From the NCBI GenBank assembly GCA_964650945.1, contig CAZYXU010000001.1:32474-96473 (forward strand): a stretch of DNA of 64,000 bases. Reading direction: 5' to 3'. Below are positions 1-64,000 of this stretch, piece after piece. The notes under the pieces are model-generated. The model did no database searches. It worked only from the letters and a program-made list of their open reading frames with translations, and was not told the DNA's origin. Each line of letters opens with the position of its first letter. The first letter of the stretch is position 1. The translations under genes were made by a program, and so were the position numbers. Source of the stretch: an uncultured Verrucomicrobiota bacterium (GTDB lineage: Bacteria > Verrucomicrobiota > Kiritimatiellia > JAAZAB01).

Positions 1-714
1 TAACAGCAGCAGTTCCAGCATCTGGTTTTGACCGATGCTGGTGTCGGTCAAAATCACCTGGTCCGCCAGATGGCTTTCCAGGAATCCCCGCATTTCATCG
101 AGCGTGCCCTTCACCAGGTCGGGGGGAATGCCGGGATGCAGCGGGGCCTCGCCGATTTTCAGGCAGGCCACCACTTGCGAGCGCAGGCGCGGTTCACTCT
201 GCAAAGCCTTGCGCAAGCGGGCGGCCAGGGCATCGGTGCCGATCAAAATGACACGGTTGACCGTGCGGCGCTGCCGGGCCAGGCGGATTTCCCAGCGGAA
301 GAGCAGCCAGCGTTCGAGCAGGACGGTCAGGCTGATGGTGGGGATGGCCAGGAAGGCGACCATGCGCGCAAATTCCGGCTTGGTGCGCACCACGAAGGTC
401 AGGGCAATGGCGATGACGACGCCGGTGATCACCCCGCGGATCAGGCGGGGAATGCGGCCGCCGAAATCGCCAATCTGCGGGCGCACGTAAAGCTTCAGGG
501 ATTGAAAGGCGAAGAGCGTGACGATGGTGGTCACAATCGCGCCGCCGGTGTACATGGTGTAAAGCTGCGCCGGGGGCTTGTCATGAAAAAGCGGCACCCA
601 GCCGCTGTTAAAACGCAGCCAGGTCGCCAGCATGAATCCGGCAAACACCGCCAGCGCGTCGCCGGCCACCGCCAGGCAACTGGCTAATACATCGGATGTG
701 TCCCGCATGTGCAT
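1..714 (-). CDS. Polyprenyl-phosphate sugar phosphotransferase (WbaP/EpsB-like priming glycosyltransferase), N-terminal part; the gene's 3' end lies beyond the window start (partial)
   Basis: Reverse-strand reading from ATG (comp. 714/708) gives MHMRDTSDVLASCLAVAGDALAVFAGFMLATWLRF...RTVNRVILIGTDALAARLRKAL...VILTDTSIGQ. Four hydrophobic helices followed by a Rossmann-like ILIG(T/A) stretch are typical of the N-terminus of bacterial sugar transferases. The ORF track missed it because it runs off the window edge. The + strand ORF 28..687 is the antisense artefact. Confidence 0.6.
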   Translation of the reverse strand, partial: MHMRDTSDVLASCLAVAGDALAVFAGFMLATWLRFNSGWVPLFHDKPPAQLYTMYTGGAIVTTIVTLFAFQSLKLYVRPQIGDFGGRIPRLIRGVITGVVIAIALTFVVRTKPEFARMVAFLAIPTISLTVLLERWLLFRWEIRLARQRRTVNRVILIGTDALAARLRKALQSEPRLRSQVVACLKIGEAPLHPGIPPDLVKGTLDEMRGFLESHLADQVILTDTSIGQNQMLELLLL

Positions 715-719
715 GGCTG

Positions 720-1424
720 TTAGATCTGGTCGTTGCTCAAGATTTCACGGAGATTGTATTTGAGGATGCACCATAAGGCCGCACAGCCGTCCCGCCAGGT
801 GATCTTCTTGCCCGCGGCGTAGTCGCGGCCGTAGTAGGACACCGGCACCTCGTAAATGCGCCAGGATTTGCGGGCGATTTTGGCGGTGATTTCCACCTCG
901 AAGCCGAAACGGTTTTCCCGCAGCGCCAGCCCCTGCAGCACCTCCCGCCGGAATACCTTGTAACAGACTTCCATGTCCGTCAGGTTCAGGTTGGTGAAAA
1001 TGTTGGAAAGCGTGGTCAGCAGACGATTGCCCAGATAGTGCCAGTAAAACACCACCCGGTGCGGGCCGCTCAGGAAGCGCGAACCGTAAACCACGTCGGC
1101 ATGCCCCTGCAGGATCGGCGCGAGTAAAACCGGGTATTCGCGCGGGTCGTATTCCAGGTCGGCATCCTGGATCAGGACAATGTCGCCGGTGGCCGCGGCA
1201 AACCCCGTGCGCAAGGCCGCGCCCTTGCCCTGGTTGCGCTCGTGGTAAAAACAGCGGACATCCCCCGGCAGTTTCCGCATCAGTTCCCGCGTGCCGTCGG
1301 TGGAGCAGTCGTCCACCGCGATCAATTCCTTGGGCAGGTCAATGGGCGCATCGCGGACCGCCTGCAGCAATTTTTCCAGGGTGTGGACTTCATTATAAAC
1401 CGGTATGACAATGGATAATTTCAT
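720..1424 (-). CDS. Family 2 glycosyltransferase (polyprenol-phosphate glycosyltransferase, DPM1/ArnC-like)
   Basis: 234-aa ORF with the IVIPVYNE start, the [17 protein letters not shown] and a YGSRF segment, which are GT2 (GT-A fold, DxD) hallmarks. Confidence 0.85.
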
Positions 1425-1902
1425 TGATGCGCAACAGGTGCCAGAGCCGCCAGATCAGGTGATTCAGCAGCAAACTGTAAGCCGCCGCGATGCAATCGTC
1501 AATCACAATTCCAAGGCCGCCGTGCAAAGCCTGCAGTTGCCGGGCCGGGGGCGGCTTCAGGATGTCCATGGCCCGGTTGGTCAGGAAGGCCAGCACCAGC
1601 ACCGCCGGCGTCAGCGGCAGTCCCAGCAGGCCGATGGGGAAGGTCAGGTATTCGTCGGCGACAATCCGGCCGTCATCCTTGCGCTGAAAGTGCCGCTCCG
1701 CCGCGCCGCAGACGGGAATGGCCAGCGCGGCCAGGAACAGGGCGGCCAAAACCTGGTAGGGCCATAAATGCGCGCCGGCCCACAAGGGCGCCAGCGCCAG
1801 CATCAGCAACAGTCCCGGCAACGTGCCGAAAGTGCCGGAAGCCACCGGGGCATACCCCAAGCCTGCCCCGGTGGCCAGGAGCAGCATTAATTTTTTTTGC
1901 AT
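1393..1902 (-). CDS. pgpA: Phosphatidylglycerophosphatase A
   Basis: 169-aa membrane protein with the GTFGTLPG motif near the N-terminus and an IVIDD segment, as in the PgpA family. Its 3' end overlaps the GT2 gene by 32 nt. Confidence 0.75.
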
Positions 1903-1944
1903 TTAGTATGGATGTGGATGGGGCGCGTTGCCCGCATGTAAAAA

Positions 1945-4917
1945 TCACGAGCAGCCCATGGAATTGCCGCAGACGTAGCAGCGGTAGCAGGCGCCGTTGC
2001 GGACGGTGATGGCGCCGCATTGGTCGCAGACCGGGGCGTCCTCCTGGAAATGCAGGAACTGCCCGTCCAGGCGCCCCTGGGCATCCCCCGCCGCCGGTTC
2101 GGCCTGGGCGGCGGCCGGCGCGGCGGCGGCGGGTGCGGCGGCCGCCGGTTCGGCGGCGGGCGCGGGATGCTGCGCGGCCTTGGAATGGCCATCGGGGAAA
2201 GTCAAAGCCATCCAGCGGAAGATGTAATCCACGAGCGACTTGGCGAAGGGAATCTCCGGATTTTTGGTGAAACCGCTCGGTTCGAAACGGCTGTGGGTGA
2301 ATTTGTCAATCAGCGTGCTGATTGGCACGCCGTATTGCAGGCACATCGAAATGGCCGTGCCAAAGGCGTCCATAATGCCGCCCACCGTGCTGCCTTCCTT
2401 GGCCATGGTGATGAAGAGCTCGCCCGGCGCGCCGTCTTCATACAGCCCGACGGTCAGGTAACCCTGATGGCCGGCAACTTCGAATTTATGGGTGATGGAC
2501 TGGCGCGTTGCCGGCATCCGGCGCCGGAAAGGCTTGTTGGCCGGGCCCTTGGCGGCGGCCTCGTCAGTCGTTCCGCCCGCGCTTTCCCGGTTGGTGCTGA
2601 CCGGCTGGATACCCTTGGACCCGTCGCGGTAAATGGCCACGGCTTTCAACCCCAGTTTCCAGCCGTCCATGTAAGCCTGCAGCACATCCTCGACGGTGGC
2701 GTTGTTGGGCATGTTGATGGTTTTGCTGATGGCGCCGGAGAGGAAGGGCTGGGCCGCCGCCATCATCTGCAGGTGCGCGTGGTAGTTGATGCAGCGCTTG
2801 CCGTTCTTGGGCTTGAACGCGCAGTCGAACACCGGCAGGTGCGCCTCCTCCAGTTCCGGCGCGTCTTCAATCGTGTCGGTCTTGTCCACATGCGCGATAA
2901 TGGCCCGGATTTGCGCCGGGGTGTAGCCCAGGCGCTTGAGCGCGATCGGCAGCGACTGGTTGACGATTTTGAACATGCCGCCGCCGGCCAGTTGTTTGTA
3001 TTTCACCAGGGCGATGTCCGGCTCAACGCCGGTGGTATCGCAGTCCATCATGAAGCCGATGGTGCCGGTGGGCGCGAGGACGGTGACCTGGGCGTTGCGG
3101 AAGCCCTGGGCGAGCCCGGCTTCGCGGACATGCTCCCATACCGTCTGCGCTTCCCGCAGGATCACGCCGTTGCTGGCGGTGGCCGCGATGTGCGCCAGGG
3201 CGTCATGATGCTTGCCGATCACCTTGTTGAACGGTTCGCGGTTGAGCGGATACTCGTCAAAAGCACCCTTGACGCCGGCCAATTCGATGGAAGTGGCGTA
3301 CGCGGCCCCGGTCATCAGGGCGGTTACGGCGCCGGCGAAGGCCCGGCCGTCATTGCTGTCATACGGCAGCCCCAGGTTCATGATCAGCGCGCCCAGGTTG
3401 GCGTATCCCAGGCCCAGCGGACGGAAGCGATGGGAATTCTCCGCGATTTCGCGGGTCGGATAGCTGCCGTGGTCCACCAGGATTTCCTGGGCAATGACCA
3501 TGATGCGCGCTACGTGCTGGAACTGCCGGACGTCGAACACCTGGCGCTCGTCGGAAAATTTCATCAGATTGATCGAAGCCAGGTTGCAGGCGCTGTTGTC
3601 CACGAACATGTATTCCGAACACGGGTTGCTCGCGTTGATCGGCCCGCTTTTCGGACAGGTATGCCAACGGTTGATCGTGGTGTCGTATTGGAGCCCCGGG
3701 TCGCCGCAGAAATGCGCCGCCTCGGCGATGTTCCGCATCACCTGCCGCGCGTCCAGCACTTCCACAATCTCGCCCGTGGTGATCGCGCGGGTGTGCCAGA
3801 CCGTGCCGGCCTGCACGGCGTTGAGGAAGTCATCCGTCACGCGCACCGAAAGATTGGCGTTCTGAAACATGACCGATGAGTAAGCGTCGCCGTTGAAGGA
3901 GCCGTCATAGCCGGACTTGATCAGCACGCGCGCCTTTTTCTCTTCGTTGACCTTGCAATTGATGAAATCCAGGATGTCGGGATGTTGCACCTTGAGGCTT
4001 TGCATCTTCGCCGCGCGCCGGGTTTTGCCGCCCGACTTGATCACCGCCGCCACCTGGTCGAACACCCGCATGAAACTCAGCGGGCCGGAGGGCGTGCCGC
4101 CGCCGGAAAGCTTTTCGCGGCTGCTGCGCAGCGTGCTTAAATCCGTGCCGGTGCCCGACCCGTATTTGAACAGCATGGCCTCCGAACTCGCCAGGCGCAT
4201 GATGTCCTCCATGTTGTCGTTCACCGACTGGATGAAGCAGGCGGAAGCCTGGGGGTGCTTGTAGGAGTCCGCGGCCTTTTCAATCCGGCCGGCCTTGGCG
4301 TCCCAGTAATAGGCGGAGCGATTGTTGGAGGTCACGCCATACGCCTGTTGCAGTCCCACGTTGAACCAGACCGGGCTGTTGAAGGCGGCGTATTGGTTGA
4401 CGCAAAGATGCGTGAGTTCCTTGTAAAACACTTCGGCATCGGCCGGCGTCGCAAAGTAACCGTCATCGCGCCCCCAATCGGCGATGGTGCGCGCCACGCG
4501 GTGCACCAACTGGCGCACGGATTTTTCGCGCACGGCCGCGCCATGCGCGCCGTAAAAATATTTCGACGCCACCACGTTGGTCGCCAGCATGGACCAACTC
4601 TTCGGCACCTCAATATCGTCGGCTTCAAAAACCACTTCGCCCTTGTCGCTTTTGATGACTGCTTTGCGCTGTTCCCATTCGATCGCATCGAAGGGATGCC
4701 GGTCGGGGGTGGTGAATAATGGCTTGATCTGGATGCCCATGGCCTTGACCTTGCGTCCGTTGTTGCCGCCTTTGCGTGAATTGCGGGCGCGCACGCCCTC
4801 CGCCGATTCCGTCGTTTCAGTTTTTAATGCCCGGTTAACGCTGTCGTTTGCAGTATTATTCGCGGTGTTATCGCCCAAAGCCAGGCCGAGGCCGGCTGGT
4901 TCGCGGATTTCCAACAT
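1945..4917 (-). CDS. nrdJ: Class II (adenosylcobalamin-dependent) ribonucleoside-diphosphate reductase
   Basis: 990-aa ORF. The body from MGIQIKPLFTTPDRHPFDAIEWEQRKAVI...VVASKYF onwards is canonical NrdJ, with the Cys-rich C-terminal tail CDQCG...CYRCYVCGNSMGCS. An AGGAGA RBS sits 7 nt upstream of the ATG at 4917. An alternative internal start at comp. 4740 would drop a 59-aa low-complexity N-terminal extension. Confidence 0.9.
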   Translation of the reverse strand: MLEIREPAGLGLALGDNTANNTANDSVNRALKTETTESAEGVRARNSRKGGNNGRKVKAMGIQIKPLFTTPDRHPFDAIEWEQRKAVIKSDKGEVVFEADDIEVPKSWSMLATNVVASKYFYGAHGAAVREKSVRQLVHRVARTIADWGRDDGYFATPADAEVFYKELTHLCVNQYAAFNSPVWFNVGLQQAYGVTSNNRSAYYWDAKAGRIEKAADSYKHPQASACFIQSVNDNMEDIMRLASSEAMLFKYGSGTGTDLSTLRSSREKLSGGGTPSGPLSFMRVFDQVAAVIKSGGKTRRAAKMQSLKVQHPDILDFINCKVNEEKKARVLIKSGYDGSFNGDAYSSVMFQNANLSVRVTDDFLNAVQAGTVWHTRAITTGEIVEVLDARQVMRNIAEAAHFCGDPGLQYDTTINRWHTCPKSGPINASNPCSEYMFVDNSACNLASINLMKFSDERQVFDVRQFQHVARIMVIAQEILVDHGSYPTREIAENSHRFRPLGLGYANLGALIMNLGLPYDSNDGRAFAGAVTALMTGAAYATSIELAGVKGAFDEYPLNREPFNKVIGKHHDALAHIAATASNGVILREAQTVWEHVREAGLAQGFRNAQVTVLAPTGTIGFMMDCDTTGVEPDIALVKYKQLAGGGMFKIVNQSLPIALKRLGYTPAQIRAIIAHVDKTDTIEDAPELEEAHLPVFDCAFKPKNGKRCINYHAHLQMMAAAQPFLSGAISKTINMPNNATVEDVLQAYMDGWKLGLKAVAIYRDGSKGIQPVSTNRESAGGTTDEAAAKGPANKPFRRRMPATRQSITHKFEVAGHQGYLTVGLYEDGAPGELFITMAKEGSTVGGIMDAFGTAISMCLQYGVPISTLIDKFTHSRFEPSGFTKNPEIPFAKSLVDYIFRWMALTFPDGHSKAAQHPAPAAEPAAAAPAAAAPAAAQAEPAAGDAQGRLDGQFLHFQEDAPVCDQCGAITVRNGACYRCYVCGNSMGCS

Positions 4918-4977
4918 GGGGAGGTCTCCTAACTACAATTCATTAAGCAAATTACAACGATTGGTGGGCATTGCCTG

Positions 4978-5034
4978 CCACAATATTTGCCACCTTTTTT
5001 AAAAACAAGTCACTTTTAACACTACCTGTAGTGG
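4978..5034. promoter_or_regulatory. Two candidate NrdR-box-like operators upstream of nrdJ (CCACAATATTTGCCACC at 4978-4994; ACACTACCTGTAGTGG at 5019-5034)
   Basis: The second site matches the published 16-nt NrdR consensus acaCwAtATaTwGtgt at about 12/16 positions with palindromic flanks ACACTA...TAGTG. The first contains a CACAATAT half-site. Both lie 60-120 nt upstream of the nrdJ start in an AT-rich intergenic region. Confidence 0.3.
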
Positions 5035-5260
5035 ATGCCAAGAAAAAAATTTTAGCAAAAATATGAATGCCTAATTTTGCTTGGAAAACTGCGTTTTTTT
5101 TATTTTTTTTATTGAAAGAGTTGCTTCCAAAAGTCAAATATTGAAAGCGGTAGTCAGTATCCAGCGGTAAGTAGTCAGGATCGCAAAAGACACAAGACAT
5201 TTATAACAAACATCTTGTATTTATTCTGGATTCTGACTTGAATTCTGAATTCTTTCCATT

Positions 5261-5436
5261 AGCATCCCCCAGGATGCTCAGGCTGTAGGCTGAAGGCTGT
5301 AGGCTATAGGAAAACCGCGGATTTCAAGCATCGGATCGGAAAACACAGTTCCGTTTTTTTTGCCGATGTTTTTCGGGGTTTTAACCTACAGCCTACAGTC
5401 TAATAACCTTCAGCCTTGGCGTCCCTTATGGGACGC
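5261..5436. repeat. Composite inverted-repeat element: hairpin AGCATCC-CCCA-GGATGCT (5261-5278); left arm GGCTGTAGGCTGAAGGCTGTAGGCTATAGG (5281-5310); 73-nt core; right arm AACCTACAGCCTACAGTCTAATAACCTTCAGCC (5384-5416); hairpin GGCGTCCC-TTAT-GGGACGCC (5417-5436)
   Basis: Read directly: 5297-5310 pairs with 5385-5398 (14 bp, 1 mismatch) and 5288-5296 with 5408-5416 (9 bp), nested correctly. Two short perfect hairpins flank the arms symmetrically. The region is about 40% GC in a 65% GC genome. Confidence 0.5.
5329..5368 (+). terminator. Intrinsic-terminator-like hairpin (CGGAA-AACACAG-TTCCG followed by T8) nested inside an outer CATCGG/CCGATG pairing
   Basis: On the + strand the 5-bp stem and 7-nt loop are immediately followed by TTTTTTTT (5354-5361). 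The outer complementary hexamers 5329-5334 and 5363-5368 enclose the hairpin and T-tract. It lies inside the IR element core, about 330 nt upstream of the + strand gene at 5690. Confidence 0.4.
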
Positions 5437-5689
5437 CAGTGAAATTGGCTCAAAAAAATATTTTGCCGTGTTCATCGGGCGGATACGCGGCCGGCGTGAT
5501 CACGGCTGCGTCATACTCGGAAAAGACGGCTCGGCAGGGACGCCTCGCCCCACCATTTTGGCCATATCATCCTTGGTGGGGCGAACCGTCCCTGGTGAGC
5601 CGCAAGAATGACGCAGCCGTGCCGGCCTGATGCGGAGCGAAAATACCTGATTGCATTGTCGGGGATGGATTGATAACATCATCCGCATT

Positions 5690-6262
5690 ATGAAAAAACA
5701 TGCTGTAGTTTTTTTCGCGGCGTTTTTTAAACGCTGCTGGCCGCTGGGCCTGGCGGCGTTATGCCTGGTCTCCGCGCCCCGCGCGCAAGCCGAGCATTTG
5801 CTCGACCTGGGCGCGCGCTATCATGCCGCGCATCACCAGTTTGACAAACTGCCGTTCGGCAATGGCGATATCTCTTATCTGCTGGCCTATTCCTACGCCG
5901 AATCGCTGGCGCTCTGGCAATTGGGTGTGGATTTCGCGCCGGATGTTTCCGGTGAAATGGCGCTGGCGGGCGATCGGGTTGTCGGCGATATCGATTATGC
6001 CGTTACGCCGCAATTGAATTTGATCATCAAGGATAATTACTTCCGCGGCGGGGCGGGGGTGCGCACCAGCTATGTGGAAGCCGAAGATGACAGCGAGTGG
6101 CTCGATCCCTATTGGCAGTTTCTGCTGGGCCTGAATTTTCCGCTGATGGGCCGGTTTTCCCTGGATGCGTCCACAAGTTACGTCTTCGAACACCTGGAAA
6201 AACTGGATGGCTTCGATTTCCGCGATCTGGAATACCAACTGACCTTGAATGTGAAATTCTGA
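5690..6262 (+). CDS. Hypothetical secreted protein, probably a small outer-membrane beta-barrel (signal peptide; C-terminal Phe)
   Basis: N-terminus MKKHAVVFFAAFFKRCWPLGLAALCLVSAPRAQA is signal-peptide-like. Alternating hydrophobic residues and the terminal ...LTLNVKF are OMP-like. It is the first gene of the + strand glycosyltransferase cluster. Confidence 0.5.
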   Translation: MKKHAVVFFAAFFKRCWPLGLAALCLVSAPRAQAEHLLDLGARYHAAHHQFDKLPFGNGDISYLLAYSYAESLALWQLGVDFAPDVSGEMALAGDRVVGDIDYAVTPQLNLIIKDNYFRGGAGVRTSYVEAEDDSEWLDPYWQFLLGLNFPLMGRFSLDASTSYVFEHLEKLDGFDFRDLEYQLTLNVKF

Positions 6263-6336
6263 TTTGCCGCGGCGCCGCCGGCGGCAATCCCGGCAGCCGC
6301 TCCTGGCCCCCGCGCCGGTGAACCGGACGGTTTATA

Positions 6337-6873
6337 TTGCTTATGTCCAACGCATCCCCATCCGCAGCGAGCGCGCCGCCGGCCGGCCCGGCGGAGGCCG
6401 GTTTCGAGCTGGACATCGGCGCGGATGGCGTGGATGCGGAGCGGATCATGGCGGAAGTGCGCGCGGCGGTGGCGCGCAAGACGGAGGCCGGGGTTTATCG
6501 CGACTTGCGGATCGCCCAGGCCGAGCGCCATAACCTGCAAAACCTGCGGGATGACGAAAAATTTTTGCAGTTTTACCTGGAATGCCTGCATGAGGCCGCT
6601 TGCGTCGACATCAATGATTTTGAAATCCGCGAACGGCGGCGGCTGGGCGCCGGCCTGCTGGTGGCGTTGAAGCGGGCCGTCTGGCAGTTGTTGAAGTTCT
6701 ACACTTACCGGCTCTGGTCGCAGCAAAACCAGGTCAACGGCCTGCTGGTGACGGCGCTGGAAAGCCTGGATGAAAAATACCGGGTGCGCCTGGCGGCGCT
6801 GGAACAAAAAGTCGCCGCGCGGCCGCAAGCTGCGCAGGAAGGAACGCAGGTATGTCCACCGCCCGGCGCATAG
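6337..6873 (+). CDS. Hypothetical protein (no recognisable family), overlaps the start of the downstream GT4 gene
   Basis: 178-aa ORF, co-directional with the next gene and overlapping it by 22 nt (6852-6873); no motif recognised. Confidence 0.4.
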   Translation: MLMSNASPSAASAPPAGPAEAGFELDIGADGVDAERIMAEVRAAVARKTEAGVYRDLRIAQAERHNLQNLRDDEKFLQFYLECLHEAACVDINDFEIRERRRLGAGLLVALKRAVWQLLKFYTYRLWSQQNQVNGLLVTALESLDEKYRVRLAALEQKVAARPQAAQEGTQVCPPPGA

Positions 6874-8039
6874 CTTTTGTATGCCCGCGTTTTGCGGAAG
6901 GCGGCACGGTGGGCGGCGCCGAGACCTTGTTGAAAAATCTGGCGGAGCGCGCCGCCGCCGCCGGCCGCCAGGTGGCGTTCCTCACCACCTGCGCCGCCGA
7001 TCATTTCACCTGGGCCAACACCCTGCCGCCGGGCGTCCGCCAATTTGCCCCCAACATGACCGTGCAGTTTTTCCCCGTCGCGGAAAAACGCGATCTGGCG
7101 GAGTTCCTGCGGGCGCAGGATTTGATCTGCCGCGGCGCAGCCTATACGCCGGCGGATGAGCAGGCGTGGCTGGCCAACAGCGTCACCAGTCCGGCGCTTT
7201 GCGCGCATCTGGCGGAGGCCGGCGCGGCCTACGACCGGATCGTCATCGGGCCGTATCTGTTCGGGCTGACGTATTTCGCCAGCCAGGTCCGGCCGCGCCA
7301 GACCATCTTGCTGCCTTGCCTGCATGACGAGAGCTTTGCCCGGGTCCGGGCGTTCCGCGCGATGTTTCGGGCGGTGGGCGGGCTGATCTTCAATTCCGTT
7401 CCGGAACGCGAACTGGCGCGCCGGCTTTACGACCTGCCGCCGGACCGCGCCTGGGTGGTGGGGATGGGGTTGGACGCCTTCAGCGCCGATGCCGCGGCTT
7501 TCAGCCGGCGGCACGGACTGGCGGCGCCTTACTTGATCTATTCCGGCCGGCGCGAGGCGGGCAAGGGCGTGCCGCTGCTCCTGGATTATCTGAATCTTTT
7601 CCGGCAGCGCACGGGCATGGATGTCAAGCTGGTGCTGACCGGATCGGGAACGGTGGATCCGCCTCCCGGCCTGGCGCGGCATATTCTGGATGTGGGATTT
7701 GTCAGCGAAGCGGAGAAGCGCGAGGCCATGGCCGGCGCGGCGGTGTTTTGCCAGCCGTCCACCAACGAGAGTTTCAGCATCGTGCTGCTGGAGGCCTGGC
7801 TGGCGGGAACGCCGGCGTTGGTGCATGCGCGGTGCGCGGTCACCACCGATCATTGCCGGCAGAGCGGCGGCGGCCTGTGGTTCATGACTTACGCGGAGTT
7901 TGAAACGGAGTTGCTGCTGCTGCTGCGCCGGCCGGACTTGCGCCGGCGCATGGGGGCGGCGGGACGCGCCTATGTCGCGCGCGAGTATTCCTGGCCGGGC
8001 ATTCTGGCCAGGTTCCTCGCGGCGCTGGACCAGGAGTGA
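6852..8039 (+). CDS. GT4 family glycosyltransferase
   Basis: 395 aa; N-terminal IAFVCPRF...GGAE and a C-terminal E...FSIVLLEAWLAGTPAL block typical of Glycos_transf_1 (GT-B). Confidence 0.85.
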   Translation: MSTARRIAFVCPRFAEGGTVGGAETLLKNLAERAAAAGRQVAFLTTCAADHFTWANTLPPGVRQFAPNMTVQFFPVAEKRDLAEFLRAQDLICRGAAYTPADEQAWLANSVTSPALCAHLAEAGAAYDRIVIGPYLFGLTYFASQVRPRQTILLPCLHDESFARVRAFRAMFRAVGGLIFNSVPERELARRLYDLPPDRAWVVGMGLDAFSADAAAFSRRHGLAAPYLIYSGRREAGKGVPLLLDYLNLFRQRTGMDVKLVLTGSGTVDPPPGLARHILDVGFVSEAEKREAMAGAAVFCQPSTNESFSIVLLEAWLAGTPALVHARCAVTTDHCRQSGGGLWFMTYAEFETELLLLLRRPDLRRRMGAAGRAYVAREYSWPGILARFLAALDQE

Positions 8040-9142
8040 ACGCCATGGCTGCGCCAGATATTAAAAGCCGGCCCGCGGTCCACCAGTTCGTGGCCGGTTT
8101 CACCGCCGGCGATGCCATCAGCAATGCCGCCTTGACCATGCGCGCGGTGTTGCGGCAGTGGGGCTATGCCAGCGAAATTTTCAGCGAGCCGGCGCGCACC
8201 ATGCCCGCCTGGCGGCGGGAAACGCCGGATGTGCGCCAGGCGGACAAGCTGGTGCGGCCGGACGATGTGGTGATCCTGCACCTGTCCATCGGCTCGCCCG
8301 TCAACGATCTCTTTGCGCAATTGCGCTGCCGCAAGGCGCTGCTTTATCATAACATGACCCCGGCGGAATATTTCCGCGGCTTTCACGAGCAACTGGCCCG
8401 GGATTTGGACTGGGGCCGCCGGCAGACGGCGGCGCTGGCCGGCCAGGCGGAAGTGGTGATGGCGGTCAGCCGGTTTAACGCCGCGGAGTTGCAGCGCCAG
8501 GGTTACTCCCGCGTGGCGCTGCTGCCGCTGTTGCTGGATTTCGACCGCATCCTGACCCCGCCGGACCGCGGACTGCTGCGGCGCCTGCGGGACGGCCGGC
8601 TGAACGTGGTGTTTGTCGGGCGCGCCGTGCCGAACAAGAAACTGGAGGATTTGCTGCAGGCCTTTTATGTCCTGCAGCGGGCCGTGGCGCCGGCTTCGCG
8701 CCTGATCCATGTGGGCTCCTTCGCGGGGTTGCCCCGCTACCAGGCGTTGCTGACCGCGCAAGTCAAGGCCTGGCGCCTTAAAAACGCGCTTTTCCTGGGC
8801 GCCGTTCCGCAACGCGAACTCAGCGCCGTCTATGCCGCCGCCGATGTCTTCCTGTGCGCCAGCGAACACGAGGGGTTTTGTATCCCGATCCTGGAAAGCA
8901 TGGCGCACGGGGTGCCGGCGCTGGCCTACGCGGCCGGCGCCGTGCCGGAAACCATGGCCGGCGCCGGGGTTTTATTTCACCAGAAACGCTGGGAATACGT
9001 GGCGGAAATCATCGGCCTGCTGGCCCGCGACCGGGTTTTGCGCGCGGCGGTTATCCGGCGCCAGCACGACCGGGTGGCGGAATACCGCCGGCGCGATTTG
9101 GCCGCGGAATTGCGCGCACACCTGGCGCCCCTGTTGGATTGA
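8036..9142 (+). CDS. GT4 family glycosyltransferase
   Basis: 368 aa; C-terminal SEHEGFCIPILESMAHGVPALA block of Glycos_transf_1. 4-nt overlap with the upstream GT4 gene. Confidence 0.85.
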   Translation: MNAMAAPDIKSRPAVHQFVAGFTAGDAISNAALTMRAVLRQWGYASEIFSEPARTMPAWRRETPDVRQADKLVRPDDVVILHLSIGSPVNDLFAQLRCRKALLYHNMTPAEYFRGFHEQLARDLDWGRRQTAALAGQAEVVMAVSRFNAAELQRQGYSRVALLPLLLDFDRILTPPDRGLLRRLRDGRLNVVFVGRAVPNKKLEDLLQAFYVLQRAVAPASRLIHVGSFAGLPRYQALLTAQVKAWRLKNALFLGAVPQRELSAVYAAADVFLCASEHEGFCIPILESMAHGVPALAYAAGAVPETMAGAGVLFHQKRWEYVAEIIGLLARDRVLRAAVIRRQHDRVAEYRRRDLAAELRAHLAPLLD

Positions 9143-9205
9143 CTTGATTCGTTGGCGCGAATACGCTATCAATGATCGGGTTTTGGGTGGTTACCCCGGC
9201 GCGGG

Positions 9206-11032
9206 ATGCAGAAGATAAAGGGGATGGCAATGGATGCGCAAAATTCGGTGAATGCCGCCGGCGCGGAATCGCCGCCGCAGATTGACGGATTCGAGATTAT
9301 CGAGCGCTTGGGCCAGGGCGGCTCCGCCAGCGTCTGGAAGGCCCGGCAGATTTCCCTGCAGCGTTTTGTGGTGATCAAGGTGCTGGGCGAGCACTTTGCC
9401 CGGGATGCGGCGGACATCAAGCAATTCCGGCTGGAAGCCCGGCTGGCCGCCAACCTGAAGCATCCGGGGATTGTGCAGGTGTATGACTTCGGCCAATCCC
9501 GCGACGACAGCCGCTATTATTTCGTCATGGAATACATCTCCGGCTATTCGGTCGGGGAATGGATGCGGCGAAAAAAAATATTGCCGGAAAACGACGCGCT
9601 GGTGGTGGCCCATGGCGTTGCGGCAGCCTTGCGCTACGCCTGGGACACGTCCCGGATCGTCCATTGCGACCTCAAGCCCGACAACATCATGGTGGATGGC
9701 GACGGCACCGTCAAACTCACCGATTTGGGGCTGGCGCAGGTGGTCAGCACCATTGGCCATGCCGCGGGCCGGCCGGACGAGTTTGTCACCGGCACGCCGA
9801 ATTACATGTCGCCCGAGCAGGTGCGCGGGGATGTCAAGCTGGATTGCCGCAGCGATATCTATGCGCTGGGCATGACCTTGTATCACATGCTGACCGGGAA
9901 GCTGCCGTTTGCCGCGGCGCCGGCCGAGGTCATGGAAAAACAATTGCACGAGCTGCTGCCGCATCCCCAGCAGGTGAACCCGGCCATCTCCGCCGCGGCG
10001 GCGCAATTGGTGACGCGGATGACGGCCAAGCTGCCGGCCGACCGCCACCAGTCCTGGGACGAGGTGCTGGCCGCCATCGCCGCTGTCGAAAAACGGGCGG
10101 ACGGGATGGCGCCGGCGCCGGACCCGAGTCCTGCGCCGCCGGCCGCACCGGCGGCCGAATTCGTCTGCTGTCCGCATTGTAACCGCGAAATCCGTGAAAG
10201 CGCTGCGTTTTGCCGGCACTGCGGCAGCCAATTGCAAGCGGCGCCGAAAACGCCCAAGCCCAGGTTGCGGGTCCGGCCAGCCGCCGAACATCCGCAACCG
10301 CCGCCGCCCGTTGCCTGGTCCCAAGCCCGGCAGGCCGCTTCCCGGCGGTTGGCGAAACCCGGCGCCGGCGCCCGGGGCGCCCCGGGCGCGCGCCGCCGCG
10401 CCGCCGGCTGGTTTTCCGGGATGATGGGCAATGTGCGCCTGGTGCTTTCCGTCGGTTTGCTGGGTTTTTTTGGCTATTGCGGCTATCAGAAAGTTGTCAA
10501 CGACAAAGAAATCATTCTGCCGCTGCGCATCAAGTTACAGCGCTCGATGGCCGTGGCGTTTCGCCAGGCCCAAATCCGGGTGGTGGAGTTTTTCCAGCGC
10601 CGGCCGCCGGCGGATAAGCCGGCCGGGGTGCCGCCGCCGGTGATCGAGGAAACGATTGCGCCGGCGCCGCCGCCGGTTGCGCCGCCGCCCGCGTATGCGC
10701 CCCCGACCGCCGCTTTGCCTCCGCCGCCGATCGCGCCGGCTGCCGCGGAACAGGATCAGAACCGGGAATACGAGCGGCTGCTGGAATTATGCCGGCAGAA
10801 TTTACCCAGGGTGGGCGAAACAGTATCGATCAATTTGCAGCATCATGCGGGCAAGCGCGAGGGGACTTTGCAGTCCATCGACCGCGATGGCCTGGTGATC
10901 AAGGTCGAATCCGGCCTGCTGACCGTGCCGTTTAACGTCATGGACCGCGAATACCGCCTGCGGTTTTTCCCCGAGGAGCGCGCCCGGCTGCTGATGCAGC
11001 GCGCCGCGCAAACCAAATCATCCGGCGAATGA
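9206..11032 (+). CDS. Ser/Thr protein kinase with zinc-ribbon, Pro-rich linker, single TM helix and C-terminal extracytoplasmic domain
   Basis: Kinase subdomains are visible: GQGGSASVWKA (Gly loop), VIKVL (Lys), HCDLKPDNIM (catalytic loop), DLG (DFG-like) and TPNYMSPE (APE). These are followed by CCPHCNREIRESAAFCRHCG, a proline-rich stretch, hydrophobic LVLSVGLLGFFGYCGY, and a 170-aa tail. Confidence 0.85.
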   Translation: MQKIKGMAMDAQNSVNAAGAESPPQIDGFEIIERLGQGGSASVWKARQISLQRFVVIKVLGEHFARDAADIKQFRLEARLAANLKHPGIVQVYDFGQSRDDSRYYFVMEYISGYSVGEWMRRKKILPENDALVVAHGVAAALRYAWDTSRIVHCDLKPDNIMVDGDGTVKLTDLGLAQVVSTIGHAAGRPDEFVTGTPNYMSPEQVRGDVKLDCRSDIYALGMTLYHMLTGKLPFAAAPAEVMEKQLHELLPHPQQVNPAISAAAAQLVTRMTAKLPADRHQSWDEVLAAIAAVEKRADGMAPAPDPSPAPPAAPAAEFVCCPHCNREIRESAAFCRHCGSQLQAAPKTPKPRLRVRPAAEHPQPPPPVAWSQARQAASRRLAKPGAGARGAPGARRRAAGWFSGMMGNVRLVLSVGLLGFFGYCGYQKVVNDKEIILPLRIKLQRSMAVAFRQAQIRVVEFFQRRPPADKPAGVPPPVIEETIAPAPPPVAPPPAYAPPTAALPPPPIAPAAAEQDQNREYERLLELCRQNLPRVGETVSINLQHHAGKREGTLQSIDRDGLVIKVESGLLTVPFNVMDREYRLRFFPEERARLLMQRAAQTKSSGE

Positions 11033-12211
11033 TTGCCCGCGCGGCCAGGGCGGCAAGCCGAACCAGTCGGTTAAAGTCCGGGCGACATCGAAAAAACCCT
11101 GGCGGATTCCCAATGCCCGACCCGGCCGGCGGGGCTGGTAAACCAGCAGCGGCACATATTCGCGGGTGTGGTCGGTGCCGGCGAAGGTCGGATCGTTGCC
11201 ATGGTCGGCGGTGACGATCAGCCGGTCGTCCGCCTGAAGGCGCGGCAGCAATTCCCCGAAAAAGGCGTCGGTCTGCATCAGCGCGCCGGCATAACCGGCC
11301 GCGTCGCGCCGGTGCCCGTAAAGCATGTCGAAGTCTATGAAATTGGCCATGATCAGGCCGGCGGACTGCGCCGCGGCCGTTTCCAGCACTTTTTGCTGGG
11401 AATCCCGGCTGTTGCCGGTGTGGAACGCTTGCGTAAAGCCGCGTCCGGCGTAAATATCTTCCAGCTTGCCGATCATCGTCACCGGCCCGCCGGCCTGGAC
11501 CAGCCGCTCCATGACGAACGGTTCGGGCGGGGGATAGGAATAGTCGCGCCGGCGGGAGGTGCGCTGGAATCGCCCGGGCTGGCCGGTGTAGGGCCGGGCG
11601 ATCACCCGCCCGATGCGCAGCGGATTGCACAGCTCGCGGGCGATTTCGCAACCCCGGTAAAGTTCTTCCAGGGGGATGACTTCCTCGTGCGCGGCGATTT
11701 GCATTACGGAGTCGGCGCTGGTATAGACGATCCATGCGCCCGTGCGCATCTGGCGCGCGCCCAGTTCCTCGATGATGGCCGTGCCGCTGGCGGCCTTATT
11801 GCCCAGAATCGCGCGGCCGGTGCGTTTTGCGAATTCCGTTGTCAACTTTTCCGGGAAGGCCGGCGGTCCGGGCGGGAACAGCGTAAAACCTTCAGCCAGG
11901 CGCAGCCCGGCGATTTCCCAGTGGCCGGTGGTGGTGTCCTTGCCGGCGGAAATTTCATGCATCGCCCCGTAGCTGGCGGCCGGCGCGTCGGCCGGCGGCA
12001 CGCCGGCAATCGGCAGGCCGTCGGGCAGCAATGCCGGAATGTTGCCCAACCCCATCCGCTGCAGGTGCGGCAGGCGCAGGCCGCCGTCTTGGCCGCCGGC
12101 CACCGCCCGGGCCAGGTGTCCCAGGGTGTTGGCGCCGGCGTCGCCATAATCCCCGGCATCGGGGGCGGCGCCGATCCCCACCGAATCCAGCACTATCAGG
12201 ATGACTTTCAT
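11018..12211 (-). CDS. deoB: Phosphopentomutase
   Basis: MKVILIVLDSVGIG...TADHGNDPT motifs of DeoB (alkaline-phosphatase superfamily). Start placed at the conserved MKVI; the upstream extension in the ORF track is not supported. Confidence 0.85.
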   Translation of the reverse strand: MKVILIVLDSVGIGAAPDAGDYGDAGANTLGHLARAVAGGQDGGLRLPHLQRMGLGNIPALLPDGLPIAGVPPADAPAASYGAMHEISAGKDTTTGHWEIAGLRLAEGFTLFPPGPPAFPEKLTTEFAKRTGRAILGNKAASGTAIIEELGARQMRTGAWIVYTSADSVMQIAAHEEVIPLEELYRGCEIARELCNPLRIGRVIARPYTGQPGRFQRTSRRRDYSYPPPEPFVMERLVQAGGPVTMIGKLEDIYAGRGFTQAFHTGNSRDSQQKVLETAAAQSAGLIMANFIDFDMLYGHRRDAAGYAGALMQTDAFFGELLPRLQADDRLIVTADHGNDPTFAGTDHTREYVPLLVYQPRRPGRALGIRQGFFDVARTLTDWFGLPPWPRGQSFAG

Positions 12212-12279
12212 GCGCCAGGATGCTAATATAAACGCCGATGTGGGACAAGTAAGAATATATCTGCAAAGGATGGCCGCGC

Positions 12280-13287
12280 ATGCATACTGCAAAATACTGG
12301 GAAAGCACGGCGGACGGCCGGGCGCGCTGCCGGTTGTGTCCGCATGCATGCTTGATCGCCGAGGGCCATGCCGGCCGGTGCGGCGTGCGGGTGCTGCGCG
12401 GCGGCGTGTTGCGGGCCAGCGGTTACGGCATGCTGTCGGGCGCGCACACCGATCCGATGGAAAAAAAACCGCTCTATCATTTTTATCCCGGCGCCGCGGT
12501 CTTCAGCGTCGGCGGCTGGGGCTGCAATTTAAGCTGCCGGTTCTGCCAGAATTGGGGCATCTCCCAGCAAATCGGCCGCTCGGAGCGCGTGGTTCCGCCG
12601 GCGGAAGTGGTGGCCGCCGCGCTGGGCGCACAGCCGGCGCCGGCCCCGGCCATCGCCTACACCTACAACGAGCCGCTGATCAATTTTGAGTTCGTGCAGG
12701 ATTGCGCCCGCGCCGCGCGCGCCGCCGGCAAAAACATAAAAAACATCCTGGTCACGAATGGGCTCGTCAATCCCGCCCCGGCGGCGGAATTATTGCCGCT
12801 GATTGACGCCTTGAACATTGACATCAAGAGCATGGACCCGGAATTTTACCGGGAATACTGCGGCGGGCCGCTGGACCCGGTGCTGGACTTTGCCCGACAG
12901 GCGCGCGCCGCCGGCTGCCACCTGGAAATCACCAACCTGGTGATTCCCGGTTTGAATGACGCCGAGGCTTTGTTTCAAAAGTTGGCCGGCTGGATTCGGC
13001 AGCATCTGGGGGCGGCCACCCCCCTGCATCTCAGCGCCTACCATCCGGCTTTCAAGGTTGACCTGCCGGCGACGCCGCCGGAAACGCTCGAACGCGCCGC
13101 GGAATTGTGCCGACGGGAACTCCATTACGTCTATCTCGGCAACCTGGGCACGCCGGCTAGCCAGGACACCCTGTGCCCGCAATGCGGCGCCTTGCAGATT
13201 GAACGCCGCGGCTACCGGGTCCGGCGGCGCGGACTCAAGGGAACCGCTTGCGCCGGCTGCGGCCGGCCGGCGGATTTGGTTTTATAG
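12280..13287 (+). CDS. Radical SAM enzyme of the AmmeMemoRadiSam type (AmrS / PflA-like activase family)
   Basis: CNLSCRFCQNW (CxxxCxxC) radical SAM cluster motif and N-terminal CRLCPHAC. Overall the layout is like AmrS / pyruvate-formate-lyase activase homologues. Confidence 0.75.
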   Translation: MHTAKYWESTADGRARCRLCPHACLIAEGHAGRCGVRVLRGGVLRASGYGMLSGAHTDPMEKKPLYHFYPGAAVFSVGGWGCNLSCRFCQNWGISQQIGRSERVVPPAEVVAAALGAQPAPAPAIAYTYNEPLINFEFVQDCARAARAAGKNIKNILVTNGLVNPAPAAELLPLIDALNIDIKSMDPEFYREYCGGPLDPVLDFARQARAAGCHLEITNLVIPGLNDAEALFQKLAGWIRQHLGAATPLHLSAYHPAFKVDLPATPPETLERAAELCRRELHYVYLGNLGTPASQDTLCPQCGALQIERRGYRVRRRGLKGTACAGCGRPADLVL

Positions 13288-14904
13288 TCAGAACATGTTG
13301 CCGGGGTTGATCCGGCCGTGGGGGTCGAAGACGCGTTTGACCGCGCGCATGGCCTCAATGCCGTCCTCGCCGAACATCATCTGCAGCAGCGCTTTTTTCA
13401 GCTTGCCGACGCCATGTTCGGCGGAAACGGTGCCGCCGTGGCCCAGCGCCACGCGGGCCAGTCGCAGGTAAAGTTCCTTCCCGCGCCGGTATTCTTCCAG
13501 GTCGCGCGGCAGGATGTTGATGTGCAGGTGGTTGTTGCCGATATGGCCGAAAATCACGTATTCAAACCCGGCCGCCTGCAAAGCGGCATGGTAGGCCGCC
13601 AGGATCGCCGGCAGGGCGGCGTCCGGCACGGCGAAATCCGTGCCCAGTTTCGTCAAGCCGGGATATTGGACGGCGCGTTCGCCGATGCGCTGGTTGACGG
13701 CTTCCGGGAGCGCATGCCGGAAGTTTTTCAGCCGCAAGGTTTCGTCCTCATCCATGGCGGTCCAGGCGCTGTCCGGGTCGCTGCCGGCGGATTCCAGCAT
13801 GGCCAGCAGCGCTTCCGCCGTCTCTTCCATGGCGCAGCCGGTGGTGGCGATCTCGATGTAAACGGCGGTCTGCGCTTCGGGCGGCAGCGCCGGAATCGGA
13901 CTGCCGGCCCCCTGCCGGGTTTTCTGCGCACGCAGGAGGTTAAGGGCGCGCTCGTCGAAAAATTCCAGCGCCAGCAGGCGGCCGCCGGCGATGTCGGCTG
14001 CCCGGGCGGTCTGCACGAATTGGACGGCATGGGGTTCATCCGGGAAAAACGCGACGGCGCCCAGCAGGGCTTCCGGGGCGGGGATGAGCAGGATTTCGAT
14101 TTCGGTGTAAATGCCCAGCGTGCCTTCGGCGCCGATGAAGAGATCAATCAAATCCATGCCGGGCGCGCTGTAATAACCGGCGGCGTTTTTCACCGCCGGC
14201 ATGCGGTAACCGGGGATTAGAGCGCGGCGGGGCGGCCCGGCAGGGGGCAGCAACTGGAAGCCGCCATCCGGCGCGGCGCAATATTCGCCGCGCGGGATGG
14301 TTAACAAGGCGCCATCCGCCAGCGCCAGGCGCAGGCCTGTGACGTAGCGCCGCGTGGCGCCGTAAAACAGGGTGCGGGCGCCGGAGGCGTTGCAGGCGAC
14401 CATGCCGCCCAGGCTGGCGGTGTGCTCGGTGGGGTCGGGCGGGAAAAAGCAGGGCGGCGCCTGGCGGAGTTCCGCCAACGTCCGGCGGTCGGCCGCGGGC
14501 CAGGTTTCCATGCCGGGGAATTGCCCCGTATCCAGCGCCGCGTTGATGCCGGCCAGGGTGACGCCGGGCTGGCAGCGCAGGCGGAAATGTTCCGGGTTGG
14601 CCGGGTCGCGCCGCAGGCCGGTGAAAGCGCTTAAATGTTCCAGGCTTACCAGCCAGCCGCGCTGCGGCACGGCGCCGCCGGTGATGCCGGTGCGGCCGCC
14701 GGAGATGGTTACCGCGGCGCCTTCAGCCTGCGCCCGGCGGAGCAGCGCCAGGATTTCGGCTTCCGTGCGCGGCATGTAAATCTTATCCGCGCTGCCGGCC
14801 AGGCGCGATTCGTCCGTCAGGTAGGCGGCGCCATCGGCGGCCGCGACAGCCGGCGGCAGCGTCTCGGCGGACTCGGGATAAACGGTGGGCAGGCAGTTGT
14901 TCAT
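13288..14904 (-). CDS. FAD-linked oxidoreductase (GlcD / D-lactate dehydrogenase-like, FAD_binding_4 + FAD-oxidase_C)
   Basis: 538 aa with RGGGTGITGGAVP-type FAD-binding segment (ISGGRTGITGGAVP) and a C-terminal HGHIGNNHLH..EHGVG block typical of the family. Confidence 0.85.
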   Translation of the reverse strand: MNNCLPTVYPESAETLPPAVAAADGAAYLTDESRLAGSADKIYMPRTEAEILALLRRAQAEGAAVTISGGRTGITGGAVPQRGWLVSLEHLSAFTGLRRDPANPEHFRLRCQPGVTLAGINAALDTGQFPGMETWPAADRRTLAELRQAPPCFFPPDPTEHTASLGGMVACNASGARTLFYGATRRYVTGLRLALADGALLTIPRGEYCAAPDGGFQLLPPAGPPRRALIPGYRMPAVKNAAGYYSAPGMDLIDLFIGAEGTLGIYTEIEILLIPAPEALLGAVAFFPDEPHAVQFVQTARAADIAGGRLLALEFFDERALNLLRAQKTRQGAGSPIPALPPEAQTAVYIEIATTGCAMEETAEALLAMLESAGSDPDSAWTAMDEDETLRLKNFRHALPEAVNQRIGERAVQYPGLTKLGTDFAVPDAALPAILAAYHAALQAAGFEYVIFGHIGNNHLHINILPRDLEEYRRGKELYLRLARVALGHGGTVSAEHGVGKLKKALLQMMFGEDGIEAMRAVKRVFDPHGRINPGNMF

Positions 14905-14938
14905 ATGCTTGATTTTTTACCACGAAGGACGCGGGGTG

Positions 14939-16009
14939 TCACGCCGGTTTTTCCGCGGCCCGGCGGCTGAGCCGCAACTGCCCGCAGGCGGCATTGATCC
15001 CGGCGCCGCGCGAGGCGCGCAGAGTGGCATTGATGCCGGCTTGCTCCAGGATGCGGATAAACGCCTGGGCGGCGGCGGCGGGCGGCGGGCGCCCGGAGAA
15101 TTCCGCCACCGGGCTCAGGGGAATGAGGTTGAGCCGGCAGGGGCAACCGCGCAGCAGCTTCACCAGATCGCGCGCCTGCGCCGGGGCGGCGTTGACCTGG
15201 TCAACCAGCGTGTATTCGAAAGTGATGATCCGCCCGGTCTGCCCGGCGTATTCCCGGCAGGCTTCCAGCAGCGGCAGCAGCGCGTAATGGCGGTTGACCG
15301 GCATGAGTTGCGAGCGCAAAGCGTCAGCGGGCGCGTGCAGCGAAACGGATAGTTCCACCTGCAAGCCTTCGCGGGCGAGGCGCCGGATGCCGGGGATGAT
15401 GCCGCAGGTGCTGATGGTGATGCGGCGGGCGCCAATCCGCAGGCCGTCCGGATGGTTGAGAATACGGATGGCGGCCAGCACGTTGTCGTAATTATCCAGC
15501 GGCTCGCCAATGCCCATGAAAACCACGTTGGACGGCGGCGCGCCCAGCCGCCGGGTGAAAATCAATACCTGCTCCACCATCTCCGCGGCGGACAGGTTGC
15601 GCTGGAATCCCGCCTGGCCGCTGGCGCAGAAGGCGCAGTGGAATTTGCAGCCGGCCTGGCTGGAAACACACACGGTCTGGCGCACGCCGGCCGTCCGGCC
15701 GGCCGCCGGAATCAGCACGGTTTCAATGACTTCGCCGTCCGCCAGCGTGGCGCTGATTTTTTGGGTTTGAGGGGCTTCGCCGGCGGCCGGCGCCCCGGCC
15801 GGCTGGTCGGGTCTGACTGCAGCGAGCTGGAAGCGCTCGGCCAGTTGCGCCCGCAATGCGCGCGGCAGGTTGCGCATGACTTCCCAATCGTCGGCATAGC
15901 GGACGTAAAGCCAGTGCCAGATTTGAGCGGCGCGCCAGGCCGGCTCGCCCAGCGCCAGGCAGGCCGCCTCAAGCTGCGCGGGCATCAGGTTGTGGATCGG
16001 CTCCTTCAT
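14939..16009 (-). CDS. rlmN: 23S rRNA (adenine2503-C2)-methyltransferase, radical SAM
   Basis: SQAGCKFHCAFCASG radical-SAM motif, MGIGEPLDNYDNV and C-terminal CGQL are RlmN/Cfr family signatures. Start placed at MKEPIHNL. Confidence 0.85.
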   Translation of the reverse strand: MKEPIHNLMPAQLEAACLALGEPAWRAAQIWHWLYVRYADDWEVMRNLPRALRAQLAERFQLAAVRPDQPAGAPAAGEAPQTQKISATLADGEVIETVLIPAAGRTAGVRQTVCVSSQAGCKFHCAFCASGQAGFQRNLSAAEMVEQVLIFTRRLGAPPSNVVFMGIGEPLDNYDNVLAAIRILNHPDGLRIGARRITISTCGIIPGIRRLAREGLQVELSVSLHAPADALRSQLMPVNRHYALLPLLEACREYAGQTGRIITFEYTLVDQVNAAPAQARDLVKLLRGCPCRLNLIPLSPVAEFSGRPPPAAAAQAFIRILEQAGINATLRASRGAGINAACGQLRLSRRAAEKPA

Positions 16010-16104
16010 GGCAAGGCGGCAGTCATTTCCCGGATGATGCCTGCCGCGTGTGAATACCGCGTCAGGCGGACGCGGTGGTTTGCGGCAGATGATTAAAGAT
16101 TGCG

Positions 16105-17259
16105 TCAAACATGGCGAAAACCCAACGCGGAAAGTTTTTGCCGCAAGCTCGGGGATAATCCCCGGCCGGCAATGCGCGTGTAGCGGAATTCGCGGCGCAC
16201 GGGATATTTCTGGCGCAGCTCCTCAAACGCGCGGCCGCGCGCCTGGTCTTCCAGGGCGGCGATCCGGCGCAGGTTGGCGTCGTCGCGCTCAATGTCGTAA
16301 AGCTGCCGCACCGCTTCCTCCAGCAACCGCTCGTCCGGCATGCCGGCGGCCGGGGCCGCCAGCGCGATTTCCGGCACCGCGGGCGGCGGCAGCAGCGGCT
16401 CGTGATCCCAGTCCGGCTGAACACCCAGGAAGCGGCAGAGTTCGCGGTACACCATGACCGTGCCCATGACCTTGCCCTCGTAGGAGTAACCGGCGATATG
16501 CGGCGTGCCGCAGGCGGCGCGGCGCAGGACGTCCGGGCGGAAGGCCGGCTCGCCTTCCCATGTGTCCAGGATGGCATGCGCCACCCGGCCGCCGGCCAGC
16601 GCCGCCAGCAGCGCGTCCGAATCCTGCGCGCCGCCGCGGGCGGCGTTGATGAAAATCGCGCCCGGCTTGAGCTTGGCGAAAAAGGCGGCATCGGCCAGGT
16701 GGCGGGTGGGATAGGGGCCGTCTTTGGTCAGCGGCACGTGCAGGGTGACAATATCCGCCTGCGGCAGGATTTCATCCAGCGGGCGGAAAACCGGATTTTT
16801 TTCCGCATCTAGCCGCGGCGGATCGTTTTGCAGGATGCGCAAACCCAGGGCGCCCAGCTTGCTGACCACCAGCCGGCCGACATTGCCCACGCCGATCACC
16901 GCCATGGTCATGCCCGCCAGGGTGAAGTTTTGCCGGGCGGCCAGCCGCAGCAGCGCCGCCGCCACGTATTCCGCCACGCTGTTGGCATTGCAGCCGGCGG
17001 CGGAACACCAGCGAATCCCGGCCTGCTCCAGCCAGGGAATCTCCATGTGGTCGGTGCCGATGGTGGCCGTGCCCACGAACCGCACGCGGCTGCCTGCCAG
17101 CAGTTCGCGGTTGACGCGCAGCGTGGAGCGCACGGCCAGGATTTCCGCGTCGCGTACGCGCGCGGGGGTAATTTCGCGGGGCGGCAGGATCTCCACCGCC
17201 CCCAAACGGCCAAAGGCCTCTTGCGCGAACGGCATGCTGGTGGCGCAGATTATTTTCAT
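16105..17259 (-). CDS. pdxB: Erythronate-4-phosphate dehydrogenase
   Basis: MKIICATSMPFAQEAF...VGTATIGTDHMEIPWL...IGVGNVGRLV (NAD-binding GxGxxG)...HIAGYSYEGK plus a C-terminal dimerisation tail, collinear with PdxB. Start at MKII. Confidence 0.8.
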   Translation of the reverse strand: MKIICATSMPFAQEAFGRLGAVEILPPREITPARVRDAEILAVRSTLRVNRELLAGSRVRFVGTATIGTDHMEIPWLEQAGIRWCSAAGCNANSVAEYVAAALLRLAARQNFTLAGMTMAVIGVGNVGRLVVSKLGALGLRILQNDPPRLDAEKNPVFRPLDEILPQADIVTLHVPLTKDGPYPTRHLADAAFFAKLKPGAIFINAARGGAQDSDALLAALAGGRVAHAILDTWEGEPAFRPDVLRRAACGTPHIAGYSYEGKVMGTVMVYRELCRFLGVQPDWDHEPLLPPPAVPEIALAAPAAGMPDERLLEEAVRQLYDIERDDANLRRIAALEDQARGRAFEELRQKYPVRREFRYTRIAGRGLSPSLRQKLSALGFRHV

Positions 17260-17335
17260 GGCATGAACGGCTGCGGGTTTCCCGGGACAAAACAGGCGCA
17301 TTGTTTGCCAAAATACGCCGGCTGTCAATCCCGAA

Positions 17336-19336
17336 TTGCAGCGGTTTTGTTTGACACGCCCCGGCAGATGTGCCAGCATGTCCGCTGAAAAACAACTGCA
17401 AGGATTCAATCAAATGCATAGGATTACGAAGAGAATATGGTTTGATCATGCCCGGCAATATGTTGCGGCGCTGGCAGCGGTTGGGTGCGTCTGCGGCGGC
17501 GTGCGCGCGGCAACGCCAACGCCGGCGGAAAAAGTCAGCAACGCCGTGCATGCCGTGCGCCTGAACCTGGAGGCGGAACTGGGCGTTACCGTGCCGTCGT
17601 TGAGCGTATTGCTGGAGACTTCCAATGAAACTTTTTTTGCCTCCTCGGCGGCTGCCCCGGGCCAGGCTCTGACCCCCGACACCACTTTCCGGTTTGCCAG
17701 CAATACCAAGAGTTTCACCGCCGCGGCCATCCTGCGCCTGCATCGCCAGGGTCTGCTGGACTTCCATGCTAAAATCACGGACAGCATTCCGGGCAGCGCC
17801 ATCCCTTACGTCCCCGCCGATACCAACTGGAACATCCCGTACAAGGACGAGATCACCATCGCGCAACTGCTCCGGCACAGCGCCGGCGTCTATGACGTGG
17901 ATAACAATCCCGTCCCGGGCTGCGGCGGCGAGTCCTACGTCACATACCGCCTGGACCTGGAGCCGGAACATCAGTTTACCGCCGCCGAGCTGGTCGGGCA
18001 GGTTGCCCTGCATCGCCTGGAGTTTTTCGCGCCGAACCGGAATTATCACTACAGCGATACCGGTTACACGATGCTCGGCGAAATCGTCGCCCGGGTTTAT
18101 TCGCGGTTTTGCGGCGCGCCCAAAACCTATTCTGATTATCTGCACGAGCAAGTCGTGGGCGTGCATGCCCCCGTGCCTTTGGCCGCCATCCGGTTTCCAT
18201 GCCTGGCCGCGGACACGGCCTTGCCGGCGCCGTTTGTGCCGGGGGTCCAATATCTGCCTGGCGGGGAAACGCTGATCACTTCCAACGCCAACATCAGCGC
18301 GAATGTCGCCGAGGGCAATGGCTACGGGACCCTGGCAGCGCTCAATCGCTATATTCGGACCATGATGCGGGGCGAAAACATCCTCGATGCGCAGATGGTG
18401 CGTCTCATGCAAACCAACACCGCGCCCCATAACGCCAATTACGGCTGCGGTTGCTCGTTTATGCTGGACATCGGCTATGGCCATACCGGCGCCACGCTGG
18501 GATATCTTTCACTGATGGCCTACAATCCCGAAACGGATGTGTCGGTGGCGGTTTGCCTGCCGTTTTGGGATGAGGCCGGACAGGACTCCTTCAAGCAATG
18601 TTTCAACGCTTTGAGCGCGGCGGCGATTAGCGCAACCGAGGCGCTGGGATACCCGAAAACTCCGGTGCTTTTGCCGGGCGCCACGACCAACGTCAACCTG
18701 GCGCCCGCCGCCGTGCAACGGTTCGGCCTGGCCGCCCGCGCCGGCGTCGATTACCGCGTCACCGCCGGGGGCGCCGCGGCCAATGTGTCGTTGGGCCTGG
18801 CGCCGGCAGCCAATCCCGGTGCGCCCCATTGGAGCGTCAACCAACTGGATTGGGTATGCCCGGCGACCGGCACTTATTTTCTGTCCGTCGTTTCCGCCGC
18901 CGCCACCCCCTGCGCCTTGCGCCTGGACACGCTGACGCCGGTCGGGCCGCTGGTTACGGTCAACGGCTTGGCCGGGGATGGAGTTTGCCTGGGCGCCGGC
19001 GACCCCTTGACGCTGGCCGTGAGCATGCTGCATGTCGAGCCATATGCCGGCATCCCGGTGGATTGGTGGGTGGCGGCGTATGCGCATGATGCCGGGCTCT
19101 GGTATTATTTAAACGATCGGATGGCCTGGACGCCGTTTGATGGCAACCCAGCCAACTGCCGCCCGGCATTCCAGGGGCCGTTGCAGAATTTGGCGCCGCT
19201 CGCTCTCGTGCAGGATCTGGTGCCGGCGCCCGGGACTTACAGCTTCTGGTTCGCGGTGGATTATCCCATGGATGGCGTTCTGCGCCTGGACGGGCAGGTC
19301 ATGCTTTCCCGGGTTACGGCCACGGTGGGGCGATAG
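17336..19336 (+). CDS. Secreted beta-lactamase-family serine hydrolase with a ~170-aa C-terminal domain of unknown function
   Basis: FASNTKSF (S-x-x-K), HYSDTGY and GHTGAT motifs of class C beta-lactamase / esterase-like hydrolases. The C-terminal domain carries VDWWV...FAVDYPMDGVL, which is shared with the protein at 37494..39296. The true start may be the internal Met MHRITK (17414). Confidence 0.75.
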   Translation: MQRFCLTRPGRCASMSAEKQLQGFNQMHRITKRIWFDHARQYVAALAAVGCVCGGVRAATPTPAEKVSNAVHAVRLNLEAELGVTVPSLSVLLETSNETFFASSAAAPGQALTPDTTFRFASNTKSFTAAAILRLHRQGLLDFHAKITDSIPGSAIPYVPADTNWNIPYKDEITIAQLLRHSAGVYDVDNNPVPGCGGESYVTYRLDLEPEHQFTAAELVGQVALHRLEFFAPNRNYHYSDTGYTMLGEIVARVYSRFCGAPKTYSDYLHEQVVGVHAPVPLAAIRFPCLAADTALPAPFVPGVQYLPGGETLITSNANISANVAEGNGYGTLAALNRYIRTMMRGENILDAQMVRLMQTNTAPHNANYGCGCSFMLDIGYGHTGATLGYLSLMAYNPETDVSVAVCLPFWDEAGQDSFKQCFNALSAAAISATEALGYPKTPVLLPGATTNVNLAPAAVQRFGLAARAGVDYRVTAGGAAANVSLGLAPAANPGAPHWSVNQLDWVCPATGTYFLSVVSAAATPCALRLDTLTPVGPLVTVNGLAGDGVCLGAGDPLTLAVSMLHVEPYAGIPVDWWVAAYAHDAGLWYYLNDRMAWTPFDGNPANCRPAFQGPLQNLAPLALVQDLVPAPGTYSFWFAVDYPMDGVLRLDGQVMLSRVTATVGR

Positions 19337-19435
19337 TGTAGCCGGAGCATCCTGGCATTTTCTGCGAAGGCGGCGCGCGGCCGTGCTTCCGGCAATGGGC
19401 AGGCCTGCGCAATTCCGGTTGAATCAGGTGTTGGC

Positions 19436-20014
19436 ATGAAAATAACGGTAATAGCATTAACAGCAATCTTACTTGGCGGATGTGTAAATCCGGGAAAGGT
19501 GCAAGTGACGACGCAAGGCGCGGTGAATACCACGGTGGTGATGGAGACTTCGGCGGGGGCGGTGGAAATCGAATTGCTCGGCGAGCAGGCGCCGGTTTCC
19601 GTCAGCAACTTCCTGGCTTATGTGGACGCGGGATTCTACGATCAGACCGTGTTTCACCGCGTGATCCCGGGATTCATGATCCAGGGCGGCGGTTTTGAAA
19701 CCAACCTGCATCAGAAGACTGTCCGGCCGCCGATCAAGAACGAGGCCGCCAACGGGCTGAAAAATGACCGCGGCGCCGTGGCGATGGCGCGGACCATGGT
19801 GGTGGACAGCGCCACCGCGCAGTTCTTTATCAACCTGAAAAACAACGATTTTCTCAATCACGGCGCCCGCGATTTCGGCTATGCCGTGTTTGCCCGGGTG
19901 ACGGCCGGCATGGAGGTGGTGGATCGGATTGCCGCGGTCGAGACTACCACCAAAAACGGCATGGGGAATGTCCCGGCGGAGGCGGTGGTGATTTTGTCGG
20001 TACGGCGGAAATAA
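19436..20014 (+). CDS. ppiA: Cyclophilin-type peptidyl-prolyl cis-trans isomerase, lipoprotein
   Basis: Lipobox LLGGC after the signal peptide; [14 protein letters not shown] and AMAR motifs of cyclophilins. Confidence 0.85.
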
Positions 20015-20074
20015 CGGACCGGCCGCCGTGGCGCCGGTATTTGCGCGGTTTTACGCAGGGAGCCCGAATGCAAG

Positions 20075-20557
20075 GTGCGAGGATACCCGAATACCATGTT
20101 CAGCGGATTCATCGTCAAAATCAACAATTTCGTTGTCCGGTTAAGAAGCCCTAAAATCCCGGCCGGCAACGTGCTGCTGCTGGCGCCGCGCTGCATCCAT
20201 CGCGGCGCATGCCGGCTGAACGTGGAAGACGACATCGGCGCCTGCGCGCTGTGCGGCAAATGCAACGTCAAGGAACTGGCGGAAATCAGCAAGGCCTACG
20301 GCGTCAGATGCCGGATCAGCCGCGGCGGGCGGGAGGCGGTGCGCTACGCGGGAGCGGCGGATGTGCAGGGCGTGGTGGCGGTGGCCTGTTTTCAGGAGCT
20401 TGCCGCGGGAATTTTAGCGGTATTCCCGAAACCGGTGATTGCCGTGCCGAATTGCCAGCCCAACGGGGCGTGCTGTGACACGTGCGTGGATGCCGCGGCC
20501 GTCCGGCGCGCGCTGGATGCCATGGTCGATCCGAAAAGAGCCTCAGCTAGCACCTGA
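20075..20557 (+). CDS. Hypothetical cysteine-rich protein (DUF116-like, tentative)
   Basis: 160-aa ORF with several Cys pairs (CALCGKC, CCDTC). Family assignment is from memory only. Confidence 0.4.
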   Translation: MRGYPNTMFSGFIVKINNFVVRLRSPKIPAGNVLLLAPRCIHRGACRLNVEDDIGACALCGKCNVKELAEISKAYGVRCRISRGGREAVRYAGAADVQGVVAVACFQELAAGILAVFPKPVIAVPNCQPNGACCDTCVDAAAVRRALDAMVDPKRASAST

Positions 20558-20602
20558 ATTTTGCCCCGCGCCGGCTGCCGGCTGGGTCGTTTCTGCCGAA
20601 CG

Positions 20603-21139
20603 TCACGGGTGAGCGGACGGATTGCCCGCCGCGGGTGCGCCGTCCGCTCCGCCCGCTGGCCGGACCTCGTGTGATTCCTTTTTCTTGCTGAGAACGATTT
20701 CGGCGCCGTTGACCGTTCGCTCAAGATGTGCAAGCTCCTGAAGAACTTGCACGGCCTCGAGGACGGACATATCCAGCCCGCCGAAGGTGTAGACGCCCTT
20801 GATGCCGCCACCACCTTCCCATGTATGAAAGGTCATCAGATCCCTGTCGGCGCCGGGGTCTAGCGTAATCCTAATCCGCTTTGATTCTGGGGTCTTGCCG
20901 CGGTCTTGGATTGAGATGTTGAAGAAATAGATTATGTCAGCAATGGCGGCTTGCTTGAAGTCGACCTTCGGCAGTCTGGTTTCGTGCAAGAGCTGCTCGG
21001 TGTCGTTCGTCAACTTTGCGGCGGTGGCATCGTCGATGATCACAACTTTCCTTAATTCACGGGCTTCCGGAGCGGCTGCTGACGGAACAGATGCCCAGAG
21101 GGTCATGCAGGCCAGGATCATCAGTGGCGCTTTCTTCAT
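20603..21139 (-). CDS. Hypothetical secreted protein (signal peptide), lower-GC gene
   Basis: MKKAPLMILACMTLWASVPSAAAP signal peptide. Local GC is about 50-55% versus about 65% for the flanks. Confidence 0.55.
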   Translation of the reverse strand: MKKAPLMILACMTLWASVPSAAAPEARELRKVVIIDDATAAKLTNDTEQLLHETRLPKVDFKQAAIADIIYFFNISIQDRGKTPESKRIRITLDPGADRDLMTFHTWEGGGGIKGVYTFGGLDMSVLEAVQVLQELAHLERTVNGAEIVLSKKKESHEVRPAGGADGAPAAGNPSAHP

Positions 21140-21615
21140 GTCTTCCTTCTATATTGAGCCCTGCTTGCCTGCCACCACTTCTCCAACGTCGTGAAGTCTT
21201 CAGATGAAAGAGCTTTAAGGCTCGGATCGCCGGCCATCTCTTTGAAGACAAGTTTCCACTTGGACTTATCTCGCGCCATGATCTCGTACTGGACACTTCC
21301 GTCGGTCTTCCCGTTGTTGGTGACGCTAATCTTGACGACCAAGAAAGCCCAATCTCCTTGCACCTTGCTGTCGATAACTGTGATCGACAGATCACCCGAA
21401 CGGAGCTTTTCAGAGTTGACGCTGAGTTGGGCTTTCTGTTGCTCCAGGAATTCCTTGTTGTCTATAGGGAAGAGGTAGTCATCCGCTTGTGCCAGCTTCC
21501 CTTCCTTCACAATGGTCCAGAACTGGTCATAGGCGTTTTGGGGAGTCTCCTCCGCCGTAACAGGTGTGGCTGCCATTAGGGTTGAGATGATTATTGTTGT
21601 GATGTATGTCTTCAT
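21136..21615 (-). CDS. Hypothetical secreted protein (signal peptide; possibly NTF2/SnoaL-like fold), lower-GC gene
   Basis: MKTYITTIIISTLMAATPVTA signal peptide. GC is about 50%. It overlaps the downstream gene by 4 nt. The ORF-track start at 21642 is a TTG, so the ATG at 21615 is preferred. Confidence 0.55.
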   Translation of the reverse strand: MKTYITTIIISTLMAATPVTAEETPQNAYDQFWTIVKEGKLAQADDYLFPIDNKEFLEQQKAQLSVNSEKLRSGDLSITVIDSKVQGDWAFLVVKISVTNNGKTDGSVQYEIMARDKSKWKLVFKEMAGDPSLKALSSEDFTTLEKWWQASRAQYRRKT

Positions 21616-21830
21616 ATTCAGATCTGATGTCATTTTGATCAAATGTGCCCATGAGCGGCGCGGCCTGTCCGGGCCCGTTGTATGCGCTTGTTCGTTTGGT
21701 TTTTTCTTACAAAGCCACGAAGGAAGGTCTATAACTCCCCATCAGTCGTTCGGGTTAGTTTTCACCCATCTTGGTGTCTTTGTGGCTTTGTGAGAGAAAA
21801 TATCCATTGTTCGCTCTTCACTTCGCCTCG

Positions 21831-23219
21831 TCATGATTTGGCTGGGATTGCAGCGGCGCAGCAGGATGTCCGGCGGAAAAGGAAGAGCGTGCCGACGCGC
21901 TGGGGTTGGCCGTCCACCTCCAGGTAGGGATAGGCCAGGAAATTGATCGGACCGGCCGCCGGTCCGGGGTCGAGCGCAAGATCGCGGCCGCGCGAGAACT
22001 CGATCCGGTTGGCGGGGTGGTGACCGAAGTAGTACATGCTCAGGGCGCTGAACTTGTCGGCCTCGCTGATGTCCACGGGCCACCACTTGCCGTCCGCGTA
22101 GAACTCGGCCCAGCAGTGATACCCGTCGGTCCCGCCCTCGTCGCGTTCCGAAGGGATGGCCGCGCCGATGGCAAAGCGCGCGGGAATGCCCAGCGCGCGT
22201 GCCAGTCCGATGAAGTAGGCGTGGTAGTCGGTGCAGTTACCCGAAAGCGCATCGCAGGCGCGCATGGCGTCGCCCTGCCCCCAGCCGTCACCGCACTTCT
22301 GGTAGAGCATACTGTCAATCACATGATCGTACAAGGCCCGCGCCCGCATCAAATCGCCTTCCAGCCCCGCGACCGCTTTCTCAGCCGCCGCTCTGACCTT
22401 TTCGTCGGCCGGCACCATTTGTTCGGGCTGCAGGTGTTTGACGGCGTCCTGCGGATCGCCGGCATAGGCGCCCTTCTCGACGCGGAAGACATCGTAGACA
22501 ATCTCGATGGCCTGGCCGGAGTGCTCGGGGCCAAGTTCCAGGAAGAGCGCCTTGTTGCCGTGCGCGCTGTCCGTGAGCGTCTTGGCCGGGACCGGCGTGT
22601 TGACGGACTTCACGGTGATTTTCTGGAAATCGTCCGATTGCGCCAGCGGGATCCAGCAACGGGCCGGTCCGTCAAGCTTCGGCAGCGTGGCCTGGTAGCG
22701 GAATTCGAAAGCGTCGTGCCCCGTCAGGACGCCGAGCAACTCCTTCGACGCGTCTTCCACCGGAGCGCGGACCCAGCGCTTGTCCTCGTTCTGCTTCCAG
22801 ACGTAGTACGGTTGGCCGTTCAGCTTATGGACCGTGGTTTCGGTCACGGTCATCGCGCCCGGATCGCCATGGAGGAAGAAGTCAATGTCGTAGAATTGTC
22901 CGTCAGCGCTGACCATGTCCACGCAGGCGAAATGGCGTTGGGGCGCCAGCGACGCGAGGTATTCGACATGCACGCGCACCAGCTTAAGCTTCAGTTCCTT
23001 GCCCTCGAAAGGCACGGTGAAGTATCCTGCGCCCGCCGCTACCTCTTCGGCAATATGCTTTTCGATGCCGGCCTGGATGTCGGCCGTGACGATGGTAGGA
23101 ACATAGGGCTCGTCTGCGGCGGCGGACGATGGCTTGGCTATGTTCGGCTGTTCCCTGGCGCACCCGAGCAAACAGAGCGAGACGGCCACCATGGTCCAGT
23201 ATCTTTGGAATCCTGCCAT
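21831..23219 (-). CDS. Transglutaminase-like domain lipoprotein
   Basis: MAGFQRYWTMVAVSLCLLGCAR lipoprotein signal; catalytic-triad-like spacing GNCTDYHAYFIGLARALGIPARF (Cys)...YHCWAEFY (His)...WWPVD (Asp) of transglutaminase-like cysteine proteases. The N-terminal 43 codons in the ORF track are rejected as an Arg/Pro-rich artefact. Confidence 0.75.
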   Translation of the reverse strand: MAGFQRYWTMVAVSLCLLGCAREQPNIAKPSSAAADEPYVPTIVTADIQAGIEKHIAEEVAAGAGYFTVPFEGKELKLKLVRVHVEYLASLAPQRHFACVDMVSADGQFYDIDFFLHGDPGAMTVTETTVHKLNGQPYYVWKQNEDKRWVRAPVEDASKELLGVLTGHDAFEFRYQATLPKLDGPARCWIPLAQSDDFQKITVKSVNTPVPAKTLTDSAHGNKALFLELGPEHSGQAIEIVYDVFRVEKGAYAGDPQDAVKHLQPEQMVPADEKVRAAAEKAVAGLEGDLMRARALYDHVIDSMLYQKCGDGWGQGDAMRACDALSGNCTDYHAYFIGLARALGIPARFAIGAAIPSERDEGGTDGYHCWAEFYADGKWWPVDISEADKFSALSMYYFGHHPANRIEFSRGRDLALDPGPAAGPINFLAYPYLEVDGQPQRVGTLFLFRRTSCCAAAIPAKS

Positions 23220-23409
23220 GCTCCCTCTTCCTGGATTCGCGCGGCGAGGCCCCGCCGGCCTGGCCGGGCGTCGCCCCCGCGTTTTCAAGGACGGTGGCCG
23301 CGGACCGCGGGTCGCCGCGCGAATCTGATTACGGGGGGCGGCTGACACGCCGCCCCCCTGGTGTTCTAGTAAAAAGCCGCTATGGCCGAGTCTCAGGCTC
23401 AGGGCTGAC

Positions 23410-23682
23410 TCAGTGCGCGGGATGATCCTTGGGCTTCGTCGTCGCGGGATGCTCCACGACTGCCTTCTCTGTCGCAGCAGCGCCTTCCGCGGCCTTCTGC
23501 TCGACCTGTGTCGTCGTCGGAGGTTGTGCTTTCTCTGTTGCAGCCGCCGCTTCCGGGGCCTTCTGCTCGATCTGCGGCGCGGTCGGAGGCTCCATCTTCG
23601 GCTCTTCCTTTGACTGGCAACCCGCCATCATCAACGCCGTTCCGGCAAACGCGCCCGCCATCAACAATACCGACTTTTTCAT
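23410..23682 (-). CDS. Small repeat-containing lipoprotein (90 aa)
   Basis: AAGGAGA RBS 8 nt upstream; MKKSVLLMAGAFAGTALMMAGC signal and lipobox, then two 22-aa repeats (PPTAPQIEQKAPEAAAATEKAQ / PPTTTQVEQKAAEGAAATEKAV). Confidence 0.55.
   Translation of the reverse strand: MKKSVLLMAGAFAGTALMMAGCQSKEEPKMEPPTAPQIEQKAPEAAAATEKAQPPTTTQVEQKAAEGAAATEKAVVEHPATTKPKDHPAH
23461..23589. repeat. Tandem duplication, 2 x ~63 nt with 66-nt period (about 83% identical), inside the small lipoprotein gene
   Basis: 23461-23523 and 23527-23589 align with about 52/63 matches. Confidence 0.6.
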
Positions 23683-24165
23683 ACAATTTCTCCTTGCATG
23701 GTTTCGCCCGTGCCGGTTTACCGACGGAATCGTTCGGCGACCGACGGGAGATTACTTTCGAGTAAATAATAAGCTTTAGGCGAGCAATATGCAAGACTGT
23801 AATCCCCGTCCAGGGTCACCCCGTTCAAAAGATAATATTCTTGCGTGATTCAGGTTTATGCGACATATTGCCGGCACGGCACAGCCATTAAAGGTTGAAT
23901 ACAAAGGTGCGATTTACCACGCCACGGCGTGGATGCCGGGATATGCGCCGGCGCCGGGAACCGCCGGCGACTCAAGATACGCTTGGGTGGACGGGCTGTA
24001 TCAAAAGCGAGTGGCGGAAGACCGGCAGCCGGAAGATGCAAGTATTTGGAGTATCAGGAATGCTTTGGATGAATCGACAATGTCGGGCAGAATCTCCCCA
24101 TGTGGATCGCTGATCTCGATATCGAATCCATCAGGAGGGATGCGGGCATCAAGTCGGATTAGAAA

Positions 24166-24975
24166 ATGAACATACGGACAAAATGGCAATATGATGAATA
24201 CCGGCAGGTCGGCGTGGACTATGCGGATACCGCGGCGGTTGAAGCCTACGATGCCCGCCATGCCCGGTTTCGCGACGTTCATGCCGAATGCAACCGCATT
24301 CTTGATACTCTGGCCGTCACGCCTGAGTCGGTCGTGATAGAATTCGGCACGGGCACCGGCGCCTTTGCCATCCATGCGGCGCAGCGCTGTGCCGGCGTTT
24401 ACGCGGTCGATGTTTCCAAACCCATGCTGGAATATGTCCGGCAGCGGGCGGCCAAAGCGGGACTCAAAAACATCGTCTTTGGCCATGCTGGTTTCCTGAC
24501 TTACGAGCATGGCGGCGCTCCGGCAGATGCGATTGTAACCAGCATGGCCCTCCACCATTTGCCGGATTTCTGGAAGGGCATAGCCCTGGCGCGGATGCAC
24601 GGCATGCTCAAATCCGGCGGGCTTTTGTACATCCACGATGTGATCTTCGATTCGGTGGACGCCGAGTCCAACATCTCGCGCTGGATAGATAAGCTGGGCG
24701 GAATTGGCGGGGCGCAGCTTCGCGATGAAATTGCAACGCATGTCCGGGAGGAGTTCTCGACCTTCGACTGGATCCTGGACGGCCTGCTCGAAAGAGCCGG
24801 CTTCCAGATTCTGTCCAAAGAGATGGTCGAAGGCGTCGTTGGGACATATTTGTGCAAAAAACGAGGAGTTCACGGACGGGGCGGCAGGATTTTACACCGC
24901 AACCGGAAAAAGGAAGAAGATGATCCGGTCGGATCAGGAAAACCGGACAAGAAAACAGGAACTTTCAAACCGTAG
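24166..24975 (+). CDS. Class I SAM-dependent methyltransferase (small-molecule type, Methyltransf_11/25-like)
   Basis: VIEFGTGTGAF (motif I), AVDVS (motif post-I) and LKSGGLLYIHD segments; no DNA-MTase motifs. Confidence 0.8.
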   Translation: MNIRTKWQYDEYRQVGVDYADTAAVEAYDARHARFRDVHAECNRILDTLAVTPESVVIEFGTGTGAFAIHAAQRCAGVYAVDVSKPMLEYVRQRAAKAGLKNIVFGHAGFLTYEHGGAPADAIVTSMALHHLPDFWKGIALARMHGMLKSGGLLYIHDVIFDSVDAESNISRWIDKLGGIGGAQLRDEIATHVREEFSTFDWILDGLLERAGFQILSKEMVEGVVGTYLCKKRGVHGRGGRILHRNRKKEEDDPVGSGKPDKKTGTFKP

Positions 24976-25096
24976 GAAGGAATGTACTGCTTCGGTTCTT
25001 CACAACCATGCGACGACGACGGTGACGCCCGCGCCCGCCGCGAGGGCCGCCAGAACAAGCTTCACTGTGCCTGCGTCCATGACGATGCCGCCTTGT

Positions 25097-25759
25097 TTAC
25101 GCCACCAGTCCCGCCTCCTGAAAACTGTAATACCCTTTCCGGGTAACAATGATCTGATCCAGGACGCGGATGCCTAGAATCTTTGCCGCCTGGGTCAGTT
25201 GCTCGTGTATCTTCAGGTCGGCGTCGCTGGGTTTGAGTTCGCCGGATGGGTGGTTGTGGGCGAAGATGACGGCGGCGGCCCGGTCGGCGATTACGTCGGC
25301 AAAGACCTCTCGCGGGTGAACCTGGCTCCGGTCCAGTAGGCCGATGGTGACGGTGCGCTTCTCGATGACTTCGTTTGCGCCGTTCAGGGAAATGCAGAGG
25401 AAGTGCTCCTGTTGCTTCCCGGCAATGTCGGCCAGTAGTGGAAGGGCATCGGCGGACGTCGCAATCTTGACCGTGTCCCTTAACAGGTGCCGCCGGGCGA
25501 GTTCAAAAGCGGCAAGGACTTGGTATGCCTTGGCGGGGCCCATGCCGTGAATGGCGGTCAGGTCCGCCTCGGTAAGCCCCGTTTTCTTCACTTGAATGAT
25601 CTTGGCGATCTCCTTCGACATAGCCCGTACATCGTGGCCCTGAACGCCGCGGCCAAGGATGACCTGAACGAGTTCCTCATCCGTCAAGGCAGACGCGCCC
25701 CTGGCCGCCATCTTTTCACGGGGTCGATCCTGTTCAGGCATGTCCTTGATGGTCTTCAC
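25097..25759 (-). CDS. radC: RadC-family JAB/MPN domain protein (UPF0758)
   Basis: C-terminal HNHPSGELKPSDADLKIHEQL (JAMM motif) and N-terminal HhH region; 4-nt overlap with hsdM upstream. Confidence 0.85.
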   Translation of the reverse strand: MKTIKDMPEQDRPREKMAARGASALTDEELVQVILGRGVQGHDVRAMSKEIAKIIQVKKTGLTEADLTAIHGMGPAKAYQVLAAFELARRHLLRDTVKIATSADALPLLADIAGKQQEHFLCISLNGANEVIEKRTVTIGLLDRSQVHPREVFADVIADRAAAVIFAHNHPSGELKPSDADLKIHEQLTQAAKILGIRVLDQIIVTRKGYYSFQEAGLVA

Positions 25760-27339
25760 GCTTTCAGTTCCTGTAATCCGGCGGCGATCTCGCGTTGCGC
25801 TTCTTCGATGATGGCCGTCAGTTCCGCTGGGGTCCGCTTGTCGGAGAGGTCCGGGGCGTTGTCATTATTGGCTTTGATGTCGAAGTCCCTGGACTTGATG
25901 GTCTCGGCGTCCACGTACCAACTGCGCTCGCTGATGCGGCGTGGGTCGTCGGCCGGCAGGCGGATGCGTTCCAGAAAGTCCCCGAAATTGGCGTAGGTCA
26001 GGGGATTGGATTTGTTCACCTTGCGAGGCGTGAAGTCGTCCTTCAGGGTCATGTCGTAGTACCAGACCCGCTGTGTGGCCCGGCCCTTGGTGAAGAAGAG
26101 AAGGTCGGTCTTCACGCCCGCACCGGCATTCACGAAAACGCCTTGGGGCAGACTGACGATGCACCAGAGGTCGCACTCGTCCATGAGTTTACGCTTCGTC
26201 TGCCGGTAAGCCGCGGTTTTCGTGTGGAAGAGGACGCCCTCGTCAATCACCATACCGCACGTCCCGCCCTCGGCCAGCGCGTCGATGATGTGCTGGAGAA
26301 ATAGAATCTGCGCCTTGCCGCACTTGAAGGCGAACTGCGCCTGGGCGTCCTTGCCTTCCTTGCTGCCGAACGGGGGATTGGTCAGAACGTAGTCGAACTG
26401 GGACGGCGCGCCGGTGAACAGGTCGGCATAGGTGGGTGTCCCGGTCAACGTGTTGCCGTGCCAGATGCGCGGCAGGTCAATCTCGTGCAGAGCCATGTTG
26501 GCCAACGTGATCGGGATCGCTTCCGGCGCGTCCTCCCGGCCCCAGAATGTTTCGGTCTTCAACTCCTTCATCTGCGTCGGCGTCGGGCGCTGTTGCAGCA
26601 GGTGCTTGTACGCCTCGATGAGAAAGCCGCCGGTCCCGCAACAGGGATCGTACACGGTCTTGTCGAGACGGGGATTGACGACGTTGACGATAAGCCGGAT
26701 CACCTCGCGCGGGGTAAAGAATTGTCCGCCGTCGTTCTTCTTCTCGCCGAGGCTGGGGAGCAGCCCCTCGAATGCCTGCGAGATCGGAAACATGTGCTGG
26801 GCGTCAATCGTCCCGGCGGTCAGTGCGTGGACGCGGTCCAGAACGTCGAGAAGATTTGTCTGGCTGGCGACAACCGTTCGCTCCTTGTTGGCGAAAATCT
26901 CCCCGATGATCTTCTGTTTCGCACTGGTGCCCGCCTTCTCCTTCAGGCCGATCAGGAACGGGAACAACTCCCCGTTCACAAAGGACAGAAAACCGTTGAG
27001 TTCGGCCTTCGTCTCGGTTAGCTCGTAGCGCTTCCACCCGGTAAAGGCTTTACCTTTGCCGCCGGCGTGCTTGTCGAATGGGGCGGCCCAGTCACGCCAG
27101 CGGTATGGCGGCGGGATGGATTCATGGTAAGGTTTTTTGACCGCCAGGGCCTTGGCAGCCTCCTTCTCCTCCATCATGTCGAGGAACCGGAGAAAGAACA
27201 TCCATGTCAGTTCCGGCACGTATAGCCGCGCCCCCTTGGCCTTGTCGCGGCGCAGGATGTTGCAGATGCCCTTGACCGCCTTGTCCATGCCGGCCTGGGT
27301 CGAGATGGTTTTACCGTTGTTCTGAAGACGATTTTTCAT
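25756..27339 (-). CDS. hsdM: Type I restriction-modification system, DNA methyltransferase subunit
   Basis: HsdM_N region, DPCCGTGGFL (motif I) and NPPFG (motif IV) of N6-adenine MTases; 527 aa. Confidence 0.9.
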   Translation of the reverse strand: MKNRLQNNGKTISTQAGMDKAVKGICNILRRDKAKGARLYVPELTWMFFLRFLDMMEEKEAAKALAVKKPYHESIPPPYRWRDWAAPFDKHAGGKGKAFTGWKRYELTETKAELNGFLSFVNGELFPFLIGLKEKAGTSAKQKIIGEIFANKERTVVASQTNLLDVLDRVHALTAGTIDAQHMFPISQAFEGLLPSLGEKKNDGGQFFTPREVIRLIVNVVNPRLDKTVYDPCCGTGGFLIEAYKHLLQQRPTPTQMKELKTETFWGREDAPEAIPITLANMALHEIDLPRIWHGNTLTGTPTYADLFTGAPSQFDYVLTNPPFGSKEGKDAQAQFAFKCGKAQILFLQHIIDALAEGGTCGMVIDEGVLFHTKTAAYRQTKRKLMDECDLWCIVSLPQGVFVNAGAGVKTDLLFFTKGRATQRVWYYDMTLKDDFTPRKVNKSNPLTYANFGDFLERIRLPADDPRRISERSWYVDAETIKSRDFDIKANNDNAPDLSDKRTPAELTAIIEEAQREIAAGLQELKA

Positions 27340-27359
27340 TTCAGAGTTTCCGCCAGCAC

Positions 27360-27527
27360 TCAGGCTTCCGTGGCGCCGTATTCCGCCGGTTTCTCAGCCA
27401 CAACCAAACGCTTTCGGCTGGCACAGCGCTTCTCGAACTGCTCGCGCGCCTCCCGCAGTTCCTTCGTCATCAATTCCGGGTGTCCATAGTATCGCTTGGA
27501 CAATTCCGTTCGGATGTCGCGCATCAT
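27360..27527 (-). CDS. Small basic hypothetical protein (55 aa from MMRDIR; the ORF extends to 27584 and overlaps the PIN gene's 3' end)
   Basis: Open frame 27360..27584, placed between the PIN gene and hsdM. No family recognised; start choice uncertain (27527 or 27554). Confidence 0.35.
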   Translation of the reverse strand: MMRDIRTELSKRYYGHPELMTKELREAREQFEKRCASRKRLVVAEKPAEYGATEA

Positions 27528-27537
27528 CCTGACGCAG

Positions 27538-28005
27538 TCAAATGTCTTTTTCATTGAGCACCTCCCTGGGTGTGCGAATATCAATCAAACCGTAACCTTC
27601 CTTCAAGTTTACGGAATTGTATAGTCGGATGCGGTTTAGATTCACGATGTGCTTGAAGTTCCAACTTACCAGAACATCCACTCGTGCCACCGTCGCGGCG
27701 GCGATGTGCAGTCCATCCGCCACGGTTGCCGGCGTCACAATGCCATCGCGGAGATAGGCATCGGCCAAGGCCAGCGATTCATTTGTCTCGGGCAATATCT
27801 CTCGGCGCTCCACGGGCATATCCTCCACAATCTCCCGCACTCGTCCCGGCGCTTGCCGTAGTTCCCGGATCGTCAGTTCCGACAGCACCATCTTCTTGCG
27901 CCCATGCCGAAACTCCCCCATCAGGCGTACCGACCATTCCTTGAACTCATCCTCAAAGCAACCTCCGATCACTGACGTGTCAACGTAGATTCGCATCTTG
28001 TCCAT
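27538..28005 (-). CDS. PIN-domain protein (VapC-like putative toxin/ribonuclease)
   Basis: MDKMRIYVDTSVIGG (first conserved Asp), E at about 40, VADGLHIAAA (third acidic), SWNFKHI and a C-terminal acidic residue: the PIN fold signature. Starts 15 nt after the HTH gene stop. Confidence 0.75.
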   Translation of the reverse strand: MDKMRIYVDTSVIGGCFEDEFKEWSVRLMGEFRHGRKKMVLSELTIRELRQAPGRVREIVEDMPVERREILPETNESLALADAYLRDGIVTPATVADGLHIAAATVARVDVLVSWNFKHIVNLNRIRLYNSVNLKEGYGLIDIRTPREVLNEKDI

Positions 28006-28020
28006 CCATATTGCTGAAGG

Positions 28021-28425
28021 TCACACGGCCAACGCCTTTGCGCGCCGGTCTAGATCGGGCGAGTGGAGTTTCCGCACTTCCTCGATGAATTCGTCCAGTT
28101 CCTTCTCGGTCAATTCCGCGCCGCGGACCGTCCGGAAGAAGACCGGCAGTTTCGCGAGCAACTTCTCGTCGCTCATGATCTCCCGTGGAATCTGGCCTCG
28201 GGCGATATCCGCCTGATCCATGAAGTCCTGCCACTCGGATGACTCCGGCTTCAGGCCGAGCGCCTTGGCCCATTTCGCCAAGGTCTTCGTGTCCTTGGGC
28301 GGCGGATTGACGTTCCGCTCGATCTTGCTCCAGTTGCTCGGATCAACCTCGTTCTCGGCACAGAATTGCCGTAGCGTCCTCCCCTGCGCGATCCGCTTGT
28401 CTTTAACGAGTTCGCCGAATGTCAT
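28021..28425 (-). CDS. XRE-family helix-turn-helix protein (putative antitoxin/regulator), 134 aa
   Basis: AGGAGG RBS 8 nt upstream of the ATG; ELVKDKRIAQGRTLRQFCAENEVDPSNWSKIERN is a classic HTH_3 motif, with a 70-aa C-terminal domain. Confidence 0.75.
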   Translation of the reverse strand: MTFGELVKDKRIAQGRTLRQFCAENEVDPSNWSKIERNVNPPPKDTKTLAKWAKALGLKPESSEWQDFMDQADIARGQIPREIMSDEKLLAKLPVFFRTVRGAELTEKELDEFIEEVRKLHSPDLDRRAKALAV

Positions 28426-28497
28426 GGTAAGGTCCTCCTGTTGCTTCATCCGTGGTGTAGAATAAACCACATGTGGTAGGAATGCAACCACAAAATA

Positions 28498-29718
28498 CTA
28501 CCCGAAATCGAACGCCTCGCGCAGGATCGCTCCGGGCAGGGCGGAAACAGCATCTCGTTCGTTGGCCGAAGCCGCTCTGATCCTGCTTATGGCCTTCCGT
28601 TGCCTTTCGACGTCTTTCACAATGTTTTCCTGGTCGTCAATAGTGGGCGGTATGGGTACCGGGTAGTCACGCATGAAATCCGCAGGCACCCGCTGTTGCC
28701 CCGCGCTGCCATCGAATTTCGCCTCTGCAGCATCGCGGAATTCGCGAGTTCGCACCAGAAACAAGAGCCATTCTCGCCGAATCCCGGGCTTGGCCCTCAA
28801 GACGTGGAATTCGGTTGTGCCAAAACCGAAGCCTTTGGTCAAACCCGTTGCGATCGCCGACTTTCCGTTCTGCATACATGGCGTTATTTTCGCAAACAAC
28901 ACGTCGCCCTCTTCGAAATAGGTGTAGCCCTTCGCGACTGACGAGAGAGGTTTCGTAATTCTCGTTGCGATCTGCCCCAGAGTCTCGTCTATGGCGTCCA
29001 TTGGCACAAAACTGACCATGGCATCTGCCTTTTCTGCGCCAAGCGCCTTGCGACGCGGATTGATGTCGGCCATCTTACCCAATGGTACTCTCATCCATCC
29101 ACTAGGCAAACGATCTCCTCGTCCCGTGTGCAGGGCGTTGCGAAGAAACGCGCATTCGAGCGTTGCCGCTGCGTCTATCTGTCTCTCCGACGCCCGCCGC
29201 ATGGACTCGACCTTGCTTAACTTCCGCTCCAGTTCGGCAGCGAGACTGTCTCTCGCTGCTTCCTCACGTGGGACAGGAACGCAAAGGCGTTTCAGTTTCC
29301 GAATGTCGGCTCTGGGCATCCGGCCGCCCGTTGAATACTTCACCGCGCAGTCTATGACCTGCTTCGACTGGAGAGCGGCTGCAAGAAAGGCGCGGGACAC
29401 CCCGGCGGCTGGTCTCAATGTGAGGATTTCCATACAGCATTTTCCAGGTATATCCGGCAGGAATACCTTGTCGAGATAGGGGCGCAGTTTTCCGTATAGG
29501 ACGTGAGTATGGTCGAAACGGAAGCATGTGCTCTCCGCCTTGGCGGGAGACTCCGAAATGAACCGGCGCGTATGCGATTCGATATTTTCCAGACCTACAA
29601 ACGGCAATCCGGCGAAGTCGGGGTCACCCGCTTGGACTTGGTTTCGCTCTTCCTCGAAGAGATTTCCCAGTTCCATCCATTGCCAGTCTGGGGGTAGTTG
29701 TCTGGCTGTTGAGGTCAT
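28498..29718 (-). CDS. hsdS: Type I restriction-modification system, specificity subunit (two TRDs)
   Basis: 406 aa with two target-recognition domains separated by a conserved central helix (LAAELERKLSKVE...) and C-terminal helix repeats. ATGA overlap with the hsdR stop. Confidence 0.85.
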   Translation of the reverse strand: MTSTARQLPPDWQWMELGNLFEEERNQVQAGDPDFAGLPFVGLENIESHTRRFISESPAKAESTCFRFDHTHVLYGKLRPYLDKVFLPDIPGKCCMEILTLRPAAGVSRAFLAAALQSKQVIDCAVKYSTGGRMPRADIRKLKRLCVPVPREEAARDSLAAELERKLSKVESMRRASERQIDAAATLECAFLRNALHTGRGDRLPSGWMRVPLGKMADINPRRKALGAEKADAMVSFVPMDAIDETLGQIATRITKPLSSVAKGYTYFEEGDVLFAKITPCMQNGKSAIATGLTKGFGFGTTEFHVLRAKPGIRREWLLFLVRTREFRDAAEAKFDGSAGQQRVPADFMRDYPVPIPPTIDDQENIVKDVERQRKAISRIRAASANERDAVSALPGAILREAFDFG

Positions 29719-32111
29719 GCCAGCAGCCTCGCCTTGGTTTCCTGAATCACGGCCTGCGGCGTGAGCGGGAGGCGCAGGAGCGCGTCGAAGCCGCCTTGCT
29801 GAACGACCTCGTCCACGTCGAACAGATGATGGGTTTCCAGTTCCTCAATGCCGCCCTTCTCGAATTGGCGGGCAATCGCCATGACCACGCCGGCGGAGCG
29901 GTCCGGGAATTGCCGCAGCCAGGTCTTGTTCTTATACCCGAAGGCGGCGACGCGCTCCGGGCGCGAGCGGGCGGGTATGCCGTAGCCGAGATTGACCAAC
30001 ACGTCGAAAAGATCGCACTCCTGCTCTTCCTCGATTTCCCGAATGAGCCGGATCGCGCCTTCGCCGCCCGGTAGGGCGGTGATTAACTCCCGGCGGCGGG
30101 CCGGTTGAATCCAGATGGTGCGCAGGGCGTCCGCCGTGGGCGCGGTCTCGGTGAGTTGCGCGGCAAGGCGCTGTTTGTAGGTCTCCAGCGGAACCAGGAC
30201 TTCCTTCCCGTCCTCCTCGCATAGGATGGAATGGCCGGCGCCGTCAATCTGGACCGTGAATTGATCCTGCCCTACGCGAATGATCTTTCGCTTGGGCGTG
30301 TCGGATTTGCCGTAGCCGGGCGTCGGGGATTCGACGCCTTCGGCCGGTTCGTCGGTCGGGGAAGACGGTTTGGCGCGGCTGACGAAGGGTTGCCCGAAAA
30401 GGCGGGCGGCGTTGGTGTAGTCGTAAACGCGGAAGAGCAGTTTCGAGCCGCGCGGTTCGCCGGTGCGCGTGCCGCGGCCCACCATCTGGTAGAACATGAT
30501 CGGCGATTCGATGTATCGGAAGAAGACCACGTTGGCGCAGTTGGGTATATCCACGCCGTAGCCCAGCAGATCGACCGTGGCGGCGATGAAATGGGAGTTC
30601 TTCGATCCCCGGAATTCGGGGATCAGTTTGTCGGCGGATGGCCGCAAGTCCGGGTTGCCCGTGCATTGGAAGGCAAACCACTCCTTCGGCGTGCGCCCGT
30701 TGTCCCGGCACCATTGCTCGTACAGGTTGTTCAACTTGATCATCACGCGGTTGGCGTGGCTGTCGCGGGCGCAGAACAGGATGGTTTTCTGGTGAGGCCC
30801 GCCGGAATCGAGCAGGAGCTTAAACAGGTCTTCGCACATGGCGTTCACACGGTCGTCCAGCATCAGAATGCTGTCGTAGTCCGTAGCGGTATACTTGTCT
30901 TCGATATCGCCGGGATTGACCGGCTTACCGGTGAAGGGGTCCACGGCGGACCGCGTCTCAATGTCTTTTCGCGTGATCTCCTTCTTGTCCAGATCAACGG
31001 TCCGGCGGATGATCTCGCACGCGGCGAGATAGCCGTCATCCTGGCCGGTGGTCATGGCGTACTCGTAGACCGGTTCGCCGAAATAGTTGACGTTGTGTGC
31101 GGTGATGGTCTCGTCCGTCATCCGGGCCGGCTGCCCCTTTTTGCCCCCGACTACCTTCCGGGGCGTGGCGGTCAGGCCGATATGCACGGCATCCGGGTTG
31201 TCCTTCAGAATCACGCTCCACTTGCTCCACGCCGACCGGTGGCACTCGTCAATGACGATGTGACTAAAGAAACCGGGCGGGTAGTTCTGTTTCCAGAATA
31301 AGGGTTCGCTGTCCTCCGCCGTGACATTGAGCGTCTGATAGGTCGCCACGAGCACCTTGGCATTGCGGGCCGGATCCTCGCTGGTGACGATCTTCGCATT
31401 ATCGCCGAAGATCGCGTGCAACTTGCCCATGCCCTGGGTGCGGAGTTCATCGCGGTCGCAGACGAACAACGCGCGTTTCAGCATGCCAGCCTGGGCCAGT
31501 TTCCAGAGCAATTGAGCGGCTAGGACCGTCTTGCCCGTGCCGGTAGCCAGGGACAGAAGCGCCCGATTTCCGCCGCCGGCCAGCTTCTCCAACGTCGCGC
31601 GGATTGCCGCATCCTGGAAGTACCAGCGGGCCGCCTCGCCGCCCTTGTACGGCATGAAAAGCGCCTTGGCCGCGTCGGTATCGAGGGTGATTCCCCGCAA
31701 CGCCTCGTAACGCGCCTTGAGTTGTGCGGGAGTCGGGAACTCAGACAGCGGCCGGTTCTCGATAATCTGACCGGTATCCTCGCCGTATTCGGTGAAAAGG
31801 TGGCCGTTCGTGGCAAACACAAACGGCACATTGTACTTCCGCATGTAGTCCTTCGCTTGTTGGATGCCGAGGGACGGCAGTTTGTCCTCGGCTTTGGCCT
31901 CCATCAGGGCGATTGACAACGGCGACTTGCCGGCATGGATCGGCAGGCACAGAAGGTAATCTGACCGCCCCTTCCGCTTGCGGGGCTTCCCGTCCACGAT
32001 ATCCGCACCGCCTGGAGTCTTCTCTTCCCGGACAAGATCGTCCGTCCATCCGATCCCGTCCAGAACCGGATCGATCAACTCCACCCTGGTCAGATGTTCA
32101 TTCCGTGGCAT
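29715..32111 (-). CDS. hsdR: Type I restriction enzyme, R (endonuclease/helicase) subunit, short EcoEI-like form
   Basis: HSDR_N-type N-terminus (LIDPVLDGIGW...SIALMEAKAED PD-(D/E)xK), Walker A SLATGTGKT, DEAH box VIDECHRS, helicase motifs, and an EcoEI_R_C-like C-terminus; 798 aa. Confidence 0.85.
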   Translation of the reverse strand: MPRNEHLTRVELIDPVLDGIGWTDDLVREEKTPGGADIVDGKPRKRKGRSDYLLCLPIHAGKSPLSIALMEAKAEDKLPSLGIQQAKDYMRKYNVPFVFATNGHLFTEYGEDTGQIIENRPLSEFPTPAQLKARYEALRGITLDTDAAKALFMPYKGGEAARWYFQDAAIRATLEKLAGGGNRALLSLATGTGKTVLAAQLLWKLAQAGMLKRALFVCDRDELRTQGMGKLHAIFGDNAKIVTSEDPARNAKVLVATYQTLNVTAEDSEPLFWKQNYPPGFFSHIVIDECHRSAWSKWSVILKDNPDAVHIGLTATPRKVVGGKKGQPARMTDETITAHNVNYFGEPVYEYAMTTGQDDGYLAACEIIRRTVDLDKKEITRKDIETRSAVDPFTGKPVNPGDIEDKYTATDYDSILMLDDRVNAMCEDLFKLLLDSGGPHQKTILFCARDSHANRVMIKLNNLYEQWCRDNGRTPKEWFAFQCTGNPDLRPSADKLIPEFRGSKNSHFIAATVDLLGYGVDIPNCANVVFFRYIESPIMFYQMVGRGTRTGEPRGSKLLFRVYDYTNAARLFGQPFVSRAKPSSPTDEPAEGVESPTPGYGKSDTPKRKIIRVGQDQFTVQIDGAGHSILCEEDGKEVLVPLETYKQRLAAQLTETAPTADALRTIWIQPARRRELITALPGGEGAIRLIREIEEEQECDLFDVLVNLGYGIPARSRPERVAAFGYKNKTWLRQFPDRSAGVVMAIARQFEKGGIEELETHHLFDVDEVVQQGGFDALLRLPLTPQAVIQETKARLLA

Positions 32112-32255
32112 TCAAGAGGCTCCAAATATGCCATTTTCATAACACGAAACCTTCCAGAAAGAAAGATATATTTCGTATGTGGACGGGTTGATCTTATGTT
32201 GGCCCGGAAGTATAAGATTGATTGCATCGGTTAAAATTGGTATGGTGCCAATGTT

Positions 32256-32474
32256 ATGGCAAGTACACTCCAGATTGAGAGCATGTCACGCGCGGAAAAA
32301 CTCCAGGCAATGGAGGCCATTTGGTCCGATTTATCCAAAGATGAAGCCAACGTGGAGTCTCCTCCATGGCACGCTGACGTTCTCAGGGAAACCAATGCCA
32401 GGGTTGCCGCAGGTCAGGAGCGCATAGCAGACTGGGAAACGGCCAAGCTGGAACTCCGGAAACGGTTTGAATGA
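32256..32474 (+). CDS. Addiction-module antitoxin (putative addiction module component family, 72 aa)
   Basis: MSRAEKLQAMEAIWSDLSKDE...PPWHADVL...AAGQERIADWE pattern of the TIGR02574-type antitoxins that partner RelE/ParE toxins. Confidence 0.75.
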   Translation: MASTLQIESMSRAEKLQAMEAIWSDLSKDEANVESPPWHADVLRETNARVAAGQERIADWETAKLELRKRFE

Positions 32475-32611
32475 GGATCAAAATCCTGTCTTCAGCCATG
32501 GAAGACTTACACGCCGGGCGCCTGTTTTACGAGATGCAGGCGGAGGGAGTAGGCGCGTACTTTTTTGATTCCCTGTTTTCCAACATTGACTCCCCCGTTG
32601 ATCCAGAATAG
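32471..32611 (+). pseudogene. Truncated RelE/ParE-family toxin remnant (46 codons; about half length)
   Basis: ATGA overlap with the antitoxin stop. MRIKILSSAMEDLHAGRLFYEMQAEGVGAYFFDSLFSNIDS resembles ParE N-termini, but the frame stops after 46 aa, directly followed by the RBS and start of gap. Confidence 0.45.
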
Positions 32612-32625
32612 TTAAGGAGGCAAGC

Positions 32626-33630
32626 ATGAGTAAAATAGCCATTCACGGATTCGGTCGTATCGGGCGCTCCACACTGAAGGCGGCCCTCAAGCGGAACCTC
32701 TTTGTGCCTGTCGCCATTTCCGACATCAAGGACTTGCCGACACTGGCCGCGCTGTTCGAGGCGGACTCCAATTACGGCCGCTGGAGCGAAGCCGTTACCA
32801 CGAAGGACGGACACCTCGGGATCGCATCGCGCTCGGTGCAGTACATCGACGCAACCAAGTCGTTGCCGGACTGGGGCGCCTTGGGCGTCGAGCTGGTGAT
32901 TGACTGTACCGGACGGGCAACGACCCGGGCCGGCGCCCAGGCTCATCTCGACCGCGGGGCCAAGCGCGTCCTGATCAGCGCGGCAAGCAAGACGCAGCAG
33001 GATGCAGACGCCGTCCTGCTGCCCGGGATCAATCTGGACCAGTTCGATCCGCTGCGGCACCGCATTGTGAGCATGGCGAGTTGCACGACCAACGCCCTGG
33101 CGCCCGTGATCAAGGTGCTGCTGGACAATTTCGGGATCAAGTGCGGTTTCTTCTCGACCGTGCATGCCTACACGAACACCCAGGCGCTCACGGACCAACC
33201 CATGCGCGACCGCCGCGATTCATGGGCCGCCGCCGAGAACATCATCCCCTCGTCTTCGGGCGCAGCGCGGGCCCTGCAGTTCATCTGGCCGGGGTTGACC
33301 ATCACGGGGAAATCGTACCGCGTGCCGGTGCGCACCGTGAGCATCGCCGAGGTGAATGCGGTAACCGCACGGGCCGCCGGCGCGGAAGAAGTCAAGGCGC
33401 TGTTCCGGGAGGCGGCCGCAAGCGGCCCGATGAAGGGTATCGTGGATGTGCTGGAGCAGGAATGGGCGTCTTCCCGGATTATTGGCGACGAGCACTCATC
33501 CATCATTGACCTGCCCCTGGTGCAAGTACTCGGCGGCACACTGGTATCAGTGGCGGCCTGGTATGACAACGAGATGGGATACGCCACTCGACTGGCCGAG
33601 GCGGCAGCCTGCTTGACCGCCGGCCGATGA
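32626..33630 (+). CDS. gap: Glyceraldehyde-3-phosphate dehydrogenase family protein
   Basis: AIHGFGRIGR NAD-binding start and ASCTTNALAP catalytic Cys motif; 334 aa. AAGGAGG RBS. Confidence 0.85.
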   Translation: MSKIAIHGFGRIGRSTLKAALKRNLFVPVAISDIKDLPTLAALFEADSNYGRWSEAVTTKDGHLGIASRSVQYIDATKSLPDWGALGVELVIDCTGRATTRAGAQAHLDRGAKRVLISAASKTQQDADAVLLPGINLDQFDPLRHRIVSMASCTTNALAPVIKVLLDNFGIKCGFFSTVHAYTNTQALTDQPMRDRRDSWAAAENIIPSSSGAARALQFIWPGLTITGKSYRVPVRTVSIAEVNAVTARAAGAEEVKALFREAAASGPMKGIVDVLEQEWASSRIIGDEHSSIIDLPLVQVLGGTLVSVAAWYDNEMGYATRLAEAAACLTAGR

Positions 33631-33689
33631 CACTGCCGCCTTGCTCAACAACTGCCTGGATATTTCCGGAACGCTGGCGAGGCAGTCAC

Positions 33690-33717
33690 CGGAATTTGAA
33701 CGGGATTTACAGGATTA
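33690..33717. repeat. 28-nt direct repeat copy 1 (CGGAATTTGAACGGGATTTACAGGATTA)
   Basis: Matches 33866-33893 at 24/28 positions; located just after the gap stop at the left edge of an about 40% GC islet. Confidence 0.5.
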
Positions 33718-33865
33718 CCTATTCGCTCTGAAAGAAAGATTTGATTTCAGCGGTCTTTTATGAATATTATGTACTAGGTGAAAATATGCGTGCGAGGGGT
33801 CGCTGCAAGGGGGCGGTCCCATAAAATGATGATCATGGCATGAAGGTGGTGGGCAGGTCAGGCAT

Positions 33866-33893
33866 CGGAATTATGACAGGATTTACAGGATTA
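33866..33893. repeat. 28-nt direct repeat copy 2 (CGGAATTATGACAGGATTTACAGGATTA), ends 5 nt before the PIN gene start codon
   Basis: See copy 1; 176 nt apart. Confidence 0.5.
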
Positions 33894-33897
33894 AAAA

Positions 33898-34329
33898 ATG
33901 TTGATTTATCTGGATACATGCTGTTTTAACCGTCCGTATGATGACCAGATGCAGATAAATGTCAGGCTGGAGACGGAAGCCAAGTTGTCCATTCAGGAAC
34001 ATGTGAAGCGAGGTAACCTGGATTTAGCTTGGTCGTTCATTTTGGATTATGAAATTGCCCAAAATCCCTTTCCGGAACGCCGGCTTGCAATCCATGATTG
34101 GCGTGGTTATGCGTGCAGGGATGTTGCGCAATCGGCCAAAATTGTTCATCAGGCAAAAATACTGTCTGAACAGTTGATTCAAACATTTGATGCGTTGCAT
34201 GTCGCTTGCGCGATGCAAGCTGGTTGTCAATATTTCATAACTGCCGACAAACGCTTGATTCAAAGATTGAAACATAATAAGGTAATCCATGTTGTTAATC
34301 CCGTCAGATTTGTCATGGAGGTGCTATAA
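33898..34329 (+). CDS. PIN-domain protein (VapC-like), AT-rich gene
   Basis: MLIYLDTCCF (N-terminal Asp), E about 26-30, FDALHVACA and ITADKRL segments fit a PIN fold. Gene GC is about 40%. Confidence 0.6.
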   Translation: MLIYLDTCCFNRPYDDQMQINVRLETEAKLSIQEHVKRGNLDLAWSFILDYEIAQNPFPERRLAIHDWRGYACRDVAQSAKIVHQAKILSEQLIQTFDALHVACAMQAGCQYFITADKRLIQRLKHNKVIHVVNPVRFVMEVL

Positions 34330-34577
34330 TGATCAGCGATACGCAAATACGTATTAAGGGCATGCAGGCGCTTACGGGCACTTTGGGTGATATCCAGGCG
34401 GAAAGGTTTATTACGCTTATGATTCGCGAACCATTTGATTACACCGAATGGCGACGTGATTTGTGGCAAGGTAAAAGCGTGGAAGAAATAAGCAATGAAG
34501 CCATGCGATACCGACGCACACACCGTTTGCGTAAAATCGGGTCCGCCAGGAAGACCGCAACTAAACGCAATAAATAA
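34329..34577 (+). CDS. Hypothetical 82-aa protein downstream of and overlapping (ATGA) the PIN gene; possible cognate antitoxin
   Basis: Start codon overlaps the PIN stop; basic C-terminus (RRTHRLRKIGSARKTATKRNK). No family recognised. Confidence 0.4.
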   Translation: MISDTQIRIKGMQALTGTLGDIQAERFITLMIREPFDYTEWRRDLWQGKSVEEISNEAMRYRRTHRLRKIGSARKTATKRNK

Positions 34578-34580
34578 CTC

Positions 34581-34640
34581 ATGCTCGCAAAAATCCATAG
34601 CGGCGCGGTGTACGGTGTTGACGCATCCCTCCTTCGCTGA
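34581..34640 (+). pseudogene. Duplicated, divergent 5' fragment of comM ([16 protein letters not shown] then stop)
   Basis: 19-codon frame whose first 16 residues match the N-terminus of the intact comM 100 nt downstream ([16 protein letters not shown]) with mostly synonymous nucleotide differences. Confidence 0.45.
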
Positions 34641-34681
34641 AGCTACGGAGGGCGAGACGCGGTGTTTTGAGCAGAATCATT

Positions 34682-36217
34682 ATGCTTGCCAATGTTCATA
34701 GTGGCGCCGTTTATGGCGTCGATGCTTATGCCGTGGAGATTGAGGTTAACTCCGGCCATGGCGATCCGCAGACGGTGATCGTGGGGCTGCCCGACGCCGC
34801 CGTGAAGGAATCGAAGGACCGGGTCCACACCGCCATCATCAATTCCGGATTCGAGATGCCGAAGGGGCGGCTGACGGTCAACCTGGCGCCGGCGGATGTG
34901 AAGAAGGAAGGGCCGAGTTTCGACTTGCCGATTGCCCTGGGCGTGCTGGCGACGGAGGGCGAGGTACCGGCCGGCGTCCTGGAGCAATTTGCCCTGGTGG
35001 GCGAATTGGCTTTAAGCGGGGAAGTCCGCCGGGTGCGCGGCATCTTGCCGATCACCCTGGCCATGCGGGATGCCGGGCGGCGGGCGATCATCGTGCCGCA
35101 GGACAATGCCGAGGAGGCGGCGGTGGTGGATGGGATTGACGTGTATCCCGTCAACTCCCTGCGCCAGGCGGTGGAACTGCTGGCCGGGCGCGGTCTTGAT
35201 AAGCCGTGCAAGGTTGACATTGAAAAGGCGTTCGAATCGCACCTGGCGTACGAGGAGGATTTTTCGGACATCAAGGGGCAGGAGCAGGCCAAGCGCGCGG
35301 TGGAAGTGGCGGTGGCCGGCGGCCACAACATTTTATTCATCGGGCCGCCGGGCACGGGTAAAACCATGCTGGCCCGGCGCATTCCCTCGATTCTGCCGCT
35401 GTTGACCCTGCCGGAGGCGCTGGAGGCGACCAAGATCCACAGCGTGGCCGGCGCCCTGCCTCCGCACCAGGCGCTCCTGACGCGCCGGCCGTTCCGCACC
35501 CCGCACCACACGGTTTCCGATGCCGGGCTGTTGGGCGGCGGCGCGCATCCGGCGCCGGGCGAGGTCAGCCTGGCGCATGGCGGCGTGCTTTTCCTGGACG
35601 AGTTGCCGGAATTCCACCGCAACGTGCTGGAAGTGTTGCGCCAGCCGCTGGAGGATGGGATGGTGACGATCGCGCGGGCGGCGGCCAGTGTGGCCTTCCC
35701 CTGCCGGTTCATGCTGGTGGCGGCGATGAATCCCTGCCCCTGCGGCTATCTCAACGACCGCCGGCATGAGTGCCGCTGTACGCCGCTGCAAATCCAGCGT
35801 TACCGCAACAAGATTTCGGGTCCGTTGCTGGACCGGATTGACATCCATATCGAAGTGCCGTCGGTGCGCTACCAGGACCTGGCGGCGCCGCCGGCCGGCG
35901 AAAAGTCCTTCGCGGTCCGCCAGCGGGTGATGGCGGCGCGCGCGCGGCAGCAGGCGCGGTTTGCGCCGGCGCGCAAGACGCATTGCAATGCGGAAATGCG
36001 CGCCCGCGACATCCATAAGCATTGCGCGCTCGACGCCGCCTCCCAGCAATTGCTCAAAACCGCGATCACGGAATTGAATTTCAGCGCCCGGGCCTACGAC
36101 CGCATCCTCAAGGTCGCGCGCACCATCGCCGACCTGGAAGGCGCGGAAAACATCCAGTCGCAGCATGTCTCCGAGGCGATTCAGTACCGGACACTCGACC
36201 GGCAGTTCTGGGTTTAA
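34682..36217 (+). CDS. comM: YifB/ComM family Mg-chelatase-like AAA+ ATPase
   Basis: N-terminal Lon-protease-like domain, Walker A GPPGTGKT, Walker [10 protein letters not shown]4 zinc motif [15 protein letters not shown] and a C-terminal helical domain; 511 aa from MLANVHSG. Confidence 0.85.
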
Positions 36218-36257
36218 CCGGGCCGGGCCGGAAGCGGAATGGACAGGAATATAAAAT

Positions 36258-37439
36258 ATGAGTAAGCAATCGCAAGGTTTGCATCCCGGAATACACGCGG
36301 CGCTTCAAAAGGAAGCCGCCGACCTCAAGCAACTGGCTTTGGACATCCATGCCCGTCCGGAAACCGGCGGCCGGGAAGCCTACGCCTGCCGCCGGCAAGT
36401 GACGTTGCTGCGCCGCTGGGGATTTCGCGTGACGACCCCCTTCGCCAAACTGCCGACCGCCTACCGCGCCAGTTATGGACAGGGCCGGCCGGTATTCTGC
36501 CTGATGGCGGAATATGACGCCTTGGAGGGGCTGGGCCATGGCTGCGGCCATAATCTGATCGCCGCCGCCGCGCTGGGCGCCGGACGGGCGCTCGGCTTGG
36601 CCTTGCGCGCCGGCCGCATCCCCGGCACGCTGCTGGTCATTGGCACGCCGGCCGAGGAAACGACGGGCGGCAAGGTGCAGATGATTGCCGCCGGCGCGCT
36701 GCACGGCGTGGATGCGGCGTTGATGGCGCATCCCCAATGGCGGACCACGCCGGATGGCGGCGGCACGGCGCTGGCGCGTTACCGGATCAAATTTCACGGC
36801 AAGGCGGCGCATGCGGCGGCCCAGCCGGAATTGGGACGCAACGCCCTGGACGCCGTGATGCTGTTGTTCCAGGGCGTCAATGCCTGGCGTCAACAACTGC
36901 CGGAAACCAGCCGCGTGCATGGCATTGTCACCGACGGCGGGGCGGCGCCCAATATCATCCCCGATTTGGCCGCCGCTTACTTTTTCCTGCGTTCTACCGA
37001 CGATGCCTTCCTGCGAACCATGCGGCGGACATTTATCGATATTGCCCGGGGCGCCGCGCTGATGACCGGCACGCGCCTGGAAGTCGGGGAAACGGACACC
37101 CCCTACCGCGCGCGCCGGCTGAACCGGCCGCTGAATGACGCCTACCTGGAATATGCCGCGGCGCTGGGCCTTAATCCCGTGATTCCCAAGGTGCCCGGCC
37201 GCGGGTCCACGGATTTTGGCGATGTTTCCCGGGCGATTCCCGGCGCCCATGTTTACTTCGGGATTGCGCGCCGGAAAATCCCCGCCCATTCGGTGGCCAT
37301 GCGGGATGCCGCCAAAAGCGCTTTCGGCCTGGAACGGATGCTGCGCGCCGCCGAGGCCCTCGCCAATATCGGGTATCGTTTTTTTTCCGAGCCGGAATTC
37401 CGCAAAAATGTAGCGCGCGATTTCAAGCATCCGGAGTGA
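36258..37439 (+). CDS. M20 family metallopeptidase / amidohydrolase (AbgB/HipO-like)
   Basis: GHGCGHNL metal-binding motif, GTPAEE and dimerisation domain; 393 aa. Confidence 0.8.
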   Translation: MSKQSQGLHPGIHAALQKEAADLKQLALDIHARPETGGREAYACRRQVTLLRRWGFRVTTPFAKLPTAYRASYGQGRPVFCLMAEYDALEGLGHGCGHNLIAAAALGAGRALGLALRAGRIPGTLLVIGTPAEETTGGKVQMIAAGALHGVDAALMAHPQWRTTPDGGGTALARYRIKFHGKAAHAAAQPELGRNALDAVMLLFQGVNAWRQQLPETSRVHGIVTDGGAAPNIIPDLAAAYFFLRSTDDAFLRTMRRTFIDIARGAALMTGTRLEVGETDTPYRARRLNRPLNDAYLEYAAALGLNPVIPKVPGRGSTDFGDVSRAIPGAHVYFGIARRKIPAHSVAMRDAAKSAFGLERMLRAAEALANIGYRFFSEPEFRKNVARDFKHPE

Positions 37440-37493
37440 CGCGGATGACGAATGGCCGGATCACAGCGGCCGCCACATCTAGAATAGGATTAT

Positions 37494-39296
37494 ATGCGCC
37501 ATCAGAAACGTTCGGTCGGAATCTTTGCCGGTTTCCATCTTTGCCGCGCCTGGTTCGGCGCGCCGCTCTTAACGTTGCTGCTGGCGTCGGCCTGCGCCAT
37601 GCCCGGCGCGCTCCCGGCCGCGGATGCGGTGATGAAATTGAAAGTTGTCAACCAGAGCGGTTTTCCGGACGACCAGGTGTATTTCATAATGGTTTGCCAG
37701 GCTCCGCTCGGTTATTTCGATTTCCGCCAGCATGTCCTGGTGGCGACGCCTGTTTTCACGCTGGATGTCAATACCATGGCGGCCTCCCTGGCGCAAATCA
37801 GGCAATACAGCGGCGACGGCACGGCCACGATTTCCTGCCCGGCCATGGGCAGCACCCGGATTTATTTTGCCCTGGGCAAAAATTTCGATCAAATGGGCGG
37901 GTTCCCCGCGTCCGGACCGGAAAAGGGGTGGGGCAACCTGGTGCCTTGGGCGATGTTCGAGTTCGATCTATCCAACCATGGGTTTGTGAACCAGAGCAAT
38001 GTGGATTTCTTCAGCCTGGCTTACACCCTGGCCGCGACCCGGAGTTCCGGCGAACACGTGACGGTGGGCATCACCACGCCATCCTCCACCATTTTCAGCG
38101 CGTTCGAGGCGATCCCGCTGCCGGCGGACAGCGGGCAGCAATCCGGCAACGCGCAAATTTTCAAATCGCTGATCGTCAAGGATGCCGCCGGCGCGGTGGT
38201 GCGGGTGATTGCCCCGAAAGCCGCCGCCCTGGGAGATGTCGGCACCCCGGCCGCGCTGCCCCAGATGTTCACGCATTTTCTGCGCGATTATATCAACAAT
38301 CATTGCTGGAAACCTAACCGCACCTTTTCCTTTTCCAGCAAAATTGCGGGAGACTCAAACACCTATTACGGCCGGGTCAGCGCCGATGGCCAGACTCTTT
38401 CGATTTATACCGATGCGGCGATGACCGTCCCGTATGCGCCGGTGCCGACCCTGCCCCGCCCGAGCAATGCCTGGGGGCATCCCGCTTTCAACGCCAACCC
38501 CGGTTTATGGCATAATGTCGGCGCCGCCGGCACGGCGCCGGACGCGATTGACTGGGGCTACCTGCTCTACGGGCAGGACGGCTATGTGTCCGGGCCGGGG
38601 GCGCACTGGCACCTTGATCCGGTGGCGATGGCCATCCCGGTTTCCATCACCCGCGGCGTCATGCATTATGACAACGGCACGACGGCTTGGAAAGACAGCA
38701 CAAAATATTACAAAGGTCTGAACGGGGTGAGCGCGCCGGATCGTCCGATTTTTTATTACGGTGAAATCCTGCACCGGTTCGGCCTGGCCGGCCATGTTTA
38801 CGCGCTCTCCTTCGATGATGTTTACGGCCATGATTCCGGCATCAGTTTCACCGACCCGAACGTCACGCTGACGCTCCATCCGTTCAGCGCGCCGCCGGCG
38901 CTCGGGCCGTGTATCCGGGCCAACGGCCGGCGCGGCACGGTGGGGGTGGCTTATCCGGACAAGGTGGCGCTGACGGTGTCCATGCAGGCCGGGCAGTATG
39001 CCGGCGTCCCGGTGGATTGGTGGGTGCTGGCCATCCCGAGTTACGGGAGCGAGTGGTATTGCCTGCATTCGAACCTGCAATGGGCCGGGTTCCCCGCCGG
39101 CGACCTGGCCCGGTGCCATCCGGTTTACAGCGGCGCCCTGGGTAATATTGAGACACCCCTGACGGTGCTCCCTTCCACCGCCTTGCCGCGCGGGACGTAC
39201 CACGTCTATTTTGCCGTGGATTATCCCATGGACGGCGTCTTGCATTATCCGGCCGGGTCCATGCTTTCCGACATGGTGACGGTGGTTGTGCAGTAA
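37494..39296 (+). CDS. Secreted protein of unknown function. The N-terminal ~450 aa are possibly beta-1,3-glucanase (GH64/thaumatin-like), which is tentative. The C-terminal ~110 aa are shared with the protein at 17336..19336.
   Basis: Signal peptide MRHQKRSVGIFAGFHLCRAWFGAPLLTLLLASACA. C-terminal VPVDWWVLAIPSYGSEWYCL...GTYHVYFAVDYPMDGVL matches IPVDWWVAAYAHDAGLWYYL...GTYSFWFAVDYPMDGVL of the other protein. Confidence 0.6.
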   Translation: MRHQKRSVGIFAGFHLCRAWFGAPLLTLLLASACAMPGALPAADAVMKLKVVNQSGFPDDQVYFIMVCQAPLGYFDFRQHVLVATPVFTLDVNTMAASLAQIRQYSGDGTATISCPAMGSTRIYFALGKNFDQMGGFPASGPEKGWGNLVPWAMFEFDLSNHGFVNQSNVDFFSLAYTLAATRSSGEHVTVGITTPSSTIFSAFEAIPLPADSGQQSGNAQIFKSLIVKDAAGAVVRVIAPKAAALGDVGTPAALPQMFTHFLRDYINNHCWKPNRTFSFSSKIAGDSNTYYGRVSADGQTLSIYTDAAMTVPYAPVPTLPRPSNAWGHPAFNANPGLWHNVGAAGTAPDAIDWGYLLYGQDGYVSGPGAHWHLDPVAMAIPVSITRGVMHYDNGTTAWKDSTKYYKGLNGVSAPDRPIFYYGEILHRFGLAGHVYALSFDDVYGHDSGISFTDPNVTLTLHPFSAPPALGPCIRANGRRGTVGVAYPDKVALTVSMQAGQYAGVPVDWWVLAIPSYGSEWYCLHSNLQWAGFPAGDLARCHPVYSGALGNIETPLTVLPSTALPRGTYHVYFAVDYPMDGVLHYPAGSMLSDMVTVVVQ

Positions 39297-39306
39297 GCGC
39301 GAGGGG

Positions 39307-39966
39307 TTATTGGAACTGTTTGGTGAAGTCGCTGAATTGCGCTTTTAAACGCTCCAATTCATCGGTCATGACCGCGACACGGGCTTCCAAGGCGGCCAGG
39401 CGTTCATTTTCGGCCATGACGGCGATGCGGGCCGGCTCCAGGGGCGTTGGCGGCGCCTGGTGCTCTTCCGGAATGTCGCCGCAGAGCCTGTGCCCATAGC
39501 GTTCCTCCCGCTGCCCGGGCTGGCGGGGGAGTTTGGCGACCAGGCGGGCGCCTGCCGGGGCGGCCAGTTCGTTCAGCTCGGCTTCCACGGCGGCCGTCCC
39601 GTCAAACGGCGCCATGCGCGCGGCGCGGGTGCGCAGTTCCCCGATCGTCTGCGGCCCGCGGAGGAGCAATTCGCAGAGCAGGGCCAATTGCCGCGGGGTC
39701 AGCGCGAGCACGTCCGGGATGCTATGCCGGTATTTGAGCACGCGGCTGTTGGCGAGCGCGACGGATGCCGCCAGTTTTTTTTCACGGAGGCTGTCCAAGG
39801 CCCGGACGACTTCCTTTTCGTCGGTTTGGATGACGGGGTTGCGGTTGGATTTTTGATTGCAGGCAGCGGTCAGCGCCGCGAGCGTCAGCGGATAATATTC
39901 CGGCGTAGTGGCGGCCTTTTCAACCAGGCATCCCAGCACGCGCGCTTCCAGTTGGCTCAAGATCAT
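39307..39966 (-). CDS. YceH-like protein (DUF480 / UPF0502)
   Basis: MILSQLEARVLGCLVEKAATTPEYYPLTLAALTAACNQKSNRNPV is the conserved YceH N-terminus; winged-helix repeats and a coiled-coil C-terminus. Confidence 0.75.
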   Translation of the reverse strand: MILSQLEARVLGCLVEKAATTPEYYPLTLAALTAACNQKSNRNPVIQTDEKEVVRALDSLREKKLAASVALANSRVLKYRHSIPDVLALTPRQLALLCELLLRGPQTIGELRTRAARMAPFDGTAAVEAELNELAAPAGARLVAKLPRQPGQREERYGHRLCGDIPEEHQAPPTPLEPARIAVMAENERLAALEARVAVMTDELERLKAQFSDFTKQFQ

Positions 39967-39995
39967 TTCCATATGCATCTCCGCTTGATGTCGCC

Positions 39996-41054
39996 TTAGG
40001 GCGTCGCCGACAACCCATCCATGAATTTTTGCGTGTTCCAGACGTAGCGCGCCAGCGCGGTTTCCCGCCCCTGCGCCCCCAGGCGCCGCCGCAGCGGCGC
40101 ATCCGCGGCCAGCCTGCCCATGGCATCCGCCAAATCGTTCAGGTCCTGAAAAATCAACCCCCCGCCCTGGTCGAGTTTTTCCGCCAGCACCGGCAGGTTG
40201 CTGACAATCAAGGGCAGGCCGGTAAGCATGCCCTGCACGGCGGCCTGGGAAAACGTTTCCCGCATGACGCGGTCATCGCGCGACGGCACGATCATCACAT
40301 CCATCCGCCGCAGGAATTCCCCGACCTGGGCGTAAGGCTGCCAGGGATAAGCAATGATGCCGGCATCCGGGAACGCCGGGGGCTGCGCAAATCCCGCCAG
40401 GTGCAGGCGGCAATTTTCCTTGATCCCCGGCGGCAGGCGGCCAAAGGCCGCGACGGCCGCCGCGTGTCCTTTCCACGGCCGTTCCAGGTGGCCGACCACG
40501 CAGAAATTAACCATGGATTGCGGCGCGGCCGCTGCCGCCGGATGGAACAATTCCGCCTGGGTGATGCCGTATTCAACCTTCACGGCGGGGATGCCGCCGC
40601 GGGTGAAGTGGGCGGCAATCTGCCGGTTCACCGCCGTGACGCGCGCGGGCATGGCGCGCAGGGCGCGGATAAACCGCGCGCCTGGCTCGCGATGCGCAAT
40701 CAGCGCCAGGCGCGGCGCCAGGCGCAGCCGGCGCAGTATCCAGATGAGGGGGATCAGCCGGTCGCCGACATTGCCGAGCAGCGCCAGGTCAAACCGGCGC
40801 GCGCGCAGTTTCCACAGAACCGCCAGCCCGCCCGCGCTGTTGCTGAAATGCCCGGGCAGGCGGATAAATTCCAGCCGCCCGCTGCCGGCATGTTGCTTGA
40901 AAAGCGGTTCCCAGTCGCGGTGCGCCGGCACGGTCACGGCGCAGCCCATGGCCGCCAGATCCTGCAGCAATGACAGGTTGAAAAGTTCCACCCCGCCGGG
41001 TGATTTTTTGACGGGATGCAGGAACACTTTTTCGATGAATAAAACGCTTTGCAT
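39996..41054 (-). CDS. GT4 family glycosyltransferase
   Basis: MQSVLFIEKVF start, EGFPLIVSN-like GLPLIVSNLPVLAE block near the C-terminus. The ORF-track start at 41090 is a TTG, so the ATG at 41054 is preferred. Confidence 0.8.
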   Translation of the reverse strand: MQSVLFIEKVFLHPVKKSPGGVELFNLSLLQDLAAMGCAVTVPAHRDWEPLFKQHAGSGRLEFIRLPGHFSNSAGGLAVLWKLRARRFDLALLGNVGDRLIPLIWILRRLRLAPRLALIAHREPGARFIRALRAMPARVTAVNRQIAAHFTRGGIPAVKVEYGITQAELFHPAAAAAPQSMVNFCVVGHLERPWKGHAAAVAAFGRLPPGIKENCRLHLAGFAQPPAFPDAGIIAYPWQPYAQVGEFLRRMDVMIVPSRDDRVMRETFSQAAVQGMLTGLPLIVSNLPVLAEKLDQGGGLIFQDLNDLADAMGRLAADAPLRRRLGAQGRETALARYVWNTQKFMDGLSATP

Positions 41055-41253
41055 CGCAGGCACTATGGAAACTGACCGCGGGTCTGTCAATCTTTATTTT
41101 GGCCGGAATCATTCCGGTTTCAAGAGGATGGCGCAAAAACTTCTGGATTTACAAGCCGGGATTTTGTATACTGCTTTCGTAAAAACAGCGAGCGTCCGGC
41201 GTTTTCACGGGTGGGGGAAATGCCGGCGCCGCCGCGCTAAAGGAGCGTCAAGC

Positions 41254-41442
41254 ATGAAAGCAAAAGTGGATGCAGATACTTGCACGGGTTGCGGACTGTG
41301 TGCGGATACCTGTCCCGATGTATTCGAAATGGATGACGATGTGGCCAAGGTTAAAGTCGCGGTGGTGCCCAAGGAGGCGGAAGCTTCCTGCCGCGAAGCG
41401 GCGGAAGGCTGCCCGGTCGAAGCCATCTCCATTGAAGATTAG
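41254..41442 (+). CDS. Small 4Fe-4S single-cluster ferredoxin (62 aa)
   Basis: AAAGGAG RBS; MKAKVDADTCTGCGLCADTCPDVFEMDDD...CPVEAISIED (CxxCxxC...CP). Hidden in the 3' end of a long antisense ORF in the track. Confidence 0.7.
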   Translation: MKAKVDADTCTGCGLCADTCPDVFEMDDDVAKVKVAVVPKEAEASCREAAEGCPVEAISIED

Positions 41443-41576
41443 CGCGGATTGCATGGCAAGCCGGCCGCCGCGCGCCGAAACCGGCCCGGGGTTAAGCGCG
41501 GATGCGTCGCGGCTTGACATGCCGCGCGCGCTTCCGGCAAGATGCCGTCCGGGGGCGTTTTGTGGATTGGGCGCAA

Positions 41577-42572
41577 ATGATTGATTCGCATTGGGCCTTG
41601 GCGCGCGCGTTCGACCTGGGCGCGGCCTGTTTGCTTGACGCCTGGCTGGGCGATCCCGGCTGGCTGCCGCACCCGGTGCGCGGCATCGGCGCATTGATTG
41701 CCGGGTTGGAAAAATTTACGCGCCGCTGCTGGCGCAACGAACGCCTGGCCGGCGCCGTCACCGTGGGTCTGACGGTGCTGGTTACGGCCGGCGCCGTTTG
41801 GCTGAGCCTGCGCCTGGCGGCGGCGGCGGGTTTCTGGGTGGAGCGCTTGGCGGCCGTGCTCTGGCTGTATTTAGGATTGAGCACCCGCTGCCTGGCGGAT
41901 GAAGCCGGCCGGGTGCGGCGGAACCTGGCGGAAGGCGTCCGCACCGGCAACCTGGCCGGTGCGCGCCGCGCCGTCTCCCGGATCGTCGGGCGCGACACCG
42001 CGCGGCTGGATGCCGTGGAAATCAGCCGGGCGGCGATCGAGTCGGTGGCGGAAAACACCGTGGACGGGTTCCTGTCGCCGCTGTTTTACGCCGCCATCGG
42101 CGGGCCGGCGGCCATGTGGATCTTCAAGGCCGTCAGCACCTGCGATTCCATGATCGGGCACCGCGATGCGCGCTATGTCCGGTTCGGCACGGTGGGCGCG
42201 CGCAGCGATGATGCGCTGAATTTTCTGCCGGCGCGGCTTTCCGTCTGGCTGTTTGCGCTGGCGGCATTGTGCGCGGGCGGGTCTTGGCGCGGCTGCCTGC
42301 GGACGGCCGGGCGCGATGGCGCGCGGCACGCCAGTCCGAATGCGGGCATTCCGGAGGCCGCCATGGCCGGGGCATTGCAGGTGCGCCTGGGCGGCGCCGT
42401 GGAATATGACGGCGAAGCCGTAACGCACGGGCCGTTTGGCGGGGAATACCGCGAACCGCAGCCGGCCGATGTCAACCGCGCCGTGCGCATGCTCTGGGGC
42501 GTGAGTTTATGGGGTGGGGGCCTTACCGTGGCGGGCCTGCTGGCGCTGGCGTTATATCTGGAAAAATCTTGA
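41577..42572 (+). CDS. cbiB: Adenosylcobinamide-phosphate synthase (CobD/CbiB)
   Basis: LLDAWLGDPGWLPHPVRGIG, VAENTVDGFLSPLFYA and NAGIPEAAMAGAL blocks of CbiB; polytopic membrane protein. Start at MIDSHW. Confidence 0.8.
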   Translation: MIDSHWALARAFDLGAACLLDAWLGDPGWLPHPVRGIGALIAGLEKFTRRCWRNERLAGAVTVGLTVLVTAGAVWLSLRLAAAAGFWVERLAAVLWLYLGLSTRCLADEAGRVRRNLAEGVRTGNLAGARRAVSRIVGRDTARLDAVEISRAAIESVAENTVDGFLSPLFYAAIGGPAAMWIFKAVSTCDSMIGHRDARYVRFGTVGARSDDALNFLPARLSVWLFALAALCAGGSWRGCLRTAGRDGARHASPNAGIPEAAMAGALQVRLGGAVEYDGEAVTHGPFGGEYREPQPADVNRAVRMLWGVSLWGGGLTVAGLLALALYLEKS

Positions 42573-42637
42573 CTTTCGCCGCCAAGGGACTATTCTGATT
42601 GGCCTTTAATAAAGCGGCGGTCGAAATCATCAAAAAT

Positions 42638-42711
42638 TGCCGGATGGTGTAACGGTAGCACAGCAGACTCTGGATCTGTTTGTCTAGGTTCAAATCCTAG
42701 TCCGGCAGCCA
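42638..42711 (+). tRNA. tRNA-Gln (anticodon CTG), CCA encoded
   Basis: Cloverleaf: acceptor TGCCGGA/TCCGGCA with U1-A72 and discriminator G73 (bacterial tRNA-Gln identity elements), anticodon stem GCAGA/TCTGT, loop CTCTGGA, T-loop GGTTCAAATCC. Confidence 0.8.
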
Positions 42712-42745
42712 TGCCATCATCAACGTCATCCGCGCGCAGACTGGG

Positions 42746-43858
42746 ATGAACGAAGTAGTCTTTGTAAGGCGCGGCGGGCTGGCGGCTTTCACCAGCCCCG
42801 TATCGGTTGCGGAGGCCCGGACACTGCCGGAGATTCCCCCTTGCCTGGAGCGCGTGCGCCGCGGGCTGCGCCGCGGTTTATATGCCGCCGGATTCGTTGC
42901 CTATGAAGCCGCGGCGGCATTTGACCGGGCTTTTTGCGCGCATCCGCCGGCCGCGCTGCCGCTGGTCTGGTTTGGCTTGTACCGACCGCCGGCATCGGCG
43001 TATGCCTGGCCGGCCGGCGATTTCCAGGTCGGGGCCTGGCGGCCGCTGGCGGGGCGGGCGGAATATGGCCGGAAAATTCGCGCCATCCGCCGGCTGATCG
43101 CCGCCGGCGATGTCTACCAGGTCAATTACACCTTCCCCTTGCAGGCAAAATTTTCCGGCAACGCCGCGGCATGGTTTCGCCGGCTCTGCGCGGCCCAGCC
43201 GGCGGACCATTGCGCTTATATCTGCCTGCCGCGCCGGCGCATTCTCAGCATCTCGCCGGAACTGCTGTTCCGGTTGGAAAAGGGCGAGCTGCTCACCCGC
43301 CCGATGAAAGGCACCCGGCCGCGCGCGGCGGACGCCGGCGCCGATCGCCGGGCGGCGCGGGCCCTGGCGGCCAGCGCCAAGGACCGCGCGGAGAATGTCA
43401 TGATCGTGGATTTGCTGCGTAACGATATGAGCCGCGTCTGCCGCCCGGGCTCGGTGCGGGTACGCCGCCTGTGCGACCTGGAAAAATATCCCACGGTCTG
43501 GCAGATGACTTCCACCATCACCGGCCGCACCGGCGCCGCGCCGCTGGAAGTTTTACAGGCGCTGTTCCCGTCCGGCTCGGTCACCGGCGCGCCCAAGGTG
43601 CGGGCGCTGCAGATTATCCGCGAGCTGGAGGCGTTCCCGCGCGGCATCTATTGCGGGTCCATCGGCTGGATGGCGCCGGACGGCCGGGCCGAGTTCAACG
43701 TGGCCATCCGCACGGCGGAGGTGGATTTGGCGCGCGGCCGGGCGCGGTACCACGTGGGCGGCGGCATTACCTTCGATTCCACCGCCGCCGGCGAATACCA
43801 GGAATGCCTGGATAAGGCCGCCGTCTTGCGCCAGGCGGCTGGCATGGCCGATGCCTGA
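42746..43858 (+). CDS. Chorismate-binding enzyme (aminodeoxychorismate/anthranilate synthase component I family, short form)
   Basis: GDVYQVNYTF, LRNDMSRV, GSVTGAPK, RGIYCGSIGW and VGGGITFDS blocks of the chorismate-utilising family; 370 aa. Confidence 0.75.
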   Translation: MNEVVFVRRGGLAAFTSPVSVAEARTLPEIPPCLERVRRGLRRGLYAAGFVAYEAAAAFDRAFCAHPPAALPLVWFGLYRPPASAYAWPAGDFQVGAWRPLAGRAEYGRKIRAIRRLIAAGDVYQVNYTFPLQAKFSGNAAAWFRRLCAAQPADHCAYICLPRRRILSISPELLFRLEKGELLTRPMKGTRPRAADAGADRRAARALAASAKDRAENVMIVDLLRNDMSRVCRPGSVRVRRLCDLEKYPTVWQMTSTITGRTGAAPLEVLQALFPSGSVTGAPKVRALQIIRELEAFPRGIYCGSIGWMAPDGRAEFNVAIRTAEVDLARGRARYHVGGGITFDSTAAGEYQECLDKAAVLRQAAGMADA

Positions 43859-43877
43859 ATTTGCGCCGCGCCGGCCG

Positions 43878-44783
43878 TCAACGCAGCAGCACCCCGGCGC
43901 GGGTGAACCAGGCGTCATCCACTTCCGATTTGTACAATTCGCCCGCGTTGTTGCTGACTTCGTATTGGCGCTCCAGCGCCATCCCGCCGCCCAGGTGCAG
44001 CCAGAGCGCGCCGGCCAGGTTGTATTCCACCCCGGCGCCCGCGCGCCAGCACTCCAGCTTGAAGTCGTAATCCTCCGGTTCGCCGTCCACGCGGACGTTC
44101 CACTTGTCGCCTGCCGGCCGCAGGTCGGCGTAAACCAGCAGGCGCCGGTGCGGGCGCCAGACAACCGCCGGCGCGGGCAAAATCAGGCTGACGAGCCACT
44201 GGGCATGCGCGCGCCAGATCAACCCGCCCATCGGGTAAAGATCGTCATCGCCAAAGGCGCTGTCATAGGCCAGCCCGGCGGCCAGGTGCAGGCGCGGCTG
44301 CCAGCGGTAAACCGCCATGCCGTGCAACTGGGTTTTGTAATCGTCGCGGTTCAAGCCCTCCAGGTCGCTGAAAAGACCCGGGGTGACGTTCCCCCAGAAC
44401 ATCCAGTCGCCGCCCTGGTCATGGATGTAATCCAGCGGCAGGCGCAGCGCATAGACGTTTTCATCGGCCAGCGGAACGTTTTCGAACTCGAAACGGTTGT
44501 ATTTGGCGCCGGCGCCCAGCAACAGCGTCTGCGCGCCGGCCTGCCAGACCGGCGCCGCCGCCAGGGCTTCCCATTCGTGCATGCGGGCTTTGGAGCCAGG
44601 CCGGCCGGTGTCTTCTTTTTTCAGGTCGGCTTCGCCGATGTAAGTGTACATGGCGAAAGCATAGGGGTCCGCCGGGAAATTAGTGACGGCAAGGTCTGCC
44701 GCGGTTTCCGCCGCCCGGGCGCCGCCGGCGCAGACCAGCCGCAAGCCAACCAACCCCCAGAAGAAGATCGAGCGCCGTTTCAT
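43878..44783 (-). CDS. Hypothetical secreted protein, probably outer-membrane beta-barrel
   Basis: MKRRSIFFWGLVGLRLVCAGGARA signal peptide, amphipathic beta pattern, aromatic-rich. Its start overlaps the stop of the upstream Gfo/Idh/MocA gene (ATGA). Confidence 0.55.
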   Translation of the reverse strand: MKRRSIFFWGLVGLRLVCAGGARAAETAADLAVTNFPADPYAFAMYTYIGEADLKKEDTGRPGSKARMHEWEALAAAPVWQAGAQTLLLGAGAKYNRFEFENVPLADENVYALRLPLDYIHDQGGDWMFWGNVTPGLFSDLEGLNRDDYKTQLHGMAVYRWQPRLHLAAGLAYDSAFGDDDLYPMGGLIWRAHAQWLVSLILPAPAVVWRPHRRLLVYADLRPAGDKWNVRVDGEPEDYDFKLECWRAGAGVEYNLAGALWLHLGGGMALERQYEVSNNAGELYKSEVDDAWFTRAGVLLR

Positions 44784-45853
44784 AAACGCACTTCCCGGCC
44801 GGTTTTCGCGGACTGATAGATGGCGTCCAGAATTTTTTGGACCACCAGCGCCTGTTCCATGGTGACATCCCGCTGGTCCCTGCCCAGGATCACATCCAGC
44901 CAATGCGCTTGGCGGCTGGCGAGCGGATGGCGCAGCGGAATGTTTTGCGGCTCAACGACCTCGTATTCGCCCGGGTTTTTGCCGTAGCGGAAAACTTTGG
45001 CCGCAAAGGCTTCGGCGCCGGCTTCCGTGCCGAACAGTTCCAGTCCGTTTTTGTTGTCCTGCTCGGCATGCCGCGCCCAACTGGCTTCCAAGGTCAGCGT
45101 AACGCCGCCGGCCAGGCGGATGAAGGCGATGCCGGCATCGTCCACGTCAAACCGGTTTTTGCCGATGTCGCTTTTACCCCATTTGCCTTCGCCCAATCCG
45201 CGCGGTCCGAACTTGGAATAAACCGCGCCGGTAACGGCCAATGGCCTCCAGTTGTCCAGCAGGTAAAGCGCCGCGTCGAGCGCATGCACGCCGATGTCGA
45301 GGATCGCGCCGCCGCCGGCCAGTTGCTGCTGGCTGAACCATGTGCCGAATTTCGGGCAGCCGCTGCGCCGCAGCCAATAGGCCTTGGCTTGATAAATCTC
45401 GCCGAATTCGCCGCGCTTGGCCAACGCCTTGATGGTCTGGATTTTCTTGTTGAACCGCATGTTCATCGCCGGCATCAGGACGCGTTTGTGTTTGCGCGCG
45501 GCCTCGGCGATCCGCCGCGCCTCGCCGTAATTCAGCGCCATGGGTTTTTCCAGCAACACGTGCTTGCCGGCCGACAGCGCCGCCAGGCTGACAGGCAGGT
45601 GCAGGTAATTCGGCAGACCGATGATCACGGCGTCAATCTCAGGGTCGGCAATCAACTTCCGCAGGTCGGTGTAAATTTTTGGGATTTGGAATTTATCCGC
45701 CATGGCGCGGCAGCGTTCGGCGCTGCTGTCGGCGATGGCCGCCACCCGCGCGTCGGGATATGCCTTGACGCCGTTGGCATGGTCAACGGCAATCGCGCCC
45801 GCGCCGATGATGCCGACATTGATGGTGTGGTTGGTGGCCGCCGTTTTTTTCAT
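44780..45853 (-). CDS. Gfo/Idh/MocA family NAD(P)-dependent oxidoreductase
   Basis: VGIIGAGAIA Rossmann start, EKPMAL motif and C-terminal alpha/beta domain. Confidence 0.85.
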   Translation of the reverse strand: MKKTAATNHTINVGIIGAGAIAVDHANGVKAYPDARVAAIADSSAERCRAMADKFQIPKIYTDLRKLIADPEIDAVIIGLPNYLHLPVSLAALSAGKHVLLEKPMALNYGEARRIAEAARKHKRVLMPAMNMRFNKKIQTIKALAKRGEFGEIYQAKAYWLRRSGCPKFGTWFSQQQLAGGGAILDIGVHALDAALYLLDNWRPLAVTGAVYSKFGPRGLGEGKWGKSDIGKNRFDVDDAGIAFIRLAGGVTLTLEASWARHAEQDNKNGLELFGTEAGAEAFAAKVFRYGKNPGEYEVVEPQNIPLRHPLASRQAHWLDVILGRDQRDVTMEQALVVQKILDAIYQSAKTGREVRL

Positions 45854-45887
45854 GTTTTGCTCGCTCCGCTATGATCACCCGTTGATG

Positions 45888-46664
45888 TTAAATTTTACCC
45901 ATTGCGCGCAAGGCTTCCAAGGAGCGCCGGACGCTTTCCATGGGCGGGTAGGGCCGGTACTCCTCCTCCACAATATACCATTGCGTGCCGCCGATGGTTT
46001 CGCACAACTCGAAGACAGTCGGCCAGGGGACCTCGCCTTCGCCGATCAGCGCCTTGGGCTTGGCGGCGGAATATTCCTTGAGATGCACCGTTTCCGCCCG
46101 CCCGGCATAGCGCTGCAAGTAGTCCGCCGCCAGGCCGCCGCCGCGCAGGGCGTTGCCGGTGTCGAATTGCATGATGACTTCGCGGCGGGTGGCGTCAAAA
46201 AAAACATCCCAGGGCCGCCGCCCTTCCAGCAGTTCGAACTCCATCCAGTGATTGTGGTAGCCGACGCGCAAATCGCGCGCGGCCGCCTTTTCGGCCATTT
46301 GGTTGAAAAAATCCGCCAGCCGGCGCCAGTCGTCCAGCGTCTTGCGGCGCTCCGCCGGGATGCCGGGGACAATCAGGTAGCGGTTGCCCAGCGCCTGGTT
46401 GAAGTCGGCGTTGGCCTCCCAGTTGGCCGGTTCGAATTGCGCGAGGTGGATGTGGGCGCCGGCGGGCCGCAGACCGTTGTCCGCCAGCATTTTTTTTAAT
46501 TCCGCGGCCGGGTGATTATGCCAGCCCGCGAATTCCACGCCGGCATACCCCATTTCCGCCACCGCCTTCAGCGTGCCCGCGAGATCGCGCGCGCAATCTT
46601 CGCGGACGGAATAAAGCTGCAAGGCGATCGGGAGGCGTTTCATTTTTTTCTCCTGGTTTTCCAA
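45888..46664 (-). CDS. Sugar phosphate isomerase/epimerase (xylose-isomerase-like TIM barrel)
   Basis: GYAGVEF, HNH and ...E... metal ligand spacing typical of AP_endonuc_2 / xylose-isomerase-like TIM barrels. Confidence 0.8.
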   Translation of the reverse strand: MENQEKKMKRLPIALQLYSVREDCARDLAGTLKAVAEMGYAGVEFAGWHNHPAAELKKMLADNGLRPAGAHIHLAQFEPANWEANADFNQALGNRYLIVPGIPAERRKTLDDWRRLADFFNQMAEKAAARDLRVGYHNHWMEFELLEGRRPWDVFFDATRREVIMQFDTGNALRGGGLAADYLQRYAGRAETVHLKEYSAAKPKALIGEGEVPWPTVFELCETIGGTQWYIVEEEYRPYPPMESVRRSLEALRAMGKI

Positions 46665-46778
46665 ACGTGAGAGTTGAAAGGACTCAATTTACTTGCAGAA
46701 AATAGCAGAAAAATCATCAGCGTCAATTATATTTGCGCCGGGGGATCGATGCCGGCGCGGCCGGTTTCCGGCATGACG

Positions 46779-47621
46779 TCATTTGGCCAGAAATTGGCCG
46801 GCAGTCTCGCCGGCCACCTGGCGGAAAACGCGCATGAAATACGCCGGATCGGCGTACCCGACCTGCGTGGCGGCATCCTTGATGGGGACGCCATGGGCGA
46901 GCAATGACTTGGCGCGCGCGATGCGTTGCGCCGCAATGAAGGCCACGGGCGCGCGGCCGGTATAACTTTCAAATAAACGCCGGAAATGCGGAATGCTCAA
47001 ATGCGCCAGTTGGGCGAGTTCCGCCACCGGCAGCCGCGTTTCCAGCCGCCGGCCAATGTAATCCACCACCGCCGCCAGCGCCGCCTCGTGCGCGTGCCCC
47101 CGCAGTTGGCGCCGCCGGCGGAGTTCCGCCAGCATTTTTAACAGAATGATCTTGCGTTCCATGGCGGCGGTCAGGTCTTCGCCATCCATGCAGCGCGCCA
47201 GCGCGAAGAAAGCCTCGCGGACGGCGGCCGCGGCATGCTGGAAAACCGGCGCGCGGGTGTCCAGCAACTGTAAATCCATCAGGAGCTGGGCTTCCGGACC
47301 GCTCCACACGATCCAACGCGTAAACCACGCGGCGCCGGGCGCGTAAGCGGCCGGCTCGGCGGGCGTCAGGAAAATCACATCGCCCGTCCGCAATACGCCC
47401 TGGCCGCGATTCTGCATGACATACCGCCCCGCGCCTTCTTCCACCGCCACCGCGGCGTATTGCCCTAAAATCCGCAAATGCCTCAACTCGCGCGGAGCGT
47501 TGCCCCCCGCGCCAATCCGGTCCACCCATAGTCCCAGCCGCTGTTCGAAAGGGCTGGGCTGGCGGAACCGGGTTTCACGCCAGACCGGCAGTGCGGCAAT
47601 ATCGGTGATTGATTTATCCAT
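46779..47621 (-). CDS. AraC-family transcriptional regulator (cupin-like N-terminus + HTH_18)
   Basis: C-terminal AELAQLAHLSIPHFRRLFESYTGRAPVAFIAAQRIARAKSLL dual-HTH. Divergently oriented to the gene at 47788. Confidence 0.8.
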   Translation of the reverse strand: MDKSITDIAALPVWRETRFRQPSPFEQRLGLWVDRIGAGGNAPRELRHLRILGQYAAVAVEEGAGRYVMQNRGQGVLRTGDVIFLTPAEPAAYAPGAAWFTRWIVWSGPEAQLLMDLQLLDTRAPVFQHAAAAVREAFFALARCMDGEDLTAAMERKIILLKMLAELRRRRQLRGHAHEAALAAVVDYIGRRLETRLPVAELAQLAHLSIPHFRRLFESYTGRAPVAFIAAQRIARAKSLLAHGVPIKDAATQVGYADPAYFMRVFRQVAGETAGQFLAK

Positions 47622-47787
47622 AAAATTGATTTTTCCGTCAATTGATTTTGTCAGGCAATACAATAGAATCAGACGATAAAAAAACAAGCGCTAAATTTTT
47701 AATATGATTGTTTTGTTCGAAAACGTGAAAGATCCTGCCGGCGGTTTTGCCGGTTGAACCGTAAATACCAGTGGAAGGAGTCGTCCG

Positions 47788-48933
47788 ATGAATGCCCGTG
47801 AACGCATGCTGGCCGCCCTGAAGTTTGGTCAACCGGATCGCATCCCGCTGGCTCCCGGTGGCGGCCGTGAATCCACCTTGAAACGCTGGCATGCCGAAGG
47901 GCTGCCGGAGGGGGTAAGTTATCAGGAATACGCCTACCGGCAGGCCGGCGGCAAGCTGGATTTTCCGCCGCCATCCACCCCCAAGCTCAGTTTTCCCCTC
48001 AAATTCGCGATGATCCCGGAATTCGAGCAAAAAGTTATCGAACGCCGCGCAAATTCGCAGGTGGTGCAGGACTGGAAGGGGAATATTTGCGAGATCGGCC
48101 TGGAATATTCGGCGGAATATCTGGGCGGGCAGAACAGCAAAAAATTCGATTTTGTCACCCGCCGCTGGATTAAATGCCCGGTGGAAAACCGCGCCGATTG
48201 GGCGGAAATGCAGCGGCGGTACGATCCGGCGGCGGCGGAGCGGCTGGCGGCGGATGCGGCCGCGAACGGCGCGCAACTGCAGGCCCGCAACTGGTTCATG
48301 CAGTGGGGGCTTTCCGGGCCGTTCTGGCAACTGCGGGAATGGCTGGGCTTCGAGAATCTCTGCACGATGTTTTATGACGACCCGGGGCTGGTGCGCGATA
48401 TGATCGCCTTCTGGGAGGATTTTGTGGCCCGGCTTTTGCGGCGCGCCCTGGATTGCGTTGTCCCGGACAGCGTGCATGTTTCCGAGGACATGGCCTACAA
48501 GGGGTTTTCCATGATCTCGCCGGCCATGGTCCGGGAATTCCTGTTGCCGACCTGGAAACGCTGGGGGGCGCTCATCCGCGGCGCCGGGGTGCCGGTCTAT
48601 GCCATGGATTCGGACGGGTTCATCGGCGAATTGATCCCCCTTTGGATTGAAGCCGGCGTCAATGTCTGCGATCCGATTGAAGTCGCCGCGGGCAACGACA
48701 TCAATGCGTTCCGCAAAAAATTCGGCCGCAACATGGCTTATCGCGGCGGCGTGGACAAGCGTGCCATGGCGCGTGGCGGGCGGGTGATCGCCGCTGAAAT
48801 CGCCCGGTTGCAGCCGGTGATTAACGGCGGCGGATATGTGCCGGGCTGCGATCACGGGATTCCGCCGGACGTTTCCTGGCCGAATTTCGTGGAATATGTC
48901 GGGCGGCTGGCCCGCGCCATTGGCTGGTTGTAG
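47788..48933 (+). CDS. Uroporphyrinogen-decarboxylase (URO-D) family protein (MtaA/CmuA-like methyltransferase or decarboxylase homologue)
   Basis: 381 aa with a URO-D-like TIM-barrel pattern (MLAALKFGQPDRIPL...DP..); function not assignable from sequence alone. Confidence 0.7.
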   Translation: MNARERMLAALKFGQPDRIPLAPGGGRESTLKRWHAEGLPEGVSYQEYAYRQAGGKLDFPPPSTPKLSFPLKFAMIPEFEQKVIERRANSQVVQDWKGNICEIGLEYSAEYLGGQNSKKFDFVTRRWIKCPVENRADWAEMQRRYDPAAAERLAADAAANGAQLQARNWFMQWGLSGPFWQLREWLGFENLCTMFYDDPGLVRDMIAFWEDFVARLLRRALDCVVPDSVHVSEDMAYKGFSMISPAMVREFLLPTWKRWGALIRGAGVPVYAMDSDGFIGELIPLWIEAGVNVCDPIEVAAGNDINAFRKKFGRNMAYRGGVDKRAMARGGRVIAAEIARLQPVINGGGYVPGCDHGIPPDVSWPNFVEYVGRLARAIGWL

Positions 48934-49119
48934 CCGCTGCCGCCGGTCCGCGCTTGCCGCCCCCCTCCCTGCCGGTAGCGGCCGGGCGCCCCGCCCGGGG
49001 GCGCTTACCCCCGCGCCGTCTGCCGAAAAAAAGAAAAATACAATTGACTTTTTCCCGCTTCTGGTGGATAAAGCGCGGTTTCGGTTGACTTGGCAATGCG
49101 GGGAGCAACGTTGGTGCGC

Positions 49120-50034
49120 ATGGAAATTAGCGCTCATGCTAAGATAAATTTGTTCCTGGAGGTGTTGGGCCGGCGTCCGGACGGGTTCCATGAAATTCGG
49201 AGCGTGTTGACGCCGATCACCCTGGCCGACCGCCTGGTGATTGAGCCGACGGACGGCTTGCTGGAATTGTTGACGCCCGACCAGGTGCAATTGGAAGGCA
49301 TGCCTGATCCGGTGGCCCTCTGCCCGGCGCAGGAAAACCTGGTGTTCAAGGCCGCCCGCCTGTTGCGGGAAAAAACCGGGTGCCGGCAGGGAGCGCGCAT
49401 TTCCCTCGAAAAGCTGGTGCCGGTTGCCGGCGGTTTGGGCGGCGGCAGCGCCGATGCCGCCGCCGCCCTGACGGCTTTGAACCGGCTCTGGAAAACGGGG
49501 CTGTCCCGGACAGCCCTGATGGAATTGTCCAGCCGGCTGGGGTGCGACATCCCGGCGCTCGTGCATGGCGGCGCGGTATGCATGACCGGCCGGGGCGAGC
49601 TGGTGCAGCCGGTGCAATGGCGCGCGGGCTGGCGGCCGTGGGTGTTGCTGGTGAACCCCGGGTTTGGCGTGTCCACGGGGGATATTTACGGAAGATACAG
49701 ACCGGACTTGACTTCCGCTTCGAAAAAAACTACATTTAAAGACTTGCTTGCCGCCTTGAACGGCGGCGATGCGCAGGGGTTGGCGGCCGGCTTGCATAAC
49801 GACCTGCAAAAGACAGTCTTCGACAAGTATCCCTTGCTGGAGATGCTTGCCGGCCGGTTGGTCCAACTCGGCGCCGCGGCGGTGTTGCTGTCCGGCTCCG
49901 GGGCCACGCTTTTTGCCCTGGTGCGGAGCGAGGCGCATGGCCGGGAATTGGCGGCGGCATTGCGGCGCGCCATGGATTGCCAGTTGTGGACCAGCGTGGC
50001 GCAAATTGCGGGCGACCTGCGCCCGGAATTTTGA
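49120..50034 (+). CDS. ispE: 4-diphosphocytidyl-2-C-methyl-D-erythritol kinase
   Basis: AHAKINLFLEVLGRRPDGFHEI, VPVAGGLGGGSADAAAAL (GHMP kinase ATP motif). Confidence 0.85.
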   Translation: MEISAHAKINLFLEVLGRRPDGFHEIRSVLTPITLADRLVIEPTDGLLELLTPDQVQLEGMPDPVALCPAQENLVFKAARLLREKTGCRQGARISLEKLVPVAGGLGGGSADAAAALTALNRLWKTGLSRTALMELSSRLGCDIPALVHGGAVCMTGRGELVQPVQWRAGWRPWVLLVNPGFGVSTGDIYGRYRPDLTSASKKTTFKDLLAALNGGDAQGLAAGLHNDLQKTVFDKYPLLEMLAGRLVQLGAAAVLLSGSGATLFALVRSEAHGRELAAALRRAMDCQLWTSVAQIAGDLRPEF

Positions 50035-50073
50035 GGGAAGGATGACCGCGGCGCTGTCGGCGGGCCAGGCGAT

Positions 50074-50144
50074 TGCCCGATGGTGTAATGGCAGCACACG
50101 GCCCTTTGGAGGCCAGAGTCCAGGTTCGAGTCCTGGTCGGGCAA
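50074..50144 (+). tRNA. tRNA-Gln (anticodon TTG), CCA not encoded
   Basis: Acceptor TGCCCGA/TCGGGCA (U1-A72), anticodon loop CTTTGGA, T-arm CCAGG-TTCGAGT-CCTGG. The first anticodon-stem pair is a C/A mismatch, which lowers confidence. Confidence 0.7.
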
Positions 50145-50159
50145 CGGTGATAATTGACG

Positions 50160-50195
50160 CGCGCGGGCGCGGCGGCAGCAAGCCGCGCCCGCGCG
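50160..50195 (+). other. Perfect 14-bp GC hairpin (CGCGCGGGCGCGGC-GGCAGCAA-GCCGCGCCCGCGCG), 16 nt after the tRNA-Gln(TTG) 3' end. Possible tRNA transcript processing or termination structure.
   Basis: Read directly; not followed by a canonical T-run (TTGATG only). Confidence 0.35.
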
Positions 50196-50223
50196 GTTGA
50201 TGAAAAACGTTAGGAGTAGAACA

Positions 50224-51153
50224 GTGAAAATTTTCACGGGCAGCGCCAACCCCGGGTTGGCTGAAGGCATCGCGCGCAATCTGGGCATCCCGCTGGGCGA
50301 GATTCAAATCGTGCGTTTCCCCGACGGGGAAATTTCGGTCAAGATCATTGAAAACATCCGCGGCAAGGATGTCTTCATCATTCAGCCGACCTGCCACCCG
50401 GCGAATGAAAACATCATGGAGCTGCTGATCGTCATTGACGCCATGCGCCGGGCCTCCGCCGCCCGCATCACCGCCGTCATGCCCTTCTACGGCTACGGCC
50501 GGCAGGACCGCAAGGATCAACCCCGCGTGCCGATCACCGCCAAGCTGGTCGCCAACCTGCTGACGGCGGCCGGGGCGCACCGGCTCCTCGCCATGGACTT
50601 GCACGCCCAGCAAATCCAGGGGTTTTTCGACATCCCGGTGGACCACCTTTACGCCTCGCCGGTGCTGGTGAAGTACCTGCGGGAAAAAAATCTCGGCAAC
50701 CTGGTGGTGGTTTCGCCGGATCCCGGCGGCATGAAGATGGCCTACGCCTATTCCCGCATGCTGCATTCCGGCCTGGCGATTGTCGCCAAACAACGCACCA
50801 GCCCCTCGGAAGTCGAAGCCTTCAACCTGGTGGGCGAGGTCGAGGGCAAAACCGCCGTCCTCGTGGACGACTTGATCACCACCGGCGGCACCTTGAGCGC
50901 CGCGGCGGCGCTGCTGCGGCGGCATGGCGCGGTGGAGGTCTTCGCCGCGGTCACCCACCCGGTGTTCATCCCGACCGCTTTCGACCGCCTGGCCGGCTGC
51001 GCCATCAAGGAATTCGTGGTCACGGACAGCGTGCCGCTGCGGCAGCCCACTGATAAAATTCAAATCACCGTCTTGACGGTGGCCGATCTGCTGGCGGAAG
51101 CCATCCGGCGCATTCACAGCAATCAATCGGTGTCGTCGCTGTTTCACATTTAG
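50224..51153 (+). CDS. prs: Ribose-phosphate pyrophosphokinase
   Basis: GTG start 7 nt after an AGGAG RBS; VKIFTGSANPGLAEGIA, DLHAQQIQGFFDIPVDHL and VSPDPGG motifs. Confidence 0.9.
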   Translation: MKIFTGSANPGLAEGIARNLGIPLGEIQIVRFPDGEISVKIIENIRGKDVFIIQPTCHPANENIMELLIVIDAMRRASAARITAVMPFYGYGRQDRKDQPRVPITAKLVANLLTAAGAHRLLAMDLHAQQIQGFFDIPVDHLYASPVLVKYLREKNLGNLVVVSPDPGGMKMAYAYSRMLHSGLAIVAKQRTSPSEVEAFNLVGEVEGKTAVLVDDLITTGGTLSAAAALLRRHGAVEVFAAVTHPVFIPTAFDRLAGCAIKEFVVTDSVPLRQPTDKIQITVLTVADLLAEAIRRIHSNQSVSSLFHI

Positions 51154-51171
51154 CGAGGAAAGGATACGCAT

Positions 51172-51954
51172 ATGGTCAAGGAAATGGAAGTCATCAAACT
51201 GGAAGCCCAGCGGCGCGTGGAACTGGGATCGAGCGCGGTTAACCGCTTGCGCCGCGCCGGCTGGCTGCCGGCGGTGGTCTATGATTCAAACGGCAAATCC
51301 CAGCCGGTGCAATTCAACCGCCATGCGTTTGAATTGATGGTGCGCCGGCACGGCGGCCAGAACCTGGTCATGGATATGCAACTTGATGGCGCGGCGGCCC
51401 TGAAGGTTCTGCTGAAGGACGTGCAGCGCGACTGCATTCATGACCACATGCTCCACGTGGATTTGCTGGAAATTTCGATGACCCGCAAACTGCGCATTGA
51501 CGTCGCCCTCCGCCTGGTGGGCGAGCCGCAGGGCGTTACCCAGCAGGGCGGCATCCTGGAGCAGTTGCTGCGCACGGTGCAGATTGAGTGTCTCCCCGCG
51601 GATATCATCCAGGAACTGCCGCTGGACGTGAGCGCCATGAACCTGGACGAGAGCTTGTTTGTCCGCGACTTGAAAACTTCTCCCGCCCTCACCGTTCTGA
51701 CCCCCGGCCATATCGCCGTGGCGTCCGTGCATCTGCCGGCGGCGGAAGAAGAAGTCAAGCCTGCCGAGGAAGAGGCGGCGGCTGAAGGCGCGGCGCCGGC
51801 GGAAGGCGAAGCGGCGGCGAAGGCGGAAGGCGCGGCGGAAGGGAAGCCGGCCAAGGACGGCAAGGAGCCCGCCAAGGATGCCAAGCCGGCGGCCAAGGAT
51901 GCCAAACCGGCGGCCAAGGAGCCGGACAAGAAGGATAAGAAGGAGAAGAAATAA
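51172..51954 (+). CDS. rplY: 50S ribosomal protein L25 / general stress protein Ctc, with a long Ala/Lys/Glu-rich C-terminal tail
   Basis: N-terminal L25 beta-barrel (VIKLEAQRRVELGSSAVNRLRRAGWLPAVVY) and a Ctc-type second domain, then an ~70-aa low-complexity AEEK/AKDAKPAAK tail. Confidence 0.85.
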   Translation: MVKEMEVIKLEAQRRVELGSSAVNRLRRAGWLPAVVYDSNGKSQPVQFNRHAFELMVRRHGGQNLVMDMQLDGAAALKVLLKDVQRDCIHDHMLHVDLLEISMTRKLRIDVALRLVGEPQGVTQQGGILEQLLRTVQIECLPADIIQELPLDVSAMNLDESLFVRDLKTSPALTVLTPGHIAVASVHLPAAEEEVKPAEEEAAAEGAAPAEGEAAAKAEGAAEGKPAKDGKEPAKDAKPAAKDAKPAAKEPDKKDKKEKK

Positions 51955-52019
51955 TTGCCGTGAAATTCGCTTGGTCATGGCCGCCCTGGCGGGCGGGCCG
52001 GCCGGACGGCAAGGGCGGC

Positions 52020-52598
52020 ATGGACATCAAATTGGTCGTGGGACTGGGCAATCCGGAGCCGCGTTACGCGGATACGCCGCATAACGTCGGGTTTGCCGTG
52101 GTGGACCATCTGGCCGGGCAATGGCAATGCCGGTTGCGCCGCAGTTGGCGCTGGCGCGCGCTGGTGGCCCGGCATGCCCGGGACAACCAGCCGGTCTGGC
52201 TGGTCCAGCCGTTGTCATACATGAACAACAGCGGCACGGTGGTGAGCGCGATCATGCGGCAGGCCGGCATCGCGCCGGCCAACCTGGTGGTGGTGCTGGA
52301 TGACGCGGATTTGCCGCTGGGCCGCATCCGCGTGCGCGCCGGCGGCGGCGACGCCGGCCACCGGGGCTTGCGGTCGGTGCGGGAATGTCTGGGGAGCGCG
52401 GATTTTACGCGCATCCGTCTGGGAGTGGGCAGCGAAAACCGCGCCGGCAGCCTGGTGGATTATGTGCTGACCCGCTTCCCGGCGGCGGCGCGTCCGGCGG
52501 TGGCGCAAATGGTCGAACTGGCGGGCGCGGCGGTGTGCATGGTTTTGGATAAAGGTGCGGCGGCGGCGATGAACGAATATAATGCCCGGCAGATTTAA
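52020..52598 (+). CDS. pth: Peptidyl-tRNA hydrolase
   Basis: MDIKLVVGLGNPEPRYADTPHNVGF signature start, HNG and D...GH segments. The upstream 20 codons in the track are not supported. Confidence 0.85.
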   Translation: MDIKLVVGLGNPEPRYADTPHNVGFAVVDHLAGQWQCRLRRSWRWRALVARHARDNQPVWLVQPLSYMNNSGTVVSAIMRQAGIAPANLVVVLDDADLPLGRIRVRAGGGDAGHRGLRSVRECLGSADFTRIRLGVGSENRAGSLVDYVLTRFPAAARPAVAQMVELAGAAVCMVLDKGAAAAMNEYNARQI

Positions 52599-52614
52599 CT
52601 CAAGGAGGTGGGCG

Positions 52615-52950
52615 GTGAAAAAATACGAGGGAATGTTTATTTTTCATCCGGTATCGGATGAACAGTTGGAGGAAAAGATCAACAAGGCCGGTGCGGAGAT
52701 CACCAAGCTGGGCGGTAAAGTCGGCGCCGTGACCCGCATGGGACGCAGCTCCTTCGCCCGGCCGATGCACAAAAAGGATTCCGGCACCTACGTCCTGATG
52801 GCGTTTGAACTGGACCCGCTTCAGGTGGATGCCTTGCGCAAGCGTTACCGCCTGAACGACGATTTGATGCGGGCGCAGGTTTTCCTGGCCGTGGAGCACC
52901 GCGCGCCGCAAGCGGAAGCGCCGGCCGCGGCGGAACCCGCGACGGTCTGA
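52615..52950 (+). CDS. rpsF: 30S ribosomal protein S6
   Basis: GTG start 5 nt after AAGGAGG. KKYEGMFIFHP...GTYVLMAFELDP...RLNDDLMRAQV follows the S6 consensus pattern. Confidence 0.8.
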   Translation: MKKYEGMFIFHPVSDEQLEEKINKAGAEITKLGGKVGAVTRMGRSSFARPMHKKDSGTYVLMAFELDPLQVDALRKRYRLNDDLMRAQVFLAVEHRAPQAEAPAAAEPATV

Positions 52951-53002
52951 CGCCGCCGTGGCGGGATGCGGATGTTTTGAGATTTTTTAACAGGAGGTCA
53001 GA

Positions 53003-53248
53003 TTGAAAAAAGCAAAAAGAATGCCACGTAAACCGCGCAATACCTTCGGGTTTTTTGCCGAGGAAAAACGGTCGCGCTATCTGCAGGGCATCACCCATGT
53101 GGATTACAAGGATCATGAATTGCTCCGGAAATTCATGACCGAGCAGGGCAAAATCATTCCTTGCCGCATTTCCGGCACCACGACCAAACAGCAGCGTCAA
53201 TTGAAAAGCGCCATCCGGCGGGCGCGCACCGTGGGTTTGGTGATGTAA
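53003..53248 (+). CDS. rpsR: 30S ribosomal protein S18
   Basis: [42 protein letters not shown] is the S18 core. Start is either TTG 53003 (5 nt after AGGAGG) or ATG 53021. Confidence 0.85.
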
Positions 53249-53271
53249 AGGCCGGTCAGGGGGATTTTGCT

Positions 53272-53733
53272 ATGTCGCGCGAATTGATTTTAATGTCGGA
53301 TGTTGACGGGTTGGGCCTGGAAGGCAACATCGTCAAAGTCAGCGAGGGGTATGCCCGTAATTATTTGATTCCCCGCAAGCTGGCCGTGCCGGTGGACAAG
53401 GCCGCCCTGCGGCGCCTGGAGAAAAACCGGAAGGAACGCGAGGACCGCCAGGGGCGGGAATTGGCCGCGGCGCGCGCCAAGGCCGAAGCCCTCGGACAGG
53501 TCTCCTGCACCATTACCGTCAAGGTGGGCGAGGGTGAAAAAATCTTCGGCTCGGTGACGGTGGCGGACATCATGGAGGCGCTGAAAGCCCAGGGCTTTGA
53601 ACTCGAGCGCCGCCGCATCCTGCTGGCCGACCCCATCCGCGAGTTGGGCGTTTATAACGTCAAAATTCGCTTGCACCAGGAGGTCGAGGCGGTGGTGAAG
53701 GTGTGGGTCGTGGACGAGGCGCTGCCGCGCTGA
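53272..53733 (+). CDS. rplI: 50S ribosomal protein L9
   Basis: MSRELILMSDVDGLGLEGNIVKVSEGYARNYLIPRKLAV is a canonical L9 N-domain; a C-terminal domain is present. Confidence 0.85.
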   Translation: MSRELILMSDVDGLGLEGNIVKVSEGYARNYLIPRKLAVPVDKAALRRLEKNRKEREDRQGRELAAARAKAEALGQVSCTITVKVGEGEKIFGSVTVADIMEALKAQGFELERRRILLADPIRELGVYNVKIRLHQEVEAVVKVWVVDEALPR

Positions 53734-53818
53734 CCGCCGGCGCGCCGCCCGCAGGTTTGGAAAACATTGATCCGACGCGCCGGCCGTCCGCCGCGTCATC
53801 CACTCCCGGGAGTGTGTC

Positions 53819-55264
53819 ATGCCGGTTGCCAATGCGCCAGTTGCCCCGTTAGCCGCCGCCGGCGGGCGCCGGCCGCTGTTCAGCGGCGATGCCGAACGCG
53901 GCGTGCTGGGGTCGATCCTGCTGGATTGGCAGAAGGTCCTGGATTTTTGCGTCGAAAAGCAGTTGACGGCGGATTCGTTTTATCTCCGCCCGCATCAGGT
54001 GGTCTTCGAGACCATGCTGGAGATGTCCCGCGACAGCCGGCCGATCGACGTGCTGACCCTCGGCGAGCGGCTGAATGCCGCCGGCCGGCTGGCGGAAGTC
54101 GGCGGCGTCACTTTCCTGAACCAGTTGCTCGACGCCACCCCCACCGCTGCCCATGCCGAATATTACGTGGATATTGTGCGCCAGCATCACCTGCTGCGCC
54201 GCATCGTGGACTGCGCCCGCTCCTCGGAAAGCACCTGCTACGCGTCCGAGGAGAGCGCCGACGCCATCCTGGCGCGCGTGGAACAGGATTTTTTCGATAT
54301 CTCCGAGCAGCGCCATGACGCCATGATGCACTGGCCGCGCGCTGTGGACGCCTCGATGGAGGCGATTAATAAAATCCTCGACATGAAGAAGGGCATCACC
54401 GGGATTCCCACCGGCTACCCGGACCTGGACGAAAAACTGTCGGGCATGCATGCCGGGGAAATGATCGTGCTGGCCGCCCGGCCGTCCATGGGCAAGACTT
54501 CGCTGGCAATGAATATCGTGGAACACGTCGCCCTGGGCGCCACCGACCACCAGCCGCGCCCGGTCGCCATCTTCAGTCTGGAAATGTCGCGGGAACAGTT
54601 GATCATCCGCATGCTGGGAAGCCATGCGCGCATTCCCGCCCACCGCATTTCTTCCGGATATTTGACCACCGCCAATCACGGGCTGCTGATGCAGGCGGCG
54701 GATGTGCTGAAAAAAGCCCCGATTTACCTGGATGACACCGGCGGCCTCGATATCCTGGAACTGCGCGCCCGGGCCCGCCGCATGAAACGCAAATACGATA
54801 TCGCCCTCTTCGTCATCGATTACCTGCAGTTGCTCAATTCCCACGAACACCGCCGCGACGGCCGGCAGTTGGAAGTCGCGCATATTTCCGGCTCGATCAA
54901 GAACATGGCCAAGGAATTGAAGGCGCCCGTGCTGGTGCTCAGCCAGTTGAACCGTTCGCCCGAAGCCCGCGACCGCGGCGAGCCGCGCCTGGCGGATTTG
55001 CGCGATTCCGGCTCCATCGAGCAGGATGCCGACGTCGTCTGCCTGCTGCGCCGGCCATCCAAGTACAACGATGACCAGGACGCCGCCGCCGGCATCAGCA
55101 ACAAGGCCATCGTGGATATCGCCAAGCAGCGCAACGGTCCGACGGGCGAGGTGGAACTGGTGTTCCGTGATGAAATCATGCGTTTTGAAAGCCTGGCTAA
55201 AGGCGGCGCTTACAACGAAGAAATGGCGCCGGCCGCTCCGACCGGCCGGGAATCAAGGGAGTAA
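53819..55264 (+). CDS. dnaB: Replicative DNA helicase
   Basis: N-terminal DnaB domain (ERGVLGSILLD), Walker A ARPSMGKTSLA, Walker B FVIDYLQLL, arginine finger region. Confidence 0.9.
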   Translation: MPVANAPVAPLAAAGGRRPLFSGDAERGVLGSILLDWQKVLDFCVEKQLTADSFYLRPHQVVFETMLEMSRDSRPIDVLTLGERLNAAGRLAEVGGVTFLNQLLDATPTAAHAEYYVDIVRQHHLLRRIVDCARSSESTCYASEESADAILARVEQDFFDISEQRHDAMMHWPRAVDASMEAINKILDMKKGITGIPTGYPDLDEKLSGMHAGEMIVLAARPSMGKTSLAMNIVEHVALGATDHQPRPVAIFSLEMSREQLIIRMLGSHARIPAHRISSGYLTTANHGLLMQAADVLKKAPIYLDDTGGLDILELRARARRMKRKYDIALFVIDYLQLLNSHEHRRDGRQLEVAHISGSIKNMAKELKAPVLVLSQLNRSPEARDRGEPRLADLRDSGSIEQDADVVCLLRRPSKYNDDQDAAAGISNKAIVDIAKQRNGPTGEVELVFRDEIMRFESLAKGGAYNEEMAPAAPTGRESRE

Positions 55265-55266
55265 TC

Positions 55267-57630
55267 ATGCATTTTAAACTGCGTCAATCTCTGCCGGCGC
55301 TGGCTGGCATCCTGCTCTTTGCCGCGTCCCTGCCGGCCGCGGTCATCCGGGAAATCCGGGTGGAAGCCGTGGATGTGCATTTCAACGACCGGGATTTCAT
55401 CATGGCCGCCACCCAGGTCAAGCCGGGCGACACCGTGGACCAGCGCCGCATCTCCCGCGATGTCAAAAACCTGATGGAAACCGGCCGCTTCTCCTTCGTG
55501 GACTCGGAATTGGTCGCCGCCGGGGCGGATTTCGACCTGGTTTACCGCGTGGCCGTCAAGCCCCGCCTGGAAAAGCCGGTCACCGTCGAAGGCGCCGAGG
55601 CCATGGGCGAACGCCACATCCGCAAGTGGCTGGAATTGGAGCCGGGCGACGCGGTGGACGACGCGATCCTGAGCATGCGTTCCCGCAAGGTGCGCGACGA
55701 ATACCACCAGCGGTTTTATCCCGATGTCAAGTTGACCTGGGAAATCATCACCGAGCCCAACAGCGGCTTCGCCCGGGTGATTTACCGCGTGGACGAAGGC
55801 GGCCGCGCCACGCTCCGCCGCGTGAAATTCACCGGCAATACCTACCAGCCCCCCGGCTTCACGGAGCGGTTTGTGGCCGGGATGCACCGGCGCGAAGCCG
55901 TCGCCGAAGCCTCGGTGCCGCCGGAACAGTTGGAGGCCGTCATGCAGCCGCGCCTCTGGCACATTTTTTCCTTCTTCACCAAGCGCGGCATGTACAACGC
56001 CGACGATCTGGACGCCGACCGCGACGCTTTGCGCGCGCTCTACCTGAACCGCGGTTACCTGGACGCGCAAATCGGCCGCCCGGAAGTCGTTTATTACCAG
56101 CCGCGCAAGCTCGCGGCGACTTTCCCCATCACCGAGGGCCCCCAGTACCGGCTGGGCGAAATCAAATTGCAGGACCATACCCGCTTCCCGACCGAAGACT
56201 TGCAGGCGCTCGTCAAGCTCCGCCCGGGCGATATCGCCGGCATGGGCGCCATTAACCGCACCGCGGAAGCGCTGCGCGATTATTACTGGAACCGCGGTTA
56301 CATGCGCGCCGCCGTCCGCCCGCGCTTGCGGCCCCGGCCGGCGGCGCCGGTGGTGGACGTGGATTTCCAGTTCAGCGAAGGCGACGTGGTCAACATCCGC
56401 TACGTGGACATCCGCGGCAACACCCGCACCAAGGAACAGGTTATCCGCCGCGAATTGGTGGTGTATCCGGGGGAGCTTTACAATATGGTCAAGGTGCGGC
56501 AGAGCGAGCGCATCCTGCAGAACCTGGGCTTCTTCTCCAATGTCAGCAGCTACCCGCGCGAGACGGGCGAGGCTTTCCGCGACGACCTGGTGTTTGAGGT
56601 CGAGGAAACCCGCACCGGCCAGTTCATGGTAGGCGCCGGCTATTCCAGCATTGACGAGATCATCGGGTTCGTGGAAGTATCCCAGGGCAACTTCGACCTG
56701 TTCGGCTGGCCGCGTTTCACCGGCGGCGGCCAGAAATTGCGGCTGCGCGCGCAAGTCGGCAGCGAAACCGAGGAATACCTGATTTCGCTGGTCGAGCCCT
56801 GGTTCCTGGGGCGCAAGCTTTCGCTGGGCGGGGAACTCTACCGCACCGTCCGGAAAAACCTGAGCGATTACTACAACGAGCGGCGCCTGGGCAGCGCCGT
56901 GACGCTCGGCAAACCGTTGAAAGGTTTTTTCCAACGCGCCAACCTGCGTTACGGCCTGGAGGAAATCACCATCTACGATGTGGCCACCAATGCCGTCCAG
57001 CGCATCAAGGATGAGGATGGCAGCCGCATGGTCAGTTCCCTCAAGCTCACCCTGATCCATGACACCCGCGACAACTTCTTCGTGCCGACCCGCGGCGTGC
57101 GCACCACCCTCGCCAGCCGCCTGACCGGCGGGCCGCTGGCCGGCGATGTGGACATGTACGGGTTGGAAGCCGACACTTCCGCCTATTACCCGCTCTGGTT
57201 CGGCCATGTCTTCAACCTGCGCGGCTGGGCCGCCGTGGTGCAGGAATACGGCAAGGACGACGATGTGCGCATCTTCGACCGCCTGTCGCTGGGCGGCGCG
57301 CGCACATTGCGCGGGTTCAAGTACCGCCATGTCAGCCCCTACGAGGAGGGCGAACCGATCGGCGGCAAGACCGCCGCCCTGGCGGCGGCGGAATACAGCG
57401 TGCCGATCACCCGCAAAATTTTGCGCGCGGCGGTTTTCTATGAATTGGGCAACGTCTGGATGGACGCCTACGAGATGGATTCGTCGTACTGTTCCGATAT
57501 CGGCATTGGCGCGCGGCTGGATATCCCGGGGTTTCCCATCCGCGTCGATTACGCCTGGCCGCTGGAAATCAGCGGCGACGTTGAGCGCACTTCGGCGCGC
57601 TTTAATTTCTGGCTGGGGTATGGATTCTAA
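55267..57630 (+). CDS. bamA: Outer membrane protein assembly factor BamA
   Basis: Signal peptide, five POTRA-like repeats, Omp85 C-terminal barrel ending in ...FWLGYGF. Confidence 0.9.
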   Translation: MHFKLRQSLPALAGILLFAASLPAAVIREIRVEAVDVHFNDRDFIMAATQVKPGDTVDQRRISRDVKNLMETGRFSFVDSELVAAGADFDLVYRVAVKPRLEKPVTVEGAEAMGERHIRKWLELEPGDAVDDAILSMRSRKVRDEYHQRFYPDVKLTWEIITEPNSGFARVIYRVDEGGRATLRRVKFTGNTYQPPGFTERFVAGMHRREAVAEASVPPEQLEAVMQPRLWHIFSFFTKRGMYNADDLDADRDALRALYLNRGYLDAQIGRPEVVYYQPRKLAATFPITEGPQYRLGEIKLQDHTRFPTEDLQALVKLRPGDIAGMGAINRTAEALRDYYWNRGYMRAAVRPRLRPRPAAPVVDVDFQFSEGDVVNIRYVDIRGNTRTKEQVIRRELVVYPGELYNMVKVRQSERILQNLGFFSNVSSYPRETGEAFRDDLVFEVEETRTGQFMVGAGYSSIDEIIGFVEVSQGNFDLFGWPRFTGGGQKLRLRAQVGSETEEYLISLVEPWFLGRKLSLGGELYRTVRKNLSDYYNERRLGSAVTLGKPLKGFFQRANLRYGLEEITIYDVATNAVQRIKDEDGSRMVSSLKLTLIHDTRDNFFVPTRGVRTTLASRLTGGPLAGDVDMYGLEADTSAYYPLWFGHVFNLRGWAAVVQEYGKDDDVRIFDRLSLGGARTLRGFKYRHVSPYEEGEPIGGKTAALAAAEYSVPITRKILRAAVFYELGNVWMDAYEMDSSYCSDIGIGARLDIPGFPIRVDYAWPLEISGDVERTSARFNFWLGYGF

Positions 57631-57642
57631 TAAGGAGCAATC

Positions 57643-58230
57643 ATGATGCGTGGCAACCTGGTATGGGCTTTGGCGGTCACCGCGGGCGTTTTGTCCGGCG
57701 CGCTGGCGCCGGCGGCCGCGGGCGCGGATTTGAAACTGGCGACGGTGTCCATGGAGCGCCTGTTCGACGAGTATCACCGCACCCAGACGTTTAACGCCGA
57801 TTTGAAGAAGCGCGCGGCGGCGCTCGAGGGCAAGCGCGACCAGTTGGTGCTGGAGGCCAAGTCCCGGCAGCGCGCGTTGGAAACCGTGGCGGAGGAGGCG
57901 CGCGACCGGTCGCTGAGCGACAGCGAGCGCGACCGCAAGAAACGCGACGCCGAGGAGGCCTATGCCCGCGCGCGCAGCGCCGAGGAGGCGGTGGTGGAAT
58001 TTGACCGCAGCGAAAAACGCCGGTTCAGCGAGGAAATGCGCGAAGCCCAGCAGGAGCTGGTCAAGGAAATCCGCGCGGTGATCCGCGAATACGCCGCCCA
58101 AAAAGGATTTACGCTGGTGCTGGATGTTTCCGGGAAAACGCTCAACGGCGTGGAGGCGGTGGTTTACAGCGATCCGGGCTTCGAGATCACCGGGCCGGTG
58201 CTGGAAATCCTGAACAAGAAAGGCAAATGA
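57643..58230 (+). CDS. skp: OmpH/Skp family periplasmic chaperone
   Basis: Signal peptide, long Arg/Glu/Ala coiled-coil and a position right after bamA. Confidence 0.8.
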
Positions 58231-58231
58231 T

Positions 58232-59290
58232 ATGTCAGCGCGCTTGACCGTGGCGGAAATCGCCCAGCGCCTTGAAGGCCGGCTCGAAGGCGACGGGCAT
58301 GTGGAAATCACCGGCCTCGCGGGCATCCGCGAAGCCCAGCCGGGCCAGTTGAGTTTTGTGGCCAACCCCCAGTACGCCGCCGCCGCCGCCGCCACGCGCG
58401 CCAGCGCGGTGATTGTCGCCGCGGATTGGTCGCGGCCCTGTTCCGCGGCGCTGATCCGCGTGCGCAATCCCGACAAGGCCTTTGCCCTGGCCGCCCAGTG
58501 GTTCGCCCCCGCGCCGCCCCCGCCGCTGACCGGCGTGCATCCCACGGCCATCGTCGCGCCGGACGCCCGGTTGGGCGACGGCGTGGCCTTGGGCCCGTTT
58601 TGCGTGGTCGAAGCGGGCGCGCGCATCGGCGAGCATACCGTCATCAGCGCCGGCTGCTACATCGGGCATGGGGTGGCCATCGGCGCCAACTGCCGCTTGT
58701 ATCCCCATGTCTCGATCCGCGAACATTGCCGCCTGGGCGACCGCTGCATTCTGCATAACGGCGTGGTGATCGGCAGCGACGGCTTCGGCTATATCCAGGA
58801 AGGCGCGATCCGCCGCAAAATCCCCCAAATCGGCATCGTGGTCATCGGCAACGATGTCGAAATCGGCGCCAATGTCACCGTTGACCGCGCCCGGTTCGGC
58901 CAGACGATCATCGGCAATGGCGTGAAGATCGACAACCTGGTACAGATTGCGCACAACGTGATCATTGGCGACAACGCCGTGATTGTCGCCCAGGTCGGCA
59001 TCTCCGGCAGCACCACGATCGGCGAACGCACCATCCTCGCCGGCCAGGTGGGGATCGCCGGCCATTTGACCATCGGGTCGGATGTGATCATCGGCGCCCA
59101 GTCCGGGGTGAGCAAAAACATCCCGGACAAATCCTTTGTGCTGGGCAGCCCGGCCCAGCCTTACGAAAAGACGGCGAAAATCCACGCGCTGACCATGCGC
59201 CTGCCGGACTTGAAGGATAAGTTGGCGGCCTTGGAGCAGCGCATCGCGGCCCTGGAACAGCCGGCCGCCAAAAAGACGCCGCCCGCCTGA
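58232..59290 (+). CDS. lpxD: UDP-3-O-(3-hydroxyacyl)glucosamine N-acyltransferase
   Basis: N-terminal LpxD domain ([10 protein letters not shown]...) and long left-handed beta-helix hexapeptide repeats (IGxxVxIGxN...). Confidence 0.9.
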
Positions 59291-59306
59291 ACCGGCCGGC
59301 GGCGGT

Positions 59307-61067
59307 TCAACTGCGCTGCAATCGCCAGTTGCCCCACGCCTGGACCTCCGACATCAGTTCCTGGCCTTCCCGGCCTTTCCAGTAAACGCGGTGCTGGTCG
59401 CCGTAAGGCGTGTAATCCGCCGGCACGCGCTCCCACCAAGGCTGGGCCGGCGACCGCCGGGCGCCCGCCGCCGGCAGCGGCGCGGAAGGCTGGACCACGC
59501 AGACGTTGAATTTCAATGTGTCGCCCGGGCGCAAACCCGAATCCGGGTCGGCGTTGCGCCGGCGCAGCGCGGCCAGGGGCAGGGCGAGCATGACGGCATA
59601 CCCGCGCGGGGTGGGGCGGACGGCATGCCGGAAAACCATCCCGGGGAATTGGCTTTCCTTCGGCATCCAGACATTGCCCTGCGCATCCACGGAGATTTCA
59701 AACGATTCGGGCGTGAAGTTGATGTGTTCCAGGCGCGGATTGGCGGCAAACAGGAACCGCACCGCGTCGCACTTTTGCATGGACAGCAGCCCATGCCACC
59801 CCGCGCGCGTCTGGCTGACGACATCCGCCAGGATGTAAAGCAGTCCGCCGGCATGCATGGCGCGCACGGTGTAGGAGCAATAACCGTGCCGGAATGCCGC
59901 CGGATAACGCTCCCGGGCGTAGTCGTAATTGGCGTCCTGCGAGACCTGGATCGCCGGAATCTTTTGCCAGGCGCCGGCCTGGACGTCGGCGTCCACCGCC
60001 ACCGGTTCGCCCCGGCGCACGATATAATCGGCGCGGATTAGCCGCGCGCCGGCGAGCCGCGCGGGCTTTGAGCTTTGCGCGGCTGAACGCGCGCCGCCGC
60101 GCCGCAGGCTGGCGCCGTGCCGGCGCATCCACCGGCCGATGGTCCGCAGGCGCCGGACTTCCTCGGTCCGCAATTGCCCGTCCGGGCGCGGGCCGACATT
60201 CAGCAGCAGGTTGCCGCCCAGGCCGACGGTGGCGCGCAGCAATTCCACCAGCTTCTCCGCCGGCCGGAAATCCGCCGGCCGCTCGTGCCGGCAATAGCCC
60301 CAGGACTGCCCGGTCATTGTGTGGCAGGCTTCCCAGGGGATGGGCCGGCCGTTGTACAGCGGCGGCGCATGCGGGGTCATTTGCTCCGGCGTGATGAAAT
60401 CCGGGTGGTTGCCGGTCAGGCGGTTGTTGATGAGGATGTCGGGCTGGCACTTGCGGATTTCCCGGCCGATCGGTCCGCCGTCGAAAATCGGGTCGCGCCC
60501 GTCAAACCACAGGATGTCAATCTTGCCGTAATTGGTGAGCAACTCGCGCAACTGGCCGACCATGTATGCCTGGTACCTGGCCAGGTCGGGCTGGCGGGCG
60601 TTGGGCTCCAGGCGCACCAGCGGGAAATCCGGGGGCAAGGGATAGTGCTGGTGGTGCCAGTCCTTGATCGAGTAATAAATCCCAACGCGCAATCCTTCCG
60701 CGCGGCAGGCGTCCACGTATTCCCGCACCAGGTCGCGCCGCGCGCCCGCATGCATGGACGTGTATTTGGTCAGCTTGGAATCGAACAGGCAAAACCCGTC
60801 ATGATGCTTGGCGGTCAGCACCATGTAACGCATGCCGGCTTCGCGCGCCAGGCGCGCCCATTGCCGCGGCGCGCCGGGCCGGGGCTTAAACAGCGGCAGC
60901 AGTTTTTCGTACTCCCGGATTTTGACGCGCTCGGAGAACATGACCCATTCCCCGCGCGCCGGGATGGCGTACAGGCCGAAATGGATAAACATGCCGAATT
61001 GGGCCTCACGCCACCACTGGCTGCGCGCCGCCGCGGCGGCCGGATGCGGTTCAAAATTGCTTTTCAT
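59307..61067 (-). CDS. Alpha-L-fucosidase (GH29) with an extra C-terminal domain; no signal peptide
   Basis: WWREAQFGMFIHFGLYA, TAKHHDGFCLFDS and ILWFDG catalytic-domain blocks of GH29. Confidence 0.85.
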   Translation of the reverse strand: MKSNFEPHPAAAAARSQWWREAQFGMFIHFGLYAIPARGEWVMFSERVKIREYEKLLPLFKPRPGAPRQWARLAREAGMRYMVLTAKHHDGFCLFDSKLTKYTSMHAGARRDLVREYVDACRAEGLRVGIYYSIKDWHHQHYPLPPDFPLVRLEPNARQPDLARYQAYMVGQLRELLTNYGKIDILWFDGRDPIFDGGPIGREIRKCQPDILINNRLTGNHPDFITPEQMTPHAPPLYNGRPIPWEACHTMTGQSWGYCRHERPADFRPAEKLVELLRATVGLGGNLLLNVGPRPDGQLRTEEVRRLRTIGRWMRRHGASLRRGGARSAAQSSKPARLAGARLIRADYIVRRGEPVAVDADVQAGAWQKIPAIQVSQDANYDYARERYPAAFRHGYCSYTVRAMHAGGLLYILADVVSQTRAGWHGLLSMQKCDAVRFLFAANPRLEHINFTPESFEISVDAQGNVWMPKESQFPGMVFRHAVRPTPRGYAVMLALPLAALRRRNADPDSGLRPGDTLKFNVCVVQPSAPLPAAGARRSPAQPWWERVPADYTPYGDQHRVYWKGREGQELMSEVQAWGNWRLQRS

Positions 61068-61094
61068 CTTGCTCCTTCAGGATGGGATGCGCGC

Positions 61095-62825
61095 TCAATG
61101 GCGGGTTGGAAATTCCTGGCGCCGCAGACGCGGCGCGCTCGCCTGATTGTAACCGGCGAAAAAAGCCTGCGTGTCCGCCGGGCCGGCCCAGCCCCGGCTG
61201 GCCAGGCAATCGCCCACCCGGAACAAATCGCGCCCGGCGCGGCGGCGGGAGACGCGCCAGTGTTTGTGGACGCCGTCCAGGTCCACTGCCCACATGTCGG
61301 ATGGGGCGGCGCCGGCCATGACATTTTCATATTTCAAGTCGCGGTTGGAATAGTTCCGCGCGTGAAACATGGCCGCCAGCCGGCCGTAGGCGGTCAGCAG
61401 CGCCGCGCGTTCCGCCGGGGGCAGGTCCGGTCGCGCCAGGCGGTCCTGCAAGGGCTGCGCGTCCAGCGCCACGGCGATCAGATATTCCGCCCGCCGCCGT
61501 CCGCCGCGCCATTGCGCGCTCCAGGCCAGCGCCGGCGCGGTGGGAATGCCCGCCGCGCCTAACTGCCGGGCGAGGTCGAAGTTCCGGCGCGCCCGGGGCG
61601 GCCGCAGGGAAAAGCGCCAGCCGCCCGGCCGGCCGCGGCGCGGCCAATGCGCCTTGATCACCAGCCCGTCCAGGGCGGTGACGCGGCAGCCGTCATAGGC
61701 CTTCAATTCCCGGCCGGGGCCGCTCGTTTCCACGAACGGCGCCGGGCCGGCCGCTGCCGGCTGCCAATGGCGTTGCAGCCATTGAACCAGCCGGCCGGCC
61801 TGCGCCGGATCGGCCTGCCAGGCCAGGCCGCCCTGCCGGATCGAGATGGCCGGCGCCGGGATGCGCCGGCGCAAACCGCCGGCCAGCAACAGCGCCAGCA
61901 TCATGCCGGTGGCCAGGAGCGAGTCGGTGAAATCGGCTTCCGTGCCGAACCAGATGCCGGGTTTGCGGGCGGGATTGAAATCCGTGAAAAAGTGGTGGAA
62001 TTTAATCACCCAAACCCAGGCGGCATGCGCGCCGATGCTCTGCCAGATCGAGCCGGTCCGCTCCAGGAAGGCGCATAAAACCACTCCCAGCAAAGTCAGA
62101 TTGCAGAAACGCAGGATGAACGCGTCCGTCCGCGGAACATTGGCAAAGGTATCCAGGTAAACCCGCCAGACGGCGGCCGCCGGGGACACGCCCTCGAACG
62201 CTTCCGGCGTGGGACTCAGAAAATGCGCGAGCGCGAAAATCGCGCTGGAAAACAACGCCGCCGGCCAGACCCGCCAGAGGCGCGTGCATACCCGGAACAG
62301 GATTCCGCGGCAGATGATTTCCTCCAGCAGGCCGACGGAAATGCCGGAAAGCAGGTAGGAAAAGGTCCGGTAAGGCATGACCGACCAGTCCGCCGGGAGG
62401 GTGATGATCCGGATATCCAGCAGTCGCGCGGCCAGGCTCATGCCCCCCAGCGTCGCCAGGCCGATGAGTATGCCCCAGGCGATTTGCCGCCGCCACTGCG
62501 GGCTGACGGCCCGGTCCGGGTCGGCGCTGAATCCGCAGTCGCGCCCGCCGCGCCAGCCGGCGATTTTCAAAAAATAGCCCAGGAAAATCAGGCCGATGAC
62601 AAAGATGCACCGGCGCATTACCCGGTCCGCTCCCTTGTCGAGCAGGTAAGCGCCCACCGGCCCGTCCAGCCGGACGGCGCCTTGCATGATCAACACCGCC
62701 GCCAGCGCCGCCGTCCCGATCCCGACCGTCAGGAACAGGACCATCAGGATAATGATCTGCCAGGGGCTGGCCGGTCGCAACGCCTGGTTTGATTTATGCA
62801 TAAGATCAAATTTCAAAACTCTCAA
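61095..62825 (-). CDS. Fusion protein: N-terminal CPBP (CAAX/Abi) intramembrane protease domain + C-terminal lipopolysaccharide-kinase (Kdo/WaaP/InaA, RIO-like) domain
   Basis: Polytopic N-half with LLEEIICRGILF (EExxxR) and FSSAIFALAHF (FxxxH) CPBP motifs. C-half has a kinase-like core with catalytic loop YSNRDLKYENVM and DLDG. ATGA overlap with the upstream SGNH gene. Confidence 0.7.
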   Translation of the reverse strand: MRVLKFDLMHKSNQALRPASPWQIIILMVLFLTVGIGTAALAAVLIMQGAVRLDGPVGAYLLDKGADRVMRRCIFVIGLIFLGYFLKIAGWRGGRDCGFSADPDRAVSPQWRRQIAWGILIGLATLGGMSLAARLLDIRIITLPADWSVMPYRTFSYLLSGISVGLLEEIICRGILFRVCTRLWRVWPAALFSSAIFALAHFLSPTPEAFEGVSPAAAVWRVYLDTFANVPRTDAFILRFCNLTLLGVVLCAFLERTGSIWQSIGAHAAWVWVIKFHHFFTDFNPARKPGIWFGTEADFTDSLLATGMMLALLLAGGLRRRIPAPAISIRQGGLAWQADPAQAGRLVQWLQRHWQPAAAGPAPFVETSGPGRELKAYDGCRVTALDGLVIKAHWPRRGRPGGWRFSLRPPRARRNFDLARQLGAAGIPTAPALAWSAQWRGGRRRAEYLIAVALDAQPLQDRLARPDLPPAERAALLTAYGRLAAMFHARNYSNRDLKYENVMAGAAPSDMWAVDLDGVHKHWRVSRRRAGRDLFRVGDCLASRGWAGPADTQAFFAGYNQASAPRLRRQEFPTRH

Positions 62826-63991
62826 AACCTCTGCGCCGCCGCCATTGCCTGCAATTTATGGTAGATGGATTCCGCGATATATTGCAATCCCTGCTGGCGG
62901 AAATGTATGCCGTCGCCGGAAAAATACGGGTCGAATTCCGGACCGGCGCCCAGGGCATGCAGGTCCAGCAGGTCGGCCCCGGTCTGCGCGGCCACCTGCC
63001 GGGTCAATTCCGCGTATTCGTCATGCACGGCGTTGAAATCAATCCTGGCCGCGGCTTCGGCAAATTTGTACTGGTTGGCCTCCACCTCGCGGCGCGGCGC
63101 CGTGATCAGCAACGGGCGCGCCCCGGCCGCCCGGATGTCCTTCACGAATTCGGTCAGGATCGCCGCGTATTCGCCCGGCGGCACGCGGAATCCGGCTTCC
63201 TCCCGTACCGGCCGGCCATTGTGGCCGTTGGCAAACAGGTTGAACAACAGCATGAAGCAGCGCTTGTTCTTCAGGATGTTGTAGAGCGTGCCATGCCAGC
63301 GGCTGACCTTCATGGCCATGCGGTTGCGGTCGGTCTGCATTTCCAGCCAGTGATCGTTCCAGCCGTAATACAGGGTGACAATGTCGGGCCGCAGTTGGCG
63401 GGCCTGGGTTTTGAACACTTTTAAACCCTGGGCCGACGAATACCCGTAAACCGCCATATTGAAGGCCTCCCAGCGGTTGGATGTCGGGGGCGCCACCGCC
63501 AGCAGGTTGTGCAGCAACTGGCTGTAGGGCGGGTGGCCTTGCGCGGTGACCGAATCGCCCATGCAGATGACGCGCGTGATGCCCGGCTGTTTGACGGGGT
63601 CAACCTCGCGGTCCCGGTAGCCCAGGCGGTTGATGACGATCCGGTCATAACGCTTGCCGGGACGGAACTTCCAGAGCAATTCCGGGTCGGAATACCCCTC
63701 GTCGCGTTCGGTATGGCCGTCGGCGTCCGTGGTTTCGAAGATGACCGGCGCCATTTCCACCTTGAAATCCGATTTCGCCAGGGTCCATTCCAGCGCGCCG
63801 ACCATGATGTATAAGGTTGCCAGCGCCAGGATGATCTGGCGCGGCACGAGGCCGTCCAGCAGACTGCGGATTTCCCGCCCCTGCCGGCGGGCGTGCAGTT
63901 TGACCGCGATGCGCGCCGCCAGCAGCAGCGCCACCGCCAGCCAGGGCTTGAAATTGGCGTTGACGGTGAGGTGCAATGGCCCCGCGCGCAA
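62822..63991 (-). CDS. SGNH/GDSL-family hydrolase with N-terminal membrane anchor
   Basis: VICMGDSVT (GDS block), GWNDHW and a D..H C-terminal block; N-terminal TM helices. ORF start at 63989-63991, close to the window end. Confidence 0.7.
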   Translation of the reverse strand: MRAGPLHLTVNANFKPWLAVALLLAARIAVKLHARRQGREIRSLLDGLVPRQIILALATLYIMVGALEWTLAKSDFKVEMAPVIFETTDADGHTERDEGYSDPELLWKFRPGKRYDRIVINRLGYRDREVDPVKQPGITRVICMGDSVTAQGHPPYSQLLHNLLAVAPPTSNRWEAFNMAVYGYSSAQGLKVFKTQARQLRPDIVTLYYGWNDHWLEMQTDRNRMAMKVSRWHGTLYNILKNKRCFMLLFNLFANGHNGRPVREEAGFRVPPGEYAAILTEFVKDIRAAGARPLLITAPRREVEANQYKFAEAAARIDFNAVHDEYAELTRQVAAQTGADLLDLHALGAGPEFDPYFSGDGIHFRQQGLQYIAESIYHKLQAMAAAQRF

Positions 63992-64000
63992 CTGCAGCGG

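Follow-up and report, generated by a model that had tools for sequence, protein, structure and literature searches.

A displaced start of comM and its substitute behind a PIN cassette in an uncultured Kiritimatiellia bacterium

The window analysed here, a 64,000-nt stretch of DNA from an uncultured Verrucomicrobiota bacterium of the Kiritimatiellia, carries the first codons of comM twice, once as a short fragment behind an AT-rich islet and once as the start of the intact gene, which raises the question of what displaced the one and supplied the other. The helicase encoded by comM integrates transforming DNA, and in Acinetobacter and other bacteria the gene is inactivated by the insertion of elements, which is thought to protect these elements from curing by transformation; in several phyla, mobile DNA has repeatedly targeted comM (PMC11441513; for yifB, PMC7192596). 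The initial annotation of the locus had read it as the footprint of an integration into comM, with the islet as what is left of the integrated element.

The two starts and the DNA around them

The intact gene (34682..36217, plus strand) encodes, by Pfam and its protein relatives, a YifB-family Mg-chelatase-like AAA+ helicase of 511 aa in which the ComM domains ChlI, Mg_chelatase and Mg_chelatase_C are all present. Its product is 94% identical to P0001 and 87% identical to P0002, both from Kiritimatiellia MAGs, and an exact look-up of the window ComM returned no record. Codons 1–16 of the working gene (34682..34729, plus strand) are preceded, at a distance of 101 nt from ATG to ATG, by a second set of comM codons 1–16 at 34581..34628 on the same strand. 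As described initially from the reading frames, this fragment runs into a stop upstream of the intact gene: the ORF comprises the ATG at 34581, the 16 comM codons, LLR and a TGA at 34638–34640 (19 codons in all), with the homology to comM stopping at about 34626 and the reading frame continuing to the TGA. With a nucleotide profile from 138 comM starts, nhmmer recovered the fragment at E = 2e-9 in 1.36 Mb, so that it is no chance match. The nucleotide profile search gave no further comM-like copies in the 64-kb window and, in agreement with the initial annotation, none at the left edge of the islet.

The two copies of codons 1–16 (34581–34628 and 34682–34729) are identical at 33 of 48 nt. Third codon positions, whose dominance had already been remarked upon, hold 13 of the 15 differences (binomial P = 3e-5), and ten of the differing codons are synonymous and three non-synonymous. 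The GC3 is 0.625 in the fragment, 0.38 in codons 1–16 of the working gene and 0.84 in the remaining comM, and the higher GC3 earlier ascribed to the fragment therefore holds. At the junction, the longest identical blocks common to both copies are of 5–7 nt, GCCTAY(C).

Between the copies lies a spacer of 53–55 nt (34627..34681, plus strand), the current comM leader, which contains an imperfect palindrome (inverted repeat I24) with arms at 34627–34638 and 34641–34652. Two of the metagenome contigs discussed below also have this spacer behind their fragments, L157 twice and L090 in diverged form; in the window it is absent upstream of the first comM-start copy. The 53-nt spacer with its palindrome and the low-GC3 allele of codons 1–16 together make up a 101-nt unit without cargo. 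The spacer folds no more stably than shuffled sequences, and neither a near-threshold Rfam match nor a terminator pattern was found in it. A genome-wide REP-type repeat was considered and rejected, the spacer having a single occurrence in the 64 kb; the motif GGTCCYATAAAATGA also occurs once. When compared with the IS200/IS605 and REP/RAYT types, the 101-nt unit has an imperfect palindrome at its left end, with a fold that is not significant and one occurrence in the window, and Y1_Tnp genes or remnants lie nearby in the window (23878–24078), in L083 (3895–4980) and in L157 (127–575). A short palindrome, GGCGTnGAYGCC, is also present inside comM, at nt 34–45.

An ORF of 19 codons with a palindrome downstream might be a functional leader peptide or uORF that regulates comM, and indeed the ORF is intact with its ATG, and the window fragment and fragment f1 of L157 differ only synonymously (five of five differing codons). 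However, the closest relatives (L083, L084 and L085) do not have the ORF, the fragments in L090 and L095 have non-synonymous changes and ends in different frames, and the fold, Rfam and terminator results for the spacer also argue against such a role. We consider this explanation scarcely credible, together with the minor one of a metagenome mis-assembly, against which stand the same junction in three independent assemblies and the sharing of at most 6 nt with either parental context. The two independently assembled datasets that contain the same structure are 100% identical to the window over 2556 nt (L001) and 99.8% identical (L002).

The low-GC islet with a PIN gene that had been noted upstream was recovered with a GC content of 0.42–0.46 over 33700–34600, compared with 0.61–0.69 in the flanks. 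On its left side, copy 1 of a 42-nt direct repeat (33676..33717, plus strand; repeat family D1) is the last stretch of the left flank that is conserved with L083, window 33591–33716 being 81% identical to L083 6426–6550 and the L083 homology stopping there. Copy 2 (33852..33893, plus strand), which is 79% identical to copy 1, stands directly 5' of the PIN gene as the left end or 5' UTR of the PIN cassette. In L166 a shorter form of this repeat lies 5' of a PIN homologue, the left neighbour being an MNT gene and not the gene gap. The PIN-like gene itself (33898..34329, plus strand; 143 aa; GC about 0.44), a putative toxin and the cargo of the cassette, has a marginal match to PF01850 (24.5 bits against a cut-off of 23.6, E = 4.6e-5, residues 80–121). 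Its stop is overlapped by 1 nt by an 82-aa partner gene (34329..34577, plus strand) that belongs to no Pfam family and has its stop 3 nt before the ATG of the fragment. The 82-aa gene has 54 homologues, mostly of 67–72 aa, in several phyla, and L084, L166 and L167 contain PIN homologues paired with this partner gene. The 82-aa versions that are at least 88% identical and have downstream DNA (L084 and L167) sit directly before comM, and the L166 contig ends at the stop of the gene. For the PIN/82-aa pair, which was compared with type II toxin–antitoxin modules of the PIN/VapC-like kind, PADLOC gave no hits.

Allelic origin of the two starts

In L084, the same 82-aa gene is followed by the same 3-nt junction and then by an intact comM, with no second copy. 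Window 34225–34624, from the 3' end of the PIN gene through the 82-aa gene to nt 44 of the fragment, is 91% identical to L084 1–400, whereas the comM bodies are 81% identical. This arrangement indicates that the fragment travels with the islet as the right end of the islet. L083, L084 and L085 have one comM start each and represent empty sites, for which the initial annotation had predicted a single 5' end.

In comparison with the comM starts of L083 and L084, the fragment is identical at 41 and 42 of 48 nt, respectively, and it is assigned to an 'A-type' allele by this match and by its contiguity with the cassette as in L084. The working start is identical to that of L085 at 44 of 48 nt and to those of L083 and L084 at 35–37 of 48 nt, and is assigned to a 'B-type' allele by its match to L085. 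At the sites where L083 and L084 agree and differ from L085, the window gene matches B by 5:0 before nt 49 and A by 17:4 after it (Fisher p = 0.0019), with the switch from B to A falling between nt 48 and 51 of comM. Because each copy matches the gene of a different relative and the divergence is nearly all synonymous, each copy evolved inside a functional comM and was then imported, and was not duplicated in place. The 48-nt stretch at 34581..34628 is a former working start of comM, expelled from the gene, and the current working 5' end is a substitute.

The comM start might also have been duplicated in tandem purely locally, with later divergence in place, and other contigs offer parallels: in L124, 66 nt of the comM start region are perfectly repeated in tandem, the comM-start copies in L109 are identical, and unequal exchange between copies best accounts for the extra unit in L157. 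For the window this explanation is disfavoured and its chance is very small, as the concentration of the differences at third positions (13 of 15, P = 3e-5), the match of each copy to a different functional gene and the lack of the inter-copy spacer upstream of the first copy all argue against it, and a decaying copy would not preserve the protein sequence. Neither the old local duplication nor the conserved leader peptide, which the initial annotation had named as its own alternatives, is what the relatives show.

Relative to L084, the window has 101 nt inserted after comM nt 46–49, the last 48 nt of the insertion being a synonymous variant of the preceding 48 nt. In the window, comM nt 49–87 are unusually diverged too, so that the event may have swapped about 40 nt and not been a clean insertion, and the imported tract may reach codon 29 (about 34768). 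The DNA that parts the fragment from the gene body is the 53-nt spacer with the new 16 codons, possibly to codon 29, and not the islet. In L157, from a near-identical strain, the same layout of fragment, spacer and gene lies behind wholly different toxin–antitoxin cargo, and the layout therefore does not depend on the PIN islet. The middle copy in L157 is a hybrid, of the gene type over nt 1–38 and of the fragment type over nt 39–46, which demonstrates exchange between copies within GGCGT.

It is consequently quite improbable that the AT-rich islet represents what is left of an integrative element which entered the 5' end of comM, supplied the substitute start and subsequently shed its integrase and the greater part of its body. 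In favour of such an element are the foreign composition of the islet, the foreign allele at the working start and the documented targeting of comM by mobile elements (PMC11441513, PMC7192596). However, the islet is situated left of the fragment and not between the copies, has no comM-like copy at its left edge, and is seen on an intact comM without a second copy in L084, whereas L157 has the same layout with a different islet. Of the footprint originally proposed, the displaced 5' end, the two different functional alleles with divergence of the synonymous kind, the substitute working start and the hotspot of recombination or integration are retained, and the PIN islet as the displacing element is given up in view of L084 and L157.

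Among 80 comM loci from species-representative genomes no duplicated comM start was found; at 69% identity or less, these loci are equally similar to both window copies and the comparison is uninformative about their origin. An all-pairs comparison of 5' and body identity was too noisy for general module boundaries.

Recurrence of the junction

Extra same-strand comM starts were found upstream of comM in L157 (three copies in all), L090, L095, L162, L109 and L124, which are independent Kiritimatiellia-like metagenome contigs. The break in comM lies at nt 46 in the window and L157, at nt 47–49 in L090, at nt 49 in L095 and at nt 48 in L162, which places three to four independent events no more than 5 nt apart, after codon 16. 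As the scan was sensitive from about six codons and gave no fragments of 6–14 codons except the perfect tandem duplication in L124, with a similar background in the minus-strand control, this cluster is no detection artefact. The insert is flanked by comM-derived direct repeats in L095 (110 nt, 85% identity) and L162 (52 nt, 87% identity), and the differing codons are synonymous in three of four cases in the former and in six of six in the latter.

Other junctions occur at nt 11, 37 and 67 and deeper in comM. One and the same donor end, at the base of the palindrome, abuts comM in the window and L157, in L090 and, at nt 11, in L124 and L143, in both of which palindromes related to that of the spacer precede comM. 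The left ends of the inserts, which follow the junction on its right side, have nothing in common beyond a C, and the synonymous sites near the junction show only a mild drop in variability at codons 12–15, which is not decisive.

The cargo differs by locus and includes MNT/HEPN, DUF4258/YgiT, Abi_alpha and an outer-membrane protein. The region upstream of comM is hypervariable, with 111 Pfam families among 118 ORFs, of which PIN, MNT, HEPN and Phd recur most; in the L094–L103 group the homology begins only about 70 nt before comM. Both comM and dprA are present in the clade. One ComM protein, P0013, is found on 11 contigs at a stable locus between dprA and ruvA with no cassettes, and the hotspot is thus not universal in the class.

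Candidate agents and known systems

As initially stated, no integrase or recombinase was found in the 64-kb window, here by a motif scan of ORFs of at least 120 aa and by Pfam on 45 window ORFs, and there was no recombinase in the inserts of L090, L095, L109 and L162. Recombinase motif matches in the window and beside comM in L003 and L137 were identified by Pfam as spurious ORFs or AraC regulators. A phage or provirus origin was rejected, as neither the comM-start pattern nor a ComM relative occurs in the viral contig collection, and Tn7-like ends were rejected for the lack of terminal inverted repeats in the L095 and L162 inserts. An AbaR or Tn7-like comM island was likewise rejected, since comM is intact, there are no transposition genes and those two inserts have no terminal inverted repeats, as was an integron, since the window has no tyrosine recombinase, the junctions are without GTTRRRY and the repeats are comM coding sequence. 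Of the features of gene-restoring 5'-end elements, target-derived direct repeats, a restored frame with a foreign N-terminal segment and empty sites in relatives were all found; an integrase next to att was not, and only 53 nt lie between the window copies.

In dusA-specific islands (for example IMEVchUSA3) and in SXT at prfC, insertion takes place in the first codons of the target, a new leader and a diverged N-terminal segment are supplied, and a short fragment remains of the previous 5' end (PMC8409611). The comM locus is like these in that the insertion lies within the first codons of a housekeeping gene that is kept functional by a replacement start. However, elements of the dusA/prfC type are of 20–100 kb, with a tyrosine integrase and a directionality factor beside att, whereas the units here are of 0.1–2.5 kb with no recombinase, several of them are stacked, and the att-like copies are without a long identical core. 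AbaR/Tn6022-type and other comM elements have the same target gene, but these insertions, Tn7-like or integrase-borne, sit within the gene and abolish its function, whereas here comM is intact by virtue of the substitute start. Phage 21 and e14 at icd carry a mostly synonymous copy of the target-gene end and leave a displaced pseudo-end and an intact hybrid gene, but each is a single, integrase-encoding prophage at a 3' end, whereas here it is the 5' end of comM that is concerned. SCCmec and pseudo-SCC at the end of rlmH/orfX form tandem cassettes with direct repeats derived from the gene end, and many of them have no recombinase genes and are served in trans; the known recombinase CcrAB, the near-identical repeats of about 15–18 bp and the 3' gene end of SCCmec have no demonstrated counterpart at the comM locus. 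Sedentary chromosomal integrons are arrays of small promoter-less cassettes, rich in toxin–antitoxin genes, at one site, with the enzyme encoded outside the cassettes, whereas the comM locus has no IntI gene, no attI and no attC with RYYYAAC/GTTRRRY boxes, and its repeat is the protein-coding sequence of comM.

We lean towards the view that comM codon 16/17 is a preferred recombination point and that cassettes, each with its own comM start, stack upstream of it. The locus itself consists of two stacked units, both of which close with a separate copy of comM codons 1–16: unit 1 is the PIN/82-aa cassette with the A-type codons, and unit 2 the cargo-less 101 nt with the palindrome-containing leader and the B-type codons. 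Of these copies, the last one alone continues into the comM body, and ComM therefore stays intact. The preferred point in the clade would be the junction after codon 16, between GAYGCCTAY and a following C, at which cassettes, mostly of toxin–antitoxin or defence genes and without a recombinase of their own, may enter or swap. Each cassette would bring a leader and replacement codons 1–16, like 5'-end-targeting integrative elements, most likely with catalysis in trans by a candidate site-specific recombinase encoded elsewhere in the genome, and unequal exchange between copies may give rise to tandem 101-nt units, as in L157.

Several observations fit poorly with this view. At 101 nt, the cargo-less unit is too short for recombination as a free circle; the gene-proximal unit is common to the window and L157 and their older cargo differs, which does not suit a simple order of the newest unit next to the gene; and the lack of a recombinase among the sequences searched, the lack of a shared core longer than 5–7 nt, the unlike left ends of the inserts, the merely mild drop in synonymous variability near the junction, the other junctions and the divergence of nt 49–87 point the same way. 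A serious rival, possible although on the unlikely side, is homology-facilitated illegitimate recombination or hairpin-stimulated template switching with DNA from a related strain, for example after natural transformation, with neither a recombinase nor a mobile element. Homology-facilitated illegitimate recombination uses a homology anchor on one side and a microhomology joint on the other, and leaves a partial duplicate of the recipient. At this locus one end would be joined by homology inside comM and the other at microhomology just after GGCGTnGAYGCC, the fragment being the recipient comM to the left of the illegitimate joint. This would explain why no recombinase was found, and why the PIN cassette is like the resident flanks at either end (with the 42-nt repeat on its left side and codons 1–16 on its right), as is expected of the homologous locus of another strain. 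It is also consistent with the imported appearance of comM nt 49–87, which fits a homologous joint deeper in the gene, with a possible CC/CCC microhomology between TAYCCN and the spacer start CCCTCC, with the junctions at nt 11, 37 and 67, with the presence of comM and dprA in the clade and with the palindromic element at several other breakpoints. However, three to four independent events lie within 5 nt and fragments of 6–14 codons are lacking, the same donor end at the palindrome base is reused in the window and L157, L090, and L124 and L143, and the B-type allele is common with L085 only to nt 48. To our knowledge, joints of this kind are not expected at the same codon in independent lineages.

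If the preferred recombination point is taken further, codon 16/17 might be the attachment site of an undescribed cassette-capture system, in which integrase-less cassettes, for the most part of toxin–antitoxin and abortive-infection genes, bring a leader each, use synonymous comM codons 1–16 as the recombination site and are moved in trans, and stacked upstream of comM, by a recombinase encoded elsewhere, with comM always intact; we regard this as doubtful. Were it true, the 101-nt cargo-less unit would be a minimal mobile module and the locus an integron-like or SCC-like platform with a protein-coding repeat.

In conclusion, the comM hotspot described here lies in a poorly known uncultured phylum, and comM is kept working in every event by a replacement start. 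Should these events be the work of a dedicated recombinase, they would represent a compact, gene-preserving route to gather and exchange toxin–antitoxin and defence cassettes, as well as a new attachment-site logic, with the coding constraint of the host gene protecting the recombination site. If they arose by illegitimate recombination, the locus would still document cleanly, in a natural setting, how recombination of the transformation type assembles defence islets beside conserved genes. In practice, short displaced gene starts offer a cheap marker for such hotspots in metagenomes.

Two comM starts and their alleles

The first 16 codons of comM are present twice in the window, on the same strand and 101 nt apart. 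The first copy (34581–34628; the fragment) is followed by three more codons and then by TGA at 34638–34640, and the second (34682–34729; the working start) opens the intact ComM of 511 amino acids, which contains the ChlI, Mg_chelatase and Mg_chelatase_C domains (Pfam). The copies are identical at 33 of 48 positions, and third codon positions account for 13 of their 15 differences (P = 3e-5, assuming that all positions are hit equally). The GC content at third positions (GC3) is 0.625 in the fragment, 0.38 in the working start and 0.84 in the remainder of comM. The initial annotation had described a displaced, synonymously diverged comM 5′ end beside an AT-rich islet, with a higher GC3 than that of the functional copy, and this description was confirmed in every detail. 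A nucleotide profile of 138 comM starts matched the fragment at E = 2e-9 (1.36 Mb searched) and detected no further copy in the window. The same two-copy structure is found in two independent public assemblies (100% and 99.8% identity).

The stretch upstream of the fragment has a GC content of 0.42–0.46 and contains a gene of 143 amino acids with a marginal Pfam match to PIN, overlapped by a gene of 82 amino acids belonging to no Pfam family (together, the PIN cassette). In locus L084, the ComM of which is 87% identical, an intact comM comes immediately after the same 82-amino-acid gene, which ends "...AATAAATAAccc". Window 34225–34624, from the 3′ end of the PIN gene through the 82-amino-acid gene to nt 44 of the fragment, is 91% identical to L084 1–400, compared with only 81% for the comM bodies. 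It follows from this arrangement and this difference in identity that the fragment forms the right-hand end of the PIN cassette and was not displaced by it, and that the cassette together with its comM start has been exchanged between lineages. The earlier proposal of an integration hotspot at comM was right in spirit, but the role given to the PIN islet, as the element that had integrated into comM and displaced the fragment, was wrong, since L084 joins the same cassette to an intact gene. Relative to L084, the window contains a 101-nt insertion, consisting of a 53-nt spacer and the second set of codons 1–16.

Judged from their sequences, the two copies represent different comM alleles. The fragment is identical to the comM starts of L083 and L084 (A type) at 41 and 42 of 48 positions, respectively. 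The working start shares only 35–37 of 48 positions with these loci, and is identical at 44 of 48 to the start of L085 (B type; ComM 92% identical, partial), the four differences all being synonymous. At positions where a base shared by L083 and L084 differs in L085, the window gene matches the B type by 5:0 up to nt 48 and the A type by 17:4 from nt 51 (Fisher p = 0.0019). The identity of comM nt 49–87 to L083/L084 is 0.77/0.74, versus 0.92–0.96 in the next 150 nt, and this segment has T-ending codons and another version of a variable loop (NSGHGD); its divergence places the right limit of the imported tract somewhere from 34729 to about 34768. It is very probable that the fragment is the former comM start, belonging to the PIN cassette, and that the working start is another allele, which arrived with the spacer.

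Recurrence, cargo and palindromes

A metagenome scan with ComM residues 1–150 gave 80 more loci, in which the extra comM starts found by protein-level and nucleotide-profile scans were always upstream of comM and on the same strand. L157, from the same or nearly the same strain, has three copies, 102 and 101 nt apart, with the spacer of the window occurring twice, and L090 has a fragment 104 nt before the gene, with a diverged version of this spacer and a longer comM pseudogene further up. The copies are 1.8 kb apart in L095 (repeat −71 to +49), 2.1 kb apart in L162 (repeat −4 to +48) and 2.5 kb apart and identical in L109. L124 has a perfect 66-nt tandem duplication and an 11-nt start remnant before a related palindrome; the duplicated segment (within 907–1094) extends as far as comM nt 37 from the 3′ arm of the palindrome in the leader, and the remnant, which abuts the 5′ base of that palindrome, is also present in L143 (1759–1845).

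The homology to comM stops at nt 46 in the window and L157, at 47–49 in L090, at 49 in L095 and at 48 in L162, always just past GAYGCCTAY; other end-points are at nt 11, 37 and 67, with a few deep in comM. Apart from the L124 duplication, no fragments of 6–14 codons were found by a scan sensitive from about six codons, the minus-strand control of which gave the same background, and the cluster at codon 16 is therefore not a detection artefact. The same architecture with other cargo occurs in several lineages, and the break after codon 16 is recurrent. All of the codons differing between copies in L162 and three of four in L095 are synonymous, as are all five sites that differ between the window fragment and the first fragment of L157; the copies therefore evolved within functional genes. 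The middle copy of L157 is gene-type at nt 1–38 and fragment-type at nt 39–46, which shows that comM-start copies can recombine with each other. Among relatives in the L094–L103 group homology starts only ~70 nt before comM. The locus is entirely invariant in one species, where comM lies between dprA and ruvA, and the hotspot is therefore a feature of part of the class.

The cargo beside or between the copies comprises PIN and the 82-amino-acid gene (window, L084, L166 and L167), MNT and DUF4258 with a YgiT-type zinc-finger protein (L157), a zeta toxin and MNT–HEPN (L090), Abi_alpha/PDC-S47 beside a KAP-type NTPase/PDC-S49, along with two unknown genes (L162), an outer-membrane protein (L095), and an M48 peptidase with a 268-amino-acid ORF lacking a Pfam or PADLOC match (L109). 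Across about 60 loci of the clade, 118 ORFs lying no more than 2 kb before comM matched 111 different families, the few recurrent ones including PIN (5), nucleotidyltransferase (4), HEPN (2) and Phd/YefM (2). No recombinase genes were found in the inserts.

The spacer opens with an imperfect palindrome, CCCTCCTTCGCT-GA-AGCTACGGAGGG, with a single occurrence in the 64-kb window. In L157 and L090 the fragments are followed by the same element, and related ones are present in the L124 and L143 leaders. Similar short palindromes lie within comM in L167 (+172) and, in frame, in L102 and L141 (about +1286), and a cousin, CCCTTCGAC...GCTCAGGGC, lies at −66 in L091, and in L088 both at +1298 and bordering a comM fragment. 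The fold of the spacer is no more stable than that of shuffled sequence, and the spacer matched no Rfam family and no terminator pattern. We treat the palindrome as a small insertion-type element marking breakpoints. In the C-terminal region of comM, two palindrome types occur as in-frame inserts at nearly one position (about +1286 to +1298; L102 5286, L141 1203 and L088 4151); such inserts add 10–30 residues and are also present in the ComM proteins P0005, P0007 and P0020. In the low-coverage contig L167 (304–470), the 82-amino-acid gene is followed by a damaged comM (nt 1–67, a deletion and the palindromic insert); this is either a variant with comM as a pseudogene or an assembly chimera.

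Variable flanks of comM

The window ComM is 94% and 87% identical to Kiritimatiellia MAG proteins and only 69% identical to that of the nearest species-level representative genome. Synteny with L083 (94%) is blockwise, the conserved blocks being comM itself, rlmN–pdxB to its left, and DUF480–glycosyltransferase and tRNA-Gln to its right, with differing DNA between them. Window 24871–33591 (8.7 kb), comprising RadC, a type I restriction-modification system (hsdM/hsdS/hsdR with an HTH gene), a decayed toxin–antitoxin pair and the gene gap, has no counterpart in L083 except for the last 40 nt of gap, which look like a deletion scar. The decayed pair (32256–32611, between hsdR and gap) consists of a 72-amino-acid Unstab_antitox protein (PF09720) and a 46-amino-acid ORF without a Pfam match, probably a truncated toxin partner. 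From 33717 to the comM start the window and L083 are wholly different. A 42-nt direct repeat (79% identity) has its first copy (33676–33717) at the end of the flank conserved with L083 (L083 6514–6550) and its second (33852–33893) in the 5′ UTR of the PIN gene, so that the PIN cassette resembles the resident locus at both ends; L083 also has a similar stretch of 38 nt in front of a methyltransferase gene. The 3 kb directly 3′ of comM (36220–39308) encode an M20 peptidase and a 600-amino-acid protein; L083 has other genes here and L085 lacks this DNA, with DUF480 directly after comM, and the 3′ flank is therefore also variable.

As the initial annotation had noted for integrases, a motif scan and Pfam on 45 ORFs revealed no integrase, transposase or serine recombinase in the window. 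The only transposase traces are two remnants of ~100 nt each, derived from an IS200-like Y1 transposase gene (23878–24078). A long (361-amino-acid) gene of this type is intact in the variable region upstream of comM in L083 (3895–4980), and is frameshifted upstream of the cargo in L157 (127–575).

Proposed recombination at codon 16 and known comM elements

Overall, we lean slightly towards a recombinase-type explanation, in which units of cargo, leader and comM codons 1–16 would be inserted or exchanged by recombination around GCCTAY(C), with the host comM being re-completed every time. The enzyme would act in trans, since the units contain no recombinase; in pseudo-SCC elements and integron cassettes the recombinase is likewise supplied in trans. 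The recombinase mechanism itself is proposed tentatively, at somewhat less than even confidence. Against it stand the lack of a candidate enzyme, of a conserved sequence on the cassette side of the junction and of a long identical core in the copies, as well as no more than mild synonymous-site conservation, the very small size of the unit and a possible replacement of roughly 40 nt past the junction. In addition, the cargo further up differs between the window and L157, although they have the gene-proximal unit in common. The absence of an enzyme would be accounted for by the main rival, homology-facilitated illegitimate recombination or hairpin-stimulated template switching with homologous-locus DNA from other strains, as would the flank-like cassette ends (the 42-nt repeat at 33676–33717 and 33852–33893, and the comM start); however, the clustering of end-points is not easily explained in this way, and we consider this alternative less likely.

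In a more distant clade (L148–L154; ComM about 57% identical), comM is interrupted by small tyrosine-integrase elements at residue 212 (L154, with an integrase next) and at residue 280 (L148 and L153; the L152 contig stops exactly at this point), and 195-amino-acid tyrosine integrase genes lie 2–4 kb upstream of comM beside VapBC-like pairs. Displaced internal comM pieces near an intact comM cover residues 66–222, 202–225 and 347–469 (L160 1–471, L088 189–260 and L102 8005–8406), and two of the three terminate near the Walker A motif.

Tn7-like AbaR islands and other elements target and inactivate comM (PMC11441513), and yifB is among the genes interrupted by integrative elements (PMC7192596). 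The present locus lacks the integrase of the dusA/prfC type and shows none of the features that define integrons or Tn7-like comM islands, and is therefore placed in none of these families. It is distinguished by its stacked recombinase-less, mostly toxin–antitoxin cassettes and by a 101-nt unit without cargo, and, whereas AbaR and the other comM elements inactivate comM, the hotspot at codon 16/17 preserves the gene.
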